Positions 1 to 64,000 of a stretch of DNA of 64,000 nucleotides are shown piece by piece. The stretch is from positions 32,001 to 96,000 of IMG/VR virus record IMGVR_UViG_3300002835_000030. One strand, written 5' to 3'. Below the pieces are notes generated by a model, which saw only the letters and a program-made list of their open reading frames with translations, made no database searches and was not told where the DNA came from. Positions within the stretch are counted from its first letter, which is position 1, and each line of letters starts with the position of its first letter. Both the position numbers and the translations under genes were made by a program. This DNA is from a virus.

Positions 1-8
1 CCATGATA

Positions 9-16
9 CAAAGATA
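9..16 (-). promoter_or_regulatory. Bacteroidota-type -7 promoter box (TATCTTTG) ahead of an ATG at position 4 of a gene running off the window
   Basis: Minus strand reads TATCTTTG-tatc-ATGG, matching the TAnnTTTG consensus. Confidence 0.5.
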
Positions 17-105
17 GTGATAAATAAATAAATAATAAATGCTAATATTAAATATTTGACACTTTATGGTTTTATTAGTATATTTATATGTATAAACATA
101 ATCAT

Positions 106-369
106 ATGGAGTGGAAACAGAATGAAATAATTTTTTTAAAAGATAATTACCATATATTGGGTCGAGCCGAATGTCAATGTGATTCTATTGTGTTGCCCTA
201 CATGTCGCTCGAATAGGCAAACCGAATGCGACAGGCTATTAAAAAAGTTATTGTTAATGATAAAATATTTGATAGCGCTAAAGAAGCATCTTTATTTTTT
301 AATTTATCTATTAGTTGTGTCTATTATAGGTGTAAAAAGAAAATTAAAAATTGGTCTTGGTTTAATTAA
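106..369 (+). pseudogene. Decayed homing-endonuclease-like gene
   Basis: Frame from ATG 106 reads MEWKQNEIIFLKDNY..., in-frame TAG at 214-216, then KKVIVNDKIFDSAKEASLFFNLSISCVYYRCK (NUMOD1/IENR1-like HTH) to TAA 367-369. A CPTC remnant lies in another frame, no nuclease domain remains, and ATATTTAT sits at 80-87. Confidence 0.55.
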
Positions 370-943
370 TACCTGTAGAACCATAACCACCATCCCCTCT
401 TTCTGTGTTTACATCTATTTCATCTACTTTTGAGAAGTTCACAATATTCTTAGATATAACGTTAGAAATAACACCTTGCGCTATTCTATCACCATTATTA
501 ATTATAAAATCATTATCACTATGATTTATTAATATAACACCTATCTCACCTCTATAATCTGAATCTATTGTTCCGGGAGAATTTAATACTGCTACACCAT
601 GTTTCGCAGAAAGACTACTACGTGATCTAACCTGTATTTCTAAATTCTCAGGAATTTCAAAATATAAACCAGTAGGTACTATTTTTATTGTATGTGGATT
701 CAATATCATTGGTGTATCTAAATAAGCTCTTAAGTCAAAACCAGAAGAACCAGAAGTAGCGTATTCAGGGTCAGGATTATTTGAATTATTCGTATATTTA
801 ATTTTTATTTTAAAATCAAAGTTTGTATCCGAAAAAGAAAAATTAGATTCGTCCATATTTTCAGTTTCATTAAAACTTTCTATTTGTTCCAATAAACTCT
901 TTAGTTCATTTAATTCATTAAGTTCTCTTTCAAAATCTTCCAT
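362..943 (-). CDS. dut: Trimeric dUTPase with acidic N-terminal extension
   Basis: Motifs SGFDL, RSRSSL, GTIDSDYRGEI, GDRIAQ, RGDGGYGSTG. Confidence 0.97.
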   Translation of the reverse strand: MEDFERELNELNELKSLLEQIESFNETENMDESNFSFSDTNFDFKIKIKYTNNSNNPDPEYATSGSSGFDLRAYLDTPMILNPHTIKIVPTGLYFEIPENLEIQVRSRSSLSAKHGVAVLNSPGTIDSDYRGEIGVILINHSDNDFIINNGDRIAQGVISNVISKNIVNFSKVDEIDVNTERGDGGYGSTGIN

Positions 944-1504
944 TTATTTCTTTTTACATTCAATTATTGCGAGTTCATTCGCCAATCTTAATATGGTTGA
1001 TAATGTACTCCCATACCATTTAGATTGTTTATCGTCATCAGTCTTATCATAATTAAGTATTGACTGATATTCTTCATCAGATAATTCAACACCATATCTT
1101 AATGAATAATATGCGGATCTTTCTCCCACTCTCATAGAAACTAAATCCTCATTAAAGTCATACATTTTACCTTGATTCTTTCTGTGCCACTCAGATTCAC
1201 AGAATTTATATAATTTGACTTTACCTAATTGGTGTAAGAAACAAACTTTAATTAACGATTTCTTATCTACCCTTTGTGATTCAGGTAAAATATCGTTTAA
1301 ATTAATTCCGTATTTAGTTACAGATAAAATATAATCTATTAACCCACCAGGAAAAGAGTTATACATACTTTCCATATTAGATGCCGGTGCACTATATAAA
1401 TCTTCACCCAAAAACTCTAATAAATTTTCAGGTAGGATATTATAGGTTTCATTAGTTTTATTAAACTTTTCCTTATTTTTTAATATTTTTTCTTTCAAAC
1501 TCAT
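944..1504 (-). CDS. HD-domain-like protein (YhaM-like), metal ligands degenerate
   Basis: APAS...FPGGL and LHQLGK match the APA..HH...GGL..H / LHD.GK pattern, with most His/Asp residues replaced. Confidence 0.55.
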   Translation of the reverse strand: MSLKEKILKNKEKFNKTNETYNILPENLLEFLGEDLYSAPASNMESMYNSFPGGLIDYILSVTKYGINLNDILPESQRVDKKSLIKVCFLHQLGKVKLYKFCESEWHRKNQGKMYDFNEDLVSMRVGERSAYYSLRYGVELSDEEYQSILNYDKTDDDKQSKWYGSTLSTILRLANELAIIECKKK

Positions 1505-1536
1505 GATTTAAATAGTTTATTATAATAATAAAAAAA

Positions 1537-2826
1537 TTATTTCGATAAGTCAACTTCTACTACTTTTTTTTCCTCTACCAATTTAATATATAAGTCTCTT
1601 CTTTTCTCACATACTGATCTCATATCATATGTTCCATTCACGGTATTGTATAAATTCTCACCTAATTTTGTGATTAGATCTGGATTAAGAATTAATCTCT
1701 TAAGATGTGAATACCACAATTTATGATTTTTAATTGTAGGTACTAATAAACCATTACCATCTTCATTAATATCACCACCTTTTCCATATGCGTTTTTAAT
1801 GTCTATTTGATAAGGACCGAAATCTTGTGCGATTATCGCCTTCTTATGGAATCCCGATTCAATAACTTTAAGTTGGGATTTGACTTTATTAAATGTACTT
1901 TCTTTAAGTGGGGCGAGAGATATATCAAATAAATTGTAATTTGACGCATAAGAAGTAATAGGTTTAGTCCACACTCTTCTATATGGCTCATTATGTACAT
2001 TCTCATATTCTTTATTTTCAAAAGACAATAAGAATTTTTTATAATCTTCACTTATTATATTATAATCATCAGTAAAAATCTTTTCGTATTGATACCATAC
2101 AGATTCTTTTGGTTTAATCGGTCTTTGTTTTTGTTCACCTGTTTTTGGATCTATCATGGTCATAGTACCTCTTAAATCATAACCACATAAAACAAATTGT
2201 ACTTTATCTAATAAATTATCTGACTTAAGTTTAGACATTAAACCTCTTAGTATTTCCAAATCCTTCATGTGTGAAGAACCTCCTAACCACCCAATTCGAA
2301 TTCTATCACTTTTCTCAGGGTTACTCTGATATTGTTTTTCTTCAGTATTAATTGCGTTTGGTAATACAAATACATTCTTATTTAATTTAGAAATCTCATC
2401 TGCAAATACTGAAGTTGTGGTTGTGACATTTCTAGATACTTTGATATTATTTGCAATCTTCTTATCTAAATCGTTTTGTTTGATGATTTGCCACGCTGGG
2501 TGATCTGGTCCAGGTGACCAATGATCATCAATGTCCATAACTGTTGCAACACCTAATTCATCACATCTTTCTAATAATTTTGGTAGATTGTCGTAATCAC
2601 CTAATGTTCTATGATAATGAATTAAATCATATTGTTTAAGATAGTTATCGTCATTTAATTGTGGTTCGTAATCAATATCCACATGAAACTCATTAGGGAA
2701 GTATTCCCCTAATTTAATATGTGGTATTGTAGATCTGTAATAAGAAACTCCTGTTCTGTCACTAGGTACTACCAATACCTTTATTTTGTGACTGACTGGG
2801 GTGATAATGTTTTTAATTTTATTCAT
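1537..2826 (-). CDS. Glycosyltransferase (GT-B fold, GT4-like)
   Basis: GVSYYR, MDIDDHW, VLPNAI, RIGWLG, FDISLAPL...FNKVKSQLKVIE motifs typical of phage GT-B enzymes. Confidence 0.85.
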   Translation of the reverse strand: MNKIKNIITPVSHKIKVLVVPSDRTGVSYYRSTIPHIKLGEYFPNEFHVDIDYEPQLNDDNYLKQYDLIHYHRTLGDYDNLPKLLERCDELGVATVMDIDDHWSPGPDHPAWQIIKQNDLDKKIANNIKVSRNVTTTTSVFADEISKLNKNVFVLPNAINTEEKQYQSNPEKSDRIRIGWLGGSSHMKDLEILRGLMSKLKSDNLLDKVQFVLCGYDLRGTMTMIDPKTGEQKQRPIKPKESVWYQYEKIFTDDYNIISEDYKKFLLSFENKEYENVHNEPYRRVWTKPITSYASNYNLFDISLAPLKESTFNKVKSQLKVIESGFHKKAIIAQDFGPYQIDIKNAYGKGGDINEDGNGLLVPTIKNHKLWYSHLKRLILNPDLITKLGENLYNTVNGTYDMRSVCEKRRDLYIKLVEEKKVVEVDLSK

Positions 2827-3007
2827 AATTTTTTATTATCTCAAATATTATAGAGTTATTTTTTTTGTAATCGGTTGCCCATATTACTTCACAATTATAA
2901 TCTTATTTTTTCACTAAGTAAAGTTTATAAAAAGAAAGAAGAATTTTCTAAATATATTAAATAACTAAAAATAACTCATTCGTCTATTTTTTTAAGAAAC
3001 ACCTAAA

Positions 3008-3033
3008 ATAAAAAAAACCCTCCGAAGAGGGTT
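3008..3033 (-). terminator. Rho-independent terminator of the 5778->3038 minus-strand operon
   Basis: Minus strand AACCCTC-TTCG-GAGGGTT followed by a T-run, with a C(UUCG)G tetraloop. Confidence 0.85.
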
Positions 3034-3037
3034 CTTT

Positions 3038-3589
3038 TTATTTTCTTTTTTTATTTGGTAGTGGTTTTAATGTTCCACCGAATATAGTATCACCTATTTT
3101 AATTTTAATGTCTTCAGTGACTAAAGATTTATCTAAATATTCTTCTACTACTGATCTTACAACATCTTCTATTTCTTCTCTAACAATTTGTCTAATATTA
3201 TCTACGTCAATATTCTTAGGTGTTGTTTGTGTCATAGGTTTTTGTGTGGGTACACTTTCATTTACTAATTCCACAACATCATCCAACTCAAATGTATGGT
3301 AAGGTGTTTCAGGTATATGTATTGGGTTGTCTATCATCGCTTGTTTTATAAAATCAGGCATTTTAGATTTTTCTAAATTCCTATATCTACCATTTTGTGG
3401 TGCAACACTATTAGTGGAAGTTTTTTTATTCTTATTAATATAGTTTTCTGTTAAATTAGGTATTTCTTTTTCTTGGCTAGAAAACATATTTGCCCCGCCA
3501 CTATTCATATTTGTGGAACCATGATTTTCTTCCGTCTTTTGCATTACCGCTTTAGACCTACTTAATATTTCTACTAATCTATTACTCAT
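3038..3589 (-). CDS. Hypothetical protein, possibly head-associated
   Basis: 183 aa ORF in a tightly packed operon; contains IRQIVREE, LTE, VNE and VTE motifs. Confidence 0.75.
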   Translation of the reverse strand: MSNRLVEILSRSKAVMQKTEENHGSTNMNSGGANMFSSQEKEIPNLTENYINKNKKTSTNSVAPQNGRYRNLEKSKMPDFIKQAMIDNPIHIPETPYHTFELDDVVELVNESVPTQKPMTQTTPKNIDVDNIRQIVREEIEDVVRSVVEEYLDKSLVTEDIKIKIGDTIFGGTLKPLPNKKRK

Positions 3590-3595
3590 AACTTT

Positions 3596-3964
3596 TTAAT
3601 CAAATTTAATTATATTATATATCTGTATCATATCTTTATCACCGTTAGGATTGAATAAAGGTTTTGGTTCATAAAATTGACCCCCTAATTTTCTTAAACC
3701 ATTCATCCTATCAACTCTAAACAATTTCCATCCTGGTTGTATTGTCTTAGTGTCACCACCTAACTGATAAACCCTTACCACATCATTACCCGCAGTAGAT
3801 TTACCATAACAATAGATTTGTACCCATCTTTTACCTTTACCACCAGGATCCTCACCATCGTCATAATAAACTTCTGCGATGCGTTTACCATTCATACAAT
3901 CCATAATTGTATTTCTTCCCGCAACTTCAAGTATAAGACTTTTCGCTAAGTTGTAAAGAGTCAT
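3596..3964 (-). CDS. Stand-alone WYL-like domain protein
   Basis: Y.D...GKRW...YG...GN.VVRVYQ..G...PGWKLFRVDRM resembles the WYL C-terminal R.FR.DRI motif. Confidence 0.6.
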   Translation of the reverse strand: MTLYNLAKSLILEVAGRNTIMDCMNGKRIAEVYYDDGEDPGGKGKRWVQIYCYGKSTAGNDVVRVYQLGGDTKTIQPGWKLFRVDRMNGLRKLGGQFYEPKPLFNPNGDKDMIQIYNIIKFD

Positions 3965-3975
3965 CTTTTATTTTA

Positions 3976-4332
3976 TTAGAATACGTTAGGTGTATCGTTA
4001 TTGTTATTGATATAGTTTAAGTAAGTTTTGTTCGGTCCGTAACCTTTAGGTCCTAAAGTAGTATCGTATTTTGCTTCATTACTAGCAATTAGTTGATTTC
4101 TACCACTACCAGGATAAATAGGATTACCTTTGATGTCGATTTCATTACCACCTTTGACTGTGTTTAACTGATCGCTATTACCACCAGTACCCCTACCTTT
4201 GTTGTCTCCATCAGATAATGCGTTAGGGTGTGTCTCACCATATTTTTTACCATCACTATTTAAATAAGTGTTTTTAATTACATTCTCAACTCTAAATTGA
4301 TCCCCTAATTCCGATAATTTTGTTTTGTTCAT
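3976..4332 (-). CDS. Hypothetical Gly/Asn-rich phage protein
   Basis: 118 aa ORF in operon; HPNALSDGDNKGRGTG. Confidence 0.7.
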   Translation of the reverse strand: MNKTKLSELGDQFRVENVIKNTYLNSDGKKYGETHPNALSDGDNKGRGTGGNSDQLNTVKGGNEIDIKGNPIYPGSGRNQLIASNEAKYDTTLGPKGYGPNKTYLNYINNNNDTPNVF

Positions 4333-4337
4333 AATTT

Positions 4338-4904
4338 TTATATTTTAGATTCGTATATTATTAAATTTTTAATTCTTTTAACCTCTTCTGTCATACCCAT
4401 TGGTTCGTATATTGGTTTACCTCTTTTAATTTGTCCCGATATATCTTTCGCCATATTAGGTATTGAAAAAGTAGATTTATTTCTAATACTATTATTATTA
4501 TCTTTTTCGTGATTTTTAATAAATTGATTAGTTAAACCAGTATCGTTTTTTATTTTCTTTGGTGCTTTTATCGCCTCCCTTTCTCTGTTTAAAGTACCAT
4601 CTATCCAATTGTGCATTGTCTTACCACCATGTAATTTATACTCAATATCGTTGTGATCACCGTCAAAGTTATCAAACCAACTTTTAATAGTTTTCATATG
4701 GTTATATTTTAAATTATTATCTTCTAAAATACTCTTCGCCCTTTTATAACCTTCAGTAGTATTATTAGATTTAATATTTTCTTTCTGTAAAGTTTCATAC
4801 GTCTTAACTGCGTTACGTATTTCGTTAAGGGCGTAATCAGGTACTCTCCAAGATTTACCTTTTAATTTACTATTACCACCTTTATTCTCCTTTCTCTTCG
4901 CCAT
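4338..4904 (-). CDS. Hypothetical basic protein
   Basis: 188 aa ORF; C-terminal MTEEVKRIKNLI matches the leader motif seen in other ORFs. Confidence 0.7.
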   Translation of the reverse strand: MAKRKENKGGNSKLKGKSWRVPDYALNEIRNAVKTYETLQKENIKSNNTTEGYKRAKSILEDNNLKYNHMKTIKSWFDNFDGDHNDIEYKLHGGKTMHNWIDGTLNREREAIKAPKKIKNDTGLTNQFIKNHEKDNNNSIRNKSTFSIPNMAKDISGQIKRGKPIYEPMGMTEEVKRIKNLIIYESKI

Positions 4905-5778
4905 ATTTCAATTTGTCCCCGATAAGTTCTCTATATCTCTCATCCATACTATAAATATCTACATTACTAATAAGGTGATTTAAAACTATAGATAATTCAT
5001 CACCTTTTAAATTTTCTTTCTTAATTAAATCTAAAAGACTATTTAATTTACGAATAACCATAGGTTTTTCATGTACATCTTTTAATTCAGACACATCGGG
5101 TATTCTAATCTCATCACCCACAATATCTTGTTCTCTCATTTTTTTTACAAAATCATTAGAAGAATTTTTTTTTCTCAACATAATTTCATCCACCAAAGAC
5201 TTCATATTTTCCTCACCCTCAAATAAATCAAAATCAAATTTTGTGTCATAATCTAAAGAATGTCCTCTCCACTTATCTACAGGTAAATCATCATATATTG
5301 GATCGGCGGGTTTATTATACTGTGATCTAATATCTCTATCCGATAACTTTCTAGAGTCTCTTATTTTTTTATCTTCAATATCTCTACCATATTTTTTTGT
5401 TGGTACTACATTTAATTCGTCATAGTAATCATTTTCTTCATTATCTAAATCTACGATATCACCATCAAAAACTTCAAACTCATTATAATTATCATCTTCG
5501 TCACCATAAACATCTAAATCAAACATATCATCCTCTTCATTAACCACATAAGAGTAATTTACCCCGTAATAAGGTCCTCCATATATAAAATATGCTTCAG
5601 GTCCTTGTGTAGAATTTCGTACAAAGTCATCTGAAGTTTTTTTAGATTTGATATGGTTTCTATTTTGTACATAATTATTAGTCGCACTTATCATTGAACC
5701 ATTTTTATTGACTAATTCTTGAATACTATTAGATTTCATATATTTACTAATATCAGATTTCTTAAAAGTTTTTTTCAT
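4882..5778 (-). CDS. Hypothetical protein with acidic core
   Basis: 298 aa ORF, first in the operon, with ATATTTAT upstream on the minus strand (5796-5803). Confidence 0.75.
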   Translation of the reverse strand: MKKTFKKSDISKYMKSNSIQELVNKNGSMISATNNYVQNRNHIKSKKTSDDFVRNSTQGPEAYFIYGGPYYGVNYSYVVNEEDDMFDLDVYGDEDDNYNEFEVFDGDIVDLDNEENDYYDELNVVPTKKYGRDIEDKKIRDSRKLSDRDIRSQYNKPADPIYDDLPVDKWRGHSLDYDTKFDFDLFEGEENMKSLVDEIMLRKKNSSNDFVKKMREQDIVGDEIRIPDVSELKDVHEKPMVIRKLNSLLDLIKKENLKGDELSIVLNHLISNVDIYSMDERYRELIGDKLKYGEEKGE

Positions 5779-5795
5779 AATAAAAGTTTTATTAT

Positions 5796-5824
5796 ATAAA
5801 TATAACAGAAATCTAAATATTTAT
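5796..5824. promoter_or_regulatory. Back-to-back putative late promoters (ATATTTAT on each strand)
   Basis: ATAAATAT at 5796-5803 and ATATTTAT at 5817-5824 lie between divergent genes, each oriented toward its gene. Confidence 0.55.
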
Positions 5825-5838
5825 TTTAAAATGGAGAT

Positions 5839-6831
5839 ATGTCAATAAATAAATTTACTACATTACAAGATTTAGCAAGACAGGCAAAAATATTAAGTGG
5901 TGAAACTGCCACTTTTGATGGTAAGATTCAGGTTGGCGTCCCATTCAGTGGGTATCCGACAGGTGTAGACACAGGAACAACAGTGTCTTTAGGTATTGTT
6001 TCTTCTGAAAATGCGGTATTTAGCGGTAATGTACTAACATCTATTTTTGATGTGTCTAACACTGGTTCAACAAACTATAGCCCCATATTTAGTGGATATT
6101 CTGGAAGTGTATGGACAAATACATTGTTTAGTGGTAACACATCAGGTTTAACATTACCTATCACACCATTAAGTGCGGATACACAAATAGTTGGACCTTT
6201 TTGGTATTTAACCCAAACAGGAATGACGGGAGATTATGTTATCGGTACTCAATACACGGGATATAGTGTTACATATTCATTTTTTAATGTTACCCAAATA
6301 GGTACAGGATTAACATACTCAGGTTTTACATCCGCATCTCAAGAAAACTTTTCTGCCGGTACGTTAGATTATAAAGGTCCTTTAGATTACATTTCCTCAA
6401 AAGAAGATGCATCGGTAGAGGGAAGATTAACTACAAATAATATAACTATTAGTAATGGGGCATCCGCATCTACGATAGGGTATGTTTTGACACAAACTAA
6501 TGAAAATGGGGCAGGGGAATGGTTACCCAATAGAAGAACTACTACAGTAAATGCCGTTACCAACCCGGTCGTTAATGATGTAGAGGTTGTGTTTTATGGT
6601 TCTTCTAGTTCAGGTGGGACAATAACCTTTAATAGTGATATGATTGTATCGGGTAAAGAAGTAATATTAATTAGGGTATCGACAACTAATGTCGCCGGTA
6701 TTGCGAGTGCAGGCGGGGCGTTGATAAACGGTAGCGTGAATCCAGTTGCCCTACCCACCTCACTTTATTCCACAGTGTCCTGTATAAGTGATGGTACTAA
6801 CTGGTACTGTAGTAGTGGAACAACAATTTAA
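5839..6831 (+). CDS. Putative tail fibre / virion structural protein
   Basis: Ser/Thr/Gly-rich; GYVLT...GAGEW fibre motif; C-terminal beta domain ending ISDGTNWY. Confidence 0.65.
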   Translation: MSINKFTTLQDLARQAKILSGETATFDGKIQVGVPFSGYPTGVDTGTTVSLGIVSSENAVFSGNVLTSIFDVSNTGSTNYSPIFSGYSGSVWTNTLFSGNTSGLTLPITPLSADTQIVGPFWYLTQTGMTGDYVIGTQYTGYSVTYSFFNVTQIGTGLTYSGFTSASQENFSAGTLDYKGPLDYISSKEDASVEGRLTTNNITISNGASASTIGYVLTQTNENGAGEWLPNRRTTTVNAVTNPVVNDVEVVFYGSSSSGGTITFNSDMIVSGKEVILIRVSTTNVAGIASAGGALINGSVNPVALPTSLYSTVSCISDGTNWYCSSGTTI

Positions 6832-6833
6832 AT

Positions 6834-8483
6834 ATGAGTAACATATACCAACATAATTTCGACAATTGTATGAAAATGAGATTAAGTAATAGTGATTACT
6901 GGGACTTATTTCTTTGTAACAATTGTACAGATGAACAAAATAATAATCAAATATTAGATGATTGTATATTAGTAGATATCGATATTAACAACGATAATTC
7001 TTTTTCCGGCAATACATTATATAGTTTAACAACATGGACAGGTGCAACAATTAATGGTAGTGGTATAACTTTAAATGATATTGGGTTAACTGGAATTGAT
7101 AATGGTTTTATTTTATATGATTGTACAGGATCAACAAGTGGACAAACTTTCTTATCTGCGTTCACAGGATCAACCTTATCGTTAACATCCGGAGATACAA
7201 GATTCTCTATGTCTAGAGTTACTGGATGTACTTATGAATACCCAATAGAAATATTATCAGGATTGACAGAAGGTAGATACGCTAATTTATGTGGTGGATT
7301 CTATCAAGGTTTCTTTAAGTTATCAGATAAAACATATTTCGAAGAAATAACAGATAATAAATTTACTTGGCCCTTAGAATGGTTTAATTGCCCACCTGTG
7401 TGTACAGGTGATACAACAGTACCATCGGGACAAACATGTGACTTAAACCCTAATTTGGCGTACCAATGTTATAATGATGGAAAACCTATTCCTTACAACT
7501 ACGAAATACTTCCTAAAAGATTAGGTGGTATGGGTGGTGAACTTAAAACGTGTTTAGATGGATGGACTGCCACATTTATGTTAAATAAAAGTTCTGAATC
7601 TTGTACGGGTAATACATTAAATAATTTGTACCCTAATAATAAAGGTTTCTTCTTTTATATGGGTACTAGATCAGAAAATAAGTTTTGGGATTTATTTAGT
7701 GGTGAAACAGGGTATACAACCTCATCAGGTTATCCTTTACCACCACCAAAAGTAACTACAACTGAATTAAATAATAACCCATTCTTAGTTTATCAACCCG
7801 CAGGATGTTGTTGTTTTACTGGGATAACAACAGAAACAACACAAGAAAAAGATCGGAATATAGATTTGTTAGATAACGCATTAGGATTTTTAATTAAAGA
7901 TGATGGTAGTATTGGTTTTAGGAGAGTAAATTTAACGAGTATATGTTCTGCAGTTACAGAAACTTATACCGTTGATTGTAACGAACAGTGTGGTTGTGGA
8001 TGTAGTAGTGAAGATGGAATAAAGACAGGTATTACTACAACCACAAAATATTTGACTGGTTTAACCATAAATGAATGTTACAGTGATATTAATTTAATTA
8101 ATGAAGATGAATGGACACATGTCACCATTAGATTTAAACCTTATGAATCATACGAAGATTGTAAATTAAATTTTATTCCTCAAAGGAAGGGAACATTAAC
8201 AGTTTATATAAATGGTTTTCTTAAATGGAAGTTAGATGATTTTGATGAATTTATTTTTAAAGAACTTGACGAACATAGAGAAAAACAACAGGGTGTACCG
8301 TTTAACTATAGTTTAGGTGGTGGTACACAAGGGTTGATAGAAAGTAATACGGTAAATGGTCCAGATGTGAAAGATAGAAGTTTGTTTTTAGAACAAAATT
8401 TTAGTGGTACCTTTGAGGGGGGTATTTCCACATTTAAACTTTATGGCTGTAGTTTAGATGTAACAACCATAAGAGATGAATAA
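6834..8483 (+). CDS. Cys-rich virion protein with C-terminal LamG/concanavalin-A-like domain
   Basis: WTHVTIRF...TLTVYING...LGGG...FEGGISTFKLY pattern; many SGxT/TGxT motifs. Confidence 0.6.
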   Translation: MSNIYQHNFDNCMKMRLSNSDYWDLFLCNNCTDEQNNNQILDDCILVDIDINNDNSFSGNTLYSLTTWTGATINGSGITLNDIGLTGIDNGFILYDCTGSTSGQTFLSAFTGSTLSLTSGDTRFSMSRVTGCTYEYPIEILSGLTEGRYANLCGGFYQGFFKLSDKTYFEEITDNKFTWPLEWFNCPPVCTGDTTVPSGQTCDLNPNLAYQCYNDGKPIPYNYEILPKRLGGMGGELKTCLDGWTATFMLNKSSESCTGNTLNNLYPNNKGFFFYMGTRSENKFWDLFSGETGYTTSSGYPLPPPKVTTTELNNNPFLVYQPAGCCCFTGITTETTQEKDRNIDLLDNALGFLIKDDGSIGFRRVNLTSICSAVTETYTVDCNEQCGCGCSSEDGIKTGITTTTKYLTGLTINECYSDINLINEDEWTHVTIRFKPYESYEDCKLNFIPQRKGTLTVYINGFLKWKLDDFDEFIFKELDEHREKQQGVPFNYSLGGGTQGLIESNTVNGPDVKDRSLFLEQNFSGTFEGGISTFKLYGCSLDVTTIRDE

Positions 8484-8614
8484 GCAACTTATATTTCTAG
8501 TTTTGGTTTGGATACTTATGAGCCACCTATTATTTTAGAGGAGGATATTCAACTAAATATTAAATAAGTCTGAGAAATATTTAATATTTTAATATATTTA
8601 TAAATAAAATACAC

Positions 8615-8983
8615 ATGGAATTTTTTATAAACAAAAATAGTACATTACCAAAACTAAAAATGGAATTAGTTAATGACGGTAGAAATGATTTTCGTAATTT
8701 TTATGAAAAAATACAAAATGCTACTATAACTTTTACTATGTATGATGTAGATACAAAAGTTAAAAGAATTGCATGTTCTGCATCGAATTTAGAAATGTTA
8801 ATTTCTAATAACTGTGAAAATACAGAAACACCAACATATATAATATCTTACCAATTTACAGAATTACAAACTAGTAGAGTAGGTAGATATAATGGTTATT
8901 TTACCATAACGTTTTTAGATGGGACAGGTACTCTAATTGCGCCGATTAGAGATGAACTTTATATTAATGTCCTAAATAATTGA
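8615..8983 (+). CDS. BppU-like baseplate/fibre adaptor domain protein
   Basis: FFINKNSTLP...ATITFTM...YQF...GRYNGYFTITF...LIAP...LYINV pattern; ATATTTAT at 8594-8601. Confidence 0.5.
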   Translation: MEFFINKNSTLPKLKMELVNDGRNDFRNFYEKIQNATITFTMYDVDTKVKRIACSASNLEMLISNNCENTETPTYIISYQFTELQTSRVGRYNGYFTITFLDGTGTLIAPIRDELYINVLNN

Positions 8984-9002
8984 TAAATCAAAATATTTTT
9001 TT

Positions 9003-9010
9003 TATATTTG
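9003..9010 (+). promoter_or_regulatory. Bacteroidota-type -7 box (TATATTTG) upstream of the DNA polymerase gene
   Basis: Exact TAnnTTTG match, with TTG at 8980-8982 upstream. Confidence 0.6.
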
Positions 9011-9036
9011 TATGCAAAATACAATAACAAAATAAT

Positions 9037-12000
9037 ATGCCTGCATCCGTAGAAGAAATAAGAGAATATTTAGAAGGATATGATGAACAAAAATATATTG
9101 TGGGGATTGAATCTTCTTACAGAGACAACAAAATTCATTTAATAGTTCACGACCCTGAGAATGGTAAATCTATTGAAAAACATAGACTTAAACCATTCCT
9201 ATGGATGAAATCGCCAGATATGACTATATTTTATGGTGGTGATAGGAGAACATTAAAAAGTAAAATGAGGGAATATAAAATTAAATTTATTCCTTTATCT
9301 ACTGAAGATGAAAATGGTGAGAATGTTTCTCGTTTAGAAAACGGATATAAATTTTTAGTACAATGTAGAGGTACGTATGGTGACTTACTTAACTTCTTTA
9401 AAGAGGGGGGTATGGGTGTTTACGATGAAGAATACAGAAGTAATTTCTTAGCGATAAGCCCTACAGAACAATTTTTAATACAAACAGGTAAAAGATTGTT
9501 TAAGGGTATGGAAGATTATAATGAAGTTCACAGACTTTCATTTGACTTAGAAACAACTGGTTTAGATCCTCACGTATGTAGAATATTTCAGATAGGTGTA
9601 AAAGACAATAGAGGATTTCAACACGTACTTTCAATAGACGGTAATGATGATGAATCCTTAGACGATAGAGAATCTGAGGCAATAGTCACATTTTTTAAAA
9701 TTATTAATCACCTAAAACCATCAATTATATCAGGTTATAACTCTGAAAACTTTGACTGGTATTTCTTTGTTGTTAGATGTGAGAAGTTAGGTATTAATAT
9801 AGAAAAGATTGCAAAGACATTGGGTCCAATACCATTTTATAGAAAGAAACAAACACTTAAGATGGGACCTGAGATGGAATACTATGAACAAACACATATG
9901 TGGGGTTATAACATTATGGATGTTTATCACGCAGTTCGTAGGGCACAGGCAATCAATTCGTCTATAAAACAGGCGGGTCTAAAATATATTACAAAATATT
10001 CTAATGCCGCCAAACCTAATCGAGTATACGTACAAGGTGATAAAATAGGTAAAACATACGCAGATAAAGAAAATGATTACTGGTTAAATGAAGAAAATGG
10101 TGAGTGGGGTATAATAAAAGATAATGTCTTACCTGAAGGTATTACTAAACTAAAAGGGTGTGATATCGTAGAAAGATATCTAATAGACGATTTATGGGAA
10201 ACTGAAAAGGTAGATGATATCTTTAATCAGGCAACATATCTTTTATCTAAGGTATTACCTACATCATTTATGAGATCATCCACTATGGGTACTGCGGCAA
10301 CTTGGAAATTACTGATGTTGGGTTGGTATTATAAGAATGGTGTTGCAATCCCTCATACATTAGATAATAGAAGATTTATCGGTGGATTATCAAAACTATT
10401 AGAAGTAGGATATAGTCAAAATGTTGTTAAATTTGACTTTGCGTCACTATACCCATCAATTCAATTAACACATAATGTTTTTACTGATTGTGATGTTATG
10501 GGGGCAATGAGAGGATTATTACAATACAACTACGACTATCGTAACAAATATAAAGAACTTAAAAACGAATATGCGGAAAAGGGAGATAAAGAGAAATCAG
10601 AATATTACGATAAAAAACAATTACCATTAAAGATTCTTAACAATGGTATGTTCGGTTCTATATCTGCACCAAACGTATTCCCATGGGGTGACACAGATAT
10701 GGGTGAAAAAATTACTTGTAGTGCGAGACAATATCTTAGACATATGATACGTTTTTTCAATTCTAAGGGATTTAAACCGTTAGTAGGGGATTCAGTAACT
10801 TATGACACACCAATTTATGTTAGATATAAGACAGATAAACAATGTATTGATATAATACCAATATGTGACTTATTTAATGAAAATTCTGAATTTTTAGATA
10901 ATGAGAAATTAAGAGACTTTGAAGAGAAACAATTTGAGGTTTTAACTCGTAATGGTTGGAAGGAAATAAAATATGTATATCGTCATGAAACTGATAAAAA
11001 TATTCATAGAATAACTACTAAGGATAGGTTGTTAAATGTTACTGAGGATCATTCATTATTTCAAAATGGTATAGAGATAAAACCTTCTTCATTAAAAAGA
11101 ACAGATAAAATCGATATTTATGAATTACCATTCAATAATGATCCAACAATAGAAATAAATGAGGAAGTAGCATTTTTATATGGTTTTTTCTTAGGTGATG
11201 GTTCATCTATATGTTCGAGTAGAAAACAAAAATATAAATCACGTAAAACGGGTATAGTAAATTATAATAAAGGAAAAAGAAGTGATTGGAAAATTTCTAA
11301 TACGAGAATAGAATTATTAGAAAAACTACAACAAATTCTAAAAAATGAATTCTCAATAGAAGGAATTATTAAAGATTACACGAAATCATCGGGAGTATAT
11401 AATTTAGTGGTTCATAATAGTGTATTTACTAAAACTTTTTGTGAAAACTTTTACACTTCTTATAGAGAAAAGAAAATTCCAATGATAATATTGAATTCTA
11501 CAAAAGAAATAAAAATGTCATTTATAAATGGTGTTTTTAACTCTGATGGTTACGGTGATACTATTGAAACGTGTTCAGATATAGGTATGAAGTCACAAGT
11601 GGTAATGTCAGGAATTTCATTACTTTTAAAAGAATTAGATATCGAATATAAAATTAAAACCAGAAAAGATAAACAAAATTTTATTAATTTTAATCTAAAG
11701 AATGGTAATCGTAATAATTCATCTTTCATTAATAAAACTAAAAAGAAAAGTGATGAAGTATGGAAAAATGAAACTATTATAAATAAAGATAAAAATAATT
11801 ATGTTTACGACATTTCAACAGAAGACGGAACTTTTGTTTGTGGAATAGGTGGGATTATTGCACACAATACCGATGGATTTAACTTCTCAGTACCTAAAGA
11901 TGTGGATAAATATGTTTATACTTCTAATGGTAACCATAGATTTAATAAGTTAGGTAAAACCTATAAAGGTATGGGTGCGGTTGTCGCAGAATATAATGAC

Positions 12001-12951
12001 AAATATATGAAGGGTGTTATGGGGTTAGATGTAGATGAGATATGTCAAGCAACAATCAATCTCGCAAGAAAGAATTACGCAGACTTAATAGACGGTAAAG
12101 TTAAATTAGTGGGTAACTCTATTAAATCTAAGAAGATGCCAACATACATCGCAGAATTTATCGATAAGGGTATTAGTCTATTATTAGATGGTGATGGGTA
12201 TAGTTTTGTTAATGAATACTATGAAACAGTAGAAATGATTTACAATCTAGAAATACCACTATCTAAGATTGCAAATAAAGCCAGAGTTAGAATTAGTGTA
12301 GAGGATTATAAAAAGAAGATGAAGACTACTAATAAATCTGGTGGTGCAATGGCTACACAAGCACATATGGAACTTATAATTAATGAGAAGTTAAATGTAG
12401 ATTTAGGTGAAACTATTTATTATGTTAATACAGGTTCTAAAAAATCACACGGTGATGTACAAAAGAAAACACATAAAAATCCAAAATATACGGCAAAAGA
12501 TCTACAAATGCAAATCTCTTTCGATGGTAAAGTTGCAAAGGACGCAGTATTCAACGAAGAAATTATTCTTAATTGTAAATTAATTCCTAATAATATTATA
12601 GAAAACGATCCAGATGCGACAGGTGAGTATAATGTTGATAGATATTTAGATGCTTTTAATAAAAGGGTTAAACCACTATTAGTTTGTTTTGACTCTTTAG
12701 TGAGAGATGAGATTTTAATATCTAATCCTTCAGATAGAAAATACTATACGAGACAGGAATTAGAATTAACTTCAGGTCATCCATTTAAAGAAAGTGATCA
12801 AGATAAATTAAATGAACTATTAATCATCACTGATGAAGAGTTGGAATTCTGGAATAGTATCGGAGTATCCCCTACTTATATGTTCGAAGATTACGGTGTT
12901 GAAGATGAATTCTCATATGACGTAAAAACCCAAAGGACGGTAATTCAATGA
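9037..12951 (+). CDS. polB: Family B DNA polymerase with 3'-5' exonuclease, intein-containing
   Basis: ExoI FDLETTG, ExoII YNSENFD, motif A DFASLYPS, motif B K.LNNGMFG, motif C VGD|TDG split by an intein. Confidence 0.95.
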   Translation: MPASVEEIREYLEGYDEQKYIVGIESSYRDNKIHLIVHDPENGKSIEKHRLKPFLWMKSPDMTIFYGGDRRTLKSKMREYKIKFIPLSTEDENGENVSRLENGYKFLVQCRGTYGDLLNFFKEGGMGVYDEEYRSNFLAISPTEQFLIQTGKRLFKGMEDYNEVHRLSFDLETTGLDPHVCRIFQIGVKDNRGFQHVLSIDGNDDESLDDRESEAIVTFFKIINHLKPSIISGYNSENFDWYFFVVRCEKLGINIEKIAKTLGPIPFYRKKQTLKMGPEMEYYEQTHMWGYNIMDVYHAVRRAQAINSSIKQAGLKYITKYSNAAKPNRVYVQGDKIGKTYADKENDYWLNEENGEWGIIKDNVLPEGITKLKGCDIVERYLIDDLWETEKVDDIFNQATYLLSKVLPTSFMRSSTMGTAATWKLLMLGWYYKNGVAIPHTLDNRRFIGGLSKLLEVGYSQNVVKFDFASLYPSIQLTHNVFTDCDVMGAMRGLLQYNYDYRNKYKELKNEYAEKGDKEKSEYYDKKQLPLKILNNGMFGSISAPNVFPWGDTDMGEKITCSARQYLRHMIRFFNSKGFKPLVGDSVTYDTPIYVRYKTDKQCIDIIPICDLFNENSEFLDNEKLRDFEEKQFEVLTRNGWKEIKYVYRHETDKNIHRITTKDRLLNVTEDHSLFQNGIEIKPSSLKRTDKIDIYELPFNNDPTIEINEEVAFLYGFFLGDGSSICSSRKQKYKSRKTGIVNYNKGKRSDWKISNTRIELLEKLQQILKNEFSIEGIIKDYTKSSGVYNLVVHNSVFTKTFCENFYTSYREKKIPMIILNSTKEIKMSFINGVFNSDGYGDTIETCSDIGMKSQVVMSGISLLLKELDIEYKIKTRKDKQNFINFNLKNGNRNNSSFINKTKKKSDEVWKNETIINKDKNNYVYDISTEDGTFVCGIGGIIAHNTDGFNFSVPKDVDKYVYTSNGNHRFNKLGKTYKGMGAVVAEYNDKYMKGVMGLDVDEICQATINLARKNYADLIDGKVKLVGNSIKSKKMPTYIAEFIDKGISLLLDGDGYSFVNEYYETVEMIYNLEIPLSKIANKARVRISVEDYKKKMKTTNKSGGAMATQAHMELIINEKLNVDLGETIYYVNTGSKKSHGDVQKKTHKNPKYTAKDLQMQISFDGKVAKDAVFNEEIILNCKLIPNNIIENDPDATGEYNVDRYLDAFNKRVKPLLVCFDSLVRDEILISNPSDRKYYTRQELELTSGHPFKESDQDKLNELLIITDEELEFWNSIGVSPTYMFEDYGVEDEFSYDVKTQRTVIQ
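10792..11868 (+). mobile_element. Intein (359 aa) with LAGLIDADG endonuclease in polymerase motif C
   Basis: Starts SVTYDTPI, block B TEDHSL, endonuclease motifs YGFFLGDG and INGVFNSDG, ends IIAHN before Thr. Confidence 0.93.
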
Positions 12952-14058
12952 TTTATTTAGGTTTTCCGCCTCTAATGCTTTATTCTCTAATTGTTTAACA
13001 TTAGATAATCTTTCTAATCTTAAATCTAATTGTTCTAAAAGTTTAAGTTGTTCTTCTTTACCTTCATTAAGTAAACTATCGTAGTCCATAATAAGTTCTG
13101 CATCAGGTACTTTTAACGCTCCTTGAAACTTACCTCTAACCCTACCTAATGTTTCTTTAAATAAGGCAGTTAAATATCTCCTTACCCATATTCTAGTTGG
13201 TTCATTTAACTCTGAATATTGTATTTTATTTAAAGGTACATCATTAGGTAATTTAATAATGTCTGGGTTATCAGTTAAACATTGATTTCTATTATCATCT
13301 GTAACATCATAATAGTGATACCATACTTTAGTACCTGCGAGTCCAATCTGACTATTTACTAATCCTGCACCTGCGAAAGACAATCTACTTCCTGGTATAG
13401 GCATAAGATGTAATAATCTAGTTCCATTTGGTCCTGCGGTTACCTTATGACTTAATTCACTTCTAAGTAATTTAGACTTCAAACTAAAGTCTTGTGCTCT
13501 TAATAATACGTCAAATGCGGGAGCAACATAAAAACCACCATTACCTAATCCACCACCTTGTCCCCAACCTGCGTATGGGACTTGTCCAAAACCACCACCA
13601 AAACCATAATCCCCAAATCCTGCAAATGAATAGAGTGCATGATCAGTAGAGTTTGGTGTAATCCATAATACTTCATTAATCTCTCTACCTGCAGGTATTT
13701 GATATACTTGTTGGTTTTTAACTATTGACACATAATCCTTTTTAAGTTCCCAAGGACCTCTTTGTTGTAACCCCACTTGTTTAGAATATGCATATGAAAA
13801 GTTACTTTCAAAATCTAATGATCTAGTAGTTAATGCGAATGCAATATCTACTTTGTCTGCCTCCTTACCTAAAACTGAAGACCATTGATTTTCAATTAAC
13901 CAGTCTTGCACTCTTTGAGCGTAATCTTCTATTGCGGTTTCTAAAAGGGAATTCATTTGATCCCAATCCAATTCAATTTTCCTAACAGGTGCACCTAATC
14001 TATGTCTGATTTGGTTAAATAGTTCTGTTTTTAAATTATCGTTTAAAGAATTCGCCAT
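12913..14058 (-). CDS. Neck/adaptor protein (T4 gp13-like)
   Basis: IRHRLGAPVRKIEL N-terminus; WVRRY..ALFKE.LG.VRGKF.G C-terminal region. Confidence 0.75.
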   Translation of the reverse strand: MANSLNDNLKTELFNQIRHRLGAPVRKIELDWDQMNSLLETAIEDYAQRVQDWLIENQWSSVLGKEADKVDIAFALTTRSLDFESNFSYAYSKQVGLQQRGPWELKKDYVSIVKNQQVYQIPAGREINEVLWITPNSTDHALYSFAGFGDYGFGGGFGQVPYAGWGQGGGLGNGGFYVAPAFDVLLRAQDFSLKSKLLRSELSHKVTAGPNGTRLLHLMPIPGSRLSFAGAGLVNSQIGLAGTKVWYHYYDVTDDNRNQCLTDNPDIIKLPNDVPLNKIQYSELNEPTRIWVRRYLTALFKETLGRVRGKFQGALKVPDAELIMDYDSLLNEGKEEQLKLLEQLDLRLERLSNVKQLENKALEAENLNKSLNYRPLGFYVI

Positions 14059-14074
14059 ATTAATATGTTTATTT

Positions 14075-14094
14075 ATAAATATTGCAATATTTAT
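14075..14094. promoter_or_regulatory. Perfect 20-bp palindrome formed by two divergent ATATTTAT motifs
   Basis: ATAAATAT-TGCA-ATATTTAT between divergent genes starting at 14058 (-) and 14115 (+). Confidence 0.6.
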
Positions 14095-14114
14095 TAAATG
14101 TAAAATAAAAATAT

Positions 14115-14486
14115 ATGAAAGAGGAGTTGATATTAAAATTTATAACACTACAACAACAATTTAGATTATTACATTGGCAAACTAAATCACATGCACAACA
14201 TATCGCCTATGGCGATACTTACAATTCATTAGAAGATCTAATAGATACTTTTATAGAAATTTATATGGGTAAGTACGGTAGAGTGGAGTTCACTAATGGG
14301 GAAGGTAATATAACACTTTTTAATTTATCTAATTTAGATTTAAATACATTTATTAAAGATAATATAAAATGGGTGAAAAGTTTAGGGGAAAAGTTAAATC
14401 AAACTAACGATACTGATTTATTAAATGTCAAAGATGAAATTATGGCGTCATTAAATAAATTAAGATATCTATTAACTTTAAAATGA
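14115..14486 (+). CDS. Dps/ferritin-like four-helix protein (DUF5856-like)
   Basis: LLHWQTKSHAQH.A.G..Y..L..LID.FIE..MGKYGR and L.N..DEI......L.YLLTL. Confidence 0.7.
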   Translation: MKEELILKFITLQQQFRLLHWQTKSHAQHIAYGDTYNSLEDLIDTFIEIYMGKYGRVEFTNGEGNITLFNLSNLDLNTFIKDNIKWVKSLGEKLNQTNDTDLLNVKDEIMASLNKLRYLLTLK

Positions 14487-14896
14487 TGAAAAATATAATC
14501 AGAAAAATTTTAAAAGAAGAAACTAGCCATAGTTATAAAGAATTGGGTAACCCTAATGGTTTTGAGGGTACCGATGTATATGACACAAAAGATGAAATTG
14601 CTATAGGACTATCAATAAAGGCATTAAATCATTTAAATTCCGCACTTAGAGATATTGAATCTGCATTAGAAAATGTAGAAAATGAAAACATTAGACGTGT
14701 TTTGGAAAAAGTTAAATCTATGTTGATTGTAGACTATGGTATACAAGGTGCTTTCGAACAATCAATATCAAATGGTAAACGACATAATACAATAATTAAA
14801 ATGTTGAGTGATGTCATCGGTAAAAACAGTAATAACAACTGGAACTTTAATCTAAATGGTGGGCACGAACCTAAAGCCCCTGAAGGTGTTTTTTAA
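14483..14896 (+). CDS. Hypothetical protein with IRKILKEE leader
   Basis: 137 aa ORF overlapping the upstream stop codon. Confidence 0.7.
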   Translation: MMKNIIRKILKEETSHSYKELGNPNGFEGTDVYDTKDEIAIGLSIKALNHLNSALRDIESALENVENENIRRVLEKVKSMLIVDYGIQGAFEQSISNGKRHNTIIKMLSDVIGKNSNNNWNFNLNGGHEPKAPEGVF

Positions 14897-15128
14897 CTAA
14901 TTCTACCGCCTCATTTATTGTCTGAAATGATTTTTCAGGTAAAAACGCAGTTTTTTCAATTAAAATTGCCGGTAAATATTCGTTATTTACTTTCTTAGAG
15001 AATTTTTCATATAGTTCTTCGTGTTTATCAACATCTAACTCAATAAAATCAATATTATTTTCTTGTAATTGATTTTTTAAGTTGTCGCAATGTGGACATC
15101 CTTTCATTGAAAATACTTTAACTTTCAT
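14871..15128 (-). CDS. Glutaredoxin / NrdH-like redoxin
   Basis: VFSMKGCPHC CxxC motif, 85 aa, cis-Pro motif YLP. Confidence 0.85.
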   Translation of the reverse strand: MKVKVFSMKGCPHCDNLKNQLQENNIDFIELDVDKHEELYEKFSKKVNNEYLPAILIEKTAFLPEKSFQTINEAVELVKKHLQGL

Positions 15129-18100
15129 CTTCTATTTTATTTATAAATTCATTTATTATGTCATCTTCACCCATAATGGTTCCAATAATCTTTTTCTTTT
15201 CATTTAGTATATCCCATACTAAAGTATCAATAGTATTATACATTAACATATAATAAATATTAACAGTTTCCTTTTGCCCTATTCTATAACAATTATGTAC
15301 GTTATAGATACCAACCACAAAGGAATTATCATCTTCTACCGATAAATCATAAACTCTTTCTTCAGACTTTTTAGGTTTACTTATATTAATACTTTTAATT
15401 GGGTATGTTATATATCCATCTAATAGTTTTATCCTTTTATTTTTTACTTCATCTAAACTATATTCAATACTATAATTATTCTCACCTTTATTCGATAATG
15501 AAATTGGTCTACCTAAATTACAATTATATCTAATTAACTGAGATATTAATTTAATCGAAGAAGTTGTTGCTTGTTGAGTATTTTTCCTCCTATAACCATC
15601 CCCATGATAATACCCTTTTAGTAAACTATCTAATTGTTCTTCATTTAACTCATCAACCCAAATAGGTAATTGTTTTTCATATACTATCCCACCAAACCAA
15701 TCTTTAAAATTATATGCAAGCTCTTTAGAATGTATTGTACATGATTTGACATTTTTAGTATCGACATGGGTACTATGTTTTTCAATACCAAAACTTTCTT
15801 TAATAATTTTAATAATATATTCAGAAGCATCATACATTTTAGAGTTAGTGATTTTTTGACATATGTTAACGGTTGATGATTTAATGTCCGAAATAACTGT
15901 CCACCCTTCAGCAATGAAGAAACCAAAAGCATATAATAAATCATTTGTTAATTCTACTTTTTCTGGTAAGTTGACTAATCTTCCGTTAGTCTGTTCGACA
16001 TTAAAATTATTTTTAAATGTGTTAGAAACGTATGAGTTAACATTTAAATATTTTTTTCTTTCTAATGGTTGTTTAACCGATTTAATTGTTAAAAAATGAT
16101 TCCTAATATTGATGTCTTTTGCTTCTATCCACTTAAAAGAGTCTTCTTTATTATCATAGACATATAATTTATGATCTTCTGTAACGGATAATACATCATT
16201 ATAACCAAACGCATTTATATCATATCTTAATTTTTTACGTTCTAAATGGCTACTTTTACCGATAACCGGTTTAAAATTACCTTTATGTGTATATACAAAA
16301 TCACCAATATTAATATCCTCAATTACTTTATATCCATTTTCAGTTAACACCCATTGACCACCAAAAATACACCTATCTTCCGCTTGTTCGTGATTTCCAG
16401 GAACCCAATCTAATGAGTTCATAATAACAATTTCTGCCTTAGTTAGAGTTAATCCCACACCTGCCGCCTTAATTTGCCCAATAAATACTTTACAGCTATC
16501 ATCTTCTTGAAATCTATCTACAGATAATTGTTTTTGTTTATCAGACATACCACCTCTAACACATACCGCCTTATTACCGAAGTGTCTGTTAAATGCATCC
16601 ATCTCATCATTAAAGTTACAAAATATAATAACTTTTTTATTTAACTCTAACGCTTCTTCCACCTTTTCTATCGAATAGGGTACTGTTTCCATCGCAATAA
16701 AAGTCCTAAGTAATGTCATCTCCACAAGGTCTTTTGCAGGATTCCCCTTTTTCCCCTCTAAACGTCTTTTTTCTAAATAATTTTCCCAAACTGATTTATA
16801 CTCATCTACATTTTGTAATTCCAAATAAACTGGAGTTATTAACTTAGGCGGTAAATCTAAGACATCTTCTTTTTTTCTTCTTAATATTGTTCTTTTTGTT
16901 TTAGACGATAACTCATCTAAATTAGATGCCCCTTTAGTGACCCATACATATTTACCACCCTTTCTAAATCTCATACCTTCACAATAAGTTTTAGCGTAGT
17001 GAACCCAATTGTTTGTTATTGGTGAATCAATAATAGATAATAAATTATAGTAATCCATAGGTCTATTTGCGATAGGTGTGCCAGTTAATAACCATACTCT
17101 TTCACATGAAAAATTCTTAGATAAATCTTTTAATATTGCACCTCTGTTTGATTTGTGATTTTTAACATAATGCGCTTCATCTAATATTAATAGATCGGGA
17201 TTGAAGTCTGCAATTTCTCTCCTCAATTCCCACTCTTCGTATTCTTTATTTTTTTCTTTAACTGTATGGAAATTTTTGAGGATATCATAGTTAATGATTG
17301 TGAATCTCGCAGGATCCCAATAAGATCCTGTAATTATTGATACATCATCACAAAAATTTTGTACTTCCCTCATCCAATTTATTTTGAGTGATGAAGGACA
17401 AATTATTAAAACTCTTTCTGCGTTACATTCTAATGCTGCGACTATGGATTGGTATGTGTTGTGAGTTACTATACCATGTTCTGTAACATATAAGTGATCT
17501 TCTGCTGCAACTTGAATACATACCGCCTCACCCTGTTTTTCTAATTTTATATCTTTTATATATCTACCTATCTTATATTTTTTCGGTGGATTATATTCGT
17601 CAGATTTTCTTTTAAGTCTGAAAGGATTCATACCTTCAGGTAATTTTATATTAAGTCTATAGTTTATTCTACCCTTTACTATAGTACCGTCTTCTTTTTT
17701 GTAAGATCCAACCCTACTTTTTTTTCTAACAATTCCACCTAAAGAATGTACTATTTCGGCAACATCATCGGCTAATTTTTCAGACACTGTTGAGTATTCT
17801 GTCCCAGTAAAATTACCGTTTTTTGATTTCATACAGTGACCATCAGTATCCATAAGTCCTTGTAGAATAGAGAGTCTATCCTCTATTGAGGAATATTTAT
17901 AGATATCAGGAATAAATTTAGAGTATGATAATTTACCATTTAAACCTAATGATGTAATTTCTTTTTTAATGGTATTAATTAAATTGATTCTATTACCATT
18001 TTGTTCTTTACCCTCATTAATAAATTGATTAGTAAATATTTCATCAAAATCATTTCCGTCTAATAAAATTCTAATATAACCTGAATTAGATATATGGTCA

Positions 18101-19101
18101 TCACCAATGATAACACCTAACAAATATGGGTCAATAGGTAATTTATCATCATTACTAAATTGGATTGTCTTCACTATAGGTATTTGCCACTTATTTTGAC
18201 CATTATTAGTTTTATAATAAGTTTTAAATTTATAAGATCTTTTTTTATTCCACCCTTTACCATACTGTTCTAACTCTAATTTTTCATCAATCATTTGTTC
18301 AACACTTAGTGTGTGATACTTATTTTCTCTATTTTTAGAGTTTTCTCCACTATTATTACTACTTACAGTCCATAAATGTTCTTTACAACATAACGTAGAA
18401 TACCCATCATTAAATGTTACCCTATATAAATCCTTAACCCCTTGTGGGTATACCGCCTCAACTAAAGTAGGTTTTCCATCAGAACCGATAACATAATCAC
18501 CTGATTTTATATTACCTATTTTTTCTCTTCCATAGGGTGTAAATACTTCAGAATTAACACACTGGGCTTTACCTAAACCCATGTCGTCCGCCAAAATACA
18601 CTTTTTCTTCTTCATTAAGAACTTAATCCCATCCTCTTGATGTTTAAATGCCTTCCACCCTCTTTTATCTAATTTTTGATACTTATCAAAATCAATATCG
18701 ATTTCTAATTCTTCATAATGAATATCATCTAATATTTGTGTTTTAGGTATCCATAATAATTTAACATCCTTTTGGTTTTTATATAACTTACATATAACGT
18801 GTATCGCTTTCTCCGATTCCGCCAATAAAGTTTCTAGAAATATTTTTTTAGGTGTTATTTTTAATTTGTGTTCTTCTTGTAATTCTTCAGAAAAATAATT
18901 AGTTAATTCTATAACTTTATTTAATACCTTTGGTTCAAAGGTAAAATAATTTTTTACATAGTTTGACTGATTATTAGTAAGAAAATATTTTTTTTCGGTT
19001 TCTTTTTTTTTGCGCATGTAGTTAATATAAGGGTTTTTACCCTCATATGTCATAAGTAAATCTTCACTATCGAGATTTTTAATATCCTTAACATCCAACA
19101 T
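15118..19101 (-). CDS. SNF2/HARP-like helicase with two inteins (mature about 597 aa)
   Basis: LADDMGLGK|T, ICPSSL..NW, LILDEAH, LTGTP, GVGLTL, QAEDR|CYRIGQ. Confidence 0.93.
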   Translation of the reverse strand: MLDVKDIKNLDSEDLLMTYEGKNPYINYMRKKKETEKKYFLTNNQSNYVKNYFTFEPKVLNKVIELTNYFSEELQEEHKLKITPKKIFLETLLAESEKAIHVICKLYKNQKDVKLLWIPKTQILDDIHYEELEIDIDFDKYQKLDKRGWKAFKHQEDGIKFLMKKKKCILADDMGLGKAQCVNSEVFTPYGREKIGNIKSGDYVIGSDGKPTLVEAVYPQGVKDLYRVTFNDGYSTLCCKEHLWTVSSNNSGENSKNRENKYHTLSVEQMIDEKLELEQYGKGWNKKRSYKFKTYYKTNNGQNKWQIPIVKTIQFSNDDKLPIDPYLLGVIIGDDHISNSGYIRILLDGNDFDEIFTNQFINEGKEQNGNRINLINTIKKEITSLGLNGKLSYSKFIPDIYKYSSIEDRLSILQGLMDTDGHCMKSKNGNFTGTEYSTVSEKLADDVAEIVHSLGGIVRKKSRVGSYKKEDGTIVKGRINYRLNIKLPEGMNPFRLKRKSDEYNPPKKYKIGRYIKDIKLEKQGEAVCIQVAAEDHLYVTEHGIVTHNTYQSIVAALECNAERVLIICPSSLKINWMREVQNFCDDVSIITGSYWDPARFTIINYDILKNFHTVKEKNKEYEEWELRREIADFNPDLLILDEAHYVKNHKSNRGAILKDLSKNFSCERVWLLTGTPIANRPMDYYNLLSIIDSPITNNWVHYAKTYCEGMRFRKGGKYVWVTKGASNLDELSSKTKRTILRRKKEDVLDLPPKLITPVYLELQNVDEYKSVWENYLEKRRLEGKKGNPAKDLVEMTLLRTFIAMETVPYSIEKVEEALELNKKVIIFCNFNDEMDAFNRHFGNKAVCVRGGMSDKQKQLSVDRFQEDDSCKVFIGQIKAAGVGLTLTKAEIVIMNSLDWVPGNHEQAEDRCIFGGQWVLTENGYKVIEDINIGDFVYTHKGNFKPVIGKSSHLERKKLRYDINAFGYNDVLSVTEDHKLYVYDNKEDSFKWIEAKDINIRNHFLTIKSVKQPLERKKYLNVNSYVSNTFKNNFNVEQTNGRLVNLPEKVELTNDLLYAFGFFIAEGWTVISDIKSSTVNICQKITNSKMYDASEYIIKIIKESFGIEKHSTHVDTKNVKSCTIHSKELAYNFKDWFGGIVYEKQLPIWVDELNEEQLDSLLKGYYHGDGYRRKNTQQATTSSIKLISQLIRYNCNLGRPISLSNKGENNYSIEYSLDEVKNKRIKLLDGYITYPIKSINISKPKKSEERVYDLSVEDDNSFVVGIYNVHNCYRIGQKETVNIYYMLMYNTIDTLVWDILNEKKKIIGTIMGEDDIINEFINKIEDES
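15292..16371 (-). mobile_element. Class 1 intein (360 aa, Cys1) in SNF2 motif VI
   Basis: Starts CIFGGQWV, TEDH block B, FGFFIAEG and LKGYYHGDG, ends NVHN before Cys. Confidence 0.9.
17458..18567 (-). mobile_element. Class 3-type intein (370 aa, Ala1) in the SNF2 Walker A motif
   Basis: Starts AQCVNSEV; WCT signature (EHLW, AVCIQV, VTHN); LAGLIDADG motifs LGVIIGDD and LQGLMDTDG; +1 Thr. Confidence 0.9.
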
Positions 19102-19106
19102 AATTA

Positions 19107-19144
19107 CAATAATAAGGATTTTTTTCTTAAAAATAAATATTTAT
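19107..19144. promoter_or_regulatory. Divergent promoter pair: TATTATTG (-, helicase) and ATATTTAT (+, structural operon)
   Basis: CAATAATA at 19107-19114, 5 nt from the helicase ATG; ATATTTAT at 19137-19144. Confidence 0.5.
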
Positions 19145-19157
19145 CTATAAAAGATAT

Positions 19158-19679
19158 ATGACACAACCAAAAAGAGTACCGATTGAGAGGTTAAATAAGT
19201 TTTACTCTCAAGAAGATTTTGAGTTAGACATCGATTTTGGTAGGGAATGGTTAGAGGGTGACATTAACATTAAAGTTATTCTCTATAGGGTAGACAGGAC
19301 TGAAACCACCAATGACGATATATATGGTGAAACAGGTAAGGGTGAGATAAGATTTAAACCACCTATAGAAATTCCTGTGAATTTTAATTACGCAGCACCA
19401 ACAAACAAAAACTACAACTCTGATGGTTCATTGAGATATTTAGAGAGAGGTAATATTACTATAGGTGTATATCAAGATCAATTAGATGAATTAGGTATTG
19501 ATATTAGTTATGGTGATTATATTGGTTATCCTGAAACAGAAACAAAGACAAACTACTTTACTGTTTCTAATGATGGTAAAATATTTGCGGATAACGCACA
19601 TACAATAGTAGGGTATAAAGGGTTCTATAGAACTATTACTTGTGTACCTACTGATTTAGATGAATTTGACGGAAGATAA
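19158..19679 (+). CDS. Head closure/neck protein (T4 gp14-like)
   Basis: LYRVD....DDIYGE....F..P.E pattern; lies next to the tail-terminator-like gene. Confidence 0.6.
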   Translation: MTQPKRVPIERLNKFYSQEDFELDIDFGREWLEGDINIKVILYRVDRTETTNDDIYGETGKGEIRFKPPIEIPVNFNYAAPTNKNYNSDGSLRYLERGNITIGVYQDQLDELGIDISYGDYIGYPETETKTNYFTVSNDGKIFADNAHTIVGYKGFYRTITCVPTDLDEFDGR

Positions 19680-19681
19680 TT

Positions 19682-20713
19682 ATGGGATTACCAAAGAACT
19701 ATAGAAAAGATTTAAAAATAACTCCACATAAACAAGGGTTCGAACAAAGACAAAGTATCTTAGATGATATTGCGAATAAAGGTACCTATCTACCAAAAGG
19801 GATTCTTCATGAAGATATGGACGAGGAACTACTTAACTATGTCAACAACGAAATTGATTTAACGTTGTCAGGTGAAAAAGTACCTGTAATATTCTTAAGT
19901 GCGCAAAGATGGGCGGAGTTTAGTAAAACTTGGCAATATTCTGATATCGATAAAAATATTAAACTACCTTTTATAACTGTAGTTAGAAAACCTGACGCAC
20001 AACAAGGAACAAATTACGCAGGATCTTTTAATATTCCGGGTAGACCAACATTTACATATATGAAAATTCCCACATGGGATGGTAATAGAAAGGGTTACGA
20101 TATCTATAAAATACCACAACCCATATCTGTTGACATTATGTATGAAGTTAGATTATTCTGTAATAGAATGAGAGACTTAAATAAAATGAACAGTAAAATG
20201 TTGGGTTCATTTTCTTCGTTAGAAAAATATATTAGAGTAAATGGTCACCCCATACCACTTATTTTAGATAGTATAGGTGATGAAAGTCAAATCACTAATT
20301 TAGATGAAAGAAAATATTATGTCCAATTATTCACTATAAAAATGATGGGTTATCTCTTAGATGAAGATGACTTTGTTGTCACACCTGCAGTTAGTAGAGG
20401 TATTCAATTTTATGAGATTAGTGAAGAATTATATCGGGCACCATATCAAATTAATGTTGATAAACAAAATAAGACTATTTGTTTAAATATAATATTTAAT
20501 AGGGGTGTTAGTAGTGTTATTCTACCAATAGAAATTGATGCGACTTATTCTGATTCTAACTTCACTAACGCGAATTCTTTAATATTTAAAATTAATGGTG
20601 TTACTAAAACATTACCATTTTCAGTTAGTAATGGTGATGAATTATACATTAAAGTAAATAAGACGGATGTTAGTTTATCATCTGATGTAGAGATAATCGG
20701 TACAATATTATGA
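19682..20713 (+). CDS. Tail terminator / sheath stabiliser (T4 gp15-like) with C-terminal extension
   Basis: KVPVIF...RW, LPFITV.R, P.P..VDI.YEV motifs. Confidence 0.55.
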   Translation: MGLPKNYRKDLKITPHKQGFEQRQSILDDIANKGTYLPKGILHEDMDEELLNYVNNEIDLTLSGEKVPVIFLSAQRWAEFSKTWQYSDIDKNIKLPFITVVRKPDAQQGTNYAGSFNIPGRPTFTYMKIPTWDGNRKGYDIYKIPQPISVDIMYEVRLFCNRMRDLNKMNSKMLGSFSSLEKYIRVNGHPIPLILDSIGDESQITNLDERKYYVQLFTIKMMGYLLDEDDFVVTPAVSRGIQFYEISEELYRAPYQINVDKQNKTICLNIIFNRGVSSVILPIEIDATYSDSNFTNANSLIFKINGVTKTLPFSVSNGDELYIKVNKTDVSLSSDVEIIGTIL

Positions 20714-21342
20714 GTAATTGCGACAATTCTAACATAAAAAAAAATTATATAGTTACAAGTACTGAAATAGATATTTTAAGTGCGTGTACTGGATTTTATA
20801 CCAATAATATTTATTCATGTAGTGGTGATACCATAACGATAGAAAGTGATATATTATCTACTAACACAATTAATTCGTCTGTAATTTTAAGTGGTGGTAC
20901 TAATTTATTAGATATTTTTGGGGGTTCAGGTGCAAACACCTTCATCACAGGATTTACATATGACAACTCAAATAATTTAAGTATTGAAAGAAATGATGAC
21001 GTTTCTTTTAATGTTAACATAAGTGAATTTAGTGGTATTACAATTAATGGTATTTTAAGTGCGTGTACCGGTATTAATACATCTAATTTATATGGATGTT
21101 CACCGATTACAATACATGATGATTTATTACCTTTAAATGACGGTAGTTCCGATTTAGGGACACCAATTAAAAGGTTTAGAGATATAAACACAATTAGTGG
21201 GACTTCCACAGTGTGGACATCATCCAGTAAAATTACAACGCCGGAAATTGATTTAGGGGTAGATAGTTCTGGAAACACTAGATTAATTACCGCAGACAAT
21301 TCTATTATAAATAACGATGTTTTATATGGAGGTGTATATTAA
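20710..21342 (+). CDS. Fibre-associated structural protein
   Basis: Repeated ILSACTG, a NTFITGFTY module, DLGTPIKRFR fibre motif, C-terminal YGGVY. Confidence 0.65.
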   Translation: MSNCDNSNIKKNYIVTSTEIDILSACTGFYTNNIYSCSGDTITIESDILSTNTINSSVILSGGTNLLDIFGGSGANTFITGFTYDNSNNLSIERNDDVSFNVNISEFSGITINGILSACTGINTSNLYGCSPITIHDDLLPLNDGSSDLGTPIKRFRDINTISGTSTVWTSSSKITTPEIDLGVDSSGNTRLITADNSIINNDVLYGGVY

Positions 21343-21387
21343 ATAATTTTTTTAATAAATTACAATATTTATAAATAAAAACAAAAA

Positions 21388-22947
21388 ATGGCAATAAGAA
21401 GTACAACACACATTTTAAAAAATTCGGATATAGTAAATCGACCGTTACCTGCGTCTTTATTAAAAGGTGAACCAATAGTAAATACTGCAGATGGTATTAT
21501 GTTATTTTCAGGTGTAACACAATCAACATCTGAATGGACACCCGCAGGAACAGGAACAACATCTAACTTTTTCGAAGTAGGTTCAAACCTTTATGATTTA
21601 AGGTTAAGAAATAAAATCACACACTATAATGATTTAACAAACTTAACAGGTAAATTCTTATCGGGTACCACAAATGGTTTCGAATTGGCAAATATTTCGG
21701 ATATCTCAGGTGTTGATACTTTTGTAACAGGATTTACTTATGATGATGTAAATACATTTACAATATCTAGAAATCAGGGACTACCCGATTTAACATCAAC
21801 CATTAGTGTATTATCAGGTATAACTTATTATGGTGATGGTACGGGTTTAACCAATATACCAATTTCTGGTGTAGTTAATTTACAAACAGAGTTAGATAGT
21901 AAGGTTGAGAACGGTGTTAATTCAGGTGGTGGTGAAGAAATATTTAGTGGTAAATCAGGTACTGACTTATATTTTAGAACACTAAGTGGTGGTTCTAACA
22001 CAACTATTAGTACTATTGGAGATATAGTTCGGGTAGATGTGTCTATTCCTGCCTCTACAAACACATTTGTAACTGGCGGTACATATAGTGACGTGACTGA
22101 TACTATAACATTAACTAGAAATGATGCAGTTACTGTTGATATTACTGGAGTTTCAAACACATTTACAACTGGTGGTACTTATAACGTTGGTACAACATCT
22201 ATAGACTTTGATAAAAATGATGGTACTACTTATAGCGTAGACTTATCTAATATCGATGTTAACGATACTTTCGTAACGGGATTTACTTACAACTCAATTA
22301 ATAACACATTCACCATTTTAAGGAATGAAGGTGAACCTGATTTAACCGCATCTATCGATACCGTATCAGGGTTAACTATTTCAAACTTAACCGCAGGTAG
22401 AGTAGTTTATGTTGGAACAGGTGGAGTATTAACTGATGAAGCTGGATTTACATATGATGCTTCTACAAATATATTCTCAGTTCCATCTGATGGTACTGTT
22501 AATGTTGGTACTGGTGGTTTAAATGTTGGTGGTGATGCAATTATTCAAGGTTCATTAACAGTATTTGGTCCGAGTATATCCGCCTTTACTAGTGAATTAT
22601 ACGTAGAAGACCCAAATATTATACTTAATTATAACCCAACAGGAAATTCGATTACTACGTCAGTTGGTGCTGGTTGGACTATTCAAGACGGTAATGGTAT
22701 TGTTTCTGGAGATGTTAACTTAGATATTATTAGACTTCAAAACCTTACGGGTCTTACTGCAACACAAGTTCCAAATGTTTCTGAATACTCAGGAGGTGCG
22801 ACTGGATACATAAACAGAGGTTGGATTACACAGTTGAATGATATTGTTATCAGAAGTACTGATGTTTCCGATGGTGGTTCACTAGGTGATATCAATGGCG
22901 TAAGGGTACTTGGGGAATTTGACACGTTAGATGGGGGTAATTATTGA
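21388..22947 (+). CDS. Tail fibre protein
   Basis: N-terminal LLKGEPIVNTADG attachment motif, four [DN]TF[VT]TG[FG]TY repeats, VEDPNIILNY, C-terminal LDGGNY. Confidence 0.75.
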   Translation: MAIRSTTHILKNSDIVNRPLPASLLKGEPIVNTADGIMLFSGVTQSTSEWTPAGTGTTSNFFEVGSNLYDLRLRNKITHYNDLTNLTGKFLSGTTNGFELANISDISGVDTFVTGFTYDDVNTFTISRNQGLPDLTSTISVLSGITYYGDGTGLTNIPISGVVNLQTELDSKVENGVNSGGGEEIFSGKSGTDLYFRTLSGGSNTTISTIGDIVRVDVSIPASTNTFVTGGTYSDVTDTITLTRNDAVTVDITGVSNTFTTGGTYNVGTTSIDFDKNDGTTYSVDLSNIDVNDTFVTGFTYNSINNTFTILRNEGEPDLTASIDTVSGLTISNLTAGRVVYVGTGGVLTDEAGFTYDASTNIFSVPSDGTVNVGTGGLNVGGDAIIQGSLTVFGPSISAFTSELYVEDPNIILNYNPTGNSITTSVGAGWTIQDGNGIVSGDVNLDIIRLQNLTGLTATQVPNVSEYSGGATGYINRGWITQLNDIVIRSTDVSDGGSLGDINGVRVLGEFDTLDGGNY

Positions 22948-23020
22948 TGGTGGTTATTACTAATTTTTGATAATTATGTGATATTTATTAAGGGGTGACA
23001 ATTGTCTCTCCTTAATTATT

Positions 23021-23065
23021 TGTGAATTACCCACTCACGATAAATTGATGGGATGGTAATTCACA
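23021..23065. mobile_element. 45-bp palindromic element, possible IS200/IS605-derived miniature remnant
   Basis: Perfect 11-bp inverted repeat TGTGAATTACC/GGTAATTCACA around CACTCAC...GATGGGAT. Confidence 0.4.
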
Positions 23066-23196
23066 TGAGAATGGAATAAATAATAAAAAAAAGGAGGTTA
23101 GACTTCCCATTTTTATTACTTTTAATATTTATATATAAAGTTATATAACTTTTAAATAAAAAAGGCTCTAAATAGAGTAATAGAATAGTCATAGAT

Positions 23197-24765
23197 ATGG
23201 CAAATAGAAAAAACACATTTCTTTTAAAGAGATCTAATGTTGTTAATAAAGCACCCTCATTAGGTGATATACAACTAGGAGAAATAGCTTTAAATACTGC
23301 AGATGCAAAACTTTTTTCCACCTACACAGGCGGTTTAACTGGTGCAACAGAAATTAGAGAGATAGGTTGGGATAGATTATCCACTATTTCGGGTGGAACA
23401 GTCAATGGTGATGTCATTATTAATGCCGACCTAACTGTTACTGGTGATACACAATTAGTTAATGTTTCTGGAACTTCTTTTTACACTGATTACATAGATT
23501 TTAACAACACATTATCCCCATTACCAACAGACATAGAAGGTAGGATTTACTGGGATGACGATAATGGTTCACTTACACTAGGAATGCATGGTGGGCAAGT
23601 TCTACAACAAATAGGTTTAGAACAATACTACTATATTAAAAACCAAAGTGGGTCAACGATTTCCAATGGTAGAGTTGTTAGGTCGGCAGGTACATTAGGT
23701 TCATCAGGTAGAATATTGGGTGAATATATGATTGCAGATGGTACCATACCCGCAAATTTTACTTTGGGTGTGGCAACTGAAGATATTGTCGATGGTGATG
23801 ATGGATATGTAACAAATTTTGGTTTAGTTAGGAATATAAATACGACCGGCTCACTTTATGGTGAAACCTGGAGTGGTGGTACAATTCTTTATGTTTCACC
23901 TACAATTCCCGGTGGTTTAACAAGTGTAGAACCAAGCGCACCTGATTTAAAAATAGAAATGGCGATTGTAATTAAAGCACATTCCAATGGTTCAATTTTC
24001 GTAAGACCAACCATTTATCCACATTTATATGATTTACAAGAAATAAATTATTCTGCTGGTACCGAAACCAATTTGGATATTTTACAATGGAATGATTCTA
24101 ACCAAACTTGGGATAAAACAAATACACCTTCATTTAGTGGTTTAACAATATATAATAATATTAACCACTTAGGTAATTACATTTTAGATGGTAATATTTC
24201 ACAAACAGGAGATTATAGTGTGACAGGTGATACATCAATTAATGGTAATTTAGATGTTACTGATACAGTAAATATAGGTACTTTGGGGACAGGAACCTCT
24301 GTTAATACATTGGGAATAGATTCTAACGGTTATGTTGTTAGTGCAACAACAAAAAATATTGTTGAAATAATGTACTTTAATACAAATTCCACAAATCTAT
24401 CCGATAACACAAATTACACTTTTACCACCAACACATCTTTAACAAGTGGCAGTATTAATACAACCCCAGGAATTCCTCTACCTATAGGAACTATAGTTGG
24501 GTGGAGATTATCAACTTATTGGGCATCTGCCCCAGTTGGTTCAAGTGAAACCGGCACTTTAAAATTATACTGGGGTTCTGGTCCAAGTGATGTGACTTTA
24601 AGTAATGCCATAACATGGGACGGTAACAGAACAGCCGTTTTTAGTGGTACTTTATCACAAGCTATAAGTGCAGTTGAGCCTAGTTGGGCTTTTGTGACTA
24701 CACCAACTTTTGTAACTAATCCTCAAGGTGTTAAAATGGTCTTAATTATACAAATGGAAATATGA
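23197..24765 (+). CDS. Tail fibre protein
   Basis: N-terminal LKRS....AP...IQLGEIALNTADAKLF; LGVATEDI..G..G.VT.FG.V module; distinct C-terminal tip. Confidence 0.75.
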   Translation: MANRKNTFLLKRSNVVNKAPSLGDIQLGEIALNTADAKLFSTYTGGLTGATEIREIGWDRLSTISGGTVNGDVIINADLTVTGDTQLVNVSGTSFYTDYIDFNNTLSPLPTDIEGRIYWDDDNGSLTLGMHGGQVLQQIGLEQYYYIKNQSGSTISNGRVVRSAGTLGSSGRILGEYMIADGTIPANFTLGVATEDIVDGDDGYVTNFGLVRNINTTGSLYGETWSGGTILYVSPTIPGGLTSVEPSAPDLKIEMAIVIKAHSNGSIFVRPTIYPHLYDLQEINYSAGTETNLDILQWNDSNQTWDKTNTPSFSGLTIYNNINHLGNYILDGNISQTGDYSVTGDTSINGNLDVTDTVNIGTLGTGTSVNTLGIDSNGYVVSATTKNIVEIMYFNTNSTNLSDNTNYTFTTNTSLTSGSINTTPGIPLPIGTIVGWRLSTYWASAPVGSSETGTLKLYWGSGPSDVTLSNAITWDGNRTAVFSGTLSQAISAVEPSWAFVTTPTFVTNPQGVKMVLIIQMEI

Positions 24766-25133
24766 TAACAATATACAGACACAAATTACAAGGAAATGGT
24801 ACTTCTAGTTGGGTTGTAGATGTGCATGATGCCGCAACAGAACAAGAAGCCACATCACAAAATCGTATATCTCGAGAACTTGTTTTTGTAAATCCATTGG
24901 CACTAGTGAAACCCGAAGTTTGGACTGTAGAATTAATAGATGCTCAAAGTGTTGATTTTTATGCCCCATATAATTTAATTATATCATCTAGTAGCAATGT
25001 TTTAAATTCTCCAACCATTCAAATAAAAGATGATAACGTTACATATCAATTTGGAAACAACATATCCGCTGGAAGCAAAATAACAGTTAACTCAAGCACA
25101 GCATCAGTTATAAACTTAAATATTCTGAGATAA
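24762..25133 (+). CDS. Hypothetical fibre-tip-associated protein
   Basis: 123 aa, ATGA overlap with the fibre gene. Confidence 0.65.
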   Translation: MITIYRHKLQGNGTSSWVVDVHDAATEQEATSQNRISRELVFVNPLALVKPEVWTVELIDAQSVDFYAPYNLIISSSSNVLNSPTIQIKDDNVTYQFGNNISAGSKITVNSSTASVINLNILR

Positions 25134-25135
25134 TT

Positions 25136-25744
25136 ATGACACTACAAACACGATATATAAAAGCTGTAGCAGCTGGTGAAGGAAGTACTCCACTCAACAC
25201 CTCAAATTTATTTAAAACTGGGGCTAATACTTCTTATACGGCTAAAGATGATGGAAATTTACAACGAGGTAGAGGAGTTGATTTTTTTACATTAAGTTTT
25301 AATAATGGATTTGGTAACACCATAAGATTTACAGATGATACTGGAAATCAAACCTATACTAGCCTAGTTGTTGTAGATTGGTCTACATGGAATCAAGTTG
25401 ATAGTACTGTTTTAGCTTATTATAAAACACCACTAAACTCCTTCGCACTAACCACACAATTATCTGGACAACCATACACACGAAACTCATTAAGTGGTTG
25501 GTATGTTTGCAATCTAAACGAACTTCACAATATTCGTAATTGGTCAGTTTATAGAAATCCTTTTAACTACACCCCCTTTAATTATAATATGGTACTTACT
25601 GCTGATTCTATTTGGAGTAGTACAGTAGAAGGATCTACAGTTGGGTTTTTCCATGCACAGACTACAATTAACGTAGGAACTTCCGGGGGTGCTCGTAGAG
25701 CCTTTATATGTAGAACATACACACTTGCAGAATTAGGATTATAA
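25136..25744 (+). CDS. Putative adhesin, DUF1566/Lcl (C-lectin-like) type
   Basis: LFKTG...DDG.LQRGRG, GWYVCNLNEL, IWSST, C-terminal FICR. Confidence 0.5.
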   Translation: MTLQTRYIKAVAAGEGSTPLNTSNLFKTGANTSYTAKDDGNLQRGRGVDFFTLSFNNGFGNTIRFTDDTGNQTYTSLVVVDWSTWNQVDSTVLAYYKTPLNSFALTTQLSGQPYTRNSLSGWYVCNLNELHNIRNWSVYRNPFNYTPFNYNMVLTADSIWSSTVEGSTVGFFHAQTTINVGTSGGARRAFICRTYTLAELGL

Positions 25745-25759
25745 AATTAAAACACAACT

Positions 25760-26005
25760 ATGAAATACAAATTTGAAAACCACAATATTGAATTCGAAAA
25801 TCCCCAAATTGAAATCCAAAACGATGGTATAATATTAATGCCAAGTCAAATGGAGATTTCTGTTAACTTAATTCTTAAAGTTAACGGATGCAAATATGGA
25901 GTTACATTAGAAAATGTTAAGGTAGATAACTTTAATTACGACATAGATTCTTTAAATGAAAAAGTAATGGTTAGACTACAAGATTTTTTGGTTGTTGAAC
26001 AGTAA
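25760..26005 (+). CDS. Hypothetical protein, possible fibre chaperone
   Basis: 81 aa ORF with A-rich start context, last gene of the fibre cluster. Confidence 0.6.
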   Translation: MKYKFENHNIEFENPQIEIQNDGIILMPSQMEISVNLILKVNGCKYGVTLENVKVDNFNYDIDSLNEKVMVRLQDFLVVEQ

Positions 26006-26072
26006 AACAATATTACGGTCGCACCAAATTAACGATAGAACAAATACGACAACTAAAGAATATTTATGGGGA

Positions 26073-26231
26073 TTAATTAATTTCATCCCCATAAATATCT
26101 GTCTTAGGTTTACATTTTTCTCTAATCAATTTTTCCACAAATGCAAACATTTTAAGACCATTCTTTTCGCAATACTCTTTTAGTAGTTTATGTGTCTGTG
26201 ACGTTATTTTTAAGTTTTTGTCTCTTTTCAT
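26073..26231 (-). CDS. Ribbon-helix-helix DNA-binding protein (52 aa; start reassigned to ATG 26231)
   Basis: MKRDKNLKITSQTHKLLKEYCEKNGLKMFAFVEKLIRE fits the strand-helix-G-helix RHH pattern; ATATTTAT (-) at 26236-26243 just upstream. Confidence 0.7.
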   Translation of the reverse strand: MKRDKNLKITSQTHKLLKEYCEKNGLKMFAFVEKLIREKCKPKTDIYGDEIN

Positions 26232-26246
26232 ATTGATAAATATGTA

Positions 26247-26277
26247 AGTATGACAAAAGTATGACAAAATTCATACT
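26247..26277. promoter_or_regulatory. Putative operator: tandem AGTATGACAAA x2 plus inverted TCATACT
   Basis: Direct repeats at 26247-26257 and 26258-26268, inverted half-site at 26271-26277, between the RHH and sheath genes. Confidence 0.55.
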
Positions 26278-26375
26278 ATTTTTTGTTGTAAAACAACAAA
26301 AATAATTTTTTCAAAAAAATCTGCATATTTATTATAAAAAGAAATTAATAATAAATATTTAAAAAATAAAATTAA

Positions 26376-29231
26376 ATGGCATCAACAGACAGAATTTTTG
26401 TAAGTCCCGGAGTATTCACATCAGAAAAGGACTTAACATTCGTAACGAGACAAGTCGGTGTAACAACATTAGGATTGTTAGGGGAAGTCCCTAAAGGTCC
26501 TGCGTTTGAACCGGTATTTGTTTCTAACTATGGTGAATTTATAAGTTATTTTGGAGGACTTAATCCTGAAAAATTTAAGGGTAGTGGTTTTCACAAATAC
26601 GAATTAAATTATATCGCTAAATCATTTTTAACCCAAACCAACCAATTGTATGTAAGTAGAGTTTTAGGTTTATCTGGTTATGATGCGGGTAATGCGTGGT
26701 CAATCACATTGGATTCCGCTGAGGATCCTAATACGGTAGGTAGTGCATCTACAGTTACAGGTACGTTATTAACATATACCGCTAAAACAACAGGTAATCC
26801 AGTTACATTAAGTTGGAATAACGCTAACTTAGAGGCATTATATAATGACGGTCAATTTTCACTATCAACATTAGGATTATTAAATACTGGACAGACTATT
26901 TCAATATCTAACCCAATATATGTTAAAACAGGATGTGACTTTAGTGGGGCAACTTTCGATATGGAAGTTATTGCCACAGGAACTAGTGGTGGATTTGTAA
27001 CGGGTGTGACTAGTGGTACTGTAGTTAGTTATACCGCAACTTGTTTAACGGACATTGATGGTAGTGTTATTACAACATTGAGATCAAGAGGTGATTATGA
27101 CGCAAATGAAGAATTAGTATTTGATGTTACAGGTGCAACTGACGCAGTTATGAGTAACACATCGAGTATTAAATCTAACGCATTGGCGTCATTCACAATT
27201 AATGGTACTGCAAGTAATGGTAATACATTTAGTTATGATGTATCAATGGATAGAACTAAAAAGAATTTTTTACCTAGAGTATTTGGTAGTTCAACACAAG
27301 ATAAAGAAACAGAATTATGGGTTGAGGAAATCTATACAAACGTATTGGAGGACTTAATTGGAAAAAGTCAAGTTAGAGGTTTAGATGTAACTTTCAATAG
27401 TATTTCAGGAACGTCAACAAATAACTTATCAAACTATAAAGAACAATGGAAATCTGCTGTATCACCTTGGGTTCTTTCAGAATTAAAAGGTACTGGTACC
27501 GGCGCAACATTACAAAGACTTTTTAGATTTGTAACTATTTCTGATGGTAATGCGGCTAATCAAGATGTTAAATTCTCAATTGTCAATATACAACCTGATA
27601 ATAAAACATTTGATTTGTTAGTTAGAAATTTTAACGATACAGACGCCAACCCATCTGTAATCGAAAAATTCTCTTCGTTGAATTTAGATGTTAATACAAC
27701 AGGATTCATTGGGAGGAAAATAGGTACTAACGACGGGGAATACCCATTAAGAAGTAAGTACATAATGGTTGAGTTCTACGATAATGACATACAATCTTCA
27801 TATTTAGATGATCCTGATTTAGTTAATCACTTTCCTGCGGGATTTGAGGGTGTATTAAATAGAACTTACATTGGAACTAGAACTTCATTATCACCTAAGA
27901 TTGAATACAAAACAGAATATACAGATTTTAATACTTCTAAATTAAGAAAAACTTATTTAGGGTTAAATAGTGATATCGGAGTAGATCAAGACTTCTTCGA
28001 TTATAAAGGTAAAAACGCAGTTAACAACGGAGTATTCACAGGCAAAACTGATGGATTCCACTTAGATGTAAACGCAAATGGTGCGACAGTTGATTTAGGA
28101 AATAATAGTTATGTTCCTACACTACAAGTTGGTGTGTCAGCGTTCACATCAGACGCAGGATTAGTAGGTGGACCTTATGAGAAGTTAGCGTCAAGAAAAT
28201 TCACATTCACATCATTCGGTGGATGGGATGGATGGGATGAGTATAGAACTCAAAGAACTAATGGTGACTCTTATACTAAGACAGGAACCAAAGGTTCTAT
28301 AGGTTTAACAAACGGAACGTTCTCTACTTATGTAACATCTGAAGGTGATGATGGAATTACTTCTGACTACTACGCATACTTAGATGGTATTTACACTTTT
28401 AACAATCCTGAAGCGGTTAATATTAACGTATTCGCAACACCAGGTATTGATTTAAGAGACAATATCAGTTTGATTGAAAATGCGGTAGATATGGTAGAAG
28501 TTGATAGAGCGGATTCACTATATGTAATCACAACACCCGATACTGATGCAGATGGAATTGCGATAACTCCATCAGAAGCGGTAGACATTATAGAAGATTC
28601 GGGAATCGATTCTAATTATTCTGCCACATACTGGCCATGGTTACAGATGAATGATACTGAAAATAACAGATATGTATGGTTACCACCGACATTAGAAGTT
28701 ATGAGAAACATCGCCCTTACGGATAACGTAGCGTTCCCTTGGTTCGCAGCGGCAGGTTTAAATAGAGGAACTACAAACGCAATCAAAGCGAGAGTGAAAC
28801 TTAAATTAGATGAAAGAGATGACTTATACGAAGGTAGAATTAACCCAATGGCGACATTCTCAGACGTAGGAGTTGTAATATTTGGTAATAAAACTTTACA
28901 AGTTAAAGAAACCGCACTTAACAGAATCAATGTTAGAAGATTGTTGTTACAGGCGAGAAAACTTATTTCAGCGGTGTCAATCAGATTGTTATTCGAACAA
29001 AATGATGATGTTGTAAGAAATCAGTTTTTAAGTTTGGTTAACCCAATATTGGATAACATTAGAAAAGAGAGAGGTTTAACTGACTTTAGAGTTGTATTAG
29101 ATGACACACCAGAGTCTATTGATAGAAACGAACTTAATGGTAGAATCTTTATTAAACCAACAAGATCGTTAGAATTCATTTCAATTGAGTTCAACATCAC
29201 CAACACTGGAGCATCTTTCGATGATATTTAA
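26376..29231 (+). CDS. Contractile tail sheath protein (T4 gp18-like)
   Basis: FVSPGVFTSEKD, KGPAFEP, YSATYWPW, PWFAAAGLNRG, RINP, GNKTLQ..ALNRINVRRLL, IKPTRSLEFI. Confidence 0.96.
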   Translation: MASTDRIFVSPGVFTSEKDLTFVTRQVGVTTLGLLGEVPKGPAFEPVFVSNYGEFISYFGGLNPEKFKGSGFHKYELNYIAKSFLTQTNQLYVSRVLGLSGYDAGNAWSITLDSAEDPNTVGSASTVTGTLLTYTAKTTGNPVTLSWNNANLEALYNDGQFSLSTLGLLNTGQTISISNPIYVKTGCDFSGATFDMEVIATGTSGGFVTGVTSGTVVSYTATCLTDIDGSVITTLRSRGDYDANEELVFDVTGATDAVMSNTSSIKSNALASFTINGTASNGNTFSYDVSMDRTKKNFLPRVFGSSTQDKETELWVEEIYTNVLEDLIGKSQVRGLDVTFNSISGTSTNNLSNYKEQWKSAVSPWVLSELKGTGTGATLQRLFRFVTISDGNAANQDVKFSIVNIQPDNKTFDLLVRNFNDTDANPSVIEKFSSLNLDVNTTGFIGRKIGTNDGEYPLRSKYIMVEFYDNDIQSSYLDDPDLVNHFPAGFEGVLNRTYIGTRTSLSPKIEYKTEYTDFNTSKLRKTYLGLNSDIGVDQDFFDYKGKNAVNNGVFTGKTDGFHLDVNANGATVDLGNNSYVPTLQVGVSAFTSDAGLVGGPYEKLASRKFTFTSFGGWDGWDEYRTQRTNGDSYTKTGTKGSIGLTNGTFSTYVTSEGDDGITSDYYAYLDGIYTFNNPEAVNINVFATPGIDLRDNISLIENAVDMVEVDRADSLYVITTPDTDADGIAITPSEAVDIIEDSGIDSNYSATYWPWLQMNDTENNRYVWLPPTLEVMRNIALTDNVAFPWFAAAGLNRGTTNAIKARVKLKLDERDDLYEGRINPMATFSDVGVVIFGNKTLQVKETALNRINVRRLLLQARKLISAVSIRLLFEQNDDVVRNQFLSLVNPILDNIRKERGLTDFRVVLDDTPESIDRNELNGRIFIKPTRSLEFISIEFNITNTGASFDDI

Positions 29232-29242
29232 TAATAAATTAT

Positions 29243-29273
29243 AATAATGGGTGGGTAACCACCCATTATTTTT
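29243..29273 (+). terminator. Rho-independent terminator after the sheath gene
   Basis: AATAATGGGTGG-GTAA-CCACCCATTATT followed by TTT; GNRA loop. Confidence 0.8.
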
Positions 29274-29289
29274 AATAAAATAAAAAATC

Positions 29290-29787
29290 ATGAAAATTAA
29301 GAAAAATGGTAAGGTGATTACTTTAACAGAATCTGATTTAATCAGAATTGTTAAGAAATTAATGGTAGAACAAAATAATAATGGTTTAACGACATTGACT
29401 AAAATAGAGGATGATATAAAAACCAACCCTGAAAGTGTTAATAAAGGTTTATTATCTCCATCATCAGGGTTGATGATAACAAGTGATAATGGGTGGAAAG
29501 TTTATGAAAAAGGTAATATAAAAGGGATTACTCGAAGTTTTGTGGGGAAACATTCGGGTAGTCCCCTAAATTTAGGTGATGTTAATACATCCATTCAAAT
29601 ATCCTCACAAAACAATGGAACAATTAGTATATCAATTCAGATGAAGGGAAAGAGTAAAAATATTACTTTAGGAAATGAGGTTAAAACCCTTAACGAATTA
29701 AACAAATCAATTTTAGAGAAATTAAGTAGTGACGAAAAGCAAATGTTTGGGTTTGATACCCCAAAGTTGTCTAAAAACAGTAAATAA
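29290..29787 (+). CDS. Hypothetical protein with LTESDL.RIVK leader
   Basis: 165 aa; N-terminus shared with 29809..29994. Confidence 0.75.
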   Translation: MKIKKNGKVITLTESDLIRIVKKLMVEQNNNGLTTLTKIEDDIKTNPESVNKGLLSPSSGLMITSDNGWKVYEKGNIKGITRSFVGKHSGSPLNLGDVNTSIQISSQNNGTISISIQMKGKSKNITLGNEVKTLNELNKSILEKLSSDEKQMFGFDTPKLSKNSK

Positions 29788-29808
29788 AAAAATATAAAAT
29801 TAAAAATT

Positions 29809-29994
29809 ATGAAAATAAAGAAGGATGGAAAAGTGATTAATCTGACGGAATCAGATTTAAAAAGAATTGTAAAAGAACAAAGTAGTGAATCTTTAAAAAT
29901 GCAAGGTGTTGACGCAGATGATTCACATATGGAACGTATTACCGATTTAGAGTTTAGAGTTGGTAAAATAGAAAAAATGATGAAGGGGAAATAA
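29809..29994 (+). CDS. Small protein with LTESDL.RIVK leader and short coiled coil
   Basis: 61 aa; leader nearly identical to that of the 29290 ORF. Confidence 0.75.
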   Translation: MKIKKDGKVINLTESDLKRIVKEQSSESLKMQGVDADDSHMERITDLEFRVGKIEKMMKGK

Positions 29995-30026
29995 AAACGT
30001 TTCGAAAAAAATAATTTTAATATTCT

Positions 30027-30054
30027 AAACCTATCGAATTCGATAGGTTTTTTT
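30027..30054 (+). terminator. Rho-independent terminator
   Basis: AAACCTATCG-AATT-CGATAGGTTT followed by TTTT. Confidence 0.8.
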
Positions 30055-30078
30055 ATTTTATACGAATATTTATATTGT

Positions 30079-30903
30079 ATGAATATTAAACTTACAGAGT
30101 CACAATATAAACTATTAAAAGAGTTTAAGAAAAAAGCGTATTCTTTTGATTGGGATGATAACATATTGATTATGCCCACAATAATACATTTGGATTATAG
30201 AGTTGGTAATACGGACACATATGTACCGGTTTCAGTTTCCACAGAACAATTTAGAAATGTTAGACATAAATTAGGTAATGAGTTTAGATATCTTAATAAT
30301 GATATCACACAATCATTTAAAGATTTCAGAGATTATGACGCATTTATAGAAGACACAAAAAAGGCGTTATATCAAAATAAAATCGGACCTAGTTTTCAAA
30401 AATTTAAAGAGTCGTTAATAAGTGGTAGTGACTTTTCTATAATCACCGCCAGATCCAATCCACCACAGGCGATTAAAGAAGGTATTAAAGTAATTATAAA
30501 TAATGCGTTTAGTAATGTGGAAAGAGAAGAGATGGAAAAGAATCTTAATGGTTTATCTATAGATGAGTATTTAAATCTACAAGATTATCATCCTGTATCT
30601 TCATCAGAGTTCGCCAAACAATTCGGATTAGAAAGTGTGTCAACTAGTCCCGAAGAAGGAAAAAAGATTGCTTTTAAGAGTTTTGTAGATAGAGTGGTAC
30701 AACAAATATCGAATATAAAAGATGATGGAGAATTTGAGGGTATTAGTGTTGGATTTAGTGACGATGATTTAGAAAATGTAGAAGTAGTAGAAGATTTAAT
30801 TAGAGATGAATTACAAGTCTTGTATCCCGAAATTAATTTTATCGTATATGATACTTCAGACCCAAAAGACACAAAAAAGAAAAGGATTATTATAAAAAAA
30901 TAG
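30079..30903 (+). CDS. HAD-superfamily phosphatase-like protein with LTESQY leader
   Basis: FDWDDNI (DxD motif I), IITARS (II), K (III), FSDDD (IV). Confidence 0.7.
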   Translation: MNIKLTESQYKLLKEFKKKAYSFDWDDNILIMPTIIHLDYRVGNTDTYVPVSVSTEQFRNVRHKLGNEFRYLNNDITQSFKDFRDYDAFIEDTKKALYQNKIGPSFQKFKESLISGSDFSIITARSNPPQAIKEGIKVIINNAFSNVEREEMEKNLNGLSIDEYLNLQDYHPVSSSEFAKQFGLESVSTSPEEGKKIAFKSFVDRVVQQISNIKDDGEFEGISVGFSDDDLENVEVVEDLIRDELQVLYPEINFIVYDTSDPKDTKKKRIIIKK

Positions 30904-32497
30904 AATAAACCAAATTACCACAATCATATATTCTATTATAACCTCTTTCAAACATAATTTCTTGTTCAGTTTTATTGGAATCAAAACCTTCTGAAACTAA
31001 TATATCTTTTCTAAATTTATATCTATGTTCTCTTTTTTTGTTGACTACATAATGATAGTTTGGTTTAGATGTATTTTTATAAACAAAACCTAATTTATTA
31101 TATAGATTACCATCACTCCATCTTATATCTGCATAACTAGTAATATTCGTTGGGTTATTCTCTTTAATAAAATGTTTTAATAATTTAGACGGACCACCAA
31201 TAACAGAATGATTTATTTTATTACAAAAACGTAATAACTCCCATTCGTAGTTAGAACCATTCATAACATTACGTCCTTTACCAAATGTCATTATAGATAC
31301 AAGTTCATCATTATAATACAAACCATAATTTATTTTACTACCAACACTACCTTGTATATGATTGTCATTTAGGAATTTAGTTTTTATTTTGGTTGGTACT
31401 TTTTTAATAATACATTTTCTACCATATATCCTATTATCTGTCAATCCCAATAGATTTTTAATTCTACTTTTCACAATTTCTTTCTTATTGTCCCATTCGT
31501 CCTCAAATATGTGAATTAAACGTATCCCTTCTTTATTACATTCGTTTGTTTTATCGATATGATATATTTTGTCTTTGAATAAGTCACAATGATAATATAA
31601 ACCATTTAACTCAAAACCTATATTCTTCTCTTTAACTAATATATCAATTTCTTTTCCATTTAATATATCTCTATCACTTGTTGTCACATCAAAACCTAAA
31701 TCACTTATAAAATCAGATAACTCTTTCTCTTTGATTGATCTTAACTCACTCACAGGATTACATAGGGTACAACAATTTAAATTATTGTCAAAACGATAGA
31801 ATAATAAACTTCTGTCAATGTCATAGTTTTGATTACACTTATCACATTCTAATGTAACATAACTACCCCTATCATTTATTATTTTTAATGTCTTATACTT
31901 TTTATTGAATTTTTTTAGTTTCGATATGATATTACTTTCTCTATTATTTTCTAATAATAAATTAGTGGATACACCATATTTTCTAATATTAGTTTTTCTC
32001 TTTTTTTCTTTTATACTATCTAACTTATTTGGGTTGGTGACACCTAATTTATTTTTAGTTTTATCTATAATGTATTTAGAGTCTTTGAATATGTTATCTA
32101 CACCATATCTTTCTAAATTTGTCTCCCTAACTTTATCCTTAACTGTTTTAGTATTCATAGGATGTCCACCATATTTTTTAGTGAATGTATCCTTTATCTT
32201 TTCTCTCTGTTCCTTAGATTGGTTATTACATTTTACTGAACAATATACTCCATACCCCTCTTTTAAACTTTTTTTAAATTTTAATTCCTTACCACAATTC
32301 CCACATTCTGGTTGTTCTATTATATTATTGATAAATAAAAATATCTTTTCTTTGAAGGGTAAATCATTGTTTAATTTATTTTTTTCCACAAATAAATTAA
32401 TATTGTCGAAAATATCTTTATAATTTTTTTTAATAAAATCTTCTCTGGTTTTATTTCCCGATTTATTATCTGATAAAAAAAATTTTTTATAATCCAT
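30890..32497 (-). CDS. Hef-like free-standing endonuclease (Zn fingers, Vsr/PD-(D/E)xK-like domain, GNAT-like C-terminus)
   Basis: CGNC..YCSVKC, repeated T...[KR]YG, CDKC/CTLC, EIDI..GFELNGLYYH..IFEDEW, NHIQG..WELLRF..SYAD.RWS.G.LY..LGF. Confidence 0.75.
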   Translation of the reverse strand: MDYKKFFLSDNKSGNKTREDFIKKNYKDIFDNINLFVEKNKLNNDLPFKEKIFLFINNIIEQPECGNCGKELKFKKSLKEGYGVYCSVKCNNQSKEQREKIKDTFTKKYGGHPMNTKTVKDKVRETNLERYGVDNIFKDSKYIIDKTKNKLGVTNPNKLDSIKEKKRKTNIRKYGVSTNLLLENNRESNIISKLKKFNKKYKTLKIINDRGSYVTLECDKCNQNYDIDRSLLFYRFDNNLNCCTLCNPVSELRSIKEKELSDFISDLGFDVTTSDRDILNGKEIDILVKEKNIGFELNGLYYHCDLFKDKIYHIDKTNECNKEGIRLIHIFEDEWDNKKEIVKSRIKNLLGLTDNRIYGRKCIIKKVPTKIKTKFLNDNHIQGSVGSKINYGLYYNDELVSIMTFGKGRNVMNGSNYEWELLRFCNKINHSVIGGPSKLLKHFIKENNPTNITSYADIRWSDGNLYNKLGFVYKNTSKPNYHYVVNKKREHRYKFRKDILVSEGFDSNKTEQEIMFERGYNRIYDCGNLVYSIFL

Positions 32498-32581
32498 TTT
32501 TTTAGAAATTAAGATATTTATTAATAAAGGTAAGAAAAAAAAATGATACTTACAATAATAAATATTAAAAAACTATAAAAA

Positions 32582-33070
32582 ATGGCAGATTTATTAATGA
32601 GAATGCCTGTTCCTTACGAACCGTTAAGAAAGAATAGGTTTATTTTGAGATTCCCAGATGAATTGGGGATTCAAGAATGGTGGGTTTCTACAACATCTAG
32701 ACCTAAGTATACAAGTACGGAAGTAGAAATTCCTTTCTTAAATACATCTACCTATGTAATCGGTAGATTTCAATGGGAAACTATTTCAGTTACATTTAGA
32801 GATCCAATCGGACCTTCCGCAACACAGGCGTTGATGGAGTGGGTACGTTTACATTCTGAATCAGTAACGGGTAGACAAGGTTACGCTGCGGGGTATAAGA
32901 AAGACGTAGAATTAGAAATGTTAGACCCAACTGGTGTTGTTGTTCAGAAATGGATTTTACAAGGAACTCAATTGAATGACGCAGATTTCGGAGGTTTAGA
33001 TTATTCATCTTCAGATTTGGCGGATATTTCTTGCACGCTCCGGTTTGATAGGGCGATAAATGTATTTTGA
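32582..33070 (+). CDS. Tail tube protein (T4 gp19-like)
   Basis: YEPLRKNRF, GRFQWETISVTFRDPI, YKKDVELEMLDPTG.VV.KW.L.G, L.FDRA; downstream of the sheath gene. Confidence 0.9.
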   Translation: MADLLMRMPVPYEPLRKNRFILRFPDELGIQEWWVSTTSRPKYTSTEVEIPFLNTSTYVIGRFQWETISVTFRDPIGPSATQALMEWVRLHSESVTGRQGYAAGYKKDVELEMLDPTGVVVQKWILQGTQLNDADFGGLDYSSSDLADISCTLRFDRAINVF

Positions 33071-33095
33071 GATTCCTTCATCGAATATAAGACTT

Positions 33096-33135
33096 TCCCT
33101 TTTATGTATATATTTATATATAAAAGGGATTTTTT
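33096..33135 (+). terminator. Terminator hairpin with an ATATTTAT motif across its loop
   Basis: 15-bp stem (33096-33110 with 33115-33129), T6 tail, then ATG at 33136. Confidence 0.65.
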
Positions 33136-34011
33136 ATGCAATTTAAATGTGAAATATGTGATAAGGAATATGATACATTATGGAGTTTATCTTCTCATAA
33201 TGTTAAAAAACATAAAATTAAACCGCAAGAAACTTTTATTAAACATAATTTAGAAGGTAAAACACCTGAATGTAAATGTGGTTGTGGTGAGACACCAACA
33301 TTCTTAGGAATTCAAAAAGGGTTTAGAGATTATATTAGAGGTCACGCATCTAGAATTAACAATAATTGGGGGCATAATGTTGACGCACAGAAAAAATCTA
33401 AAGATACACAAAGAAAGTTATATGGGTCAGGTGAAATTATAATATGGAATAAAGGGTTAACCAAAGAAGATGACGAAAGGTTAGATTATGGGGATAAGAT
33501 AAGTTCTAATTTAGAAAGGAATGAAAAAATTTCAAAGTCACTTAAGGGTAGAAAACGTCCACAGTATGTTTTAGATAAACTTAATGAAGGTATGAGAGAA
33601 TACTGGAGTAAGGAAGAGAACAAAGAAAAACAAAGTATTTTACAATCCAAAAGAGTAAAAAATAACCATCACAAAAATAAAACTTTATTAGAAAATTATT
33701 TTGAGTCTATACTAATAAAATTAAAGTTAAAATATATATCTCAATATACAATATGTGGTTATAATTTTGATTTTTATTTACCTAAATATGACTTAGTTAT
33801 TGAGGTTGACGGTGATTTTTTTCACTGTAACCCAAAAAAATATCCAGAAGGTCCTATATATGAATCACAAACTAATACAATAAATAATGATAAAATAAAA
33901 AATAATATCTGTGATAAAAGTAATGGTATAAGATTACTAAGGTTTTGGGAAGACGACATCAACAATAATATTGAGTGGGTGATTGATGAGATTAAAAAAC
34001 ATATAATTTAA
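33136..34011 (+). CDS. Free-standing endonuclease (C2H2 finger, CxCGC, NUMOD3-like, DUF559/Vsr-like)
   Basis: CEIC...H....H, CKCGCG, WNKGLT, KISKSLKGRK, FDFY...VIEVDGDFFH...LLRFWE. Confidence 0.8.
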   Translation: MQFKCEICDKEYDTLWSLSSHNVKKHKIKPQETFIKHNLEGKTPECKCGCGETPTFLGIQKGFRDYIRGHASRINNNWGHNVDAQKKSKDTQRKLYGSGEIIIWNKGLTKEDDERLDYGDKISSNLERNEKISKSLKGRKRPQYVLDKLNEGMREYWSKEENKEKQSILQSKRVKNNHHKNKTLLENYFESILIKLKLKYISQYTICGYNFDFYLPKYDLVIEVDGDFFHCNPKKYPEGPIYESQTNTINNDKIKNNICDKSNGIRLLRFWEDDINNNIEWVIDEIKKHII

Positions 34012-34079
34012 AATTTTTTTTCACATAACCTTTTTATCCTAACAAATAATCCGTATATTTATAAAAAAAATATAAGTAT

Positions 34080-35660
34080 ATGGATTTTTCTTTTTTCACC
34101 ACTGACAATAAATCTGGTTATAAGACTAACGAAAAGTGGTTTTCAAAAAATTATGTGGGTGAATATGATAATATTATAAATTATTGTTCTCCGTATGAAT
34201 TATCAACCTTTAAAGAAAAGATATGGTTTTATTATCATAAACTATTAGAAGTCCCAAATTGTAGTTGTGGAAAAAAAACTAAATTCAGTAATAGGTTAGA
34301 TAGGGGTTATAATGAATTTTGTTCACTTTCTTGTTTCAACAGTAATAACAGTGAAATGGTGAAAAGGATAAAAGATACGAATCAAAAAAAATATGGTGTA
34401 GATTACTATACACAAACTGAAGATTTCATAAAAAAACAAAAAAATACAAAAAAGGAAAAATACGGTGATGAAAACTACAATAATAAAGAAAAAATGTTGT
34501 CAACTAAATCATCTAAGTATGGAAATATAGGTTATAATAATTTTGATAAATATAAACAAACTTGTATGAATCTTTATGGTGTTGACAATTATTCGAAATC
34601 AGAAGAATTTAGACAAAAACTTAAAGAAAAAATAAATGAGAGGTATGAAGAATTAAACATTATTAATATTTCAAATGACTTAACATCTTTATCGATTATT
34701 TGTGATAAATGTGATGAAACATACGAAATTACACAAAATTTACTAAGGGAACGAAAAAAACATAACTATGAGTTATGTACAAACTGTAACCCAATAGGTA
34801 TGTCATCATCCTCTTCATATGAAAACGAATTATATGAAATTTTAACCCATTGGGGAGTTGGGGTGGAAAGACATAAAAAAATAAAAGGTGATAATAGAGA
34901 AATAGATTTGTTTATACCGAGTCACAACATAGGTATAGAAATTAATGGGTTATATTGGTACAATGAACTTTTTATTAATAAAGATTATCATTTTGAAAAA
35001 ACAAAATTATGTAGAGATAATGGTATTGATTTAATTCACGTTTTTGAGGATGAGTGGTTATGGAAAAAAGATATTGTATTATCTGTATTAAAAAATAGAC
35101 TTAATAACATAAATAAAAAAATTTATGGTAGGAAGTGTGATATTGTTGAGATTAGTTCCTCTATTAGTAAAACATTTTTAGATGAAAATCATCTTCAGGG
35201 TAACGTAAATACAACATTAAAATTTGGGTTATTACATAATGATGAATTGGTGTCAGTAATGACATTTGGGAAACGTAATGGTATAGGTAATGGTGAGGAA
35301 TGGGAATTAATAAGATTTTCCAATAAAATAAATTATAATGTGATAGGTGGGGGATCAAAATTATTTAAGTATTTCTTAAAAAAAATTAACCCTAAAATAG
35401 TAAAATCGTATTCCGATAATAGATGGTTTAGTGGGGGATTATATGAAAATTTAGGTTTTAAATATATACACGAAACAAAACCTAATTACTGGTATGTGAA
35501 AAATGATATGAGATATCATAGACTAAACTTCAAAAAAAATCGGTTGGTTGGTGAAGGTTTTGATAAAAATAAAACTGAAAAACAAATTATGTTCGATAGA
35601 AAAATATATAGGGTGTACGATTGTGGTAATAAACTATGGTTGTACGAACATATCATATAA
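34080..35660 (+). CDS. Hef-like free-standing endonuclease, paralog of 30890..32497
   Basis: Same architecture; shared N-terminal FF..DNKSG.KT.E and C-terminal YDCGN. Confidence 0.75.
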   Translation: MDFSFFTTDNKSGYKTNEKWFSKNYVGEYDNIINYCSPYELSTFKEKIWFYYHKLLEVPNCSCGKKTKFSNRLDRGYNEFCSLSCFNSNNSEMVKRIKDTNQKKYGVDYYTQTEDFIKKQKNTKKEKYGDENYNNKEKMLSTKSSKYGNIGYNNFDKYKQTCMNLYGVDNYSKSEEFRQKLKEKINERYEELNIINISNDLTSLSIICDKCDETYEITQNLLRERKKHNYELCTNCNPIGMSSSSSYENELYEILTHWGVGVERHKKIKGDNREIDLFIPSHNIGIEINGLYWYNELFINKDYHFEKTKLCRDNGIDLIHVFEDEWLWKKDIVLSVLKNRLNNINKKIYGRKCDIVEISSSISKTFLDENHLQGNVNTTLKFGLLHNDELVSVMTFGKRNGIGNGEEWELIRFSNKINYNVIGGGSKLFKYFLKKINPKIVKSYSDNRWFSGGLYENLGFKYIHETKPNYWYVKNDMRYHRLNFKKNRLVGEGFDKNKTEKQIMFDRKIYRVYDCGNKLWLYEHII

Positions 35661-35678
35661 AAATTATTTAATTTCATA

Positions 35679-35714
35679 AAAAAATCCTTATCATTAGTTT
35701 GGTCGGGATTTTTT
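35679..35714 (+). terminator. Probable terminator
   Basis: AAAAAATCC...GGATTTTTT inverted repeat after the endonuclease gene. Confidence 0.5.
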
Positions 35715-35762
35715 GTTATTTGAGTATATTTATTAGTATATAATAGTATTTAAAAAGATGGT

Positions 35763-36458
35763 ATGAGAAAAATTAATAATATTAATGAACAAATAGGTAG
35801 AATGAAGTCCCTATTTACCGAAGAAAGAATGTTCGGTAATCTTGTGGAACAAGAAGAAAAAGAACTTGAGACTATTGAAATTATAGGAGATACCCCCAAA
35901 GTCAAACAAAATACTGATACACCAAAAGAAACTGAAACTGAAGAAGAAGTTAACTTAGATAAAAGAGGTTGTATAAAACACATAAAAGAAAAATTTAAAG
36001 AAGTTAATAGTTCTGGTGACGCACCAAAATGGAAACTTGATAATCCTAAAAGTGTTAAGACTATTGAATCGTGTTTAAAAACACATTATGAAACATTCCA
36101 AAAAGAGGGAATTTTTAAGGTGGGCGATGAGGCAGAAAAACTAATTGACTTATTGGAATTAAAAATAGAAAAACCTAAAGAGGTTGCGGATAAAGATATC
36201 ATTCAGATTAAAAATGATAAAGGTCGAGTTGTAATGTTGATTAAAAATGTTAAGGATAACCTATATAGATTTAGAGGTAACAAAGGTGAGGTTATATTTG
36301 ATAGTGCGAGGTCAGGTGGAGTAGGAAAGGTTAAATATTTCGATCCTCAGGTAGAAAGGTTTATAAGAAATCAGATGAGTTTGGGTAACAAAAAAATAAC
36401 TATCAACAAAGGAATGAACACTAAAGGACTCGATGTGGGGTCATTTACTGTAAATTAA
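35763..36458 (+). CDS. Hypothetical protein with NEQIGRMKSLF leader
   Basis: 231 aa; leader shared with the 39636 ORF; ATATTTAT at 35726-35733. Confidence 0.75.
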   Translation: MRKINNINEQIGRMKSLFTEERMFGNLVEQEEKELETIEIIGDTPKVKQNTDTPKETETEEEVNLDKRGCIKHIKEKFKEVNSSGDAPKWKLDNPKSVKTIESCLKTHYETFQKEGIFKVGDEAEKLIDLLELKIEKPKEVADKDIIQIKNDKGRVVMLIKNVKDNLYRFRGNKGEVIFDSARSGGVGKVKYFDPQVERFIRNQMSLGNKKITINKGMNTKGLDVGSFTVN

Positions 36459-36461
36459 TAT

Positions 36462-38801
36462 ATGAGTAAAAAAATTATCATATCAGAATCACAGTACAGA
36501 CGTGTCTTTTTAAATGAACAATCTTCTATTGATGATATTATAGTATATTTTAACGAAGATAAGGGTAATGTTATTGAACAAACCGCAAGACTTTATAGAT
36601 TGTGGGCAAATTCTACAAAGCGGTATTCTTACACATACGGTAAGAATAGTTCGTTTGATTTGGACGCTAGTAAAAAACCTGCGAATAGTGGGACATTTGA
36701 TAAGTCTTTTTCTATTGGTAAATCTCAGTTTGATAAAGATTGGTTAATAGTACCTAAAGAAAATGATTTCCTTTTATTCACTAAAGGCGGTAGAACAATA
36801 TATTCTGTTTTAACTAAAAAAGTTTTACCTAATGAGTTATCAGAACAAGATATTTTCTATCGTTTAGAGAGGGGTGAAGTTATAAAAGATGTTAAAACTA
36901 TATCAGAAATTAAAAATATTTATTCTTCTCCTTACACTAAGAAAGCAACTAATGTAGTGCAAAAAGAAAAAGAATCTGACGTAGAAAACAAATTAGTTTC
37001 TTTTAGAGATACTATAGATTATTTAGAATCACTTGGGTTAGGGGTAAATGGTTTAATCCCATATAAGAAAAATCAAACCTTTAATCAATCGGAAGATATC
37101 CCCTCTACGAACTATTTATTTGCAAAAACCGCGATTAATGGAATTAAGTATTTAACTGATTTAATTGCGGGCAAAGTAATAACAGGTAGTAAGGGTGCGA
37201 CAAGTATATGTGTTACAAAATTAGATAGTGGGTGTAAGAGTAGCAATCCATATGTCACATCAAGTACTTACAACATAAACTTATCTAGAATTTTATCCAG
37301 TTCACCCATAGAAACAATATATGGTAAATATCCCGCATCTTGGATAATGTATGATTATGGGTTTTATTTTAATTGGGAAAAAATTAAAAAAGATCTGGAA
37401 AGTACATTCCAAACAGATAAATACGCATATAAAAGTAGTTTATTTTCTGATGGGTGGTGGAATTATTTTACTCAAACATATGGTGTAGGATCTAAAGGTA
37501 GTTTCTCACAAATAAAATCGGCAATAAATAAAATATCTTATGATGATTTTGATAAGGTAAGTACTATTAATAAATATGATGATAATAAAAGTGTTTGGGG
37601 GTATTTAGGTGATTGTTTTAGTGATTATCACTGTGTTTTAGATATAGCATCAATAGCCACTTTGGCTATTCCCGGTGTTGGTTTAGCAATTAGTTCGGGA
37701 ATCGACTTTGTAAATGCAGCATCCTATGGTGTTGAAGCATATAATGCCGATACTGAAGAAGAAAGGGATGGGGCATTAATTGCTGGTACACTTACTTTGT
37801 TTGGTGGTTTATTAGGTGGTGGAGTTGGACAAACTAAGAGATTAGTGACTAGGGGTAACGCAAACCCTAATATTTATCAGTACGCTGATGAAGTTATGGA
37901 TAGGGTGAAAAAAGAAATTCCTGATGCTAAAAATCTAAAAGAACTTGACCCAACTAAAGGTAGTCTCATACAAAGAAACTTTAATGAAAAACAAATACCT
38001 GAAAATTTAACTAAAATCTATAAAGAAACTGCGGAAAAATATGGATTAAAAGAAAATGATATTTTAGTCGCACATGACATACTTAAAGATTTTAGTAAGA
38101 TTGATATTAATCTTGCGAAAAAATATACTGAAGCTTTGAACGCTTTAACCAAAAGGGTCGATAGAGCGAGTTTATTTAAATTCGCCAAGAGACCTGAGTT
38201 TCAAAAAATGTTAATAAATAATAATGGTGATGTTATTGTAACATTAAATAAGTATATGAAACTAGTTGCAAAAAAAGAAGCGATAATGGAGGGTACATTA
38301 TTCGTAGCATTAACAGTGGCAATGGAAGAACCAGAAGTACAACAATGGTTAGCAACAAAAATTATAGATTTAAAAGCAAAACTTAATCCTACAGTTAAAA
38401 ACATTGTCCAATCGGAAGGTTATGATTGGGAAACAGTTAAGGAAATTTTTAATTCTGATGGTAGTGTGGGAGATAACACATTATTAAACCAGGCATGGGA
38501 AAGAGGTTGGAGACCTTGGCCTAAAGGGGAAGAACCTAATGAGGAGAGTGTTTTTGAAAATGGTATATTATGGTTATTCAAAAACCCAAAATACCAAACA
38601 GAGACATTTAAAAATAATTTTAGTGGGTTTGGTATCGATAATGTGGTGAGAGAGGTTAAACCTGAAAAAGATGAAGATAGAAGAGAAGGTGTGATATATT
38701 ATGACACTAAAGAAGAATTAGAACTACGTAATAATATCGATGATATTATTACTGATGAAGAAATAGAAGCAACTGCGAAAATTTTAGATCAATATCTTTA
38801 A
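36462..38801 (+). CDS. Large hypothetical protein with ISESQY leader and central hydrophobic Gly/Ala-rich segment
   Basis: 779 aa; VLDIASIATLAIPGVGLAISSGIDFVNAASY...LIAGTLTLFGGLLGGG. Confidence 0.75.
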   Translation: MSKKIIISESQYRRVFLNEQSSIDDIIVYFNEDKGNVIEQTARLYRLWANSTKRYSYTYGKNSSFDLDASKKPANSGTFDKSFSIGKSQFDKDWLIVPKENDFLLFTKGGRTIYSVLTKKVLPNELSEQDIFYRLERGEVIKDVKTISEIKNIYSSPYTKKATNVVQKEKESDVENKLVSFRDTIDYLESLGLGVNGLIPYKKNQTFNQSEDIPSTNYLFAKTAINGIKYLTDLIAGKVITGSKGATSICVTKLDSGCKSSNPYVTSSTYNINLSRILSSSPIETIYGKYPASWIMYDYGFYFNWEKIKKDLESTFQTDKYAYKSSLFSDGWWNYFTQTYGVGSKGSFSQIKSAINKISYDDFDKVSTINKYDDNKSVWGYLGDCFSDYHCVLDIASIATLAIPGVGLAISSGIDFVNAASYGVEAYNADTEEERDGALIAGTLTLFGGLLGGGVGQTKRLVTRGNANPNIYQYADEVMDRVKKEIPDAKNLKELDPTKGSLIQRNFNEKQIPENLTKIYKETAEKYGLKENDILVAHDILKDFSKIDINLAKKYTEALNALTKRVDRASLFKFAKRPEFQKMLINNNGDVIVTLNKYMKLVAKKEAIMEGTLFVALTVAMEEPEVQQWLATKIIDLKAKLNPTVKNIVQSEGYDWETVKEIFNSDGSVGDNTLLNQAWERGWRPWPKGEEPNEESVFENGILWLFKNPKYQTETFKNNFSGFGIDNVVREVKPEKDEDRREGVIYYDTKEELELRNNIDDIITDEEIEATAKILDQYL

Positions 38802-38810
38802 CATTATATT

Positions 38811-38984
38811 ATGAACGAAAAAAGAGAGAGAATTTTAAAAATAAGAAAAAAAATACTAGATTATAATAGATTTATATTAGAGTATGGTTTTAATCCAGAA
38901 AGAGATATATTTATTAATGAAGACATAACATCTATTTTAGAAGAATTAGAAGAATTAGAAAAAGAAATTAATAATGAAGAATAA
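38811..38984 (+). CDS. Small hypothetical protein (57 aa, not in the ORF track)
   Basis: MNEKRERILKIRKKILDYNRFILEYGFNPERDIFINEDITSILEELEELEKEINNEE fills the gap between flanking ORFs. Confidence 0.55.
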   Translation: MNEKRERILKIRKKILDYNRFILEYGFNPERDIFINEDITSILEELEELEKEINNEE

Positions 38985-39597
38985 TTTATTAACAGAAATA
39001 AAACACATTAAACACCTTATGGGGTTAAATGAGGCGAATAATCAAGAATGTGAAAAACAACTTGAGGATGCAGGATATGTGGTATACAATAGGGTGGAAT
39101 TACAAAAAATGGATGCAGACTGTGAGGAAAGGCCTAAAATAAAATGTGTGAAAAAATGGTTAGATGACAATAACATAAAAAATTATTCAATAGGTAAACA
39201 TGCGGGAATATGTTATATAGTTGCACAAAGTGAAAACAAAATAACGCATACTGTTGGTACTAAATCTAAAGAGATATATAAAAAAACATATGCCTTTTGG
39301 GATAATGGGGATATTACATATGTCAGTACTTTTGATGTATTACAAAAATGGAATGAAGGTGAATCTGATGAAAAAACGTTATCACAAGTTCAATTTAAAG
39401 GTAAATATGTGTGTGGCGGATCAGATATTAATTTTGAAAATGTTACGTATCAGGGTGTCTATGAATTTGATAAATATGATGATTTAATAAAAAGTAATAC
39501 TATTGCTGGGAGTTTTATGACTAAAAAATCTGATGGAAATGATTACGTCAGATTGGTAAATTATCATGATACAATTGGTACACTTAACCCTTTTTAA
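38974..39597 (+). CDS. Hypothetical protein with LLTEIKHIKHLMGLNE leader
   Basis: 207 aa ORF; ATATTTAT at 38907-38914. Confidence 0.75.
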   Translation: MKNNLLTEIKHIKHLMGLNEANNQECEKQLEDAGYVVYNRVELQKMDADCEERPKIKCVKKWLDDNNIKNYSIGKHAGICYIVAQSENKITHTVGTKSKEIYKKTYAFWDNGDITYVSTFDVLQKWNEGESDEKTLSQVQFKGKYVCGGSDINFENVTYQGVYEFDKYDDLIKSNTIAGSFMTKKSDGNDYVRLVNYHDTIGTLNPF

Positions 39598-39635
39598 GTT
39601 AATTAAAATTATTATCTATTATACAATATTAAAAT

Positions 39636-41423
39636 ATGAAAAGAAAATACAATACATTAAACGAAGAAATGAACCGAATGAAATCACTATTCGGTGAATC
39701 TAGATTATATGGAAATCTTGAAGATAAAAAAGAAAATATAATTACTGAACAATATAGGTTTTTTAGTGATTTGACTTCATTATATAAAGTAACACTTAAG
39801 TCTTTTGCCGATTTAGGTAATTTTACGAAGTTTATAAATACAGAAATTAGAAATGTAGATGATATCATAAAACATTTAGACGAATTTGAGGCTTTATGGA
39901 GAGTGGTTTCACCAGACGTTGCAAACTGGCCTGGTGTAAAAAAGAATTTAATTAGACTTAAACAACTTAGTGATTCAGATAAATTGAAAGATATACCGGA
40001 GGATGTGTGGGTAAGTCAAGTTTTAAATGGATTTCCAGAAAAAGGTGGTATGAGAGACATAGTTAATGACATGTGGAGAATAGCGAATAATAAAAATCCT
40101 TATTTACCTCAAAAAGTCGAGAATAGAATCGTTACGACTGATCCTAATACAGGCACATTACTTATTGGCACTAAAAATGAGGGGGGTGGTATTGTTTATA
40201 AAAATGAGGAGGGTAAAGTTGTTATGGTTGAAAAAGATCCCGATATTAAAGTAGATGGTAGTCGTACTAATATAAAACCTGATATAGAAGATGTTGATTT
40301 TATTGAAGTTAAACCAGATACACCATTAGATGATTTAAATGGTAAAACTGTTGCGGCGTCTGAGGAAAATATTAAAAATGTGGTTGACGCTGTTGGTGAT
40401 AAGATTGCAGGTGAGACTAAAAATGGGAATAAAGTTGTATTTACTATTACAGGTGAAGGAGAAGAAGGTGTTAGGGCAGCACAAGAAATGATGGATAAAA
40501 TCACAAGCAATAAAGGTGGGGCTAGTACAGGTGATGAGGTATTAGAAGATATGACTCAGGAAGTTACAGAGAGAACAGGGGAAAATCCTGAAGTAGTTAA
40601 AAATAAACTTCAAGATAAACTTAAAAACTTTGCTTGGGGGACAAGATTTTGGTGGAACCCTACCACTTATGGGCCACCTGAGAAATGGTTGGCAGAAAAA
40701 TGGGGACAAAATCTGTCATGGAAACCAGATGCGAATAGCTGGATGAATCGTAGAACCGCTAAAGTTGTATTTAGGTTATTTCTTGTTGGTGGGACATATG
40801 AAATCGTAAAAACAGGCTTGGATCCCGATAGAGATTTTTACGCAGGTGGTAAGAATAATATATTAGTACACAGTTGGAATGATCTCACTAGATTAATTGG
40901 TATGGCGATAGACGGAATCAATAGTGGTGCGATTAAAGACATGACATTACAGATGGTGGAAGATGGATTAATGAATATTGGAGGTACTGATATTAAAATA
41001 GTTAAGCAAAATGTTTTAGATAAAGCAATGAATGAAATACAATATATAAATAGTAAAGAACTTGATGAAGATGGACAACGAAAAAGTATGATGACATGTA
41101 CTACACTTTCTAAAATGACAACGGATGATGAGGTTGTAAAATTTATCATTAAAAAACACGCAGATAAAGGAATCGCAGATGAGTTAGAAAGACTTAAAGG
41201 GGAATTGGGTGGAACAGGATCGGAGAAATATCGAGAGGCTCGTGATATGATGGAACAATATTTTGATACGATTTTGAAAACTAGTTTGGCGGATGATAAT
41301 TTAAAACAGGCAATCGGTGAAGCGCGAATGGCATGTGAAGAGGCGGCTAAAGAACAATCTGAAATCGATGATATGAGTACTGAAGAATATACTGTCACTA
41401 TCTATGGTGGAGGTGGTATTTAA
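39636..41423 (+). CDS. Large hypothetical protein with LNEEMNRMKSLF leader
   Basis: 595 aa; one moderately hydrophobic segment VVFRLFLVGG. Confidence 0.75.
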   Translation: MKRKYNTLNEEMNRMKSLFGESRLYGNLEDKKENIITEQYRFFSDLTSLYKVTLKSFADLGNFTKFINTEIRNVDDIIKHLDEFEALWRVVSPDVANWPGVKKNLIRLKQLSDSDKLKDIPEDVWVSQVLNGFPEKGGMRDIVNDMWRIANNKNPYLPQKVENRIVTTDPNTGTLLIGTKNEGGGIVYKNEEGKVVMVEKDPDIKVDGSRTNIKPDIEDVDFIEVKPDTPLDDLNGKTVAASEENIKNVVDAVGDKIAGETKNGNKVVFTITGEGEEGVRAAQEMMDKITSNKGGASTGDEVLEDMTQEVTERTGENPEVVKNKLQDKLKNFAWGTRFWWNPTTYGPPEKWLAEKWGQNLSWKPDANSWMNRRTAKVVFRLFLVGGTYEIVKTGLDPDRDFYAGGKNNILVHSWNDLTRLIGMAIDGINSGAIKDMTLQMVEDGLMNIGGTDIKIVKQNVLDKAMNEIQYINSKELDEDGQRKSMMTCTTLSKMTTDDEVVKFIIKKHADKGIADELERLKGELGGTGSEKYREARDMMEQYFDTILKTSLADDNLKQAIGEARMACEEAAKEQSEIDDMSTEEYTVTIYGGGGI

Positions 41424-41465
41424 TTTTATCCTTCATAAATAAAAAAGTTTTAATAATATAGTAAT

Positions 41466-42236
41466 ATGGAAAATAGTAGTTTTATGAATCCGAACTTTGT
41501 ACCAGATGAGTACAAAGTTCCTTATGACGTAATTGAGTTACCCTCGCAAGGGTTGTTATATAAAAATAAAAAATCATCAGTTACGGTGGAATATTTAACT
41601 GCATATGATGAGAATATATTAACATCCCCTAACTTATTAAACAGTGGTAAAGTTTTAGATGTTTTATTAGAAAGAAAAGTAAAAGATTTAGGGTTTAATA
41701 CTAAAGAATTAGTTAGTGGTGATAGAATGGCGATACTTTTATATTTAAGAACCACAGGATTAGGCAACGAATATGAACAGATGGTTTTTGATAGTACAGG
41801 CAATATGGTTCAAGCTACAATCGATTTAACAACTATTAAATCAAAAAATTTAACGGTTAAACCTGACGAAAAAAATGAATTTGATTTTGTTTTACCTGTC
41901 TCCAATAAAAAAATAAAGTTTAGATTATTAACACAAAAAGACGATGATGAGATAGACGAAATAGATAAAAAGTTATTGGAAAAAAATAATAATGTATCCA
42001 CAGTCAATTCACTTAGGTTAGAAAGATCTATAATGGAGGTAGATGGTGAAAGAGATAAAATGAAAATTTCTCACATCCTTAAAAATTTAAAAATAATGGA
42101 TGTTAGAAAATTTAATAAATATGTTTCAGATATAGAACCAGGGTTACATTTAAATGTAACCGCTAGGACCCAGGGGGGGGAGTCCGTAGACACCTTTCTT
42201 AGAATTGGAAGGTCTTTTTGGAATCCTGAAGTATGA
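41466..42236 (+). CDS. T4 gp26-like baseplate hub / tail assembly chaperone
   Basis: IELPSQG..Y, YLTA.DENIL, GDR.AIL..LR, F.LP.S...IKFRLLT..D, C-terminal SFWNP. Confidence 0.75.
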   Translation: MENSSFMNPNFVPDEYKVPYDVIELPSQGLLYKNKKSSVTVEYLTAYDENILTSPNLLNSGKVLDVLLERKVKDLGFNTKELVSGDRMAILLYLRTTGLGNEYEQMVFDSTGNMVQATIDLTTIKSKNLTVKPDEKNEFDFVLPVSNKKIKFRLLTQKDDDEIDEIDKKLLEKNNNVSTVNSLRLERSIMEVDGERDKMKISHILKNLKIMDVRKFNKYVSDIEPGLHLNVTARTQGGESVDTFLRIGRSFWNPEV

Positions 42237-42369
42237 TAACTACTATCAGAATCTACTTAACGAAAAATTATTCTTAGTAAAAAACGGATTTTCTTATCAA
42301 GATGTTATGATAATGCCTTCTCACGTAAGAAAGTATTACATTAAATATTTGTTCCCAAAGGAAGAATAA
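42217..42369 (+). CDS. Startless +1-frame ORF (gp51-like), probable frameshift extension of the 41466 gene
   Basis: FGILKYDNYYQNLLNEKLFLVKNGFSYQDVMIMPSHVRKYYIKYLFPKEE; frame open only from 42190, no ATG before 42307. Confidence 0.65.
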   Translation, partial: FGILKYDNYYQNLLNEKLFLVKNGFSYQDVMIMPSHVRKYYIKYLFPKEE

Positions 42370-42405
42370 TATATTTTAACGCATATTTATATAATAAATG
42401 TAGGT

Positions 42406-42879
42406 ATGGAAAATTCATTAAAAAAATATATTAATGTTATTAACGACATCAATTTAACTATTGAAACTCTTTGTGAACAATCTGATGAAAAAATAAAAAG
42501 TGATATCGGTGAGTTAAGGGGTGAGATTTCATATCTACGTAATTTATTTTATGAAAAACAAAATACTAGTATCGACTTTAAAAATATAACTATAAGGTTT
42601 TTAGGTGAATATGAATTAACATTACCTAAATACGGTGTGGAGTCTTTTGATAGAACATTAAAAGGTGAAATGTATTTTAAAGTTATTGGAGGTAATAATC
42701 AATATATAGATATAAAAACAAATAGTTTCCCTAATACCTTTAAAATTAGACTTCATTATAAAACCTTAGTAGAATATAACAAACAAAGAGGTGATGCGTT
42801 TTTAATATACCAAAGAGGGACACAATACTTAGAAGGTGAAGAAACTAAAATTAATTTTACTATAATTAAAAAATCATGA
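42406..42879 (+). CDS. Hypothetical protein
   Basis: 157 aa ORF; ATATTTAT at 42383-42390. Confidence 0.7.
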   Translation: MENSLKKYINVINDINLTIETLCEQSDEKIKSDIGELRGEISYLRNLFYEKQNTSIDFKNITIRFLGEYELTLPKYGVESFDRTLKGEMYFKVIGGNNQYIDIKTNSFPNTFKIRLHYKTLVEYNKQRGDAFLIYQRGTQYLEGEETKINFTIIKKS

Positions 42880-42998
42880 ATGTAATATTATTTTTAAAAG
42901 ATAGGTTAAAAAAAATTGAAGAACAATCTATAGAAATTGAGAAAAGGTTGAAGAAGGAGGAGTTATTAAAAAAAAATGATAAAAATAATAAAAAATAA
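42876..42998 (+). CDS. Small Lys/Glu-rich ORF (40 aa)
   Basis: ATGA overlap with the upstream stop; MNVILFLKDRLKKIEEQ... Confidence 0.4.
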   Translation: MNVILFLKDRLKKIEEQSIEIEKRLKKEELLKKNDKNNKK

Positions 42999-43009
42999 TA
43001 TTATGGAAT

Positions 43010-45064
43010 ATGGCTTGTGATCCTTCAGTTTTTGATCCCTCAAACACTAATTTTGGTGAACAAATTAGATGTTTAAGAGAAGAAGTCTCAGAATTAAGAA
43101 AAGAAATAGATAGGGCAGCAACTTCTACAGGAAATTTTTCTTCTAAATTAGGTAGTACTTACATCATTTTTACGGGCATGAAAGATGCGGTAAAAGAGTT
43201 GAAAAATAGTATGAATGAGTTTACCAAAAATACACAAGCACATTATGATTTATCGGAAAAAATTGCAGAAAGTTACAAAGAAGTAGGTTTGAGCATAGGG
43301 TTAGCAGTTGGTAGGTCTAGAGGATTCGCACAAGCATTTAAAGGTGGTGTCGCAGAAGTCGCTAGGTTTGGTGGTAGTATAGAGGATGTTAAGGGTATAT
43401 ATAGTGATTTTGCGGATTCTTCTGGAAGGGTTAGAATTTTAGGGAAAGACGAGGTTAAAGAAATATTTCGTTTAGGTGAAGCAGCAAATTTAGTGGGTAG
43501 TGAATCTGCATCCCTTTTTGAAACCTTTGATTTAATGGGTATTGGTTTTGAAAAGGCTGGTGATTATTTAGAAAATCTAATCATAGAGTCCCAAAGTATA
43601 GGTTTGAATTCATCTAAAGTTGCAAAAGTATTATCTCAAAATATAGATAGAATGCAAACATATTCATTCGCTAACGGTGTTAAGGGTATGACCCAAATGG
43701 CAAAACTAGCAGTTAAAATGAGAATGGATGTGTCAGATATGTTAGGTATGTCAGAAAAATTTTACGAACCTGAAGCGGCAATAGAGGCCGCGGCAAATCT
43801 ACAAATGTTAGGTGGTGATATCGCAAAGGCATTTGGGGATCCTTTTGAAACAATGTATTTGGCTAGAAATAAACCTGAAGAATTAGCAGAAAGAGTTAGT
43901 TCTATGGTTGAGAATATGATCACATTTAACGAAAAGACAGGAGAATATGAATTTCCCCCAGAAGCTAGAATGCAACTTAAAGCAGCTGGAGATCAATTAG
44001 GTATTAATGTCGATAAGATGATTGAGATGGCTAGACAGTCAGCAAAAATTGGTGACGTTAAAGATAAACTTAATATGTCGGGTTCAGCTTTTTCTGAAGA
44101 CGAGATGGATGCTATTGGTAGTATGGCTAGAATGAGTAAAGATGGAGGGTTTGTAGTTGACATATACGATGAAAATGGAGAAAAACAAACTAAAGCAATT
44201 GAAGACTTAACATCCGGAGATTTAAAAATGTTGGTTCAACCACCTAAAGACGAACAAGACTATATGACTAAAATGATTGATAATTCTATGACGACAAATA
44301 GATTATTAGCTTCAATAAACGACTCTTTTCAAAAACAATTCGTAGAAGGTGTTGACATATATCAGATGTATGAACAATCGTCTAAACAAACCCTTATTGC
44401 GACTAGAGATTTAGTTAAAAAAAGTATTGAAGGAGTTATAGACGAACAGAAGACAAGTTTAGTAGGTACACTTGGAACTATGACTGTAGATACGTTTGCG
44501 GCAATAGACGAAAAAATTGCGTCAGGTATAAGATCTATGGATGATATTTTTAGTCAAGACTTAGATATAGACTCTTCTGGGATAATAAATATTTCATCTC
44601 CTTCTACTAGTATAAACTTATCTGAAGGTGGTGGAGGTAGTTCATCATCATCTATTAATGCATCACAATTGGGGGCATGTAGTGCAAATGGTGGGAAATT
44701 TATTAATGGAAAATGTATAGGACCTGATGGCGCAGTGATTGAAATGGCGAAAGGTGGTATTGTGACTAAACCTGTAAACGCTCTTATTGGTGAGGGTGGA
44801 GAATCAGAGGTGGTTTTTCCTTTAAGTAAATTAGAAAATTTTATACAGACACAAAAAATGGGTGGTAAAGTTACTTTAGAAGGTAATCCTACTATAACAC
44901 TTAATATAAATTCTAATGGGTCAGATATTAGTTTCTCAGAACAAGATAAAATAAAAATGAAAGAATCTATAATTAGTGTTGTAACCAAAATGTTTAATAA
45001 TGGTGGGTTACCTGATGGTGCTAACATACCACAAGGTTCAAAAGGGTTTATCCAAACCATATAA
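43010..45064 (+). CDS. Tape measure-like protein
   Basis: Helical Ala/Met-rich body; C-terminal MAKGGIVTKPV.ALIGEGG..EVVFPL; sits between the chaperone and baseplate genes. Confidence 0.75.
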   Translation: MACDPSVFDPSNTNFGEQIRCLREEVSELRKEIDRAATSTGNFSSKLGSTYIIFTGMKDAVKELKNSMNEFTKNTQAHYDLSEKIAESYKEVGLSIGLAVGRSRGFAQAFKGGVAEVARFGGSIEDVKGIYSDFADSSGRVRILGKDEVKEIFRLGEAANLVGSESASLFETFDLMGIGFEKAGDYLENLIIESQSIGLNSSKVAKVLSQNIDRMQTYSFANGVKGMTQMAKLAVKMRMDVSDMLGMSEKFYEPEAAIEAAANLQMLGGDIAKAFGDPFETMYLARNKPEELAERVSSMVENMITFNEKTGEYEFPPEARMQLKAAGDQLGINVDKMIEMARQSAKIGDVKDKLNMSGSAFSEDEMDAIGSMARMSKDGGFVVDIYDENGEKQTKAIEDLTSGDLKMLVQPPKDEQDYMTKMIDNSMTTNRLLASINDSFQKQFVEGVDIYQMYEQSSKQTLIATRDLVKKSIEGVIDEQKTSLVGTLGTMTVDTFAAIDEKIASGIRSMDDIFSQDLDIDSSGIINISSPSTSINLSEGGGGSSSSSINASQLGACSANGGKFINGKCIGPDGAVIEMAKGGIVTKPVNALIGEGGESEVVFPLSKLENFIQTQKMGGKVTLEGNPTITLNINSNGSDISFSEQDKIKMKESIISVVTKMFNNGGLPDGANIPQGSKGFIQTI

Positions 45065-45097
45065 TAAAAAAATTTTTAATTTATTTTCATTTTACTA

Positions 45098-45126
45098 TTG
45101 ACTTTTCAATAAAAATTACCTATTAT
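45098..45126 (+). promoter_or_regulatory. sigma70-like promoter TTGACT-N17-TATTAT
   Basis: Same hexamers and spacing as the site at 56652-56680. Confidence 0.55.
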
Positions 45127-45257
45127 TACCAGGACTAGTATAAGCAATAATTTATACAAGTTTTCAAATAAATAATAATAAATCAAGTATAATAATTATT
45201 ATTTAATCTTCCTGAATTTTATTGATGTAATATTTATATAATAAGAAATAATTATAT

Positions 45258-48200
45258 ATGGCAGGAATATTAGACTATCAAGGGATATTTTATCAACAAG
45301 GTATACTATCAACACAACAGTTTAGAAATAGTTTACTTAACAGAAATTTACCGCCACCTGTTAATGAAACATTAACCCAATCTGGATTAGTATCTAAATT
45401 AGATGATATTGGTAAAGTCATTAATGTACCTATATTCGGTACAGGAGATGAAAATATACCTGTTCATTATAATGAGGATGAAAGAATGTTTGGTTTGGGA
45501 ACCTTTTTCAGAACTACACAGAATGTCAATTTAAACCCATATGTACCACAAGATGATAATTATGTTACTTATGAATTAACAATCCCTCCTGTGTTACCTA
45601 AACCACAACCTGAAGGGTTTGGTGAAAAAGTAAAGAGTCCTTACCCAACATCGTATTCAGTAGAAAGATTTGATTTAATCAATAAAGGGGATAAAAAAGG
45701 TGTCGGTTTTCCATTTAATGTAATTGATAAATACAGATCATTAAATTTTCAAAAAGAAAGTTCTATTGGTCTTGTTGGTGGTCAACAGTTGGAGAAAACA
45801 ATAATTGATAAAATATCGCAAGTTGAAACTGTTCAAACTAATAGTATTACAAATCCAATTGGGAATGTAAAAGATAATTATGTTAATACTTTAAGGGGAA
45901 ACAACCCACCCTTTATCATTTTACCAAATGACGCTATAGGTTGGAATGAATATAATACAAGTAATAAAATAAATGGTGGATCGACTGATGAAGGTGAAGG
46001 TGTAGAACCAACAATGGGTACTGAAATCAGAATGAAAACTTTGTTAGGAAGAACAGGTATTAATCAAGTTAAGTTCGCGTTTGATTTATTAAATAGAAAT
46101 TCGTATAGACCTTTATATGAAGATAGTAGATTTGTTGGTACATCAGATGAAGGTACTAATGGAAGATATTATATTGGTAATGAAAAAAATACTAATAGGG
46201 GTTCATTAATTACTAAAACTTTCGACAGTTCAGATTTCAATGGTGAAATAGATACACCGGGAAATATACAAAGAACATCCATTGAGGGGATTTCGGAACC
46301 GTTTGGAGAACCAAATAAGTTTTTTTGGACTACTGGCGGTGAACAAAACTTTAATGAAAAAACGTTATTATATAAAACACAACAGTTGGTTAATAATAAT
46401 CAGGATAGTGTGTTTATTAATCAAACTAGAAAGTTTTTTAAAGACAAAAAACAAAATAGATTAATTAGTAGAGGTAACGCAATTGGGGAGATTGAGTTGA
46501 TAGATCTTTTATCCAATGGAAATTATTGTAGAGTATGGACTGTTAACGATAGATATAATTATTTAAGGGCAATAAGAAATACTGGTTTATTCACATCTGA
46601 AAATGGACTTAATGGGTTTTCTACTGATACAAAAGAAAAAGAAAAAAGTGTTTTATTGGATAGTGGAATTCCAAAGTATCACCCAACGAAATTAGATTCT
46701 ACCACCACTAGAAAGAGATTTATGTTTTCAATAGAAAATTTAGCGTGGGCAGATAATTTGGCGGATTTACCTATTAGTGAAATAGGACCTGGAGATGTAT
46801 TGAGTGGTAATAAAGGGAGAATTATGTGGTTTCCACCTTATGGGTTAACCTTTGACGAAAGTTCAAGTACAAATTGGACTTCAACTGATTTTATCGGTAG
46901 AAGTGAACCTGTCTATACCTATAATAGCACAACTAGAAGTTCATCGATATCATTTAAAATATTAGTTGATCACCCAAGAGTTATTAATGGTTATAGAGGT
47001 AAAAGTAATAATCTTATTGAACGTTTTATGGCGGGTTGTGTGACACCTGAAGATTTTTTAAGTTCTTTAGATTCTACAGTATCACAATCTACAAAAGAAG
47101 AAGTCCTAAAAAAACTTAAAGAAAAAAAATCACAAAAGGCTACTAACTTAGAAAAAATAACAGATACTGGTACTATAAATTATGTATGTCCCCCCCTCAA
47201 AAGTGAATGTGATTTAAGTGAAAAAGTATATAATGATTCTGAATTAACTGATATAACAGATCAAATTCAAGATTTTTTAACTAAACAGGCAACCACTTCT
47301 GATCCAGAAATTAAAATAACTATAGATGGATATTATGGTGAAGATGAAAATATTGCAAAAAGTAGAGCAAACGCAATAAAAGAAAAACTTATAAGTTCAC
47401 TGGGTAGAAATAATATTAAATATGTGACAAATGCGGTTGTAGAAAACGCACAAAAAGTAGAAGTTACATGGGAAAACGATCCTGATAATTCTAAATCTGC
47501 ACAACCAAAAGAAGAAGAAAAAGAAAATGCTACGGGTACTTATGACCCTGAAGAAGTTAAAGCCATTGATAGTTTGTTAATAGATGAAAGTACGTATTTT
47601 GATTTTATAGATGGTAATTACCCTAATTATTTCAAAACTATATCAGAAAAGATTAAGTATTTCCAACCAGGATTTCATAGTATAACACCTGAAGGTTTAA
47701 ATAGTAGATTAACATTCCTTAACCAATGTATGAGACAAGGACCAAGTATATACGATAAGGGTGCGAATATACAACCTCAGAATTTATCTTTCGGTAGACC
47801 ACCGATATGTATTCTTAGGATAGGTGATTTTTTTCACACAAAAATTGTGATAAATAGTTTATCTATAACTTATGATGGCCCACAATTTGATTTGAATCCT
47901 GAAGGTATTGGTGTACAACCTATGATTGCAACAGTACAATTATCTGTTAATTTAATTGGTGGACATTCTTTAGATGGACCGATTAATAGATTACAGAATG
48001 GAGTTTCATTTAACTATTATGCAAATACTGAAATATATGAACCGAGGGCAGATTACATACAGGATGGTAAATTAAATGATGGTATTAAATTAAGTGAGAT
48101 AAGAAAAGATATTTTAGGTGAGGCAGGATTAAATCAGTTAGTAAAAGATTTAAAAGAGGAAGGTACTGTAAAACAAGAAAAAGACGCAGAAGAGAATACA

Positions 48201-48716
48201 GATGATACGGATGGAAATGGGGACGATGTTTTGGAAATAATAAGTGATGGTAAATCAATAATAACTATTAAAACTAAAGATGGAAATAATCCTAAAGATG
48301 TTATTGTAAAAGGTAGTGATCCTAACCCTTCTAATAAATTAGGGTATGAATTTAATAATTTAGATGAAACATTAAATAATGTTAATGGAATATCAGGTAG
48401 TACTGTTGATATAAATGTTAATTTTAAGACTAATAATTTGGTTGACCCCACTGATTTAGGTACCGCAGAATCTACTCTTAGTGGTGCTTCACAAACATTA
48501 GAAACTGCAAAAACTAATTTCAAAACGTTTAAAACAGAACCTAATAAGAAGGCATATGAAGATGCACAGACTAAATATAATGAAGCAAAAAAGGATTTAG
48601 ATGAAGTCAAAAAAGATAAAAAGGATACTATTAAAGTTACTGCGTTTTTAACCGAAAATAAAAGTAAAACTAGAAAAGTCAAAACATTTACAATAACAAG
48701 TCAGGGGTTAACTTAA
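45258..48716 (+). CDS. Large baseplate/tube-initiator-like protein
   Basis: F.ES....W....FIGR.EPVY.Y..T.R...ISF and PPIC.LRIGD......I.SL.I.Y motifs; position after the tape measure gene. Confidence 0.6.
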   Translation: MAGILDYQGIFYQQGILSTQQFRNSLLNRNLPPPVNETLTQSGLVSKLDDIGKVINVPIFGTGDENIPVHYNEDERMFGLGTFFRTTQNVNLNPYVPQDDNYVTYELTIPPVLPKPQPEGFGEKVKSPYPTSYSVERFDLINKGDKKGVGFPFNVIDKYRSLNFQKESSIGLVGGQQLEKTIIDKISQVETVQTNSITNPIGNVKDNYVNTLRGNNPPFIILPNDAIGWNEYNTSNKINGGSTDEGEGVEPTMGTEIRMKTLLGRTGINQVKFAFDLLNRNSYRPLYEDSRFVGTSDEGTNGRYYIGNEKNTNRGSLITKTFDSSDFNGEIDTPGNIQRTSIEGISEPFGEPNKFFWTTGGEQNFNEKTLLYKTQQLVNNNQDSVFINQTRKFFKDKKQNRLISRGNAIGEIELIDLLSNGNYCRVWTVNDRYNYLRAIRNTGLFTSENGLNGFSTDTKEKEKSVLLDSGIPKYHPTKLDSTTTRKRFMFSIENLAWADNLADLPISEIGPGDVLSGNKGRIMWFPPYGLTFDESSSTNWTSTDFIGRSEPVYTYNSTTRSSSISFKILVDHPRVINGYRGKSNNLIERFMAGCVTPEDFLSSLDSTVSQSTKEEVLKKLKEKKSQKATNLEKITDTGTINYVCPPLKSECDLSEKVYNDSELTDITDQIQDFLTKQATTSDPEIKITIDGYYGEDENIAKSRANAIKEKLISSLGRNNIKYVTNAVVENAQKVEVTWENDPDNSKSAQPKEEEKENATGTYDPEEVKAIDSLLIDESTYFDFIDGNYPNYFKTISEKIKYFQPGFHSITPEGLNSRLTFLNQCMRQGPSIYDKGANIQPQNLSFGRPPICILRIGDFFHTKIVINSLSITYDGPQFDLNPEGIGVQPMIATVQLSVNLIGGHSLDGPINRLQNGVSFNYYANTEIYEPRADYIQDGKLNDGIKLSEIRKDILGEAGLNQLVKDLKEEGTVKQEKDAEENTDDTDGNGDDVLEIISDGKSIITIKTKDGNNPKDVIVKGSDPNPSNKLGYEFNNLDETLNNVNGISGSTVDINVNFKTNNLVDPTDLGTAESTLSGASQTLETAKTNFKTFKTEPNKKAYEDAQTKYNEAKKDLDEVKKDKKDTIKVTAFLTENKSKTRKVKTFTITSQGLT

Positions 48717-48721
48717 TATAG

Positions 48722-49045
48722 ATGGGAAAAGAATATTACGACAGATATCAAAAATTTAAAGTTAATGGTTCATATAAACCATTACCGTTTATAAAATTAG
48801 ATACTAAACCTACAGATAAAACTGTTGTTTATAGGTCACAGTTTAGTAGATTGGATAAACTAAGTCAGATATACTATGATAATCCATATCATGGATGGTT
48901 AATTTTATTGGCAAACCCACAATATGGTGGTGTAGAAGAAAATATTCCTGATGATGAAATTATTGTGATTCCTTTTCCATTCAGAGATAGTTTACAAGTG
49001 TATATTGATAAAGTAGAAGAATATAAAACTTTATATGGTATTTAA
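48722..49045 (+). CDS. LysM-like baseplate wedge protein (gp53/GpX-like)
   Basis: RLDKLSQIYYDNPYHGWLILLANP...I.IP. Confidence 0.7.
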   Translation: MGKEYYDRYQKFKVNGSYKPLPFIKLDTKPTDKTVVYRSQFSRLDKLSQIYYDNPYHGWLILLANPQYGGVEENIPDDEIIVIPFPFRDSLQVYIDKVEEYKTLYGI

Positions 49046-49059
49046 AAAATAGTTTTTTT

Positions 49060-52000
49060 ATGGCAGAGAATGGAGTAGAAGAGATTGGAAGGGTATTTGT
49101 TGTTGACCCCAACCCAATTCAGAATGATATTATACCACCTGAAGATATGTTTATATACGTTAAATTTTCGGCGTATCCTAAAAATAGAGTAACATATAAT
49201 GGAGACAGTTTTGATATTAGAGGTGTTGAAGATGAAGTTAATTTTATATCAACAAAAATAAGATATAATAATGATGGAAAATTAGATCCTAATCCACAAC
49301 AAACATATGCAACTACTGATTGGACAAACATAGGTGGGTTTAAAGGTGAAGATACTAGAAGTTCCGGAATTTTAGAAGGTTTCGGTATAAAATCTATTAA
49401 CATAGTATATAACGCTAGTTTAGTACCAGTAGTAGATATAACATTTACAGATGTAAGGGGTAGTGCGTTATTCGATATTTTAGGTAATGATGATATTAGA
49501 TCACCATATTCTATATTTTTTAAAATGCCTTATCCTGTTTTCAAACTTTCAGTAAAAGGTTATTTCGGTCAAAAGGTAGATTATTGTCTACATATGACTA
49601 ATTGGAATTCACAATTTGATGGTTCTACAGGTAATTTTGATATTAGTGCAAATTTTTTAGGTTTCCAACAAGCGTTTCTTAATGATATGGTAATTGGAAA
49701 TATTGTTGGTGTTGTCAATACAAAAGAGGGGTATGGTAAATTAAATGAAATTTATGATAGAACCGATTCAAACTTTGGTTTAAGTTCTAGTGGCGACGGT
49801 AAAAGTTTAGAGGAATTACAAAGGGTAGGTAAGTTAAATATAAGAAAATTAGATGATTTTTTTATAAGAATTTCAAAACTAAAAGTAGAATCAGAATCTT
49901 TAAAAGATGATTTAGATACATTTAAAACGTTAAAATTTTTAAATGGTAAAAAAAGTATACTAAAAGAATTACAAACATTTATAGGTCCACCGATTGAAAA
50001 AGAATCCGATCCAACCGATCAATCTAATAATGACGGAACAACTAAAGATTATCTAAAAATAAACAATAGTATTAAAAAAATAGAAACTAGTGGTATAAAT
50101 GATAGGTTATTAGAATTAAAAAAAAATTATTTTTCTATTAGGGATTATCTTTTAATTAATAGTATATCTATTGGCAATTTTAAAAATTATATTATTACAT
50201 TAAATGATATTGTTACTAAATATAATGAATATATTACTGACGATAGAAATCAAGAATATACTAATACAGATAGTTTAACTAATCTTTCTAAATCTGCTGG
50301 AAATAAATCAATATCTAAAGGTAAACTATTAAGTGATATTATATCCGATGTTACCACCTATTTAAATACACCAAAAGACAAACAGTTTATTGAACTATTT
50401 AAAATAGATGATAATAGTGAGGATAAATGGAAAAATTTTGTAATTGACTCCCAAAAACCAAATGATGAATTGATTTTAAATCAATCTTTTTCATTACAGA
50501 ATGTTTTATCCTATATGGTTGAAAGAGGAGATGAAATATACTTGAAAAAAAATTATAAAGGTGGTAATGATGTTAACAATAATTTCGATATAAATAATTT
50601 TAATAAAGAAGTCTCAAATGGCACATATTATAATCCCAATATGTTACGTGATACTGTTGTGGTTGTTGCAGATTTTAGAGAAATTAGGGAAAAACTTGAA
50701 AATGAAATACAATCTTTAGAAAGTATTATAAAATCACAACAACAAATTGTACAAGAAGACTTAAATGAGAAATTATTTAACAAATCTAATGATTCTGAGA
50801 ATGAGTTCAAACCCACAATAAAAACTTGTTTTGAGGTGTTGGCGAATAACACACAAGCAATGGTTGAAACGATTTATGAAATAACTAAATCTAGCGAAAA
50901 TTTAGGTTCACAAAGAAATAGTTTAATTAAAGGTCGACAAACTGATATCCCTGAAACGTTATTAAATAGTTTGTCTGAAAATAATAAATCTATTGCGTGG
51001 CCTTCTTTCTATACCGATGTTAGTGGAAATGAACCACAAAAAGAAATTTATATTGGTGATGTACAGGGTGTAACTAGAACTAATTTCCCTGAGTATGATT
51101 TTGTTGAACGGGTATTCGATAATTTCATATCAAAAAGAGAAGAGTTACAACAAATTACTAAAACTAGTGTATTGAATAATGGTACTGATACGGACAATTG
51201 GTTTCCTATTAATCCTATGGATTACGATGTTAATCCATTTTTAAAATTGAGGTTTTTAAATTCGGAACCGGAAATTATTGAATATTTTACGGAACAAATG
51301 TTAACTAGAATTGCGTTATGGCAAAATTATTCTAATTTTGATACAACCACAGGTGGATCATTTGAAGATTACGCAAAATTTGACGCAATTAATGCGTTTG
51401 AAACCGTAAACGTAAATAATCAGACAGTTTTAGTTATTAACAAAATAATTGATAGAATAAAAAATGATGGAGATAAATTTGGTGCGAATAGTTTAATAGG
51501 TCAAACAAATTTTTTTAAAAATATTGTTGTTGGGGATGATGGTGTTATAACATATGCATTAAAAGAAGGTGATGGGGTACAACCAAAGATAGGTAACATT
51601 GAGTTCGGGTTAAATTACAATAATGCAAACATAGATTACATTTTATTTGATAATAAAGAAATTATAAACAACTCTAGTAAACTTTGGGATAAAATACAAA
51701 CATCAAATGAATACAAAAAATTTTTTCCTAATGACCAAAGTAAGTTTACTAAAAAAGAATATAAAGGTGATTTAATATATGAAACTAAATATGTTGCAAG
51801 TAATAATCTATATACTAATAATATATATAATGTTTGGGGTAAATCAATAGGTAACAATCTATTAAAATCATCAAATATTGAATCAGAAAATAACATAACT
51901 ACATTTGGAAATGTAATATTAGAAAACATAGATAAAAAATTATCTTCTGGTGATACGACAGGAATTTATTTGAATAAAACATACTTTACTGATGACACCG

Positions 52001-54630
52001 AAACCACCTATGAAGAAACTTTTACCGGTGGAAAATTTTATACCCAACAAACAATTTTTGGCAGTGGGTATTTATTGTTATCAACAATTCCATATAGAGA
52101 TTTTAAAAATGGATTTATAAATTCATTATTTCCTGGTGATAAATTTTTTGGTGCGAGAATTGTTAAATTACCTGAATTATATGTTTACTATTTGGGTTCA
52201 ATATTATGGAGATATAATGAGAATACTGATCCATTAGTTTGGACAGACTATACGAATTTCCAAACAAATAAAAATAATTACCCCACTAAAATAAGTTATT
52301 ATAAATCCATTCCGTCTGAAGAAAAACCATTAGAAGATGAATTGATAAATTTACCTATTAGTGTTAAAAACGCACTAATAAATAAATTTAAAGAATGGGT
52401 AAAACTTAACTTTAATTCTACACAAACAGGTAAATTTGAGTCGGAATTAGATAATTATGTTAGTGATATACCCAATAATATAGAAAAAACAAAAAATTAT
52501 TTACTTAGAGAGTTGACAAAAACTACTGAACTAATAATATTAAATCCTAAAATTTTTGATAAAAATAGGAAAAATAAATTATTTATTACAATTAATAAGA
52601 TAGATGAATACATAAATAAATTCTCTGAACTTTTTTCTAAAAAATCCACTGAAAATAGTGACACTAGTGGTAATAATGTAGAGGAAGAAAAACAAAAAGT
52701 TAGTGAAAAAAACAAAAAAGAGATAAAATTACAAATATATAATTATTTTAAGAATATTAACGACAAATGGGTTGCGGGTAGTGAAGAGGGTAAAAGTTTT
52801 AACGTTTGTGGTGCCGGTAATAACGGATCAACCAATAGTACCGTTAAAAAACCAAATAATTTAATTGATTATTTTAGATTTATTGATAGAGGATGGAGTG
52901 ACATTGGTGATCAGGCAACAATAAATTTAAATAGTTTTTTAAGTTTAGGTAATAATCAAGATACTAGTGTTTATTTCTTTATGTCTAAATTGTTAAGAGA
53001 TAGTAATTTCTTATTTCAAATTTTACCTAGTTATATTGATTATAAAGATGAGAAAGAGGTCGCAAAAATGTTTAGGCCTTTCACCACTTTAGAATCTCCC
53101 GATTCATCTGGACCAGTTTATTGTTGTATATATGTAGGTGGCGCATCACAAGTTTTAGATATAAAAGAAACAAATAATTATTACTTTAACAATGATGGTT
53201 ATGCGTTTAAAAATGGGGAAATACCTTCCGATATGGGAGACACAAATAACGCAATTGAAGCCAAAGATAAACGCAAATTAGTTGCGTTTAGGGTTGCGTT
53301 TGGGGCTCAAAACCAAACCATATTTAAAAACGTTTCATTGAATCAACAAGAACATAAAGAAACGGGTGAATACTTTAATGTATTATCAGAAATAATCGAC
53401 AAAAGAGGTGCAACCCAAAAGGTATATCAGGGTACAGATTTATTAAGATTATTTAAAACAAGATCCTACACGTGTCAAGTTGATTCTTTAGGGTGTATGA
53501 ATATACAACCATTGATGTATTTTGACTTACAAAACGTACCATTTTTTAATGGGGCATATTTAATTACGAGTGTTAGTCATAGTATTACACCTAACCATAT
53601 GACAACTAATTTTAAAGGTGTACGACAATCTAAATACATAACACCACCAACAACATCTATAACTGCGGATATTGATATAGATTTAAATGAGACAAATGAG
53701 ATACCTAAAATAGAGTTTTCTAATTTAAATAATACAAATCAGATTTATAGTATTGGTGTTGATTCTGGAGTCGCCAACCAAGTATTTGAGGTTAATCAGA
53801 TAACTATTGAAACATTGAATATATTAGGTGTCTCTACAAGTGGAATAACTGCCGGTGACATTGACTTTATTAAAACTACTATAAATGGATCAACTAACGC
53901 AGATGTGGCAATGTTTTTTGCAAATGCGTTAGTTAACTCAAACAATTTCCTAAATAGTGAAGATAACTGGAATAATGGAGAATTTTCTAAAAATGAGGTC
54001 AAATTCCCCTCCAATGTAGAGTTTTCTGGAGAAACTAAAGCGTATCAGATAAGTAATATCCAATTTTCTCCATCAGATAATCAATATTTCACATATACAC
54101 CTACTACTACTGCAACTACAACTAGTTCTGAAAATCAAGAAACCGCATATTATTTTCCAAATACACCATCTTCTTTAATAGAATATGATAAAGTTAATGT
54201 TGATCCTGAATCTGTGTTAAAAATAAAATTAGATAACTTAACGTATTATAATATTTTTCAAGGAGATGAATATATGTATCGACCAGTAGGGTTCTTATAT
54301 ATGATAGGTAGAAAACAATATTTTGATTTGTTTGGTTCGGACGCAATTAATTCACCACAAAATTATTACCAACCTCCATTCCAAAGAAGTTTTGAAATTG
54401 CTTATAAAGTTTGGACAAATATAAAAGATGGAAATGGTAATACCGGATCAGGATATTCAAAAACTGATGTTGGAGGTAGGTTAGGTTCGTTCACTTCATT
54501 TAATCAATCAAGACTAGCGTCACAACAATTTAAGACTAAAAGTATTGAGGAGTCTGCAAAAGTTTTCCAAAAAGTATTAAATATATTTACACATAAAGGT
54601 GAACCACTAATTGATTTCTTTAACCCATAA
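49060..54630 (+). CDS. Very large baseplate hub protein with degenerate GH19/lysozyme-like C-terminus
   Basis: FGIKSINI....P.V.I.F.D.RG N-terminus; G...IQP.MYF.L..VP.F.G.Y.ITSVSH.I...M.T.F.G.R hub motif. Confidence 0.6.
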   Translation: MAENGVEEIGRVFVVDPNPIQNDIIPPEDMFIYVKFSAYPKNRVTYNGDSFDIRGVEDEVNFISTKIRYNNDGKLDPNPQQTYATTDWTNIGGFKGEDTRSSGILEGFGIKSINIVYNASLVPVVDITFTDVRGSALFDILGNDDIRSPYSIFFKMPYPVFKLSVKGYFGQKVDYCLHMTNWNSQFDGSTGNFDISANFLGFQQAFLNDMVIGNIVGVVNTKEGYGKLNEIYDRTDSNFGLSSSGDGKSLEELQRVGKLNIRKLDDFFIRISKLKVESESLKDDLDTFKTLKFLNGKKSILKELQTFIGPPIEKESDPTDQSNNDGTTKDYLKINNSIKKIETSGINDRLLELKKNYFSIRDYLLINSISIGNFKNYIITLNDIVTKYNEYITDDRNQEYTNTDSLTNLSKSAGNKSISKGKLLSDIISDVTTYLNTPKDKQFIELFKIDDNSEDKWKNFVIDSQKPNDELILNQSFSLQNVLSYMVERGDEIYLKKNYKGGNDVNNNFDINNFNKEVSNGTYYNPNMLRDTVVVVADFREIREKLENEIQSLESIIKSQQQIVQEDLNEKLFNKSNDSENEFKPTIKTCFEVLANNTQAMVETIYEITKSSENLGSQRNSLIKGRQTDIPETLLNSLSENNKSIAWPSFYTDVSGNEPQKEIYIGDVQGVTRTNFPEYDFVERVFDNFISKREELQQITKTSVLNNGTDTDNWFPINPMDYDVNPFLKLRFLNSEPEIIEYFTEQMLTRIALWQNYSNFDTTTGGSFEDYAKFDAINAFETVNVNNQTVLVINKIIDRIKNDGDKFGANSLIGQTNFFKNIVVGDDGVITYALKEGDGVQPKIGNIEFGLNYNNANIDYILFDNKEIINNSSKLWDKIQTSNEYKKFFPNDQSKFTKKEYKGDLIYETKYVASNNLYTNNIYNVWGKSIGNNLLKSSNIESENNITTFGNVILENIDKKLSSGDTTGIYLNKTYFTDDTETTYEETFTGGKFYTQQTIFGSGYLLLSTIPYRDFKNGFINSLFPGDKFFGARIVKLPELYVYYLGSILWRYNENTDPLVWTDYTNFQTNKNNYPTKISYYKSIPSEEKPLEDELINLPISVKNALINKFKEWVKLNFNSTQTGKFESELDNYVSDIPNNIEKTKNYLLRELTKTTELIILNPKIFDKNRKNKLFITINKIDEYINKFSELFSKKSTENSDTSGNNVEEEKQKVSEKNKKEIKLQIYNYFKNINDKWVAGSEEGKSFNVCGAGNNGSTNSTVKKPNNLIDYFRFIDRGWSDIGDQATINLNSFLSLGNNQDTSVYFFMSKLLRDSNFLFQILPSYIDYKDEKEVAKMFRPFTTLESPDSSGPVYCCIYVGGASQVLDIKETNNYYFNNDGYAFKNGEIPSDMGDTNNAIEAKDKRKLVAFRVAFGAQNQTIFKNVSLNQQEHKETGEYFNVLSEIIDKRGATQKVYQGTDLLRLFKTRSYTCQVDSLGCMNIQPLMYFDLQNVPFFNGAYLITSVSHSITPNHMTTNFKGVRQSKYITPPTTSITADIDIDLNETNEIPKIEFSNLNNTNQIYSIGVDSGVANQVFEVNQITIETLNILGVSTSGITAGDIDFIKTTINGSTNADVAMFFANALVNSNNFLNSEDNWNNGEFSKNEVKFPSNVEFSGETKAYQISNIQFSPSDNQYFTYTPTTTATTTSSENQETAYYFPNTPSSLIEYDKVNVDPESVLKIKLDNLTYYNIFQGDEYMYRPVGFLYMIGRKQYFDLFGSDAINSPQNYYQPPFQRSFEIAYKVWTNIKDGNGNTGSGYSKTDVGGRLGSFTSFNQSRLASQQFKTKSIEESAKVFQKVLNIFTHKGEPLIDFFNP

Positions 54631-54653
54631 TTGTTTTTTATAAAAAAAATTAT

Positions 54654-54661
54654 TATATTTG
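54654..54661 (+). promoter_or_regulatory. Bacteroidota-type -7 box (TATATTTG), 4 nt before the ATG
   Basis: TATATTTG-taat-ATG. Confidence 0.55.
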
Positions 54662-54665
54662 TAAT

Positions 54666-55268
54666 ATGTATATTGGAAATATAGTTACAACTTCTAATTT
54701 AGAGTTAGAAAACTTTAAGATTTGTCATAAGTTAGATACTATTGACGATAGGTTACCTACGCTAATTATCGGTTGGAATAAAACAAAAGAACTTGTTGAA
54801 GATAAGGTATCTATTCTTCACAAACAAATTAATCCTAAATTATTTTGGACTTTTTCTACAAAAGAAAGAAAATCAGAATATGAAACAGATTTAGATTCTT
54901 TTATGTCCTTTTGTTATAATTCTTTTGGAGAAAACATCCCATATGTTTATTTGGATTTATTATATGGTAAAAGAATGGTAAACTTTAGAATTATAAGAAA
55001 AATATTGAATTTAAAAACCCCAACAACATATATTTCACCTAATGATATGATTTACATATATGGCGAAAACTTAATATTTGGTATAGATTTAAATGTTTTA
55101 TCTTTAATTGAAGGTAAAAAAGATAAAATAACCCAAACCATAAAAAACTTATCGAATAATACTTTGATAGATTCTGAGATATTTAATAAATGTAAGGATT
55201 TTATTTATAAAATAAAAAACAAAAACAGGTATATTCCTTACATTTATACTTATGGATTCGAACAATAA
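54666..55268 (+). CDS. Hypothetical protein
   Basis: 200 aa ORF; LPTLIIGW...FWTFS..E motif. Confidence 0.7.
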   Translation: MYIGNIVTTSNLELENFKICHKLDTIDDRLPTLIIGWNKTKELVEDKVSILHKQINPKLFWTFSTKERKSEYETDLDSFMSFCYNSFGENIPYVYLDLLYGKRMVNFRIIRKILNLKTPTTYISPNDMIYIYGENLIFGIDLNVLSLIEGKKDKITQTIKNLSNNTLIDSEIFNKCKDFIYKIKNKNRYIPYIYTYGFEQ

Positions 55269-55662
55269 AATTATAACACTGGCGTCTTTTGTATATTTGA
55301 ATAAAATAGATAGTTTTAAGAAATATCTATACAATAGATTTAAAATAATAGATGAAAATATTTTCCACTATACCTTTAATGAAGAAGACAAAAAGATTTT
55401 AACCTTTATGGTTAGGTTAAATCAAGGACAAAGAGTTGACACAAATTCATTTTACCCGCCTACAATTATAGTACATAAAAAAGGAGAATGTTTTTATACC
55501 ATTAATGCGCTTAATCAATTAATTGAATCAATTAGTGATACTGATACAGGTAATATAAATCATAAAAATATAAAAATAGATTGGGATAACTATCAAAATA
55601 AAATGTTAATCATTAAAAATGGTGATTTAAAAATGTTGACAATAAATAGAGATTTTTCTTAA
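55252..55662 (+). CDS. Hypothetical phage protein
   Basis: 136 aa; HKK...YTINALN...IDW..Y.N. Confidence 0.7.
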   Translation: MDSNNKIITLASFVYLNKIDSFKKYLYNRFKIIDENIFHYTFNEEDKKILTFMVRLNQGQRVDTNSFYPPTIIVHKKGECFYTINALNQLIESISDTDTGNINHKNIKIDWDNYQNKMLIIKNGDLKMLTINRDFS

Positions 55663-55690
55663 ATTCCTAATATTTATTAATAAAGGTATT

Positions 55691-55876
55691 ATGGAAACTA
55701 AAAAAGAAAATAGAGAAAGAGAAACTTTGGAGAATAAATTAGATAATTTTCTCAACGACACTAATACACAAAAAGAGTGTGAAGGTGACGAGTGTATTAT
55801 TAATGATGGAAAAGAAATCGTTGAAAGAGTAAACAAAGTTTATAAGACTAATGATGGAAGACAACTATTAATGTGA
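55691..55876 (+). CDS. Small hypothetical protein
   Basis: 61 aa ending DGRQLLM; ATATTTAT at 55670-55677. Confidence 0.65.
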   Translation: METKKENRERETLENKLDNFLNDTNTQKECEGDECIINDGKEIVERVNKVYKTNDGRQLLM

Positions 55877-55877
55877 T

Positions 55878-56579
55878 ATGAGTAAGAAAAATTTATTAAG
55901 CGAAGAATTAAAAAGATATAAACAGTTATTGGAATATACTTTTTATGTGTCAGAAGAAGATGAACCTAAAGATGTTAATGGTAATTTATTGTTGGATGAT
56001 ATGATAACTGAACAAGATCCACCAGAAGAAGATCCTTTTGGGGGAACTGAATCTACACCAGAAGAAGAAGGCGGTATGGGTACAGATACTGAAGATATGA
56101 CAGTAACAGATCAAGAGGATGAAATCAATCCCTTTGGTGATACTGAAGTAGAAGATGAATTTGCAACAGAAGAACCATTAAGTGGAGAAGATACTGTAGA
56201 AGTAGATGTTACTGATATTGTAGATAAAACTGAAGAAACTAAAACTTCTGTAGATAGTATGAGTACTAAGATGGATGATCTCTTATCTAAATTATCTGAA
56301 TTAGAATCACAAGTTTCTGGTATGGATAATGTAATCAATAAAATCGATGAGTTAGAAAAAGAAATCGAAAGAAGAAACCCAACACCTGTAGAGAGATTAG
56401 AAATGAGATCGATGGATTCATTTCCATATAGTGTTAAATTAACTGATTTTTGGAAAGACAAAGAAGGGTATAATTCGTCCGAAGTAGAAGAAGAAAAAGA
56501 ATACACATTGACACAAAGTGATGTTGACAATTTTAATGAAAAAGAAATAAGATCATCCTTTGGTTCTAATATGAGATAG
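55878..56579 (+). CDS. Acidic coiled-coil protein, possible prohead core/scaffold component
   Basis: LLSEELKRYKQLL leader, long D/E-rich linker, heptad region, PTPVERLEMRS.DS.PY. Confidence 0.6.
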   Translation: MSKKNLLSEELKRYKQLLEYTFYVSEEDEPKDVNGNLLLDDMITEQDPPEEDPFGGTESTPEEEGGMGTDTEDMTVTDQEDEINPFGDTEVEDEFATEEPLSGEDTVEVDVTDIVDKTEETKTSVDSMSTKMDDLLSKLSELESQVSGMDNVINKIDELEKEIERRNPTPVERLEMRSMDSFPYSVKLTDFWKDKEGYNSSEVEEEKEYTLTQSDVDNFNEKEIRSSFGSNMR

Positions 56580-56607
56580 GAAGGTAAGTAACCTAACATA
56601 GTATATT

Positions 56608-56642
56608 AAAGAAAAACCTCGCCTTTGTGAGGTTTTTCTTTT
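56608..56642 (+). terminator. Rho-independent terminator (possibly bidirectional)
   Basis: AAAGAAAAACCTC...GAGGTTTTTCTTT. Confidence 0.8.
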
Positions 56643-56651
56643 ATCCACTTA

Positions 56652-56682
56652 TTGACTTTTTGAAAATTTATACGTATTATTG
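56652..56682 (+). promoter_or_regulatory. Promoter of the replication operon (TTGACT-N17-TATTAT, extending to TATTATTG)
   Basis: Directly after the terminator and upstream of the SSB gene. Confidence 0.65.
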
Positions 56683-56709
56683 TTTATTATTAATTAAAAA
56701 ATAAAAACA

Positions 56710-57615
56710 ATGAGTAACAGTTTAGACGCTATTTTAGCTCAGTATGAAAAAAACACTGAACCGGTAAAAAGTGGCAACAAAATGTCTAGTGAAGACAGAC
56801 TTAAAAAGTATTTCACTGAAAAATTACCTAAAGGGGTAAAATCACAAACAAAAACTTTTAGAATCTTACCTACAAAAGAAGGTAAGTCACCATTTACTGA
56901 AGTTTATTATCATGAAAAACAAGTTAATGGTAAATGGGAGAAAATTTATTGTAACCATTTAAATGACGGTGAACATTGCCCATTATGTGAGGCGAAAGAC
57001 GCTTTATATGAAGACGGTTCTGAGAAAGCTAAAAACTTAGCAAAAGAATTTATCGCTAGAAAATTCTATGTAGTAAAGGGAATTGATAGAGAGAATGAGG
57101 ATCATGGGGTAAAGTTTTGGAGATTTAAACACAAAAAGACTGGTGACGGTGTAATGGATAAATTAATTCCTGTGTTTAAACTTAAAGGTGATATTACTAA
57201 CCCTAGAGAGGGAAGGGATATTATTATTTCTTCTGGTAGAAACGATAAAGGACATAGTGTAGTTAATTCTATTATGACTGATGACGTAACTATTCTTACT
57301 GAGAATAAAGAATATGCAAATGAATGGTTTAATAATGAAGAATCCCATAGAGATGTTTACGCTAAAAAATCTAGTGAATATTTAGAAATAGTTGCGACTA
57401 ATAAAACCCCTATTTGGGATTCCGAACAAAAGAAGTTTGTTGCTGAAGAAGATAAAGAAGAAAAAGAAACTACTTCATTGTCTGAAGAAATCAATATGAT
57501 GAGAACCGAACGAATCGCAAAATCTTTTGAGTCTGATTATAATAGTGATGCCGATTTCAGTAACGATCCTGAGGTATCATCATTAGATGATGACGATGAT
57601 GAATTACCATTTTAA
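56710..57615 (+). CDS. Single-stranded DNA-binding protein (T4 gp32-like)
   Basis: FRILP, H....C......CPLCE zinc site, G.KFW.F, EGRDI.I, acidic tail DDDDDELPF. Confidence 0.88.
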   Translation: MSNSLDAILAQYEKNTEPVKSGNKMSSEDRLKKYFTEKLPKGVKSQTKTFRILPTKEGKSPFTEVYYHEKQVNGKWEKIYCNHLNDGEHCPLCEAKDALYEDGSEKAKNLAKEFIARKFYVVKGIDRENEDHGVKFWRFKHKKTGDGVMDKLIPVFKLKGDITNPREGRDIIISSGRNDKGHSVVNSIMTDDVTILTENKEYANEWFNNEESHRDVYAKKSSEYLEIVATNKTPIWDSEQKKFVAEEDKEEKETTSLSEEINMMRTERIAKSFESDYNSDADFSNDPEVSSLDDDDDELPF

Positions 57616-57623
57616 TATATAAT

Positions 57624-58676
57624 ATGAGTAAACAACCACTTAAGAAAAAAGCATCTGATTTTTCGTCTATCAGAAAGAAGTTTTCCTCTAGCGATAAGTA
57701 CAAAGAACAAAGGTACTTTGATCTAGGGGAAGCCTTTCAGAAGTCGACAGGGCTACCAGGTCCTGCTATGGGTCAGGTTAATATGTTTTTAGGTCATTCA
57801 GACACTGGAAAAACAACAGCACTTTTACAGACTGCAGTAGACGCACAAAAGAAAAAAATACTACCTGTATTCATTATTACAGAACAAAAATTTAGTTTCG
57901 AACACGCCAAACAAATGGGTTTAGAAACTGAGTATATTGAAGAAGTTGATGAATCTACAGGTGAAGTTTCCGCATTTTGGGATGGATTCCTACTATATAA
58001 ATTAGGATTCGATTATATAGAACAAGCATTTGAATATGTTACTGAAGTATTAGACGCTCAAAAGAGTGGTGAAATACCTTATGACATCGTATTCTTATGG
58101 GATTCTATTGGTACCATACCTTGTCAAATGAGTTTTGATGGGAAAGGTGGAAACCAACACACTGCGAGGGTAATATCTGAAAAATGGGGAATGGGGTTAG
58201 CACAAAGAATAACATCTTCTAGAAAGGATAGTTACCCGCATACCAACACAATGGTATTTGTAAACCAACCTTGGGTTGCATTACCTGATAACCCATTCGG
58301 ACAACCAACAATCGCACCTAAAGGGGGTAATTCTATTTACCTATCATGCGCATTAGTATTTTTGTTTGGAAATCAAAAGAGTTCTGGTGTGTCTAAACTT
58401 TCTGCCACTAATAAAGGGAGAAAAGTAAACTTTGCGATTAGAACTAAGGTTGGTATCCATAAGAACCATATGAATGGTTTAGGATATGCAGATAATAAAA
58501 TACTTGCAACAACACATGGATTTATTGAAGATGATAAGAAATCCGTTGATCAATATAAAAGTGATTATAAAGATTACTGGTTAGAAGTCTTCGATTCAAT
58601 GGGTGATGATGTAATGTCTTTTGATGTAGTAGAAGGGGATGTAATTGAACCACCTGTTGATTATTCAGACAATTAA
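57624..58676 (+). CDS. uvsX: RecA/UvsX-like recombinase
   Basis: Walker A GHSDTGKT, FIITE, FLWDSIG, VFVNQ, PKGG, KNH. Confidence 0.88.
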   Translation: MSKQPLKKKASDFSSIRKKFSSSDKYKEQRYFDLGEAFQKSTGLPGPAMGQVNMFLGHSDTGKTTALLQTAVDAQKKKILPVFIITEQKFSFEHAKQMGLETEYIEEVDESTGEVSAFWDGFLLYKLGFDYIEQAFEYVTEVLDAQKSGEIPYDIVFLWDSIGTIPCQMSFDGKGGNQHTARVISEKWGMGLAQRITSSRKDSYPHTNTMVFVNQPWVALPDNPFGQPTIAPKGGNSIYLSCALVFLFGNQKSSGVSKLSATNKGRKVNFAIRTKVGIHKNHMNGLGYADNKILATTHGFIEDDKKSVDQYKSDYKDYWLEVFDSMGDDVMSFDVVEGDVIEPPVDYSDN

Positions 58677-58701
58677 TTGTTTAACGTTTAATCGATGGTG
58701 A

Positions 58702-59745
58702 GTGAAAATACCTAATAAGAAAAAAAGAATTCAAAGGACATTATTAGTTGATGGAGACTCTTTGTTAAAAACTGCCTATTATGGGGCTAAAAATCTTTTC
58801 TATAAAGAAACCCATATAGGTGGAATTTTTCAATTTTTGACTATGGTTCGTAAAATGTTGAATGAAAACAAATTCGACAGTGTATACGTATTTTGGGATG
58901 GACAATTTAGTGGTAGACTAAGATACGACATATACAAAGATTATAAGTCTAATAGAGGTAAAGATTTCTATAACGAACAACCACCATCAGAAATAGATGT
59001 ATATTTACAGAAAGAAAGATTATATTCTTACCTTGAAGAGTTATTTATAAGACAATACAGAAACGATATTGTTGAGGCGGATGATTCTATAGGTTATTAT
59101 GTAAATAACATGTCTGAGGACGAAAGAGTGGTTATTATAACGAGAGATAGAGATCTCTGTCAATTAATTAATGGAAAAGTTTCAGTTTACGATTTAAATC
59201 TTAAAAAGATAATTACAGAGGAAAACTATCTAGTAGATTTTGATCATCACCCATCGAATTTAAAACTTATAAAAATAATAACTGGAGATGTTAGTGATAA
59301 CATTAAAGGTATTCTCGGTGTAAGTGAAAAAACATTGGTGAAATTTTTTCCTGAAATTATGGAAAAAACTTTGACTTTGGAGTATATTTTTAGTAAAATT
59401 GAAGAAGTACAGAAAGAAAGAAAAACAAGGTTGGCAACATTAGATAATATATTAAATAAAGTTACCAAAGGATCACAAAGAGAAATGATTTATGAGGTTA
59501 ATGAAAAGTTAATAGACTTATCTAATCCACTATTAACCGAAGAGACTAAATCAGATTTAGATCACTTATTTAGTACTACTATGGATCCAGATGGTAGAAA
59601 TATTAAGAATGTGATTAATATGATGATAGAAGATGGTATAATGTGGGCGATACCTGGAGGTAGAGAGGGTTATATAAATTTTTTACAACCGTTCCTATCT
59701 ATAATTAAAAAAGAAAAAAATTATTATAAAAAAGTAAATCAATAA
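58702..59745 (+). CDS. 5'-3' exonuclease / flap endonuclease (T4 RNase H-like)
   Basis: LLVDG, VFWDG, YKSNR, EADD, DRDL.QL, GD.SDNI.GI.GV.EKT. Confidence 0.92.
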   Translation: MKIPNKKKRIQRTLLVDGDSLLKTAYYGAKNLFYKETHIGGIFQFLTMVRKMLNENKFDSVYVFWDGQFSGRLRYDIYKDYKSNRGKDFYNEQPPSEIDVYLQKERLYSYLEELFIRQYRNDIVEADDSIGYYVNNMSEDERVVIITRDRDLCQLINGKVSVYDLNLKKIITEENYLVDFDHHPSNLKLIKIITGDVSDNIKGILGVSEKTLVKFFPEIMEKTLTLEYIFSKIEEVQKERKTRLATLDNILNKVTKGSQREMIYEVNEKLIDLSNPLLTEETKSDLDHLFSTTMDPDGRNIKNVINMMIEDGIMWAIPGGREGYINFLQPFLSIIKKEKNYYKKVNQ

Positions 59746-59748
59746 AAT

Positions 59749-60225
59749 ATGAAAAAAAGTTATAAAAGTTATCCGTATGAATTTCTGTTTATGATTAATG
59801 GAAACCCTATTGTTGGGAGAAACTTTCCAATATACAACTTCAATAAAGAATCTTTAAGATCTTATGAGATAAAAGAGTTAGTTGACAATGTATCAAATAT
59901 CATTAGAAACTTATTTAAAGAACGTACCTATGAATATATGGAAAAATATTGTAATTATTTTTACACTAGTAGTGAAGAAGACACAAAAAACGTAAACATT
60001 TACGAAAATGAAGATTTCTTTTCTGTACAGATTAAGTACAATGGTAGAGTAGTCATTGAAAGAATTTTTAGTGGGAATGACTACCCACCTAACGTAAGAT
60101 ATGATGTCGATATAAGAAAAATTATCCCTAAAATTATTGATTATTTGCAACAGGGGTTGAGTGAGAAAAATTATACAAAAAAATATTGCGATTATCAACT
60201 TGACAACATATTTATTAATAACTAA
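59749..60225 (+). CDS. Hypothetical phage protein
   Basis: 158 aa in the replication operon; YPPNVRYDVDIR. Confidence 0.7.
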   Translation: MKKSYKSYPYEFLFMINGNPIVGRNFPIYNFNKESLRSYEIKELVDNVSNIIRNLFKERTYEYMEKYCNYFYTSSEEDTKNVNIYENEDFFSVQIKYNGRVVIERIFSGNDYPPNVRYDVDIRKIIPKIIDYLQQGLSEKNYTKKYCDYQLDNIFINN

Positions 60226-60237
60226 ATCAGATAAAGA

Positions 60238-62733
60238 ATGTCGAAAAATGAGAGTTTAAATTTAGGTTATTTAGGATATAGTTTTCAAGTAAAATTAGTA
60301 AAACAATTAGTAGAGGATCAAAAGTTTTCGGAAAGTATTATTTCTATTATTGACCCAAATTATTTCGACAACGAGTATATGAGACTCGTTGTTGCATATA
60401 TAAAGGATTATTATGAAAAATATGAAACTATTCCGTCTTATGAAACTATCTTTAATATAGTAAAGAGTGAAGTTAGACGAGAAATTGCTAAAGAATCTTC
60501 CATTGAACTTATTAAAGAGGTTAGAGAATCTGAAAATAGAGACTGTTTACACACACAAGATATTGCCATTAAGTTCTGCAAACAACAAGAACTTAAGAAG
60601 GCTACCCAAAAAATCCAAAAAATTCTAGACGGAGGTGATTTTGATAGATATGATGAATGTGAAGAATTAGTTAAACAGGCGATATCGGTAGGAACAGAAA
60701 AAGACGAAGGTGTAGATATCTTCCATGCAATTGAGGACGTTTTAGCGGACGATTTTAGAAATCCTATACCGACAGGATTAGTGGGAATTGACAACCTTAT
60801 GGGTGGTGGTTTATCTAAAGGTGAGTTAGGTGTTATACTAGCCGCCTTTGGTGTTGGAAAATCACAACCACTTCACTCAAAAGTTTTAACACCTAATGGA
60901 TGGACAACTATGGGTGATATCAAAGAAGGTGATTTAGTCATTAGTAGAGATGGAAAACCTACAAAGGTGTTAGGCGTATATCCTCAAGGTATTAGACCAA
61001 CATATAAAGTAAAATTTAATGATGGTACTGAAACTTTATGTGATGAAGAACATTTGTGGTCAGTAAACACTATTAACCAAAGAAACAGAAGAACAAGGAA
61101 AGATGGTAAAATAATTAATTTAGAACCAGATAACTCATATAGAACTATGAAAACCATTGAAATGGTTGACAATGTTAAAGTTTGGGGTAACAGAAGATTA
61201 AAATATAGAATCCCTAGAGTAGAACCTATACAGTTTGAGAAAAAGAATTTATTGATTGATCCTTATGTTTTAGGTGTTATATTAGGTGATGGTTGTATTA
61301 CTGAACATAATCACCCACATTTTGTAACTAAAGATGAGGAAATAATTAATGAGGTTAAAAGTTTTTATGATAAAGTATCTATCAAAGAACAAAATAGGGA
61401 TATCGAAAAAGAGGTTGATGGTGAATTAGTTTTAGTTAAACGATCAATTACTAAAGTTTCATTTTTAGGTATAAAAGATGATCTTAAAGTATTGGGGTTA
61501 TATGGTTGTAATTCTGAAACTAAGTTTATTCCGGAAGATTACATTTATTCTAATGTTGAAGATAGAGTTAAAATATTACAGGGGTTAGTTGATACAGACG
61601 GTTCAATAGATGAACATAGAATAGAGATAACAACTGTATCTAAAACGATGGCTTCACAAATTAGAGAAATTGTTTTATCTTTAGGTGGTACTGCGAGTAT
61701 TAATCAAAGGGAAACGTTTTATAAGAAAGGTGGTGTAAGAGTCGAATGTAAATTAGCGTATAGAGTTAATTTTAGTTTTCCGTCTAATATTGGATTCAAT
61801 CCTTGTAGATTAAATAGAAAATTGTCTAAATATAATGGTAGAACAAAATATTCAGATAATAAGTTTATTTCGTCTATTGAGTATTATGGAGAAGAAGAGT
61901 CACAATGTATTATGGTAGACAACCCTGAACATTTATATGTTACAGATGATTATATTGTTACTCACAATACTACATTAATCACTAGAATGGCGAACACTGC
62001 GTATTTAGAGGGTCAAAACGTAGTACAAATTTTCTTTGAAGATAATGTTAAAGTTATCCAAAGAAAACACTTAACATGTTTTACTGGAATAGAACTAAGT
62101 GAGTTGGGGGATAGAAGAGAAGAAGTAAAAGAACTCTTACCTAGATTTCAAAATTTAAAAGGTAACCTTATACTTAAGAAAATGTCTAGTGATGGTACGA
62201 CTATCCCACATATTAAACAATATCTACGTAAAATAATTTCTAGTGGTATTAAACCAGACATTGTATTTATTGATTACATTGATTGTATACAACCTACTAA
62301 ACATTTCAAAGACGAATATAGTGGTGAAGGAAATGTAATGAGACAATTTGAAACTATGTTATCAGAATTAGACATTGCGGGTTGGACTGCGGTACAAGGT
62401 AACAGAAGTGCAATTGGTGCAGACTTAGTAGAGGCGAATATGATGGGTGGGTCAATCAAGAAAGGACAAATCGGACACTTCATTTTATCAGTTGCCAAAA
62501 CATTGGATCAAAAAGAAGAGGGTCGGGCGACATTAGCCATTTTAAAATCTAGATTTGGTAGAGACGGAGTTGTTTTTGACGACATAGTATTTGACAATGG
62601 TACATTAATTATTGATACTAGTGCAAGTACAGATGTTTCACTATTACAACATGGAAAAGGACAAAAAAAGAAAGAGTCTGATTTCATTAGCGAAACGATA
62701 GCAAAGAAGAGAGGTATCGTAAATAATAATTAA
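60238..62733 (+). CDS. dnaB: Replicative DnaB/gp41-like helicase with intein (mature about 462 aa)
   Basis: IPTG...ID..MGGG..KGELGVI.A..GVGK|TT, FIDYID, WTAVQGNR, KSRFG. Confidence 0.93.
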   Translation: MSKNESLNLGYLGYSFQVKLVKQLVEDQKFSESIISIIDPNYFDNEYMRLVVAYIKDYYEKYETIPSYETIFNIVKSEVRREIAKESSIELIKEVRESENRDCLHTQDIAIKFCKQQELKKATQKIQKILDGGDFDRYDECEELVKQAISVGTEKDEGVDIFHAIEDVLADDFRNPIPTGLVGIDNLMGGGLSKGELGVILAAFGVGKSQPLHSKVLTPNGWTTMGDIKEGDLVISRDGKPTKVLGVYPQGIRPTYKVKFNDGTETLCDEEHLWSVNTINQRNRRTRKDGKIINLEPDNSYRTMKTIEMVDNVKVWGNRRLKYRIPRVEPIQFEKKNLLIDPYVLGVILGDGCITEHNHPHFVTKDEEIINEVKSFYDKVSIKEQNRDIEKEVDGELVLVKRSITKVSFLGIKDDLKVLGLYGCNSETKFIPEDYIYSNVEDRVKILQGLVDTDGSIDEHRIEITTVSKTMASQIREIVLSLGGTASINQRETFYKKGGVRVECKLAYRVNFSFPSNIGFNPCRLNRKLSKYNGRTKYSDNKFISSIEYYGEEESQCIMVDNPEHLYVTDDYIVTHNTTLITRMANTAYLEGQNVVQIFFEDNVKVIQRKHLTCFTGIELSELGDRREEVKELLPRFQNLKGNLILKKMSSDGTTIPHIKQYLRKIISSGIKPDIVFIDYIDCIQPTKHFKDEYSGEGNVMRQFETMLSELDIAGWTAVQGNRSAIGADLVEANMMGGSIKKGQIGHFILSVAKTLDQKEEGRATLAILKSRFGRDGVVFDDIVFDNGTLIIDTSASTDVSLLQHGKGQKKKESDFISETIAKKRGIVNNN
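60862..61968 (+). mobile_element. Intein (369 aa, Ser1, WCT signature) in the DnaB Walker A motif
   Basis: Starts SQPLHSKVLTP; EHLW, SQCIMV, VTHN; LGVILGDG and LQGLVDTDG; +1 Thr. Confidence 0.92.
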
Positions 62734-62820
62734 AATTAGTAAAGGGGTATTTTTTGAGTGGTTTACTTAAATGAATCATAAAGGGAAAGACACCCACTAA
62801 AAAAAAGAAAAAATTAAAAA

Positions 62821-63768
62821 ATGGAAAAAATATTAAAAGAAAATCCATCTAGATTTGTAATATTTCCGATTGAACATAATGATATATGGGAATATTATAA
62901 AAAACATCAAGCTGCGTTTTGGACAGCAGAAGAAATTGATTTAACAAATGATATTAAAGATTGGGAAAAACTTACAGAAAATGAAAAATATTTTATTAAA
63001 AATGTTTTATCGTTCTTTGCATCATCAGATGGTATCGTTAATGAAAATTTGGCTGAGAATTTTTATAGAGAAGTTCAGTATCCTGAAGCTAAATTCTTTT
63101 ATGGGTTTCAGTTAGCAATGGAAAATATACATTCATTAATGTATTCATTATTAATTGATACCTATCTGAATAACCCAAAAGAAAAAGATGACTGTTTTAA
63201 TGCAATTGATAGATTACCGGCAGTTCAGAAAAAAGCTAAATGGGCGTTAAATTGGATAGAAAACGCTTCGTTTCAAGAACGATTAATTGCGTTTGCAGCT
63301 GTTGAAGGTATATTTTTTTCGGGTTCATTTTGTTCAATATTCTGGTTAAAGTCAAGAGGTATTATGCAGGGTTTATGTAATGCAAATACATTAATATTTA
63401 AAGATGAAAATTTACATTGTGATTTTGCCATCCATTTACTAAATAATCATTGTGAAAATAAACCATCAGAAAAAAGAATTAAAGAGATTTTATTATCTGC
63501 GTTAGAAATTGAAAAAGAATTTATTACAGAGTCATTACCGGTATCACTTATTGGAATGAACTCAAATCTAATGAGACAATATTTGGAATTTGTTGTTGAT
63601 GGATTGTTGGTTAAGTTCGGTTGTAGTAAAGAATTCAACGTAGAACAACCATTCAAATTTATGGAGCAAATTGCGGTTGAAACAAAGGGTAATTTCTTTG
63701 AATCAAGAACTGTGGAGTATCAGAAGGCAAAAATAAATGAAACAATAACATTTACAGAGGACTTTTAA
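62821..63768 (+). CDS. nrdB: Ribonucleotide reductase class Ia beta subunit
   Basis: [27 protein letters not shown] (radical Tyr), [17 protein letters not shown]. Confidence 0.97.
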
Positions 63769-63778
63769 ATTTTATAAT

Positions 63779-64000
63779 ATGTCATTAAAAATTATTAAAC
63801 GAGAGGGGGAATCAGTTCCATTTAACCCACAAAAAATTTACAATAGAGTTAAACGTGCATCCAAAGGGTTAAACGTAAATTCTGATGAGATTTTCATCAA
63901 AGTGATCACATCAGTTCCGACTGAAGGTGAAGTAACTACAAAGGAACTAGATAAGTTAGTTTATGAAATGGCGGCATCATATACAGGTAGTCATCACGAT
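63779..64000 (+). CDS. nrdA: Ribonucleotide reductase alpha subunit, N-terminal ATP cone (partial)
   Basis: MSLKIIKREGESVPFNPQKIYNRVKRA...VTTKELD; open to the window end, after nrdB. Confidence 0.85.
   Translation, partial: MSLKIIKREGESVPFNPQKIYNRVKRASKGLNVNSDEIFIKVITSVPTEGEVTTKELDKLVYEMAASYTGSHHD

What the first reader, a model, noticed from the sequence alone, without database searches (positions are those of the whole stretch)
29290..41423. Shared N-terminal leaders on unrelated proteins: candidate capsid-addressing and protease-release system for injected cargo
Seen: many ORFs with unrelated bodies begin with one of two related 15-35 aa amphipathic leaders that end in [LIV]-x-E(Q). Type A ([IL][TS]ES[DQ][LY]) occurs at 29290 (LTESDLIRIVKKLMVEQ), 29809 (LTESDLKRIVKEQ), 30079 (LTESQYKLLKE) and 36462 (ISESQYRRVFLNEQ). 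Type B occurs at 35763 (INEQIGRMKSLFTEERMFGNLVEQ), 39636 (LNEEMNRMKSLFGESRLYGNL...ITEQ), 38974 (LTEIKHIKHLMGLNE) and 55878 (LSEELKRYKQLLE). Looser copies occur at 14483 (IRKILKEE), 3964(-) (LAKSLILE) and the C-terminus of 4904(-) (TEEVKRIKNLI). No such leader is seen on replication enzymes or tail parts. Established: T4 internal proteins carry an N-terminal capsid-targeting sequence, and T4 gp21 and phiKZ gp175 prohead proteases cleave after Glu (T4: [IL]-x-E). Inference: a modular tag loads a variable payload (HAD phosphatase, WYL domain, a membrane-active protein, unknown proteins) into the prohead, is clipped off, and the cargo is ejected into the host.
Basis: partly seen in the sequence, partly recalled or inferred. 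Interest (0 to 1): 0.88.

Follow-up and report, generated by a model that had tools for sequence, protein, structure and literature searches.

The report
Shared address leaders on phage proteins
An uncultured giant T4-like phage starts many unrelated proteins with one of a few conserved short leaders that look like an enlarged version of phage T4's "load into the head, then cut off" tag, though packaging and cutting have not been shown.

Summary
The core observation is real and stronger than reported. The window is part of a 128.6-kb fragment, about 40% of a ~320-kb uncultured T4-like phage. Five window ORFs carry strong leaders: class A at 29290 and 29809, class B at 35763 and 39636, short class A2 at 36462. 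ORFs 30079, 38974 and 14483 (a fourth class, C) are weaker members supported by relatives. 55878 is doubtful. 3964(-) and 4904(-) are not supported.

In 1,238 ORFs of this phage and its relatives, 209 of 215 leader-profile hits start within the first 25 residues, on 49 unrelated body clusters. Homologous bodies carry different leaders. A class-B profile finds 399 protein clusters in public data. Synonymous codons at conserved leader positions are random, so selection acts on the peptide.

Leaders begin and end with [LI]-x-E. The same motif lies at conserved sites in the relatives' capsid and scaffold proteins, and those relatives encode a T4-type (S77) prohead protease. Capsid targeting with proteolytic release is the best reading (~0.5). 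No data show packaging, cleavage or ejection, and most tagged genes lie among tail genes. The HAD body is inconclusive; WYL has no support. This is a new, much expanded variant of a known kind.

The parts
29290..29787 (+). ORF of 165 aa. Class-A leader in residues 1-28 (nt 29290-29373), ending L-M-V-E-Q. The body is an orphan.
   Evidence: Profile A, E 1.2e-18, residues 1-31. BLAST hits to more than 25 other proteins cover only residues 1 to about 30-55. No Pfam or PHROG family.
29809..29994 (+). ORF of 61 aa. Class-A leader in residues 1-24 (nt 29809-29880), ending I-V-K-E-Q.
   Evidence: Profile A, E 1.0e-18. A weak match to phrog_6420 covers residues 4-38, largely the leader.
30079..30903 (+). 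ORF of 274 aa. Short A2-like leader in residues 1-16 (nt 30079-30126). The body has HAD-like invariant motifs, but the fold is not confirmed.
   Evidence: Profile A2, E 2e-3. 33 further distinct orthologous sequences found in the sheath loci; 28 of them plus the window protein were aligned. AF2 mean pLDDT 68.3, with residues 1-20 below 50. Foldseek found nothing at E <= 0.001. VIA-align best HAD-type row is the T4 Pnkp phosphatase at Z 5.3. A TATTTAT motif lies directly upstream.
35727..35740 (+). Promoter-like motif (core TATTTAT), 36 nt upstream of ORF 35763.
   Evidence: The same motif precedes the sheath, tube, neck and baseplate-wedge genes here, and the protease gene in G003. That it is a late promoter is inference.
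35763..36458 (+). ORF of 231 aa. Class-B leader in residues 1-30 (nt 35763-35852), ending L-V-E-Q, followed by an acidic linker.
   Evidence: Profile B, E 8.6e-20. The body family carries B leaders in relatives and in public proteins.
36462..38801 (+). ORF of 779 aa. Class-A2 leader in residues 1-20 (nt 36462-36521), ending L-N-E-Q. A hydrophobic segment starts near residue 392.
   Evidence: Profile A2, E 2.5e-14. Homologous bodies carry B leaders in P0079, P0126 and P0154. Hydropathy 1.98 at residue 392. The Atlas search gave no informative match.
38974..39597 (+). ORF of 207 aa. Degenerate short class-B leader in residues 1-20 (nt 38974-39033), ending L-N-E, followed by a Cys-rich module.
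   Evidence: Orthologues carry clear B leaders. In three relatives this gene is fused in frame behind the 36462 homologue and keeps its Met and its leader.
39636..41423 (+). ORF of 595 aa. Class-B leader in residues 1-28, then a second I-T-E-Q junction at residues 36-39 (nt 39636-39752).
   Evidence: Profile B, E 3.0e-18. One relative joins a different leader at the same L-[IL]-[ST]-E-Q junction. AF2 mean pLDDT 59.8, with most of residues 1-58 below 50. No fold match.
14483..14896 (+).
   Evidence: The class-C pattern matched 13 of 13 times in the first 15 residues and 0 times elsewhere, on 6 body clusters. It joins the linked set of N-termini in G003.
55878..56579 (+). ORF of 233 aa with a leader-like N-terminus. 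Membership is doubtful.
   Evidence: Smith-Waterman score 47 against 39636. No profile hit. The G003 orthologue keeps a family-specific N-terminus.

Best explanation
The leaders are N-terminal address peptides of a T4-type head-assembly system, much expanded in a clade of uncultured phages of about 320 kb.

Shown:
- At least four leader classes (A, A2, B, C) of about 12-39 residues sit at the extreme N-terminus of dozens of unrelated proteins per genome.
- The peptide itself is under purifying selection.
- Leaders are exchanged between homologous bodies.
- Each leader starts with an [LI]-[TSN]-E motif and ends with an [LIV]-x-E motif at a fixed offset. Sequence similarity stops right after that.

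Inferred:
- During late infection the leader docks the protein to the scaffolding core of the prohead.
- The S77 prohead protease, a gp21 relative, then cuts after the Glu of these motifs, as it would in the capsid and scaffold proteins.
- The freed cargo stays in the head and leaves with the DNA at the next infection.
- Cargo with peptidoglycan-binding domains or hydrophobic segments would act in the cell envelope.
For: 1. Position and modularity. 209 of 215 profile hits start at or before residue 25, on 49 body clusters, and 4 of those clusters carry more than one leader type. One 143-147-aa family carries either A or B. The 36462 family carries A2 or B, and the 39636 family uses another leader at the same junction.

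2. Reach. 58 of 80 related sheath loci hold at least one tagged ORF. The class-B profile finds 399 clusters at E <= 1e-3 among 1.84 billion representatives, and 147 of the best 150 start at or before residue 5.

3. Selection on the peptide. The same codon is used at identical residues in 0.613 of cases against 0.553 expected for A, and 0.577 against 0.575 for B.

4. The junction motif sits at a fixed offset.

5. Protease. PF03420 is found in 3 of 5 large related contigs. 448 viral stretches encode relatives of it. The motifs around the presumed catalytic His and Ser align with T4 gp21.

6. The same motif in head proteins. All 17 distinct capsid N-termini hold L-L-[TN]-E-[AS] between the ENQ and VRR motifs, which is where T4 gp23 has L-T-E|A at residue 65. 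The scaffold has invariant I-T-E-S and L-N-E-S.

7. The profile found 6 leader-A hits in the 80 head loci; the 4 distinct ones lie between the portal-side core genes and the protease gene.

8. The leader is not packed against the body in either AF2 model.

9. Cargo. 10 of 123 class-B proteins have PG_binding_1 right after the leader. The ordinary endolysin of G003 has no leader.

10. A promoter-like motif is shared with virion genes.

11. Precedent. T-even internal proteins are diverse, with only the targeting sequence conserved (PMC3012670, passages). T4 propeptides are 10-20 residues and all these proteases cut after Glu (PMC5694885, passages).
Against: - There is no direct evidence of virion location or of cleavage. 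No cultured relative was found.
- The window's own contig lacks the portal, protease and scaffold genes. It starts inside the capsid gene.
- Tagged genes are dense around the sheath, tube and presumed tape-measure genes: 189 tagged ORFs lie in the 80 sheath loci and 58 of these loci hold at least one. They are rare near the head genes (6 profile hits in 80 loci). Four tagged families are syntenic core genes of the tail module.
- The leaders are 2-4 times longer and far more conserved than a T4-type tag needs. They have no sequence similarity to T4's tags or to this clade's own head proteins (all profile scores 5.4 bits or lower).
- The residue after the junction Glu is most often Gln, Glu or Asp. 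The candidate capsid and scaffold sites have Ala or Ser there.
- The capsid cleavage site is ambiguous. The alignment pairs T4's site with S-F-E-T instead.
- Body pI matches the proteome background and is not basic.
- Up to 44 of 269 ORFs in G003 share such N-termini, which is many for head cargo.
Confidence: 0.5

Rival explanations
1. The leaders are virion-assembly handles that are not removed by the head protease. They would dock proteins elsewhere in the particle, for example in the tail-tube lumen, at the baseplate hub or on an assembly chaperone. Such proteins would be delivered ahead of the DNA, as payload signals do in extracellular contractile injection systems.
For: The genes cluster between the sheath, tube and presumed tape-measure genes. 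Four tagged families are conserved in synteny with tail genes. PG-binding and hydrophobic cargo suits proteins that enter the envelope first. Leader length (28-39 residues) and strong conservation suggest a specific binding interface rather than a cleavage tag. The contractile-injection payload signal is recalled knowledge and comes from no call.
Against: The conserved Glu motifs at both ends of the leader, and the abrupt end of similarity right after them, have no role in this model. None of the recognised tail parts (sheath, tube, wedge, neck) carries a leader. Leader genes also occur inside head clusters and far from tail genes in G003. A tail lumen filled with cargo would have to clear before the DNA can pass.
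Confidence: 0.2
2. The leaders are a shared N-terminal module of intracellular, non-virion proteins. They could be an amphipathic helix for membrane or partner binding, for oligomerisation or for regulated turnover, used by many accessory or host-takeover proteins.
For: Tagged ORFs make up 20 of 331 ORFs (profile hits) to 44 of 269 ORFs (linked N-termini) in G003. 14 of the 20 profile-tagged ORFs lie outside the sheath-tail region, several among unannotated small genes and metabolic genes. The bodies are nearly all of unknown function. The predicted leader is a free amphipathic helix.
Against: A PG-binding domain is useless in the cytoplasm without an export signal, and the leaders have no hydrophobic core. 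The promoter-like motif is shared with virion genes. The fixed Glu junctions and the presence of a Glu-specific head protease point the other way. In-frame fusions keep an internal leader.
Confidence: 0.15
3. The shared N-termini are only a by-product of gene duplication and cassette recombination in hypervariable regions and have no address function.
For: Tandem arrays of small leader-A genes lie next to the sheath gene. Leader-only minigenes of 42 aa and gene fusions exist.
Against: Synonymous sites are randomised while the residues stay fixed. Invariant Leu uses five codons, and Ser uses both TCN and AGT. This excludes recent conversion and shows long-term selection on the peptide. Hundreds of clusters keep the leader at residue 1.
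Confidence: 0.05

Closest known systems
Capsid targeting sequence (CTS) of phage T4 internal proteins IPI, IPII, IPIII and Alt, and the short propeptides of gp24, gp22 and others, removed by prohead protease gp21
   Same: A short N-terminal peptide is shared by otherwise unrelated, fast-evolving proteins and ends in hydrophobic-x-Glu. The phage has a T4-type capsid protein, scaffold and S77 protease. The cargo genes are scattered outside the head cluster. The T4 record gives IPII and IPIII with the same first ten residues ending I-A-E, IPI with I-T-E at residues 17-19, and gp23 with L-T-E at residues 63-65. The papers describe diverse internal proteins with only the CTS conserved (PMC3012670, passages) and propeptides of 10-20 residues (PMC5694885, passages).
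   Different: There is no sequence similarity to the T4 tags. There are at least four classes rather than essentially one. Leaders run to 39 residues and hold two Glu motifs. Dozens of tagged genes occur per genome and hundreds of cargo families in public data. Most are encoded in the tail module. The residue after the junction Glu is mostly Gln, Glu or Asp. Function is untested.
Propeptides of head and ejection proteins of giant phages phiKZ, 201phi2-1 and SPN3US
   Same: These are giant phages with many head-internal proteins, processed after Glu, often at several sites within one propeptide. Paralogues gp53 and gp54 of SPN3US share an identical N-terminal 15 residues. Ejection protein gp47 has a membrane segment (PMC5694885, passages).
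   Different: Those propeptides are mostly over 100 residues and are not a shared portable tag. Their motif is A/S/G-x-E. Those phages lack a recognised gp22-type scaffold. Here the tags are short, portable and conserved across unrelated bodies.
N-terminal payload signals of extracellular contractile injection systems, and the C-terminal cargo-loading peptides of encapsulins (recalled knowledge, no call)
   Same: A short portable peptide directs diverse cargo into a phage-derived container.
   Different: Those signals are not cleaved at Glu, and a T4-type head protease plays no part. Nothing here tests loading into a tube or shell.

Membership tests
T4-type capsid targeting sequence / internal-protein system | A shared short peptide at the extreme N-terminus of otherwise unrelated proteins | tested here: met
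   209 of 215 profile hits start at or before residue 25, on 49 body clusters. 147 of the best 150 class-B hits start at or before residue 5.
T4-type capsid targeting sequence / internal-protein system | The peptide ends in the prohead-protease motif (hydrophobic-x-Glu) | tested here: met
   [LIVM]-x-E sits at a fixed offset in 48 of 48 class-A, 49 of 49 class-B and 26 of 28 class-A2 leaders, against 41% of random windows. This is sequence only; cutting was not shown.
T4-type capsid targeting sequence / internal-protein system | The phage encodes a gp21-type (Peptidase_S77) prohead protease, a scaffold and a gp23-type capsid protein | tested here: inconclusive
   Met in relatives: PF03420 above its cut-off in 3 of 5 large contigs, and a head module in 80 loci. 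The capsid protein matches T4 gp23 at E about 1e-27. The window's own contig has no match, but it is about 40% complete and starts inside the capsid gene.
T4-type capsid targeting sequence / internal-protein system | Sequence similarity to the T4 CTS | tested here: not met
   T4 N-termini read from the T4 record share only the terminal hydrophobic-x-Glu with the leaders. The leaders are 12-39 residues against 10-19.
T4-type capsid targeting sequence / internal-protein system | Tagged proteins are present inside proheads and virions and are trimmed there | not testable with these tools
   No cultured relative was found in 50,697 phage records. No proteome was available.
T4-type capsid targeting sequence / internal-protein system | The leader is sufficient to package a foreign protein | not testable with these tools
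   This needs an experiment.
Sec/Tat-type export signal peptide | A hydrophobic core of about 10-20 residues after a short charged N-region | tested here: not met
   The highest 19-residue hydropathy over a leader is 0.76, in 29290. Class-A and A2 leaders are mostly basic (pI about 9-11) and class-B leaders mostly acidic to neutral (about 4.4-6, some to 9.8); all are strongly charged.
Double-glycine (bacteriocin/RiPP) leader | A leader ending in Gly-Gly or Gly-Ala before a short core peptide | tested here: not met
   The class-A alignment of 31 leaders has no Gly-Gly end. The bodies range from about 20 to 1,175 residues. The family definition is recalled.
HAD phosphatase (body of ORF 30079) | The four HAD motifs on a Rossmann-like fold | tested here: inconclusive
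   Invariant D24-x-D26-D27, T123, K195 and D228-D230 fit the recalled motifs. There is no Pfam family at E <= 0.01 and no Foldseek match at E <= 0.001. The T4 Pnkp phosphatase scores Z 5.3 at rank 30. Model pLDDT is 68.

The most novel reading that the evidence does not exclude
The four or more interchangeable leader classes form an address code. Each class would send its cargo to a different place, copy number or release time in the particle. For example, class A would send small proteins encoded beside the sheath and tube genes to the tail lumen or portal channel. Class B would send large envelope-acting ejection proteins to the head core. On this reading one giant phage sorts 10-16% of its proteome into the virion, and evolution re-addresses a cargo simply by swapping its leader.
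Probability: 0.15. Interest if true: 0.85.

Novelty: new variant of a known kind. Interest (0 to 1): 0.6.

Why it matters
If the leaders are packaging tags, this clade shows how far the T4 internal-protein principle can be scaled. It would have several portable tags, dozens of cargo proteins per genome and hundreds of cargo families in nature, nearly all of unknown function. That marks a large pool of proteins likely injected into host cells: candidates for anti-defence, envelope-breaching and takeover functions. The tags would let such proteins be found from sequence alone in uncultured phages. They would also offer new, longer and apparently very specific tags for loading foreign proteins into phage capsids. 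If the leaders address the tail or another site instead, that would be a new sorting principle for phage particles.

Tried and rejected
- Complex prediction of scaffold + prohead protease + class-B leader gave 'no answer' (score 0.00, mark 0.32). It is evidence neither way.
- A DNA- or RNA-level element, or recent gene conversion, as the cause of the conservation is rejected. Codon choice at conserved residues is near random.
- Composition bias of N-termini is rejected by the shuffled-N-terminus control.
- The idea that a leader copies part of the phage's own scaffold, raised by an earlier scan note, got no support. No profile score against scaffold, capsid, protease, portal or the neighbouring proteins exceeded 5.4 bits. 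By eye, the resemblances of the scaffold tail to class B and of the 296-aa capsid-neighbour protein's N-terminus to class A remain unsupported leads.
- No cultured relatives were found. Megablast of the region and tblastn of 39636, 36462 and a leader-A protein against 50,697 phage records gave no match.
- Body function remains unknown. Pfam on 45 of 49 body representatives gave one family above its cut-off, MORN. PHROGs on 43 of those 45 (the two window ORFs had been scanned) plus five class-B proteins matched named families only through the PG-binding domain. The Atlas search for 36462 was uninformative. The AF2 model of 39636 was poor and had no fold match. PDB sequence searches of neighbours 41466, 45258 and 49060 gave nothing at E <= 0.1.
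- The exact T4 late-promoter octamer is not enriched: 26 matches against 23.5 expected. A different motif with core TATTTAT is the one associated with virion genes.
- A full-text search for five leader strings found 0 papers.
- This scan had no earlier notes on this genome or on this sequence.


Full report
CONTEXT. The window is bases 32001-96000 of a single 128,648-bp virus contig with about 30% G+C. CheckV rates the contig 40% complete. A related 253,879-bp contig (G003) is rated 78% complete, so the full genome is about 320 kb. The gene content is distantly T4-like. It includes a sheath (26376-29231), a tube (32582-33070), gp32-like and UvsX-like proteins, ribonucleotide reductase, a family-B DNA polymerase, baseplate wedge proteins and a neck protein. 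The contig starts inside the major capsid gene: only profile positions 339-407 of 444 are present. It therefore lacks the portal, protease and scaffold genes, and a search for Peptidase_S77 in it found nothing. The sheath protein is at most about 33% identical to any of 50,697 deposited phage records. The finding's region has no nucleotide match there.

THE OBSERVATION IN THE WINDOW. I called 114 ORFs on the contig with a simple longest-ORF rule (ATG starts only, 40 aa or more). A class-B pattern gives 4 against 0. Both patterns were written after seeing the sites, so they overstate the case. An unbiased all-against-all comparison of the first 35 residues of the 104 ORFs of 80 aa or more shows that most strong pairs are whole-length paralogues. 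Only 35763/39636 (score 96) and 39636/55878 (score 47) are leader-type pairs. ORF 29809 was too short to be included in that test. The window alone therefore gives two strong pairs, A (29290/29809) and B (35763/39636). The rest depends on relatives.

RELATIVES. A scan of viral contigs with the sheath protein returned 342 related stretches, of which 80 loci with 69-95% identity were kept. In their 793 ORFs the A pattern occurs 121 times in the first 40 residues and 6 times elsewhere. The B pattern occurs 58 and 18 times. The rest of the sequence holds 6.7 times more residues than the first 40. I built profiles from 31 class-A, 34 class-B and 12 class-A2 distinct leaders. I searched them over 1,238 ORFs (364,220 aa) from the contig, G003 and the 80 loci. 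Hits at E < 0.01 start at or before residue 25 in 96 of 99 cases for A, 70 of 73 for B and 43 of 43 for A2. The 209 tagged ORFs fall into 49 clusters when only the sequence after the leader is compared.

The six internal hits are informative. Three are in-frame fusions of the 36462 homologue with the following 38974 homologue, and the internal leader keeps its Met. The other three are a leader-only remnant at the end of an upstream ORF.

58 of the 80 sheath loci hold at least one tagged ORF (median 3, maximum 7). G003 has 20 tagged ORFs among 331, and 14 of them lie outside the sheath-tail region. In G003, an unbiased comparison of the first 30 residues of 269 ORFs used only pairs with unrelated bodies. 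It gave 70 pairs scoring 45 or more, against 1-3 for internal windows and 0-1 for shuffled N-termini. One linked set holds 44 ORFs, although some links at the threshold used are expected by chance. That set revealed a fourth class, C, to which window ORF 14483 belongs.

Public protein data agree. A class-B profile found 399 clusters at E <= 1e-3 and 227 at E <= 1e-10 among 1.84 billion representatives. 147 of the best 150 start at or before residue 5. A search with the class-A region found 24 proteins among 32 candidates, with unrelated bodies.

WHAT IS CONSERVED.
- Conservation is at the peptide level. At identical residues, two leaders use the same codon in 0.613 of cases for A (0.553 expected from genome codon usage) and in 0.577 for B (0.575 expected). 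The invariant Leu of class A uses five codons, and its Ser uses both TCN and AGT. This rules out an RNA or DNA element and recent gene conversion.
- In class B, four positions are invariant across 40 leaders and six more are at least 90% conserved.
- Every class begins with [LI]-[TSN]-E.
- After the conserved core comes a [LIVM]-x-E at a sharply peaked offset: offset 4 in 40 of 48 class-A leaders, offset 8-9 in 33 of 49 class-B leaders, and offset 4 in 16 of 28 class-A2 leaders. The next residue is most often Gln. Similarity between proteins ends there.

MODULARITY.
- One 143-147-aa family carries either an A or a B leader, joined just before a shared L-D-E-G or I-N-E-G.
- Bodies homologous to 36462 carry A2 or B leaders.
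- The 39636 family includes a relative with a quite different 25-residue leader joined at the same L-[IL]-[ST]-E-Q / G-I-G-R-R junction.
- The body of 29290 is an orphan. Its BLAST hits to more than 25 proteins cover only the leader.

LINK TO HEAD ASSEMBLY.
- Three of five large related contigs encode a Peptidase_S77 protein above the Pfam cut-off. A scan with it found 448 related stretches in viral contigs.
- The head module in relatives reads: terminase, portal, a 253-aa protein, a 144-aa protein, the protease (229 aa), an acidic scaffold (432-541 aa), the capsid protein (about 580 aa) and a 296-aa protein.
- The protease aligns with T4 gp21 and keeps the G-E-x-[ND]-H-P and G-V-S-S-R-G blocks. 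That these blocks hold the catalytic His and Ser is recalled knowledge.
- The capsid protein matches T4 gp23 at E about 1e-27.
- T4 gp23 loses a 65-residue propeptide (PMC5694885, passages). In the T4 record, residues 63-65 are L-T-E.
- All 17 distinct capsid N-termini of the clade hold L-L-[TN]-E-[AS] between the ENQ and VRR blocks that align with T4. The automatic alignment instead pairs T4's site with a conserved S-F-E-T eleven residues further on. So the site is a candidate, not a mapped cut.
- The scaffold alignment has invariant I-T-E-S and L-N-E-S near its C-terminus.
- The profile gave 6 leader-A hits in the 80 head loci. The 4 distinct ones sit between the 253-aa and 144-aa genes or directly before the protease gene.

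EXPRESSION CONTEXT (INFERENCE). A motif with core TATTTAT (full form TATTTATTAATAAA) lies 11-70 nt upstream of the sheath, tube, neck and baseplate-wedge genes and the gene after the capsid gene. In G003 it also precedes the protease gene. It also precedes homing-endonuclease genes and a DnaB-like gene. It precedes tagged ORF 35763 and, in its short form, 30079. In G003 it precedes three tagged genes. Of all sites found, 34 of 63 on the contig and 54 of 86 in G003 lie within 130 nt upstream of a start codon. I read it as the late promoter, but nothing here tests that. The exact T4 octamer is not enriched.

THE CARGO. Bodies are almost all unknown.
- No tagged window ORF has a Pfam family at E <= 0.01, except sub-threshold coiled-coil matches in 55878.
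- One of 45 body representatives has a family above its cut-off, MORN.
- Among the 123 class-B proteins of 100 aa or more (of the 150 retrieved), 10 have PG_binding_1 directly after the leader, 5 have MORN repeats (one of these also has PG_binding_1), 1 has Peptidase_S41 and 108 have nothing.
- The ordinary endolysin of G003 starts its PG-binding domain at residue 3 and has no leader.
- Some bodies have hydrophobic segments. Body pI resembles the proteome background.
- AF2 models of 30079 and 39636 leave the leader as a low-confidence free helix.
- HAD for 30079 is inconclusive. Nothing supports a WYL domain.

INTERPRETATION. The closest known system is the T4 capsid targeting sequence. In T-even phages the internal proteins are highly diverse, with only that sequence conserved (PMC3012670, passages). 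The propeptides are 10-20 residues, and the T4, phiKZ, 201phi2-1 and SPN3US proteases all cut after Glu, often at several sites within one propeptide (PMC5694885, passages). The features shown here fit that logic and extend it: more classes, longer leaders and far more cargo.

Several facts count against a simple transfer of the T4 model:
- Most tagged genes lie in the tail module.
- The leaders are long and strictly conserved.
- The residue after the junction Glu differs from that at the candidate capsid and scaffold sites.
- The leaders show no detectable similarity to any head protein.
- No experimental data exist.

I put capsid targeting with proteolytic release at about 0.5. An uncleaved virion handle for another site such as the tail gets 0.2, a non-virion N-terminal module 0.15, and a functionless by-product 0.05.

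NOVELTY. The kind is known. This is a new and much expanded variant in an uncultured clade. No paper in the searchable library contains the five leader strings I tried. Earlier notes of this scan describe comparable leaders in other uncultured T4-like phages. They are unchecked leads, and they also mean the theme is not unique to this genome.

Noticed in passing
window 30890-32497(-), 33136-34011(+), 34080-35660(+): Three homing-endonuclease genes (two large paralogues with DUF7487, and one Vsr/DUF559-type with a zinc finger) separate the sheath, tube and following tail-module genes. Each is preceded by the TATTTAT motif.
   Followed up: partly
window 32515-32528, 55671-55684, 26326-26339 and others; contig-wide: A 14-nt promoter-like motif (TATTTATTAATAAA, core TATTTAT) lies upstream of virion genes. 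It is not the T4 late octamer, which is not enriched here.
   Followed up: partly
contig bases 594-1457 (outside the window); L088:9328-10218: The 287-296-aa protein encoded just after the capsid gene starts with a basic stretch and then L-L-E-[SA]-L-L. By eye this resembles the first half of leader A, but the profile did not detect it.
   Followed up: partly
L049:13438-16983, L061:5716-9237, L015:9910-13509; protein P0025: In-frame fusions of two neighbouring tagged genes give proteins of 960-1,200 aa that keep an internal Met plus a class-B leader.
   Followed up: partly
L005:4438-4566, L010:2593-2721; L043:10569-11744: Leader-only minigenes (42 aa), and a leader remnant at the end of an upstream ORF, next to the sheath gene.
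   Followed up: no
window 38974-39597 and orthologues (L014:20999-21682, L069:11875-12561, L083:4729-5538): A recurring Cys-rich second module (C-x3-4-C/E ... L-x3-G-Y-x-V) follows directly after class-B leaders in several unrelated-length proteins.
   Followed up: no
window 9037-12951, 15118-19101(-), 60238-62733: The DNA polymerase (1,304 aa), a helicase-like protein (1,327 aa, against 597 aa for the G003 counterpart's first ORF) and the DnaB-like helicase (831 aa) are unusually long. They give mixed PHROG matches, which may point to inteins or insertions.
   Followed up: no
contig bases ~7600-32000 (outside the window) and window 1537-2826(-): A very large block of ORFs on the minus strand, several with glycosyltransferase-type or sugar-nucleotide-enzyme-like N-termini. 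Only two were annotated here (glycosyltransferase PHROG matches); the rest were only read by eye. Unusual in size for a phage.
   Followed up: no
L091:16006-16830(-) in G003: The canonical endolysin (PG-binding plus catalytic domain, no leader) lies right next to a cluster of class-A2 tagged small genes.
   Followed up: partly
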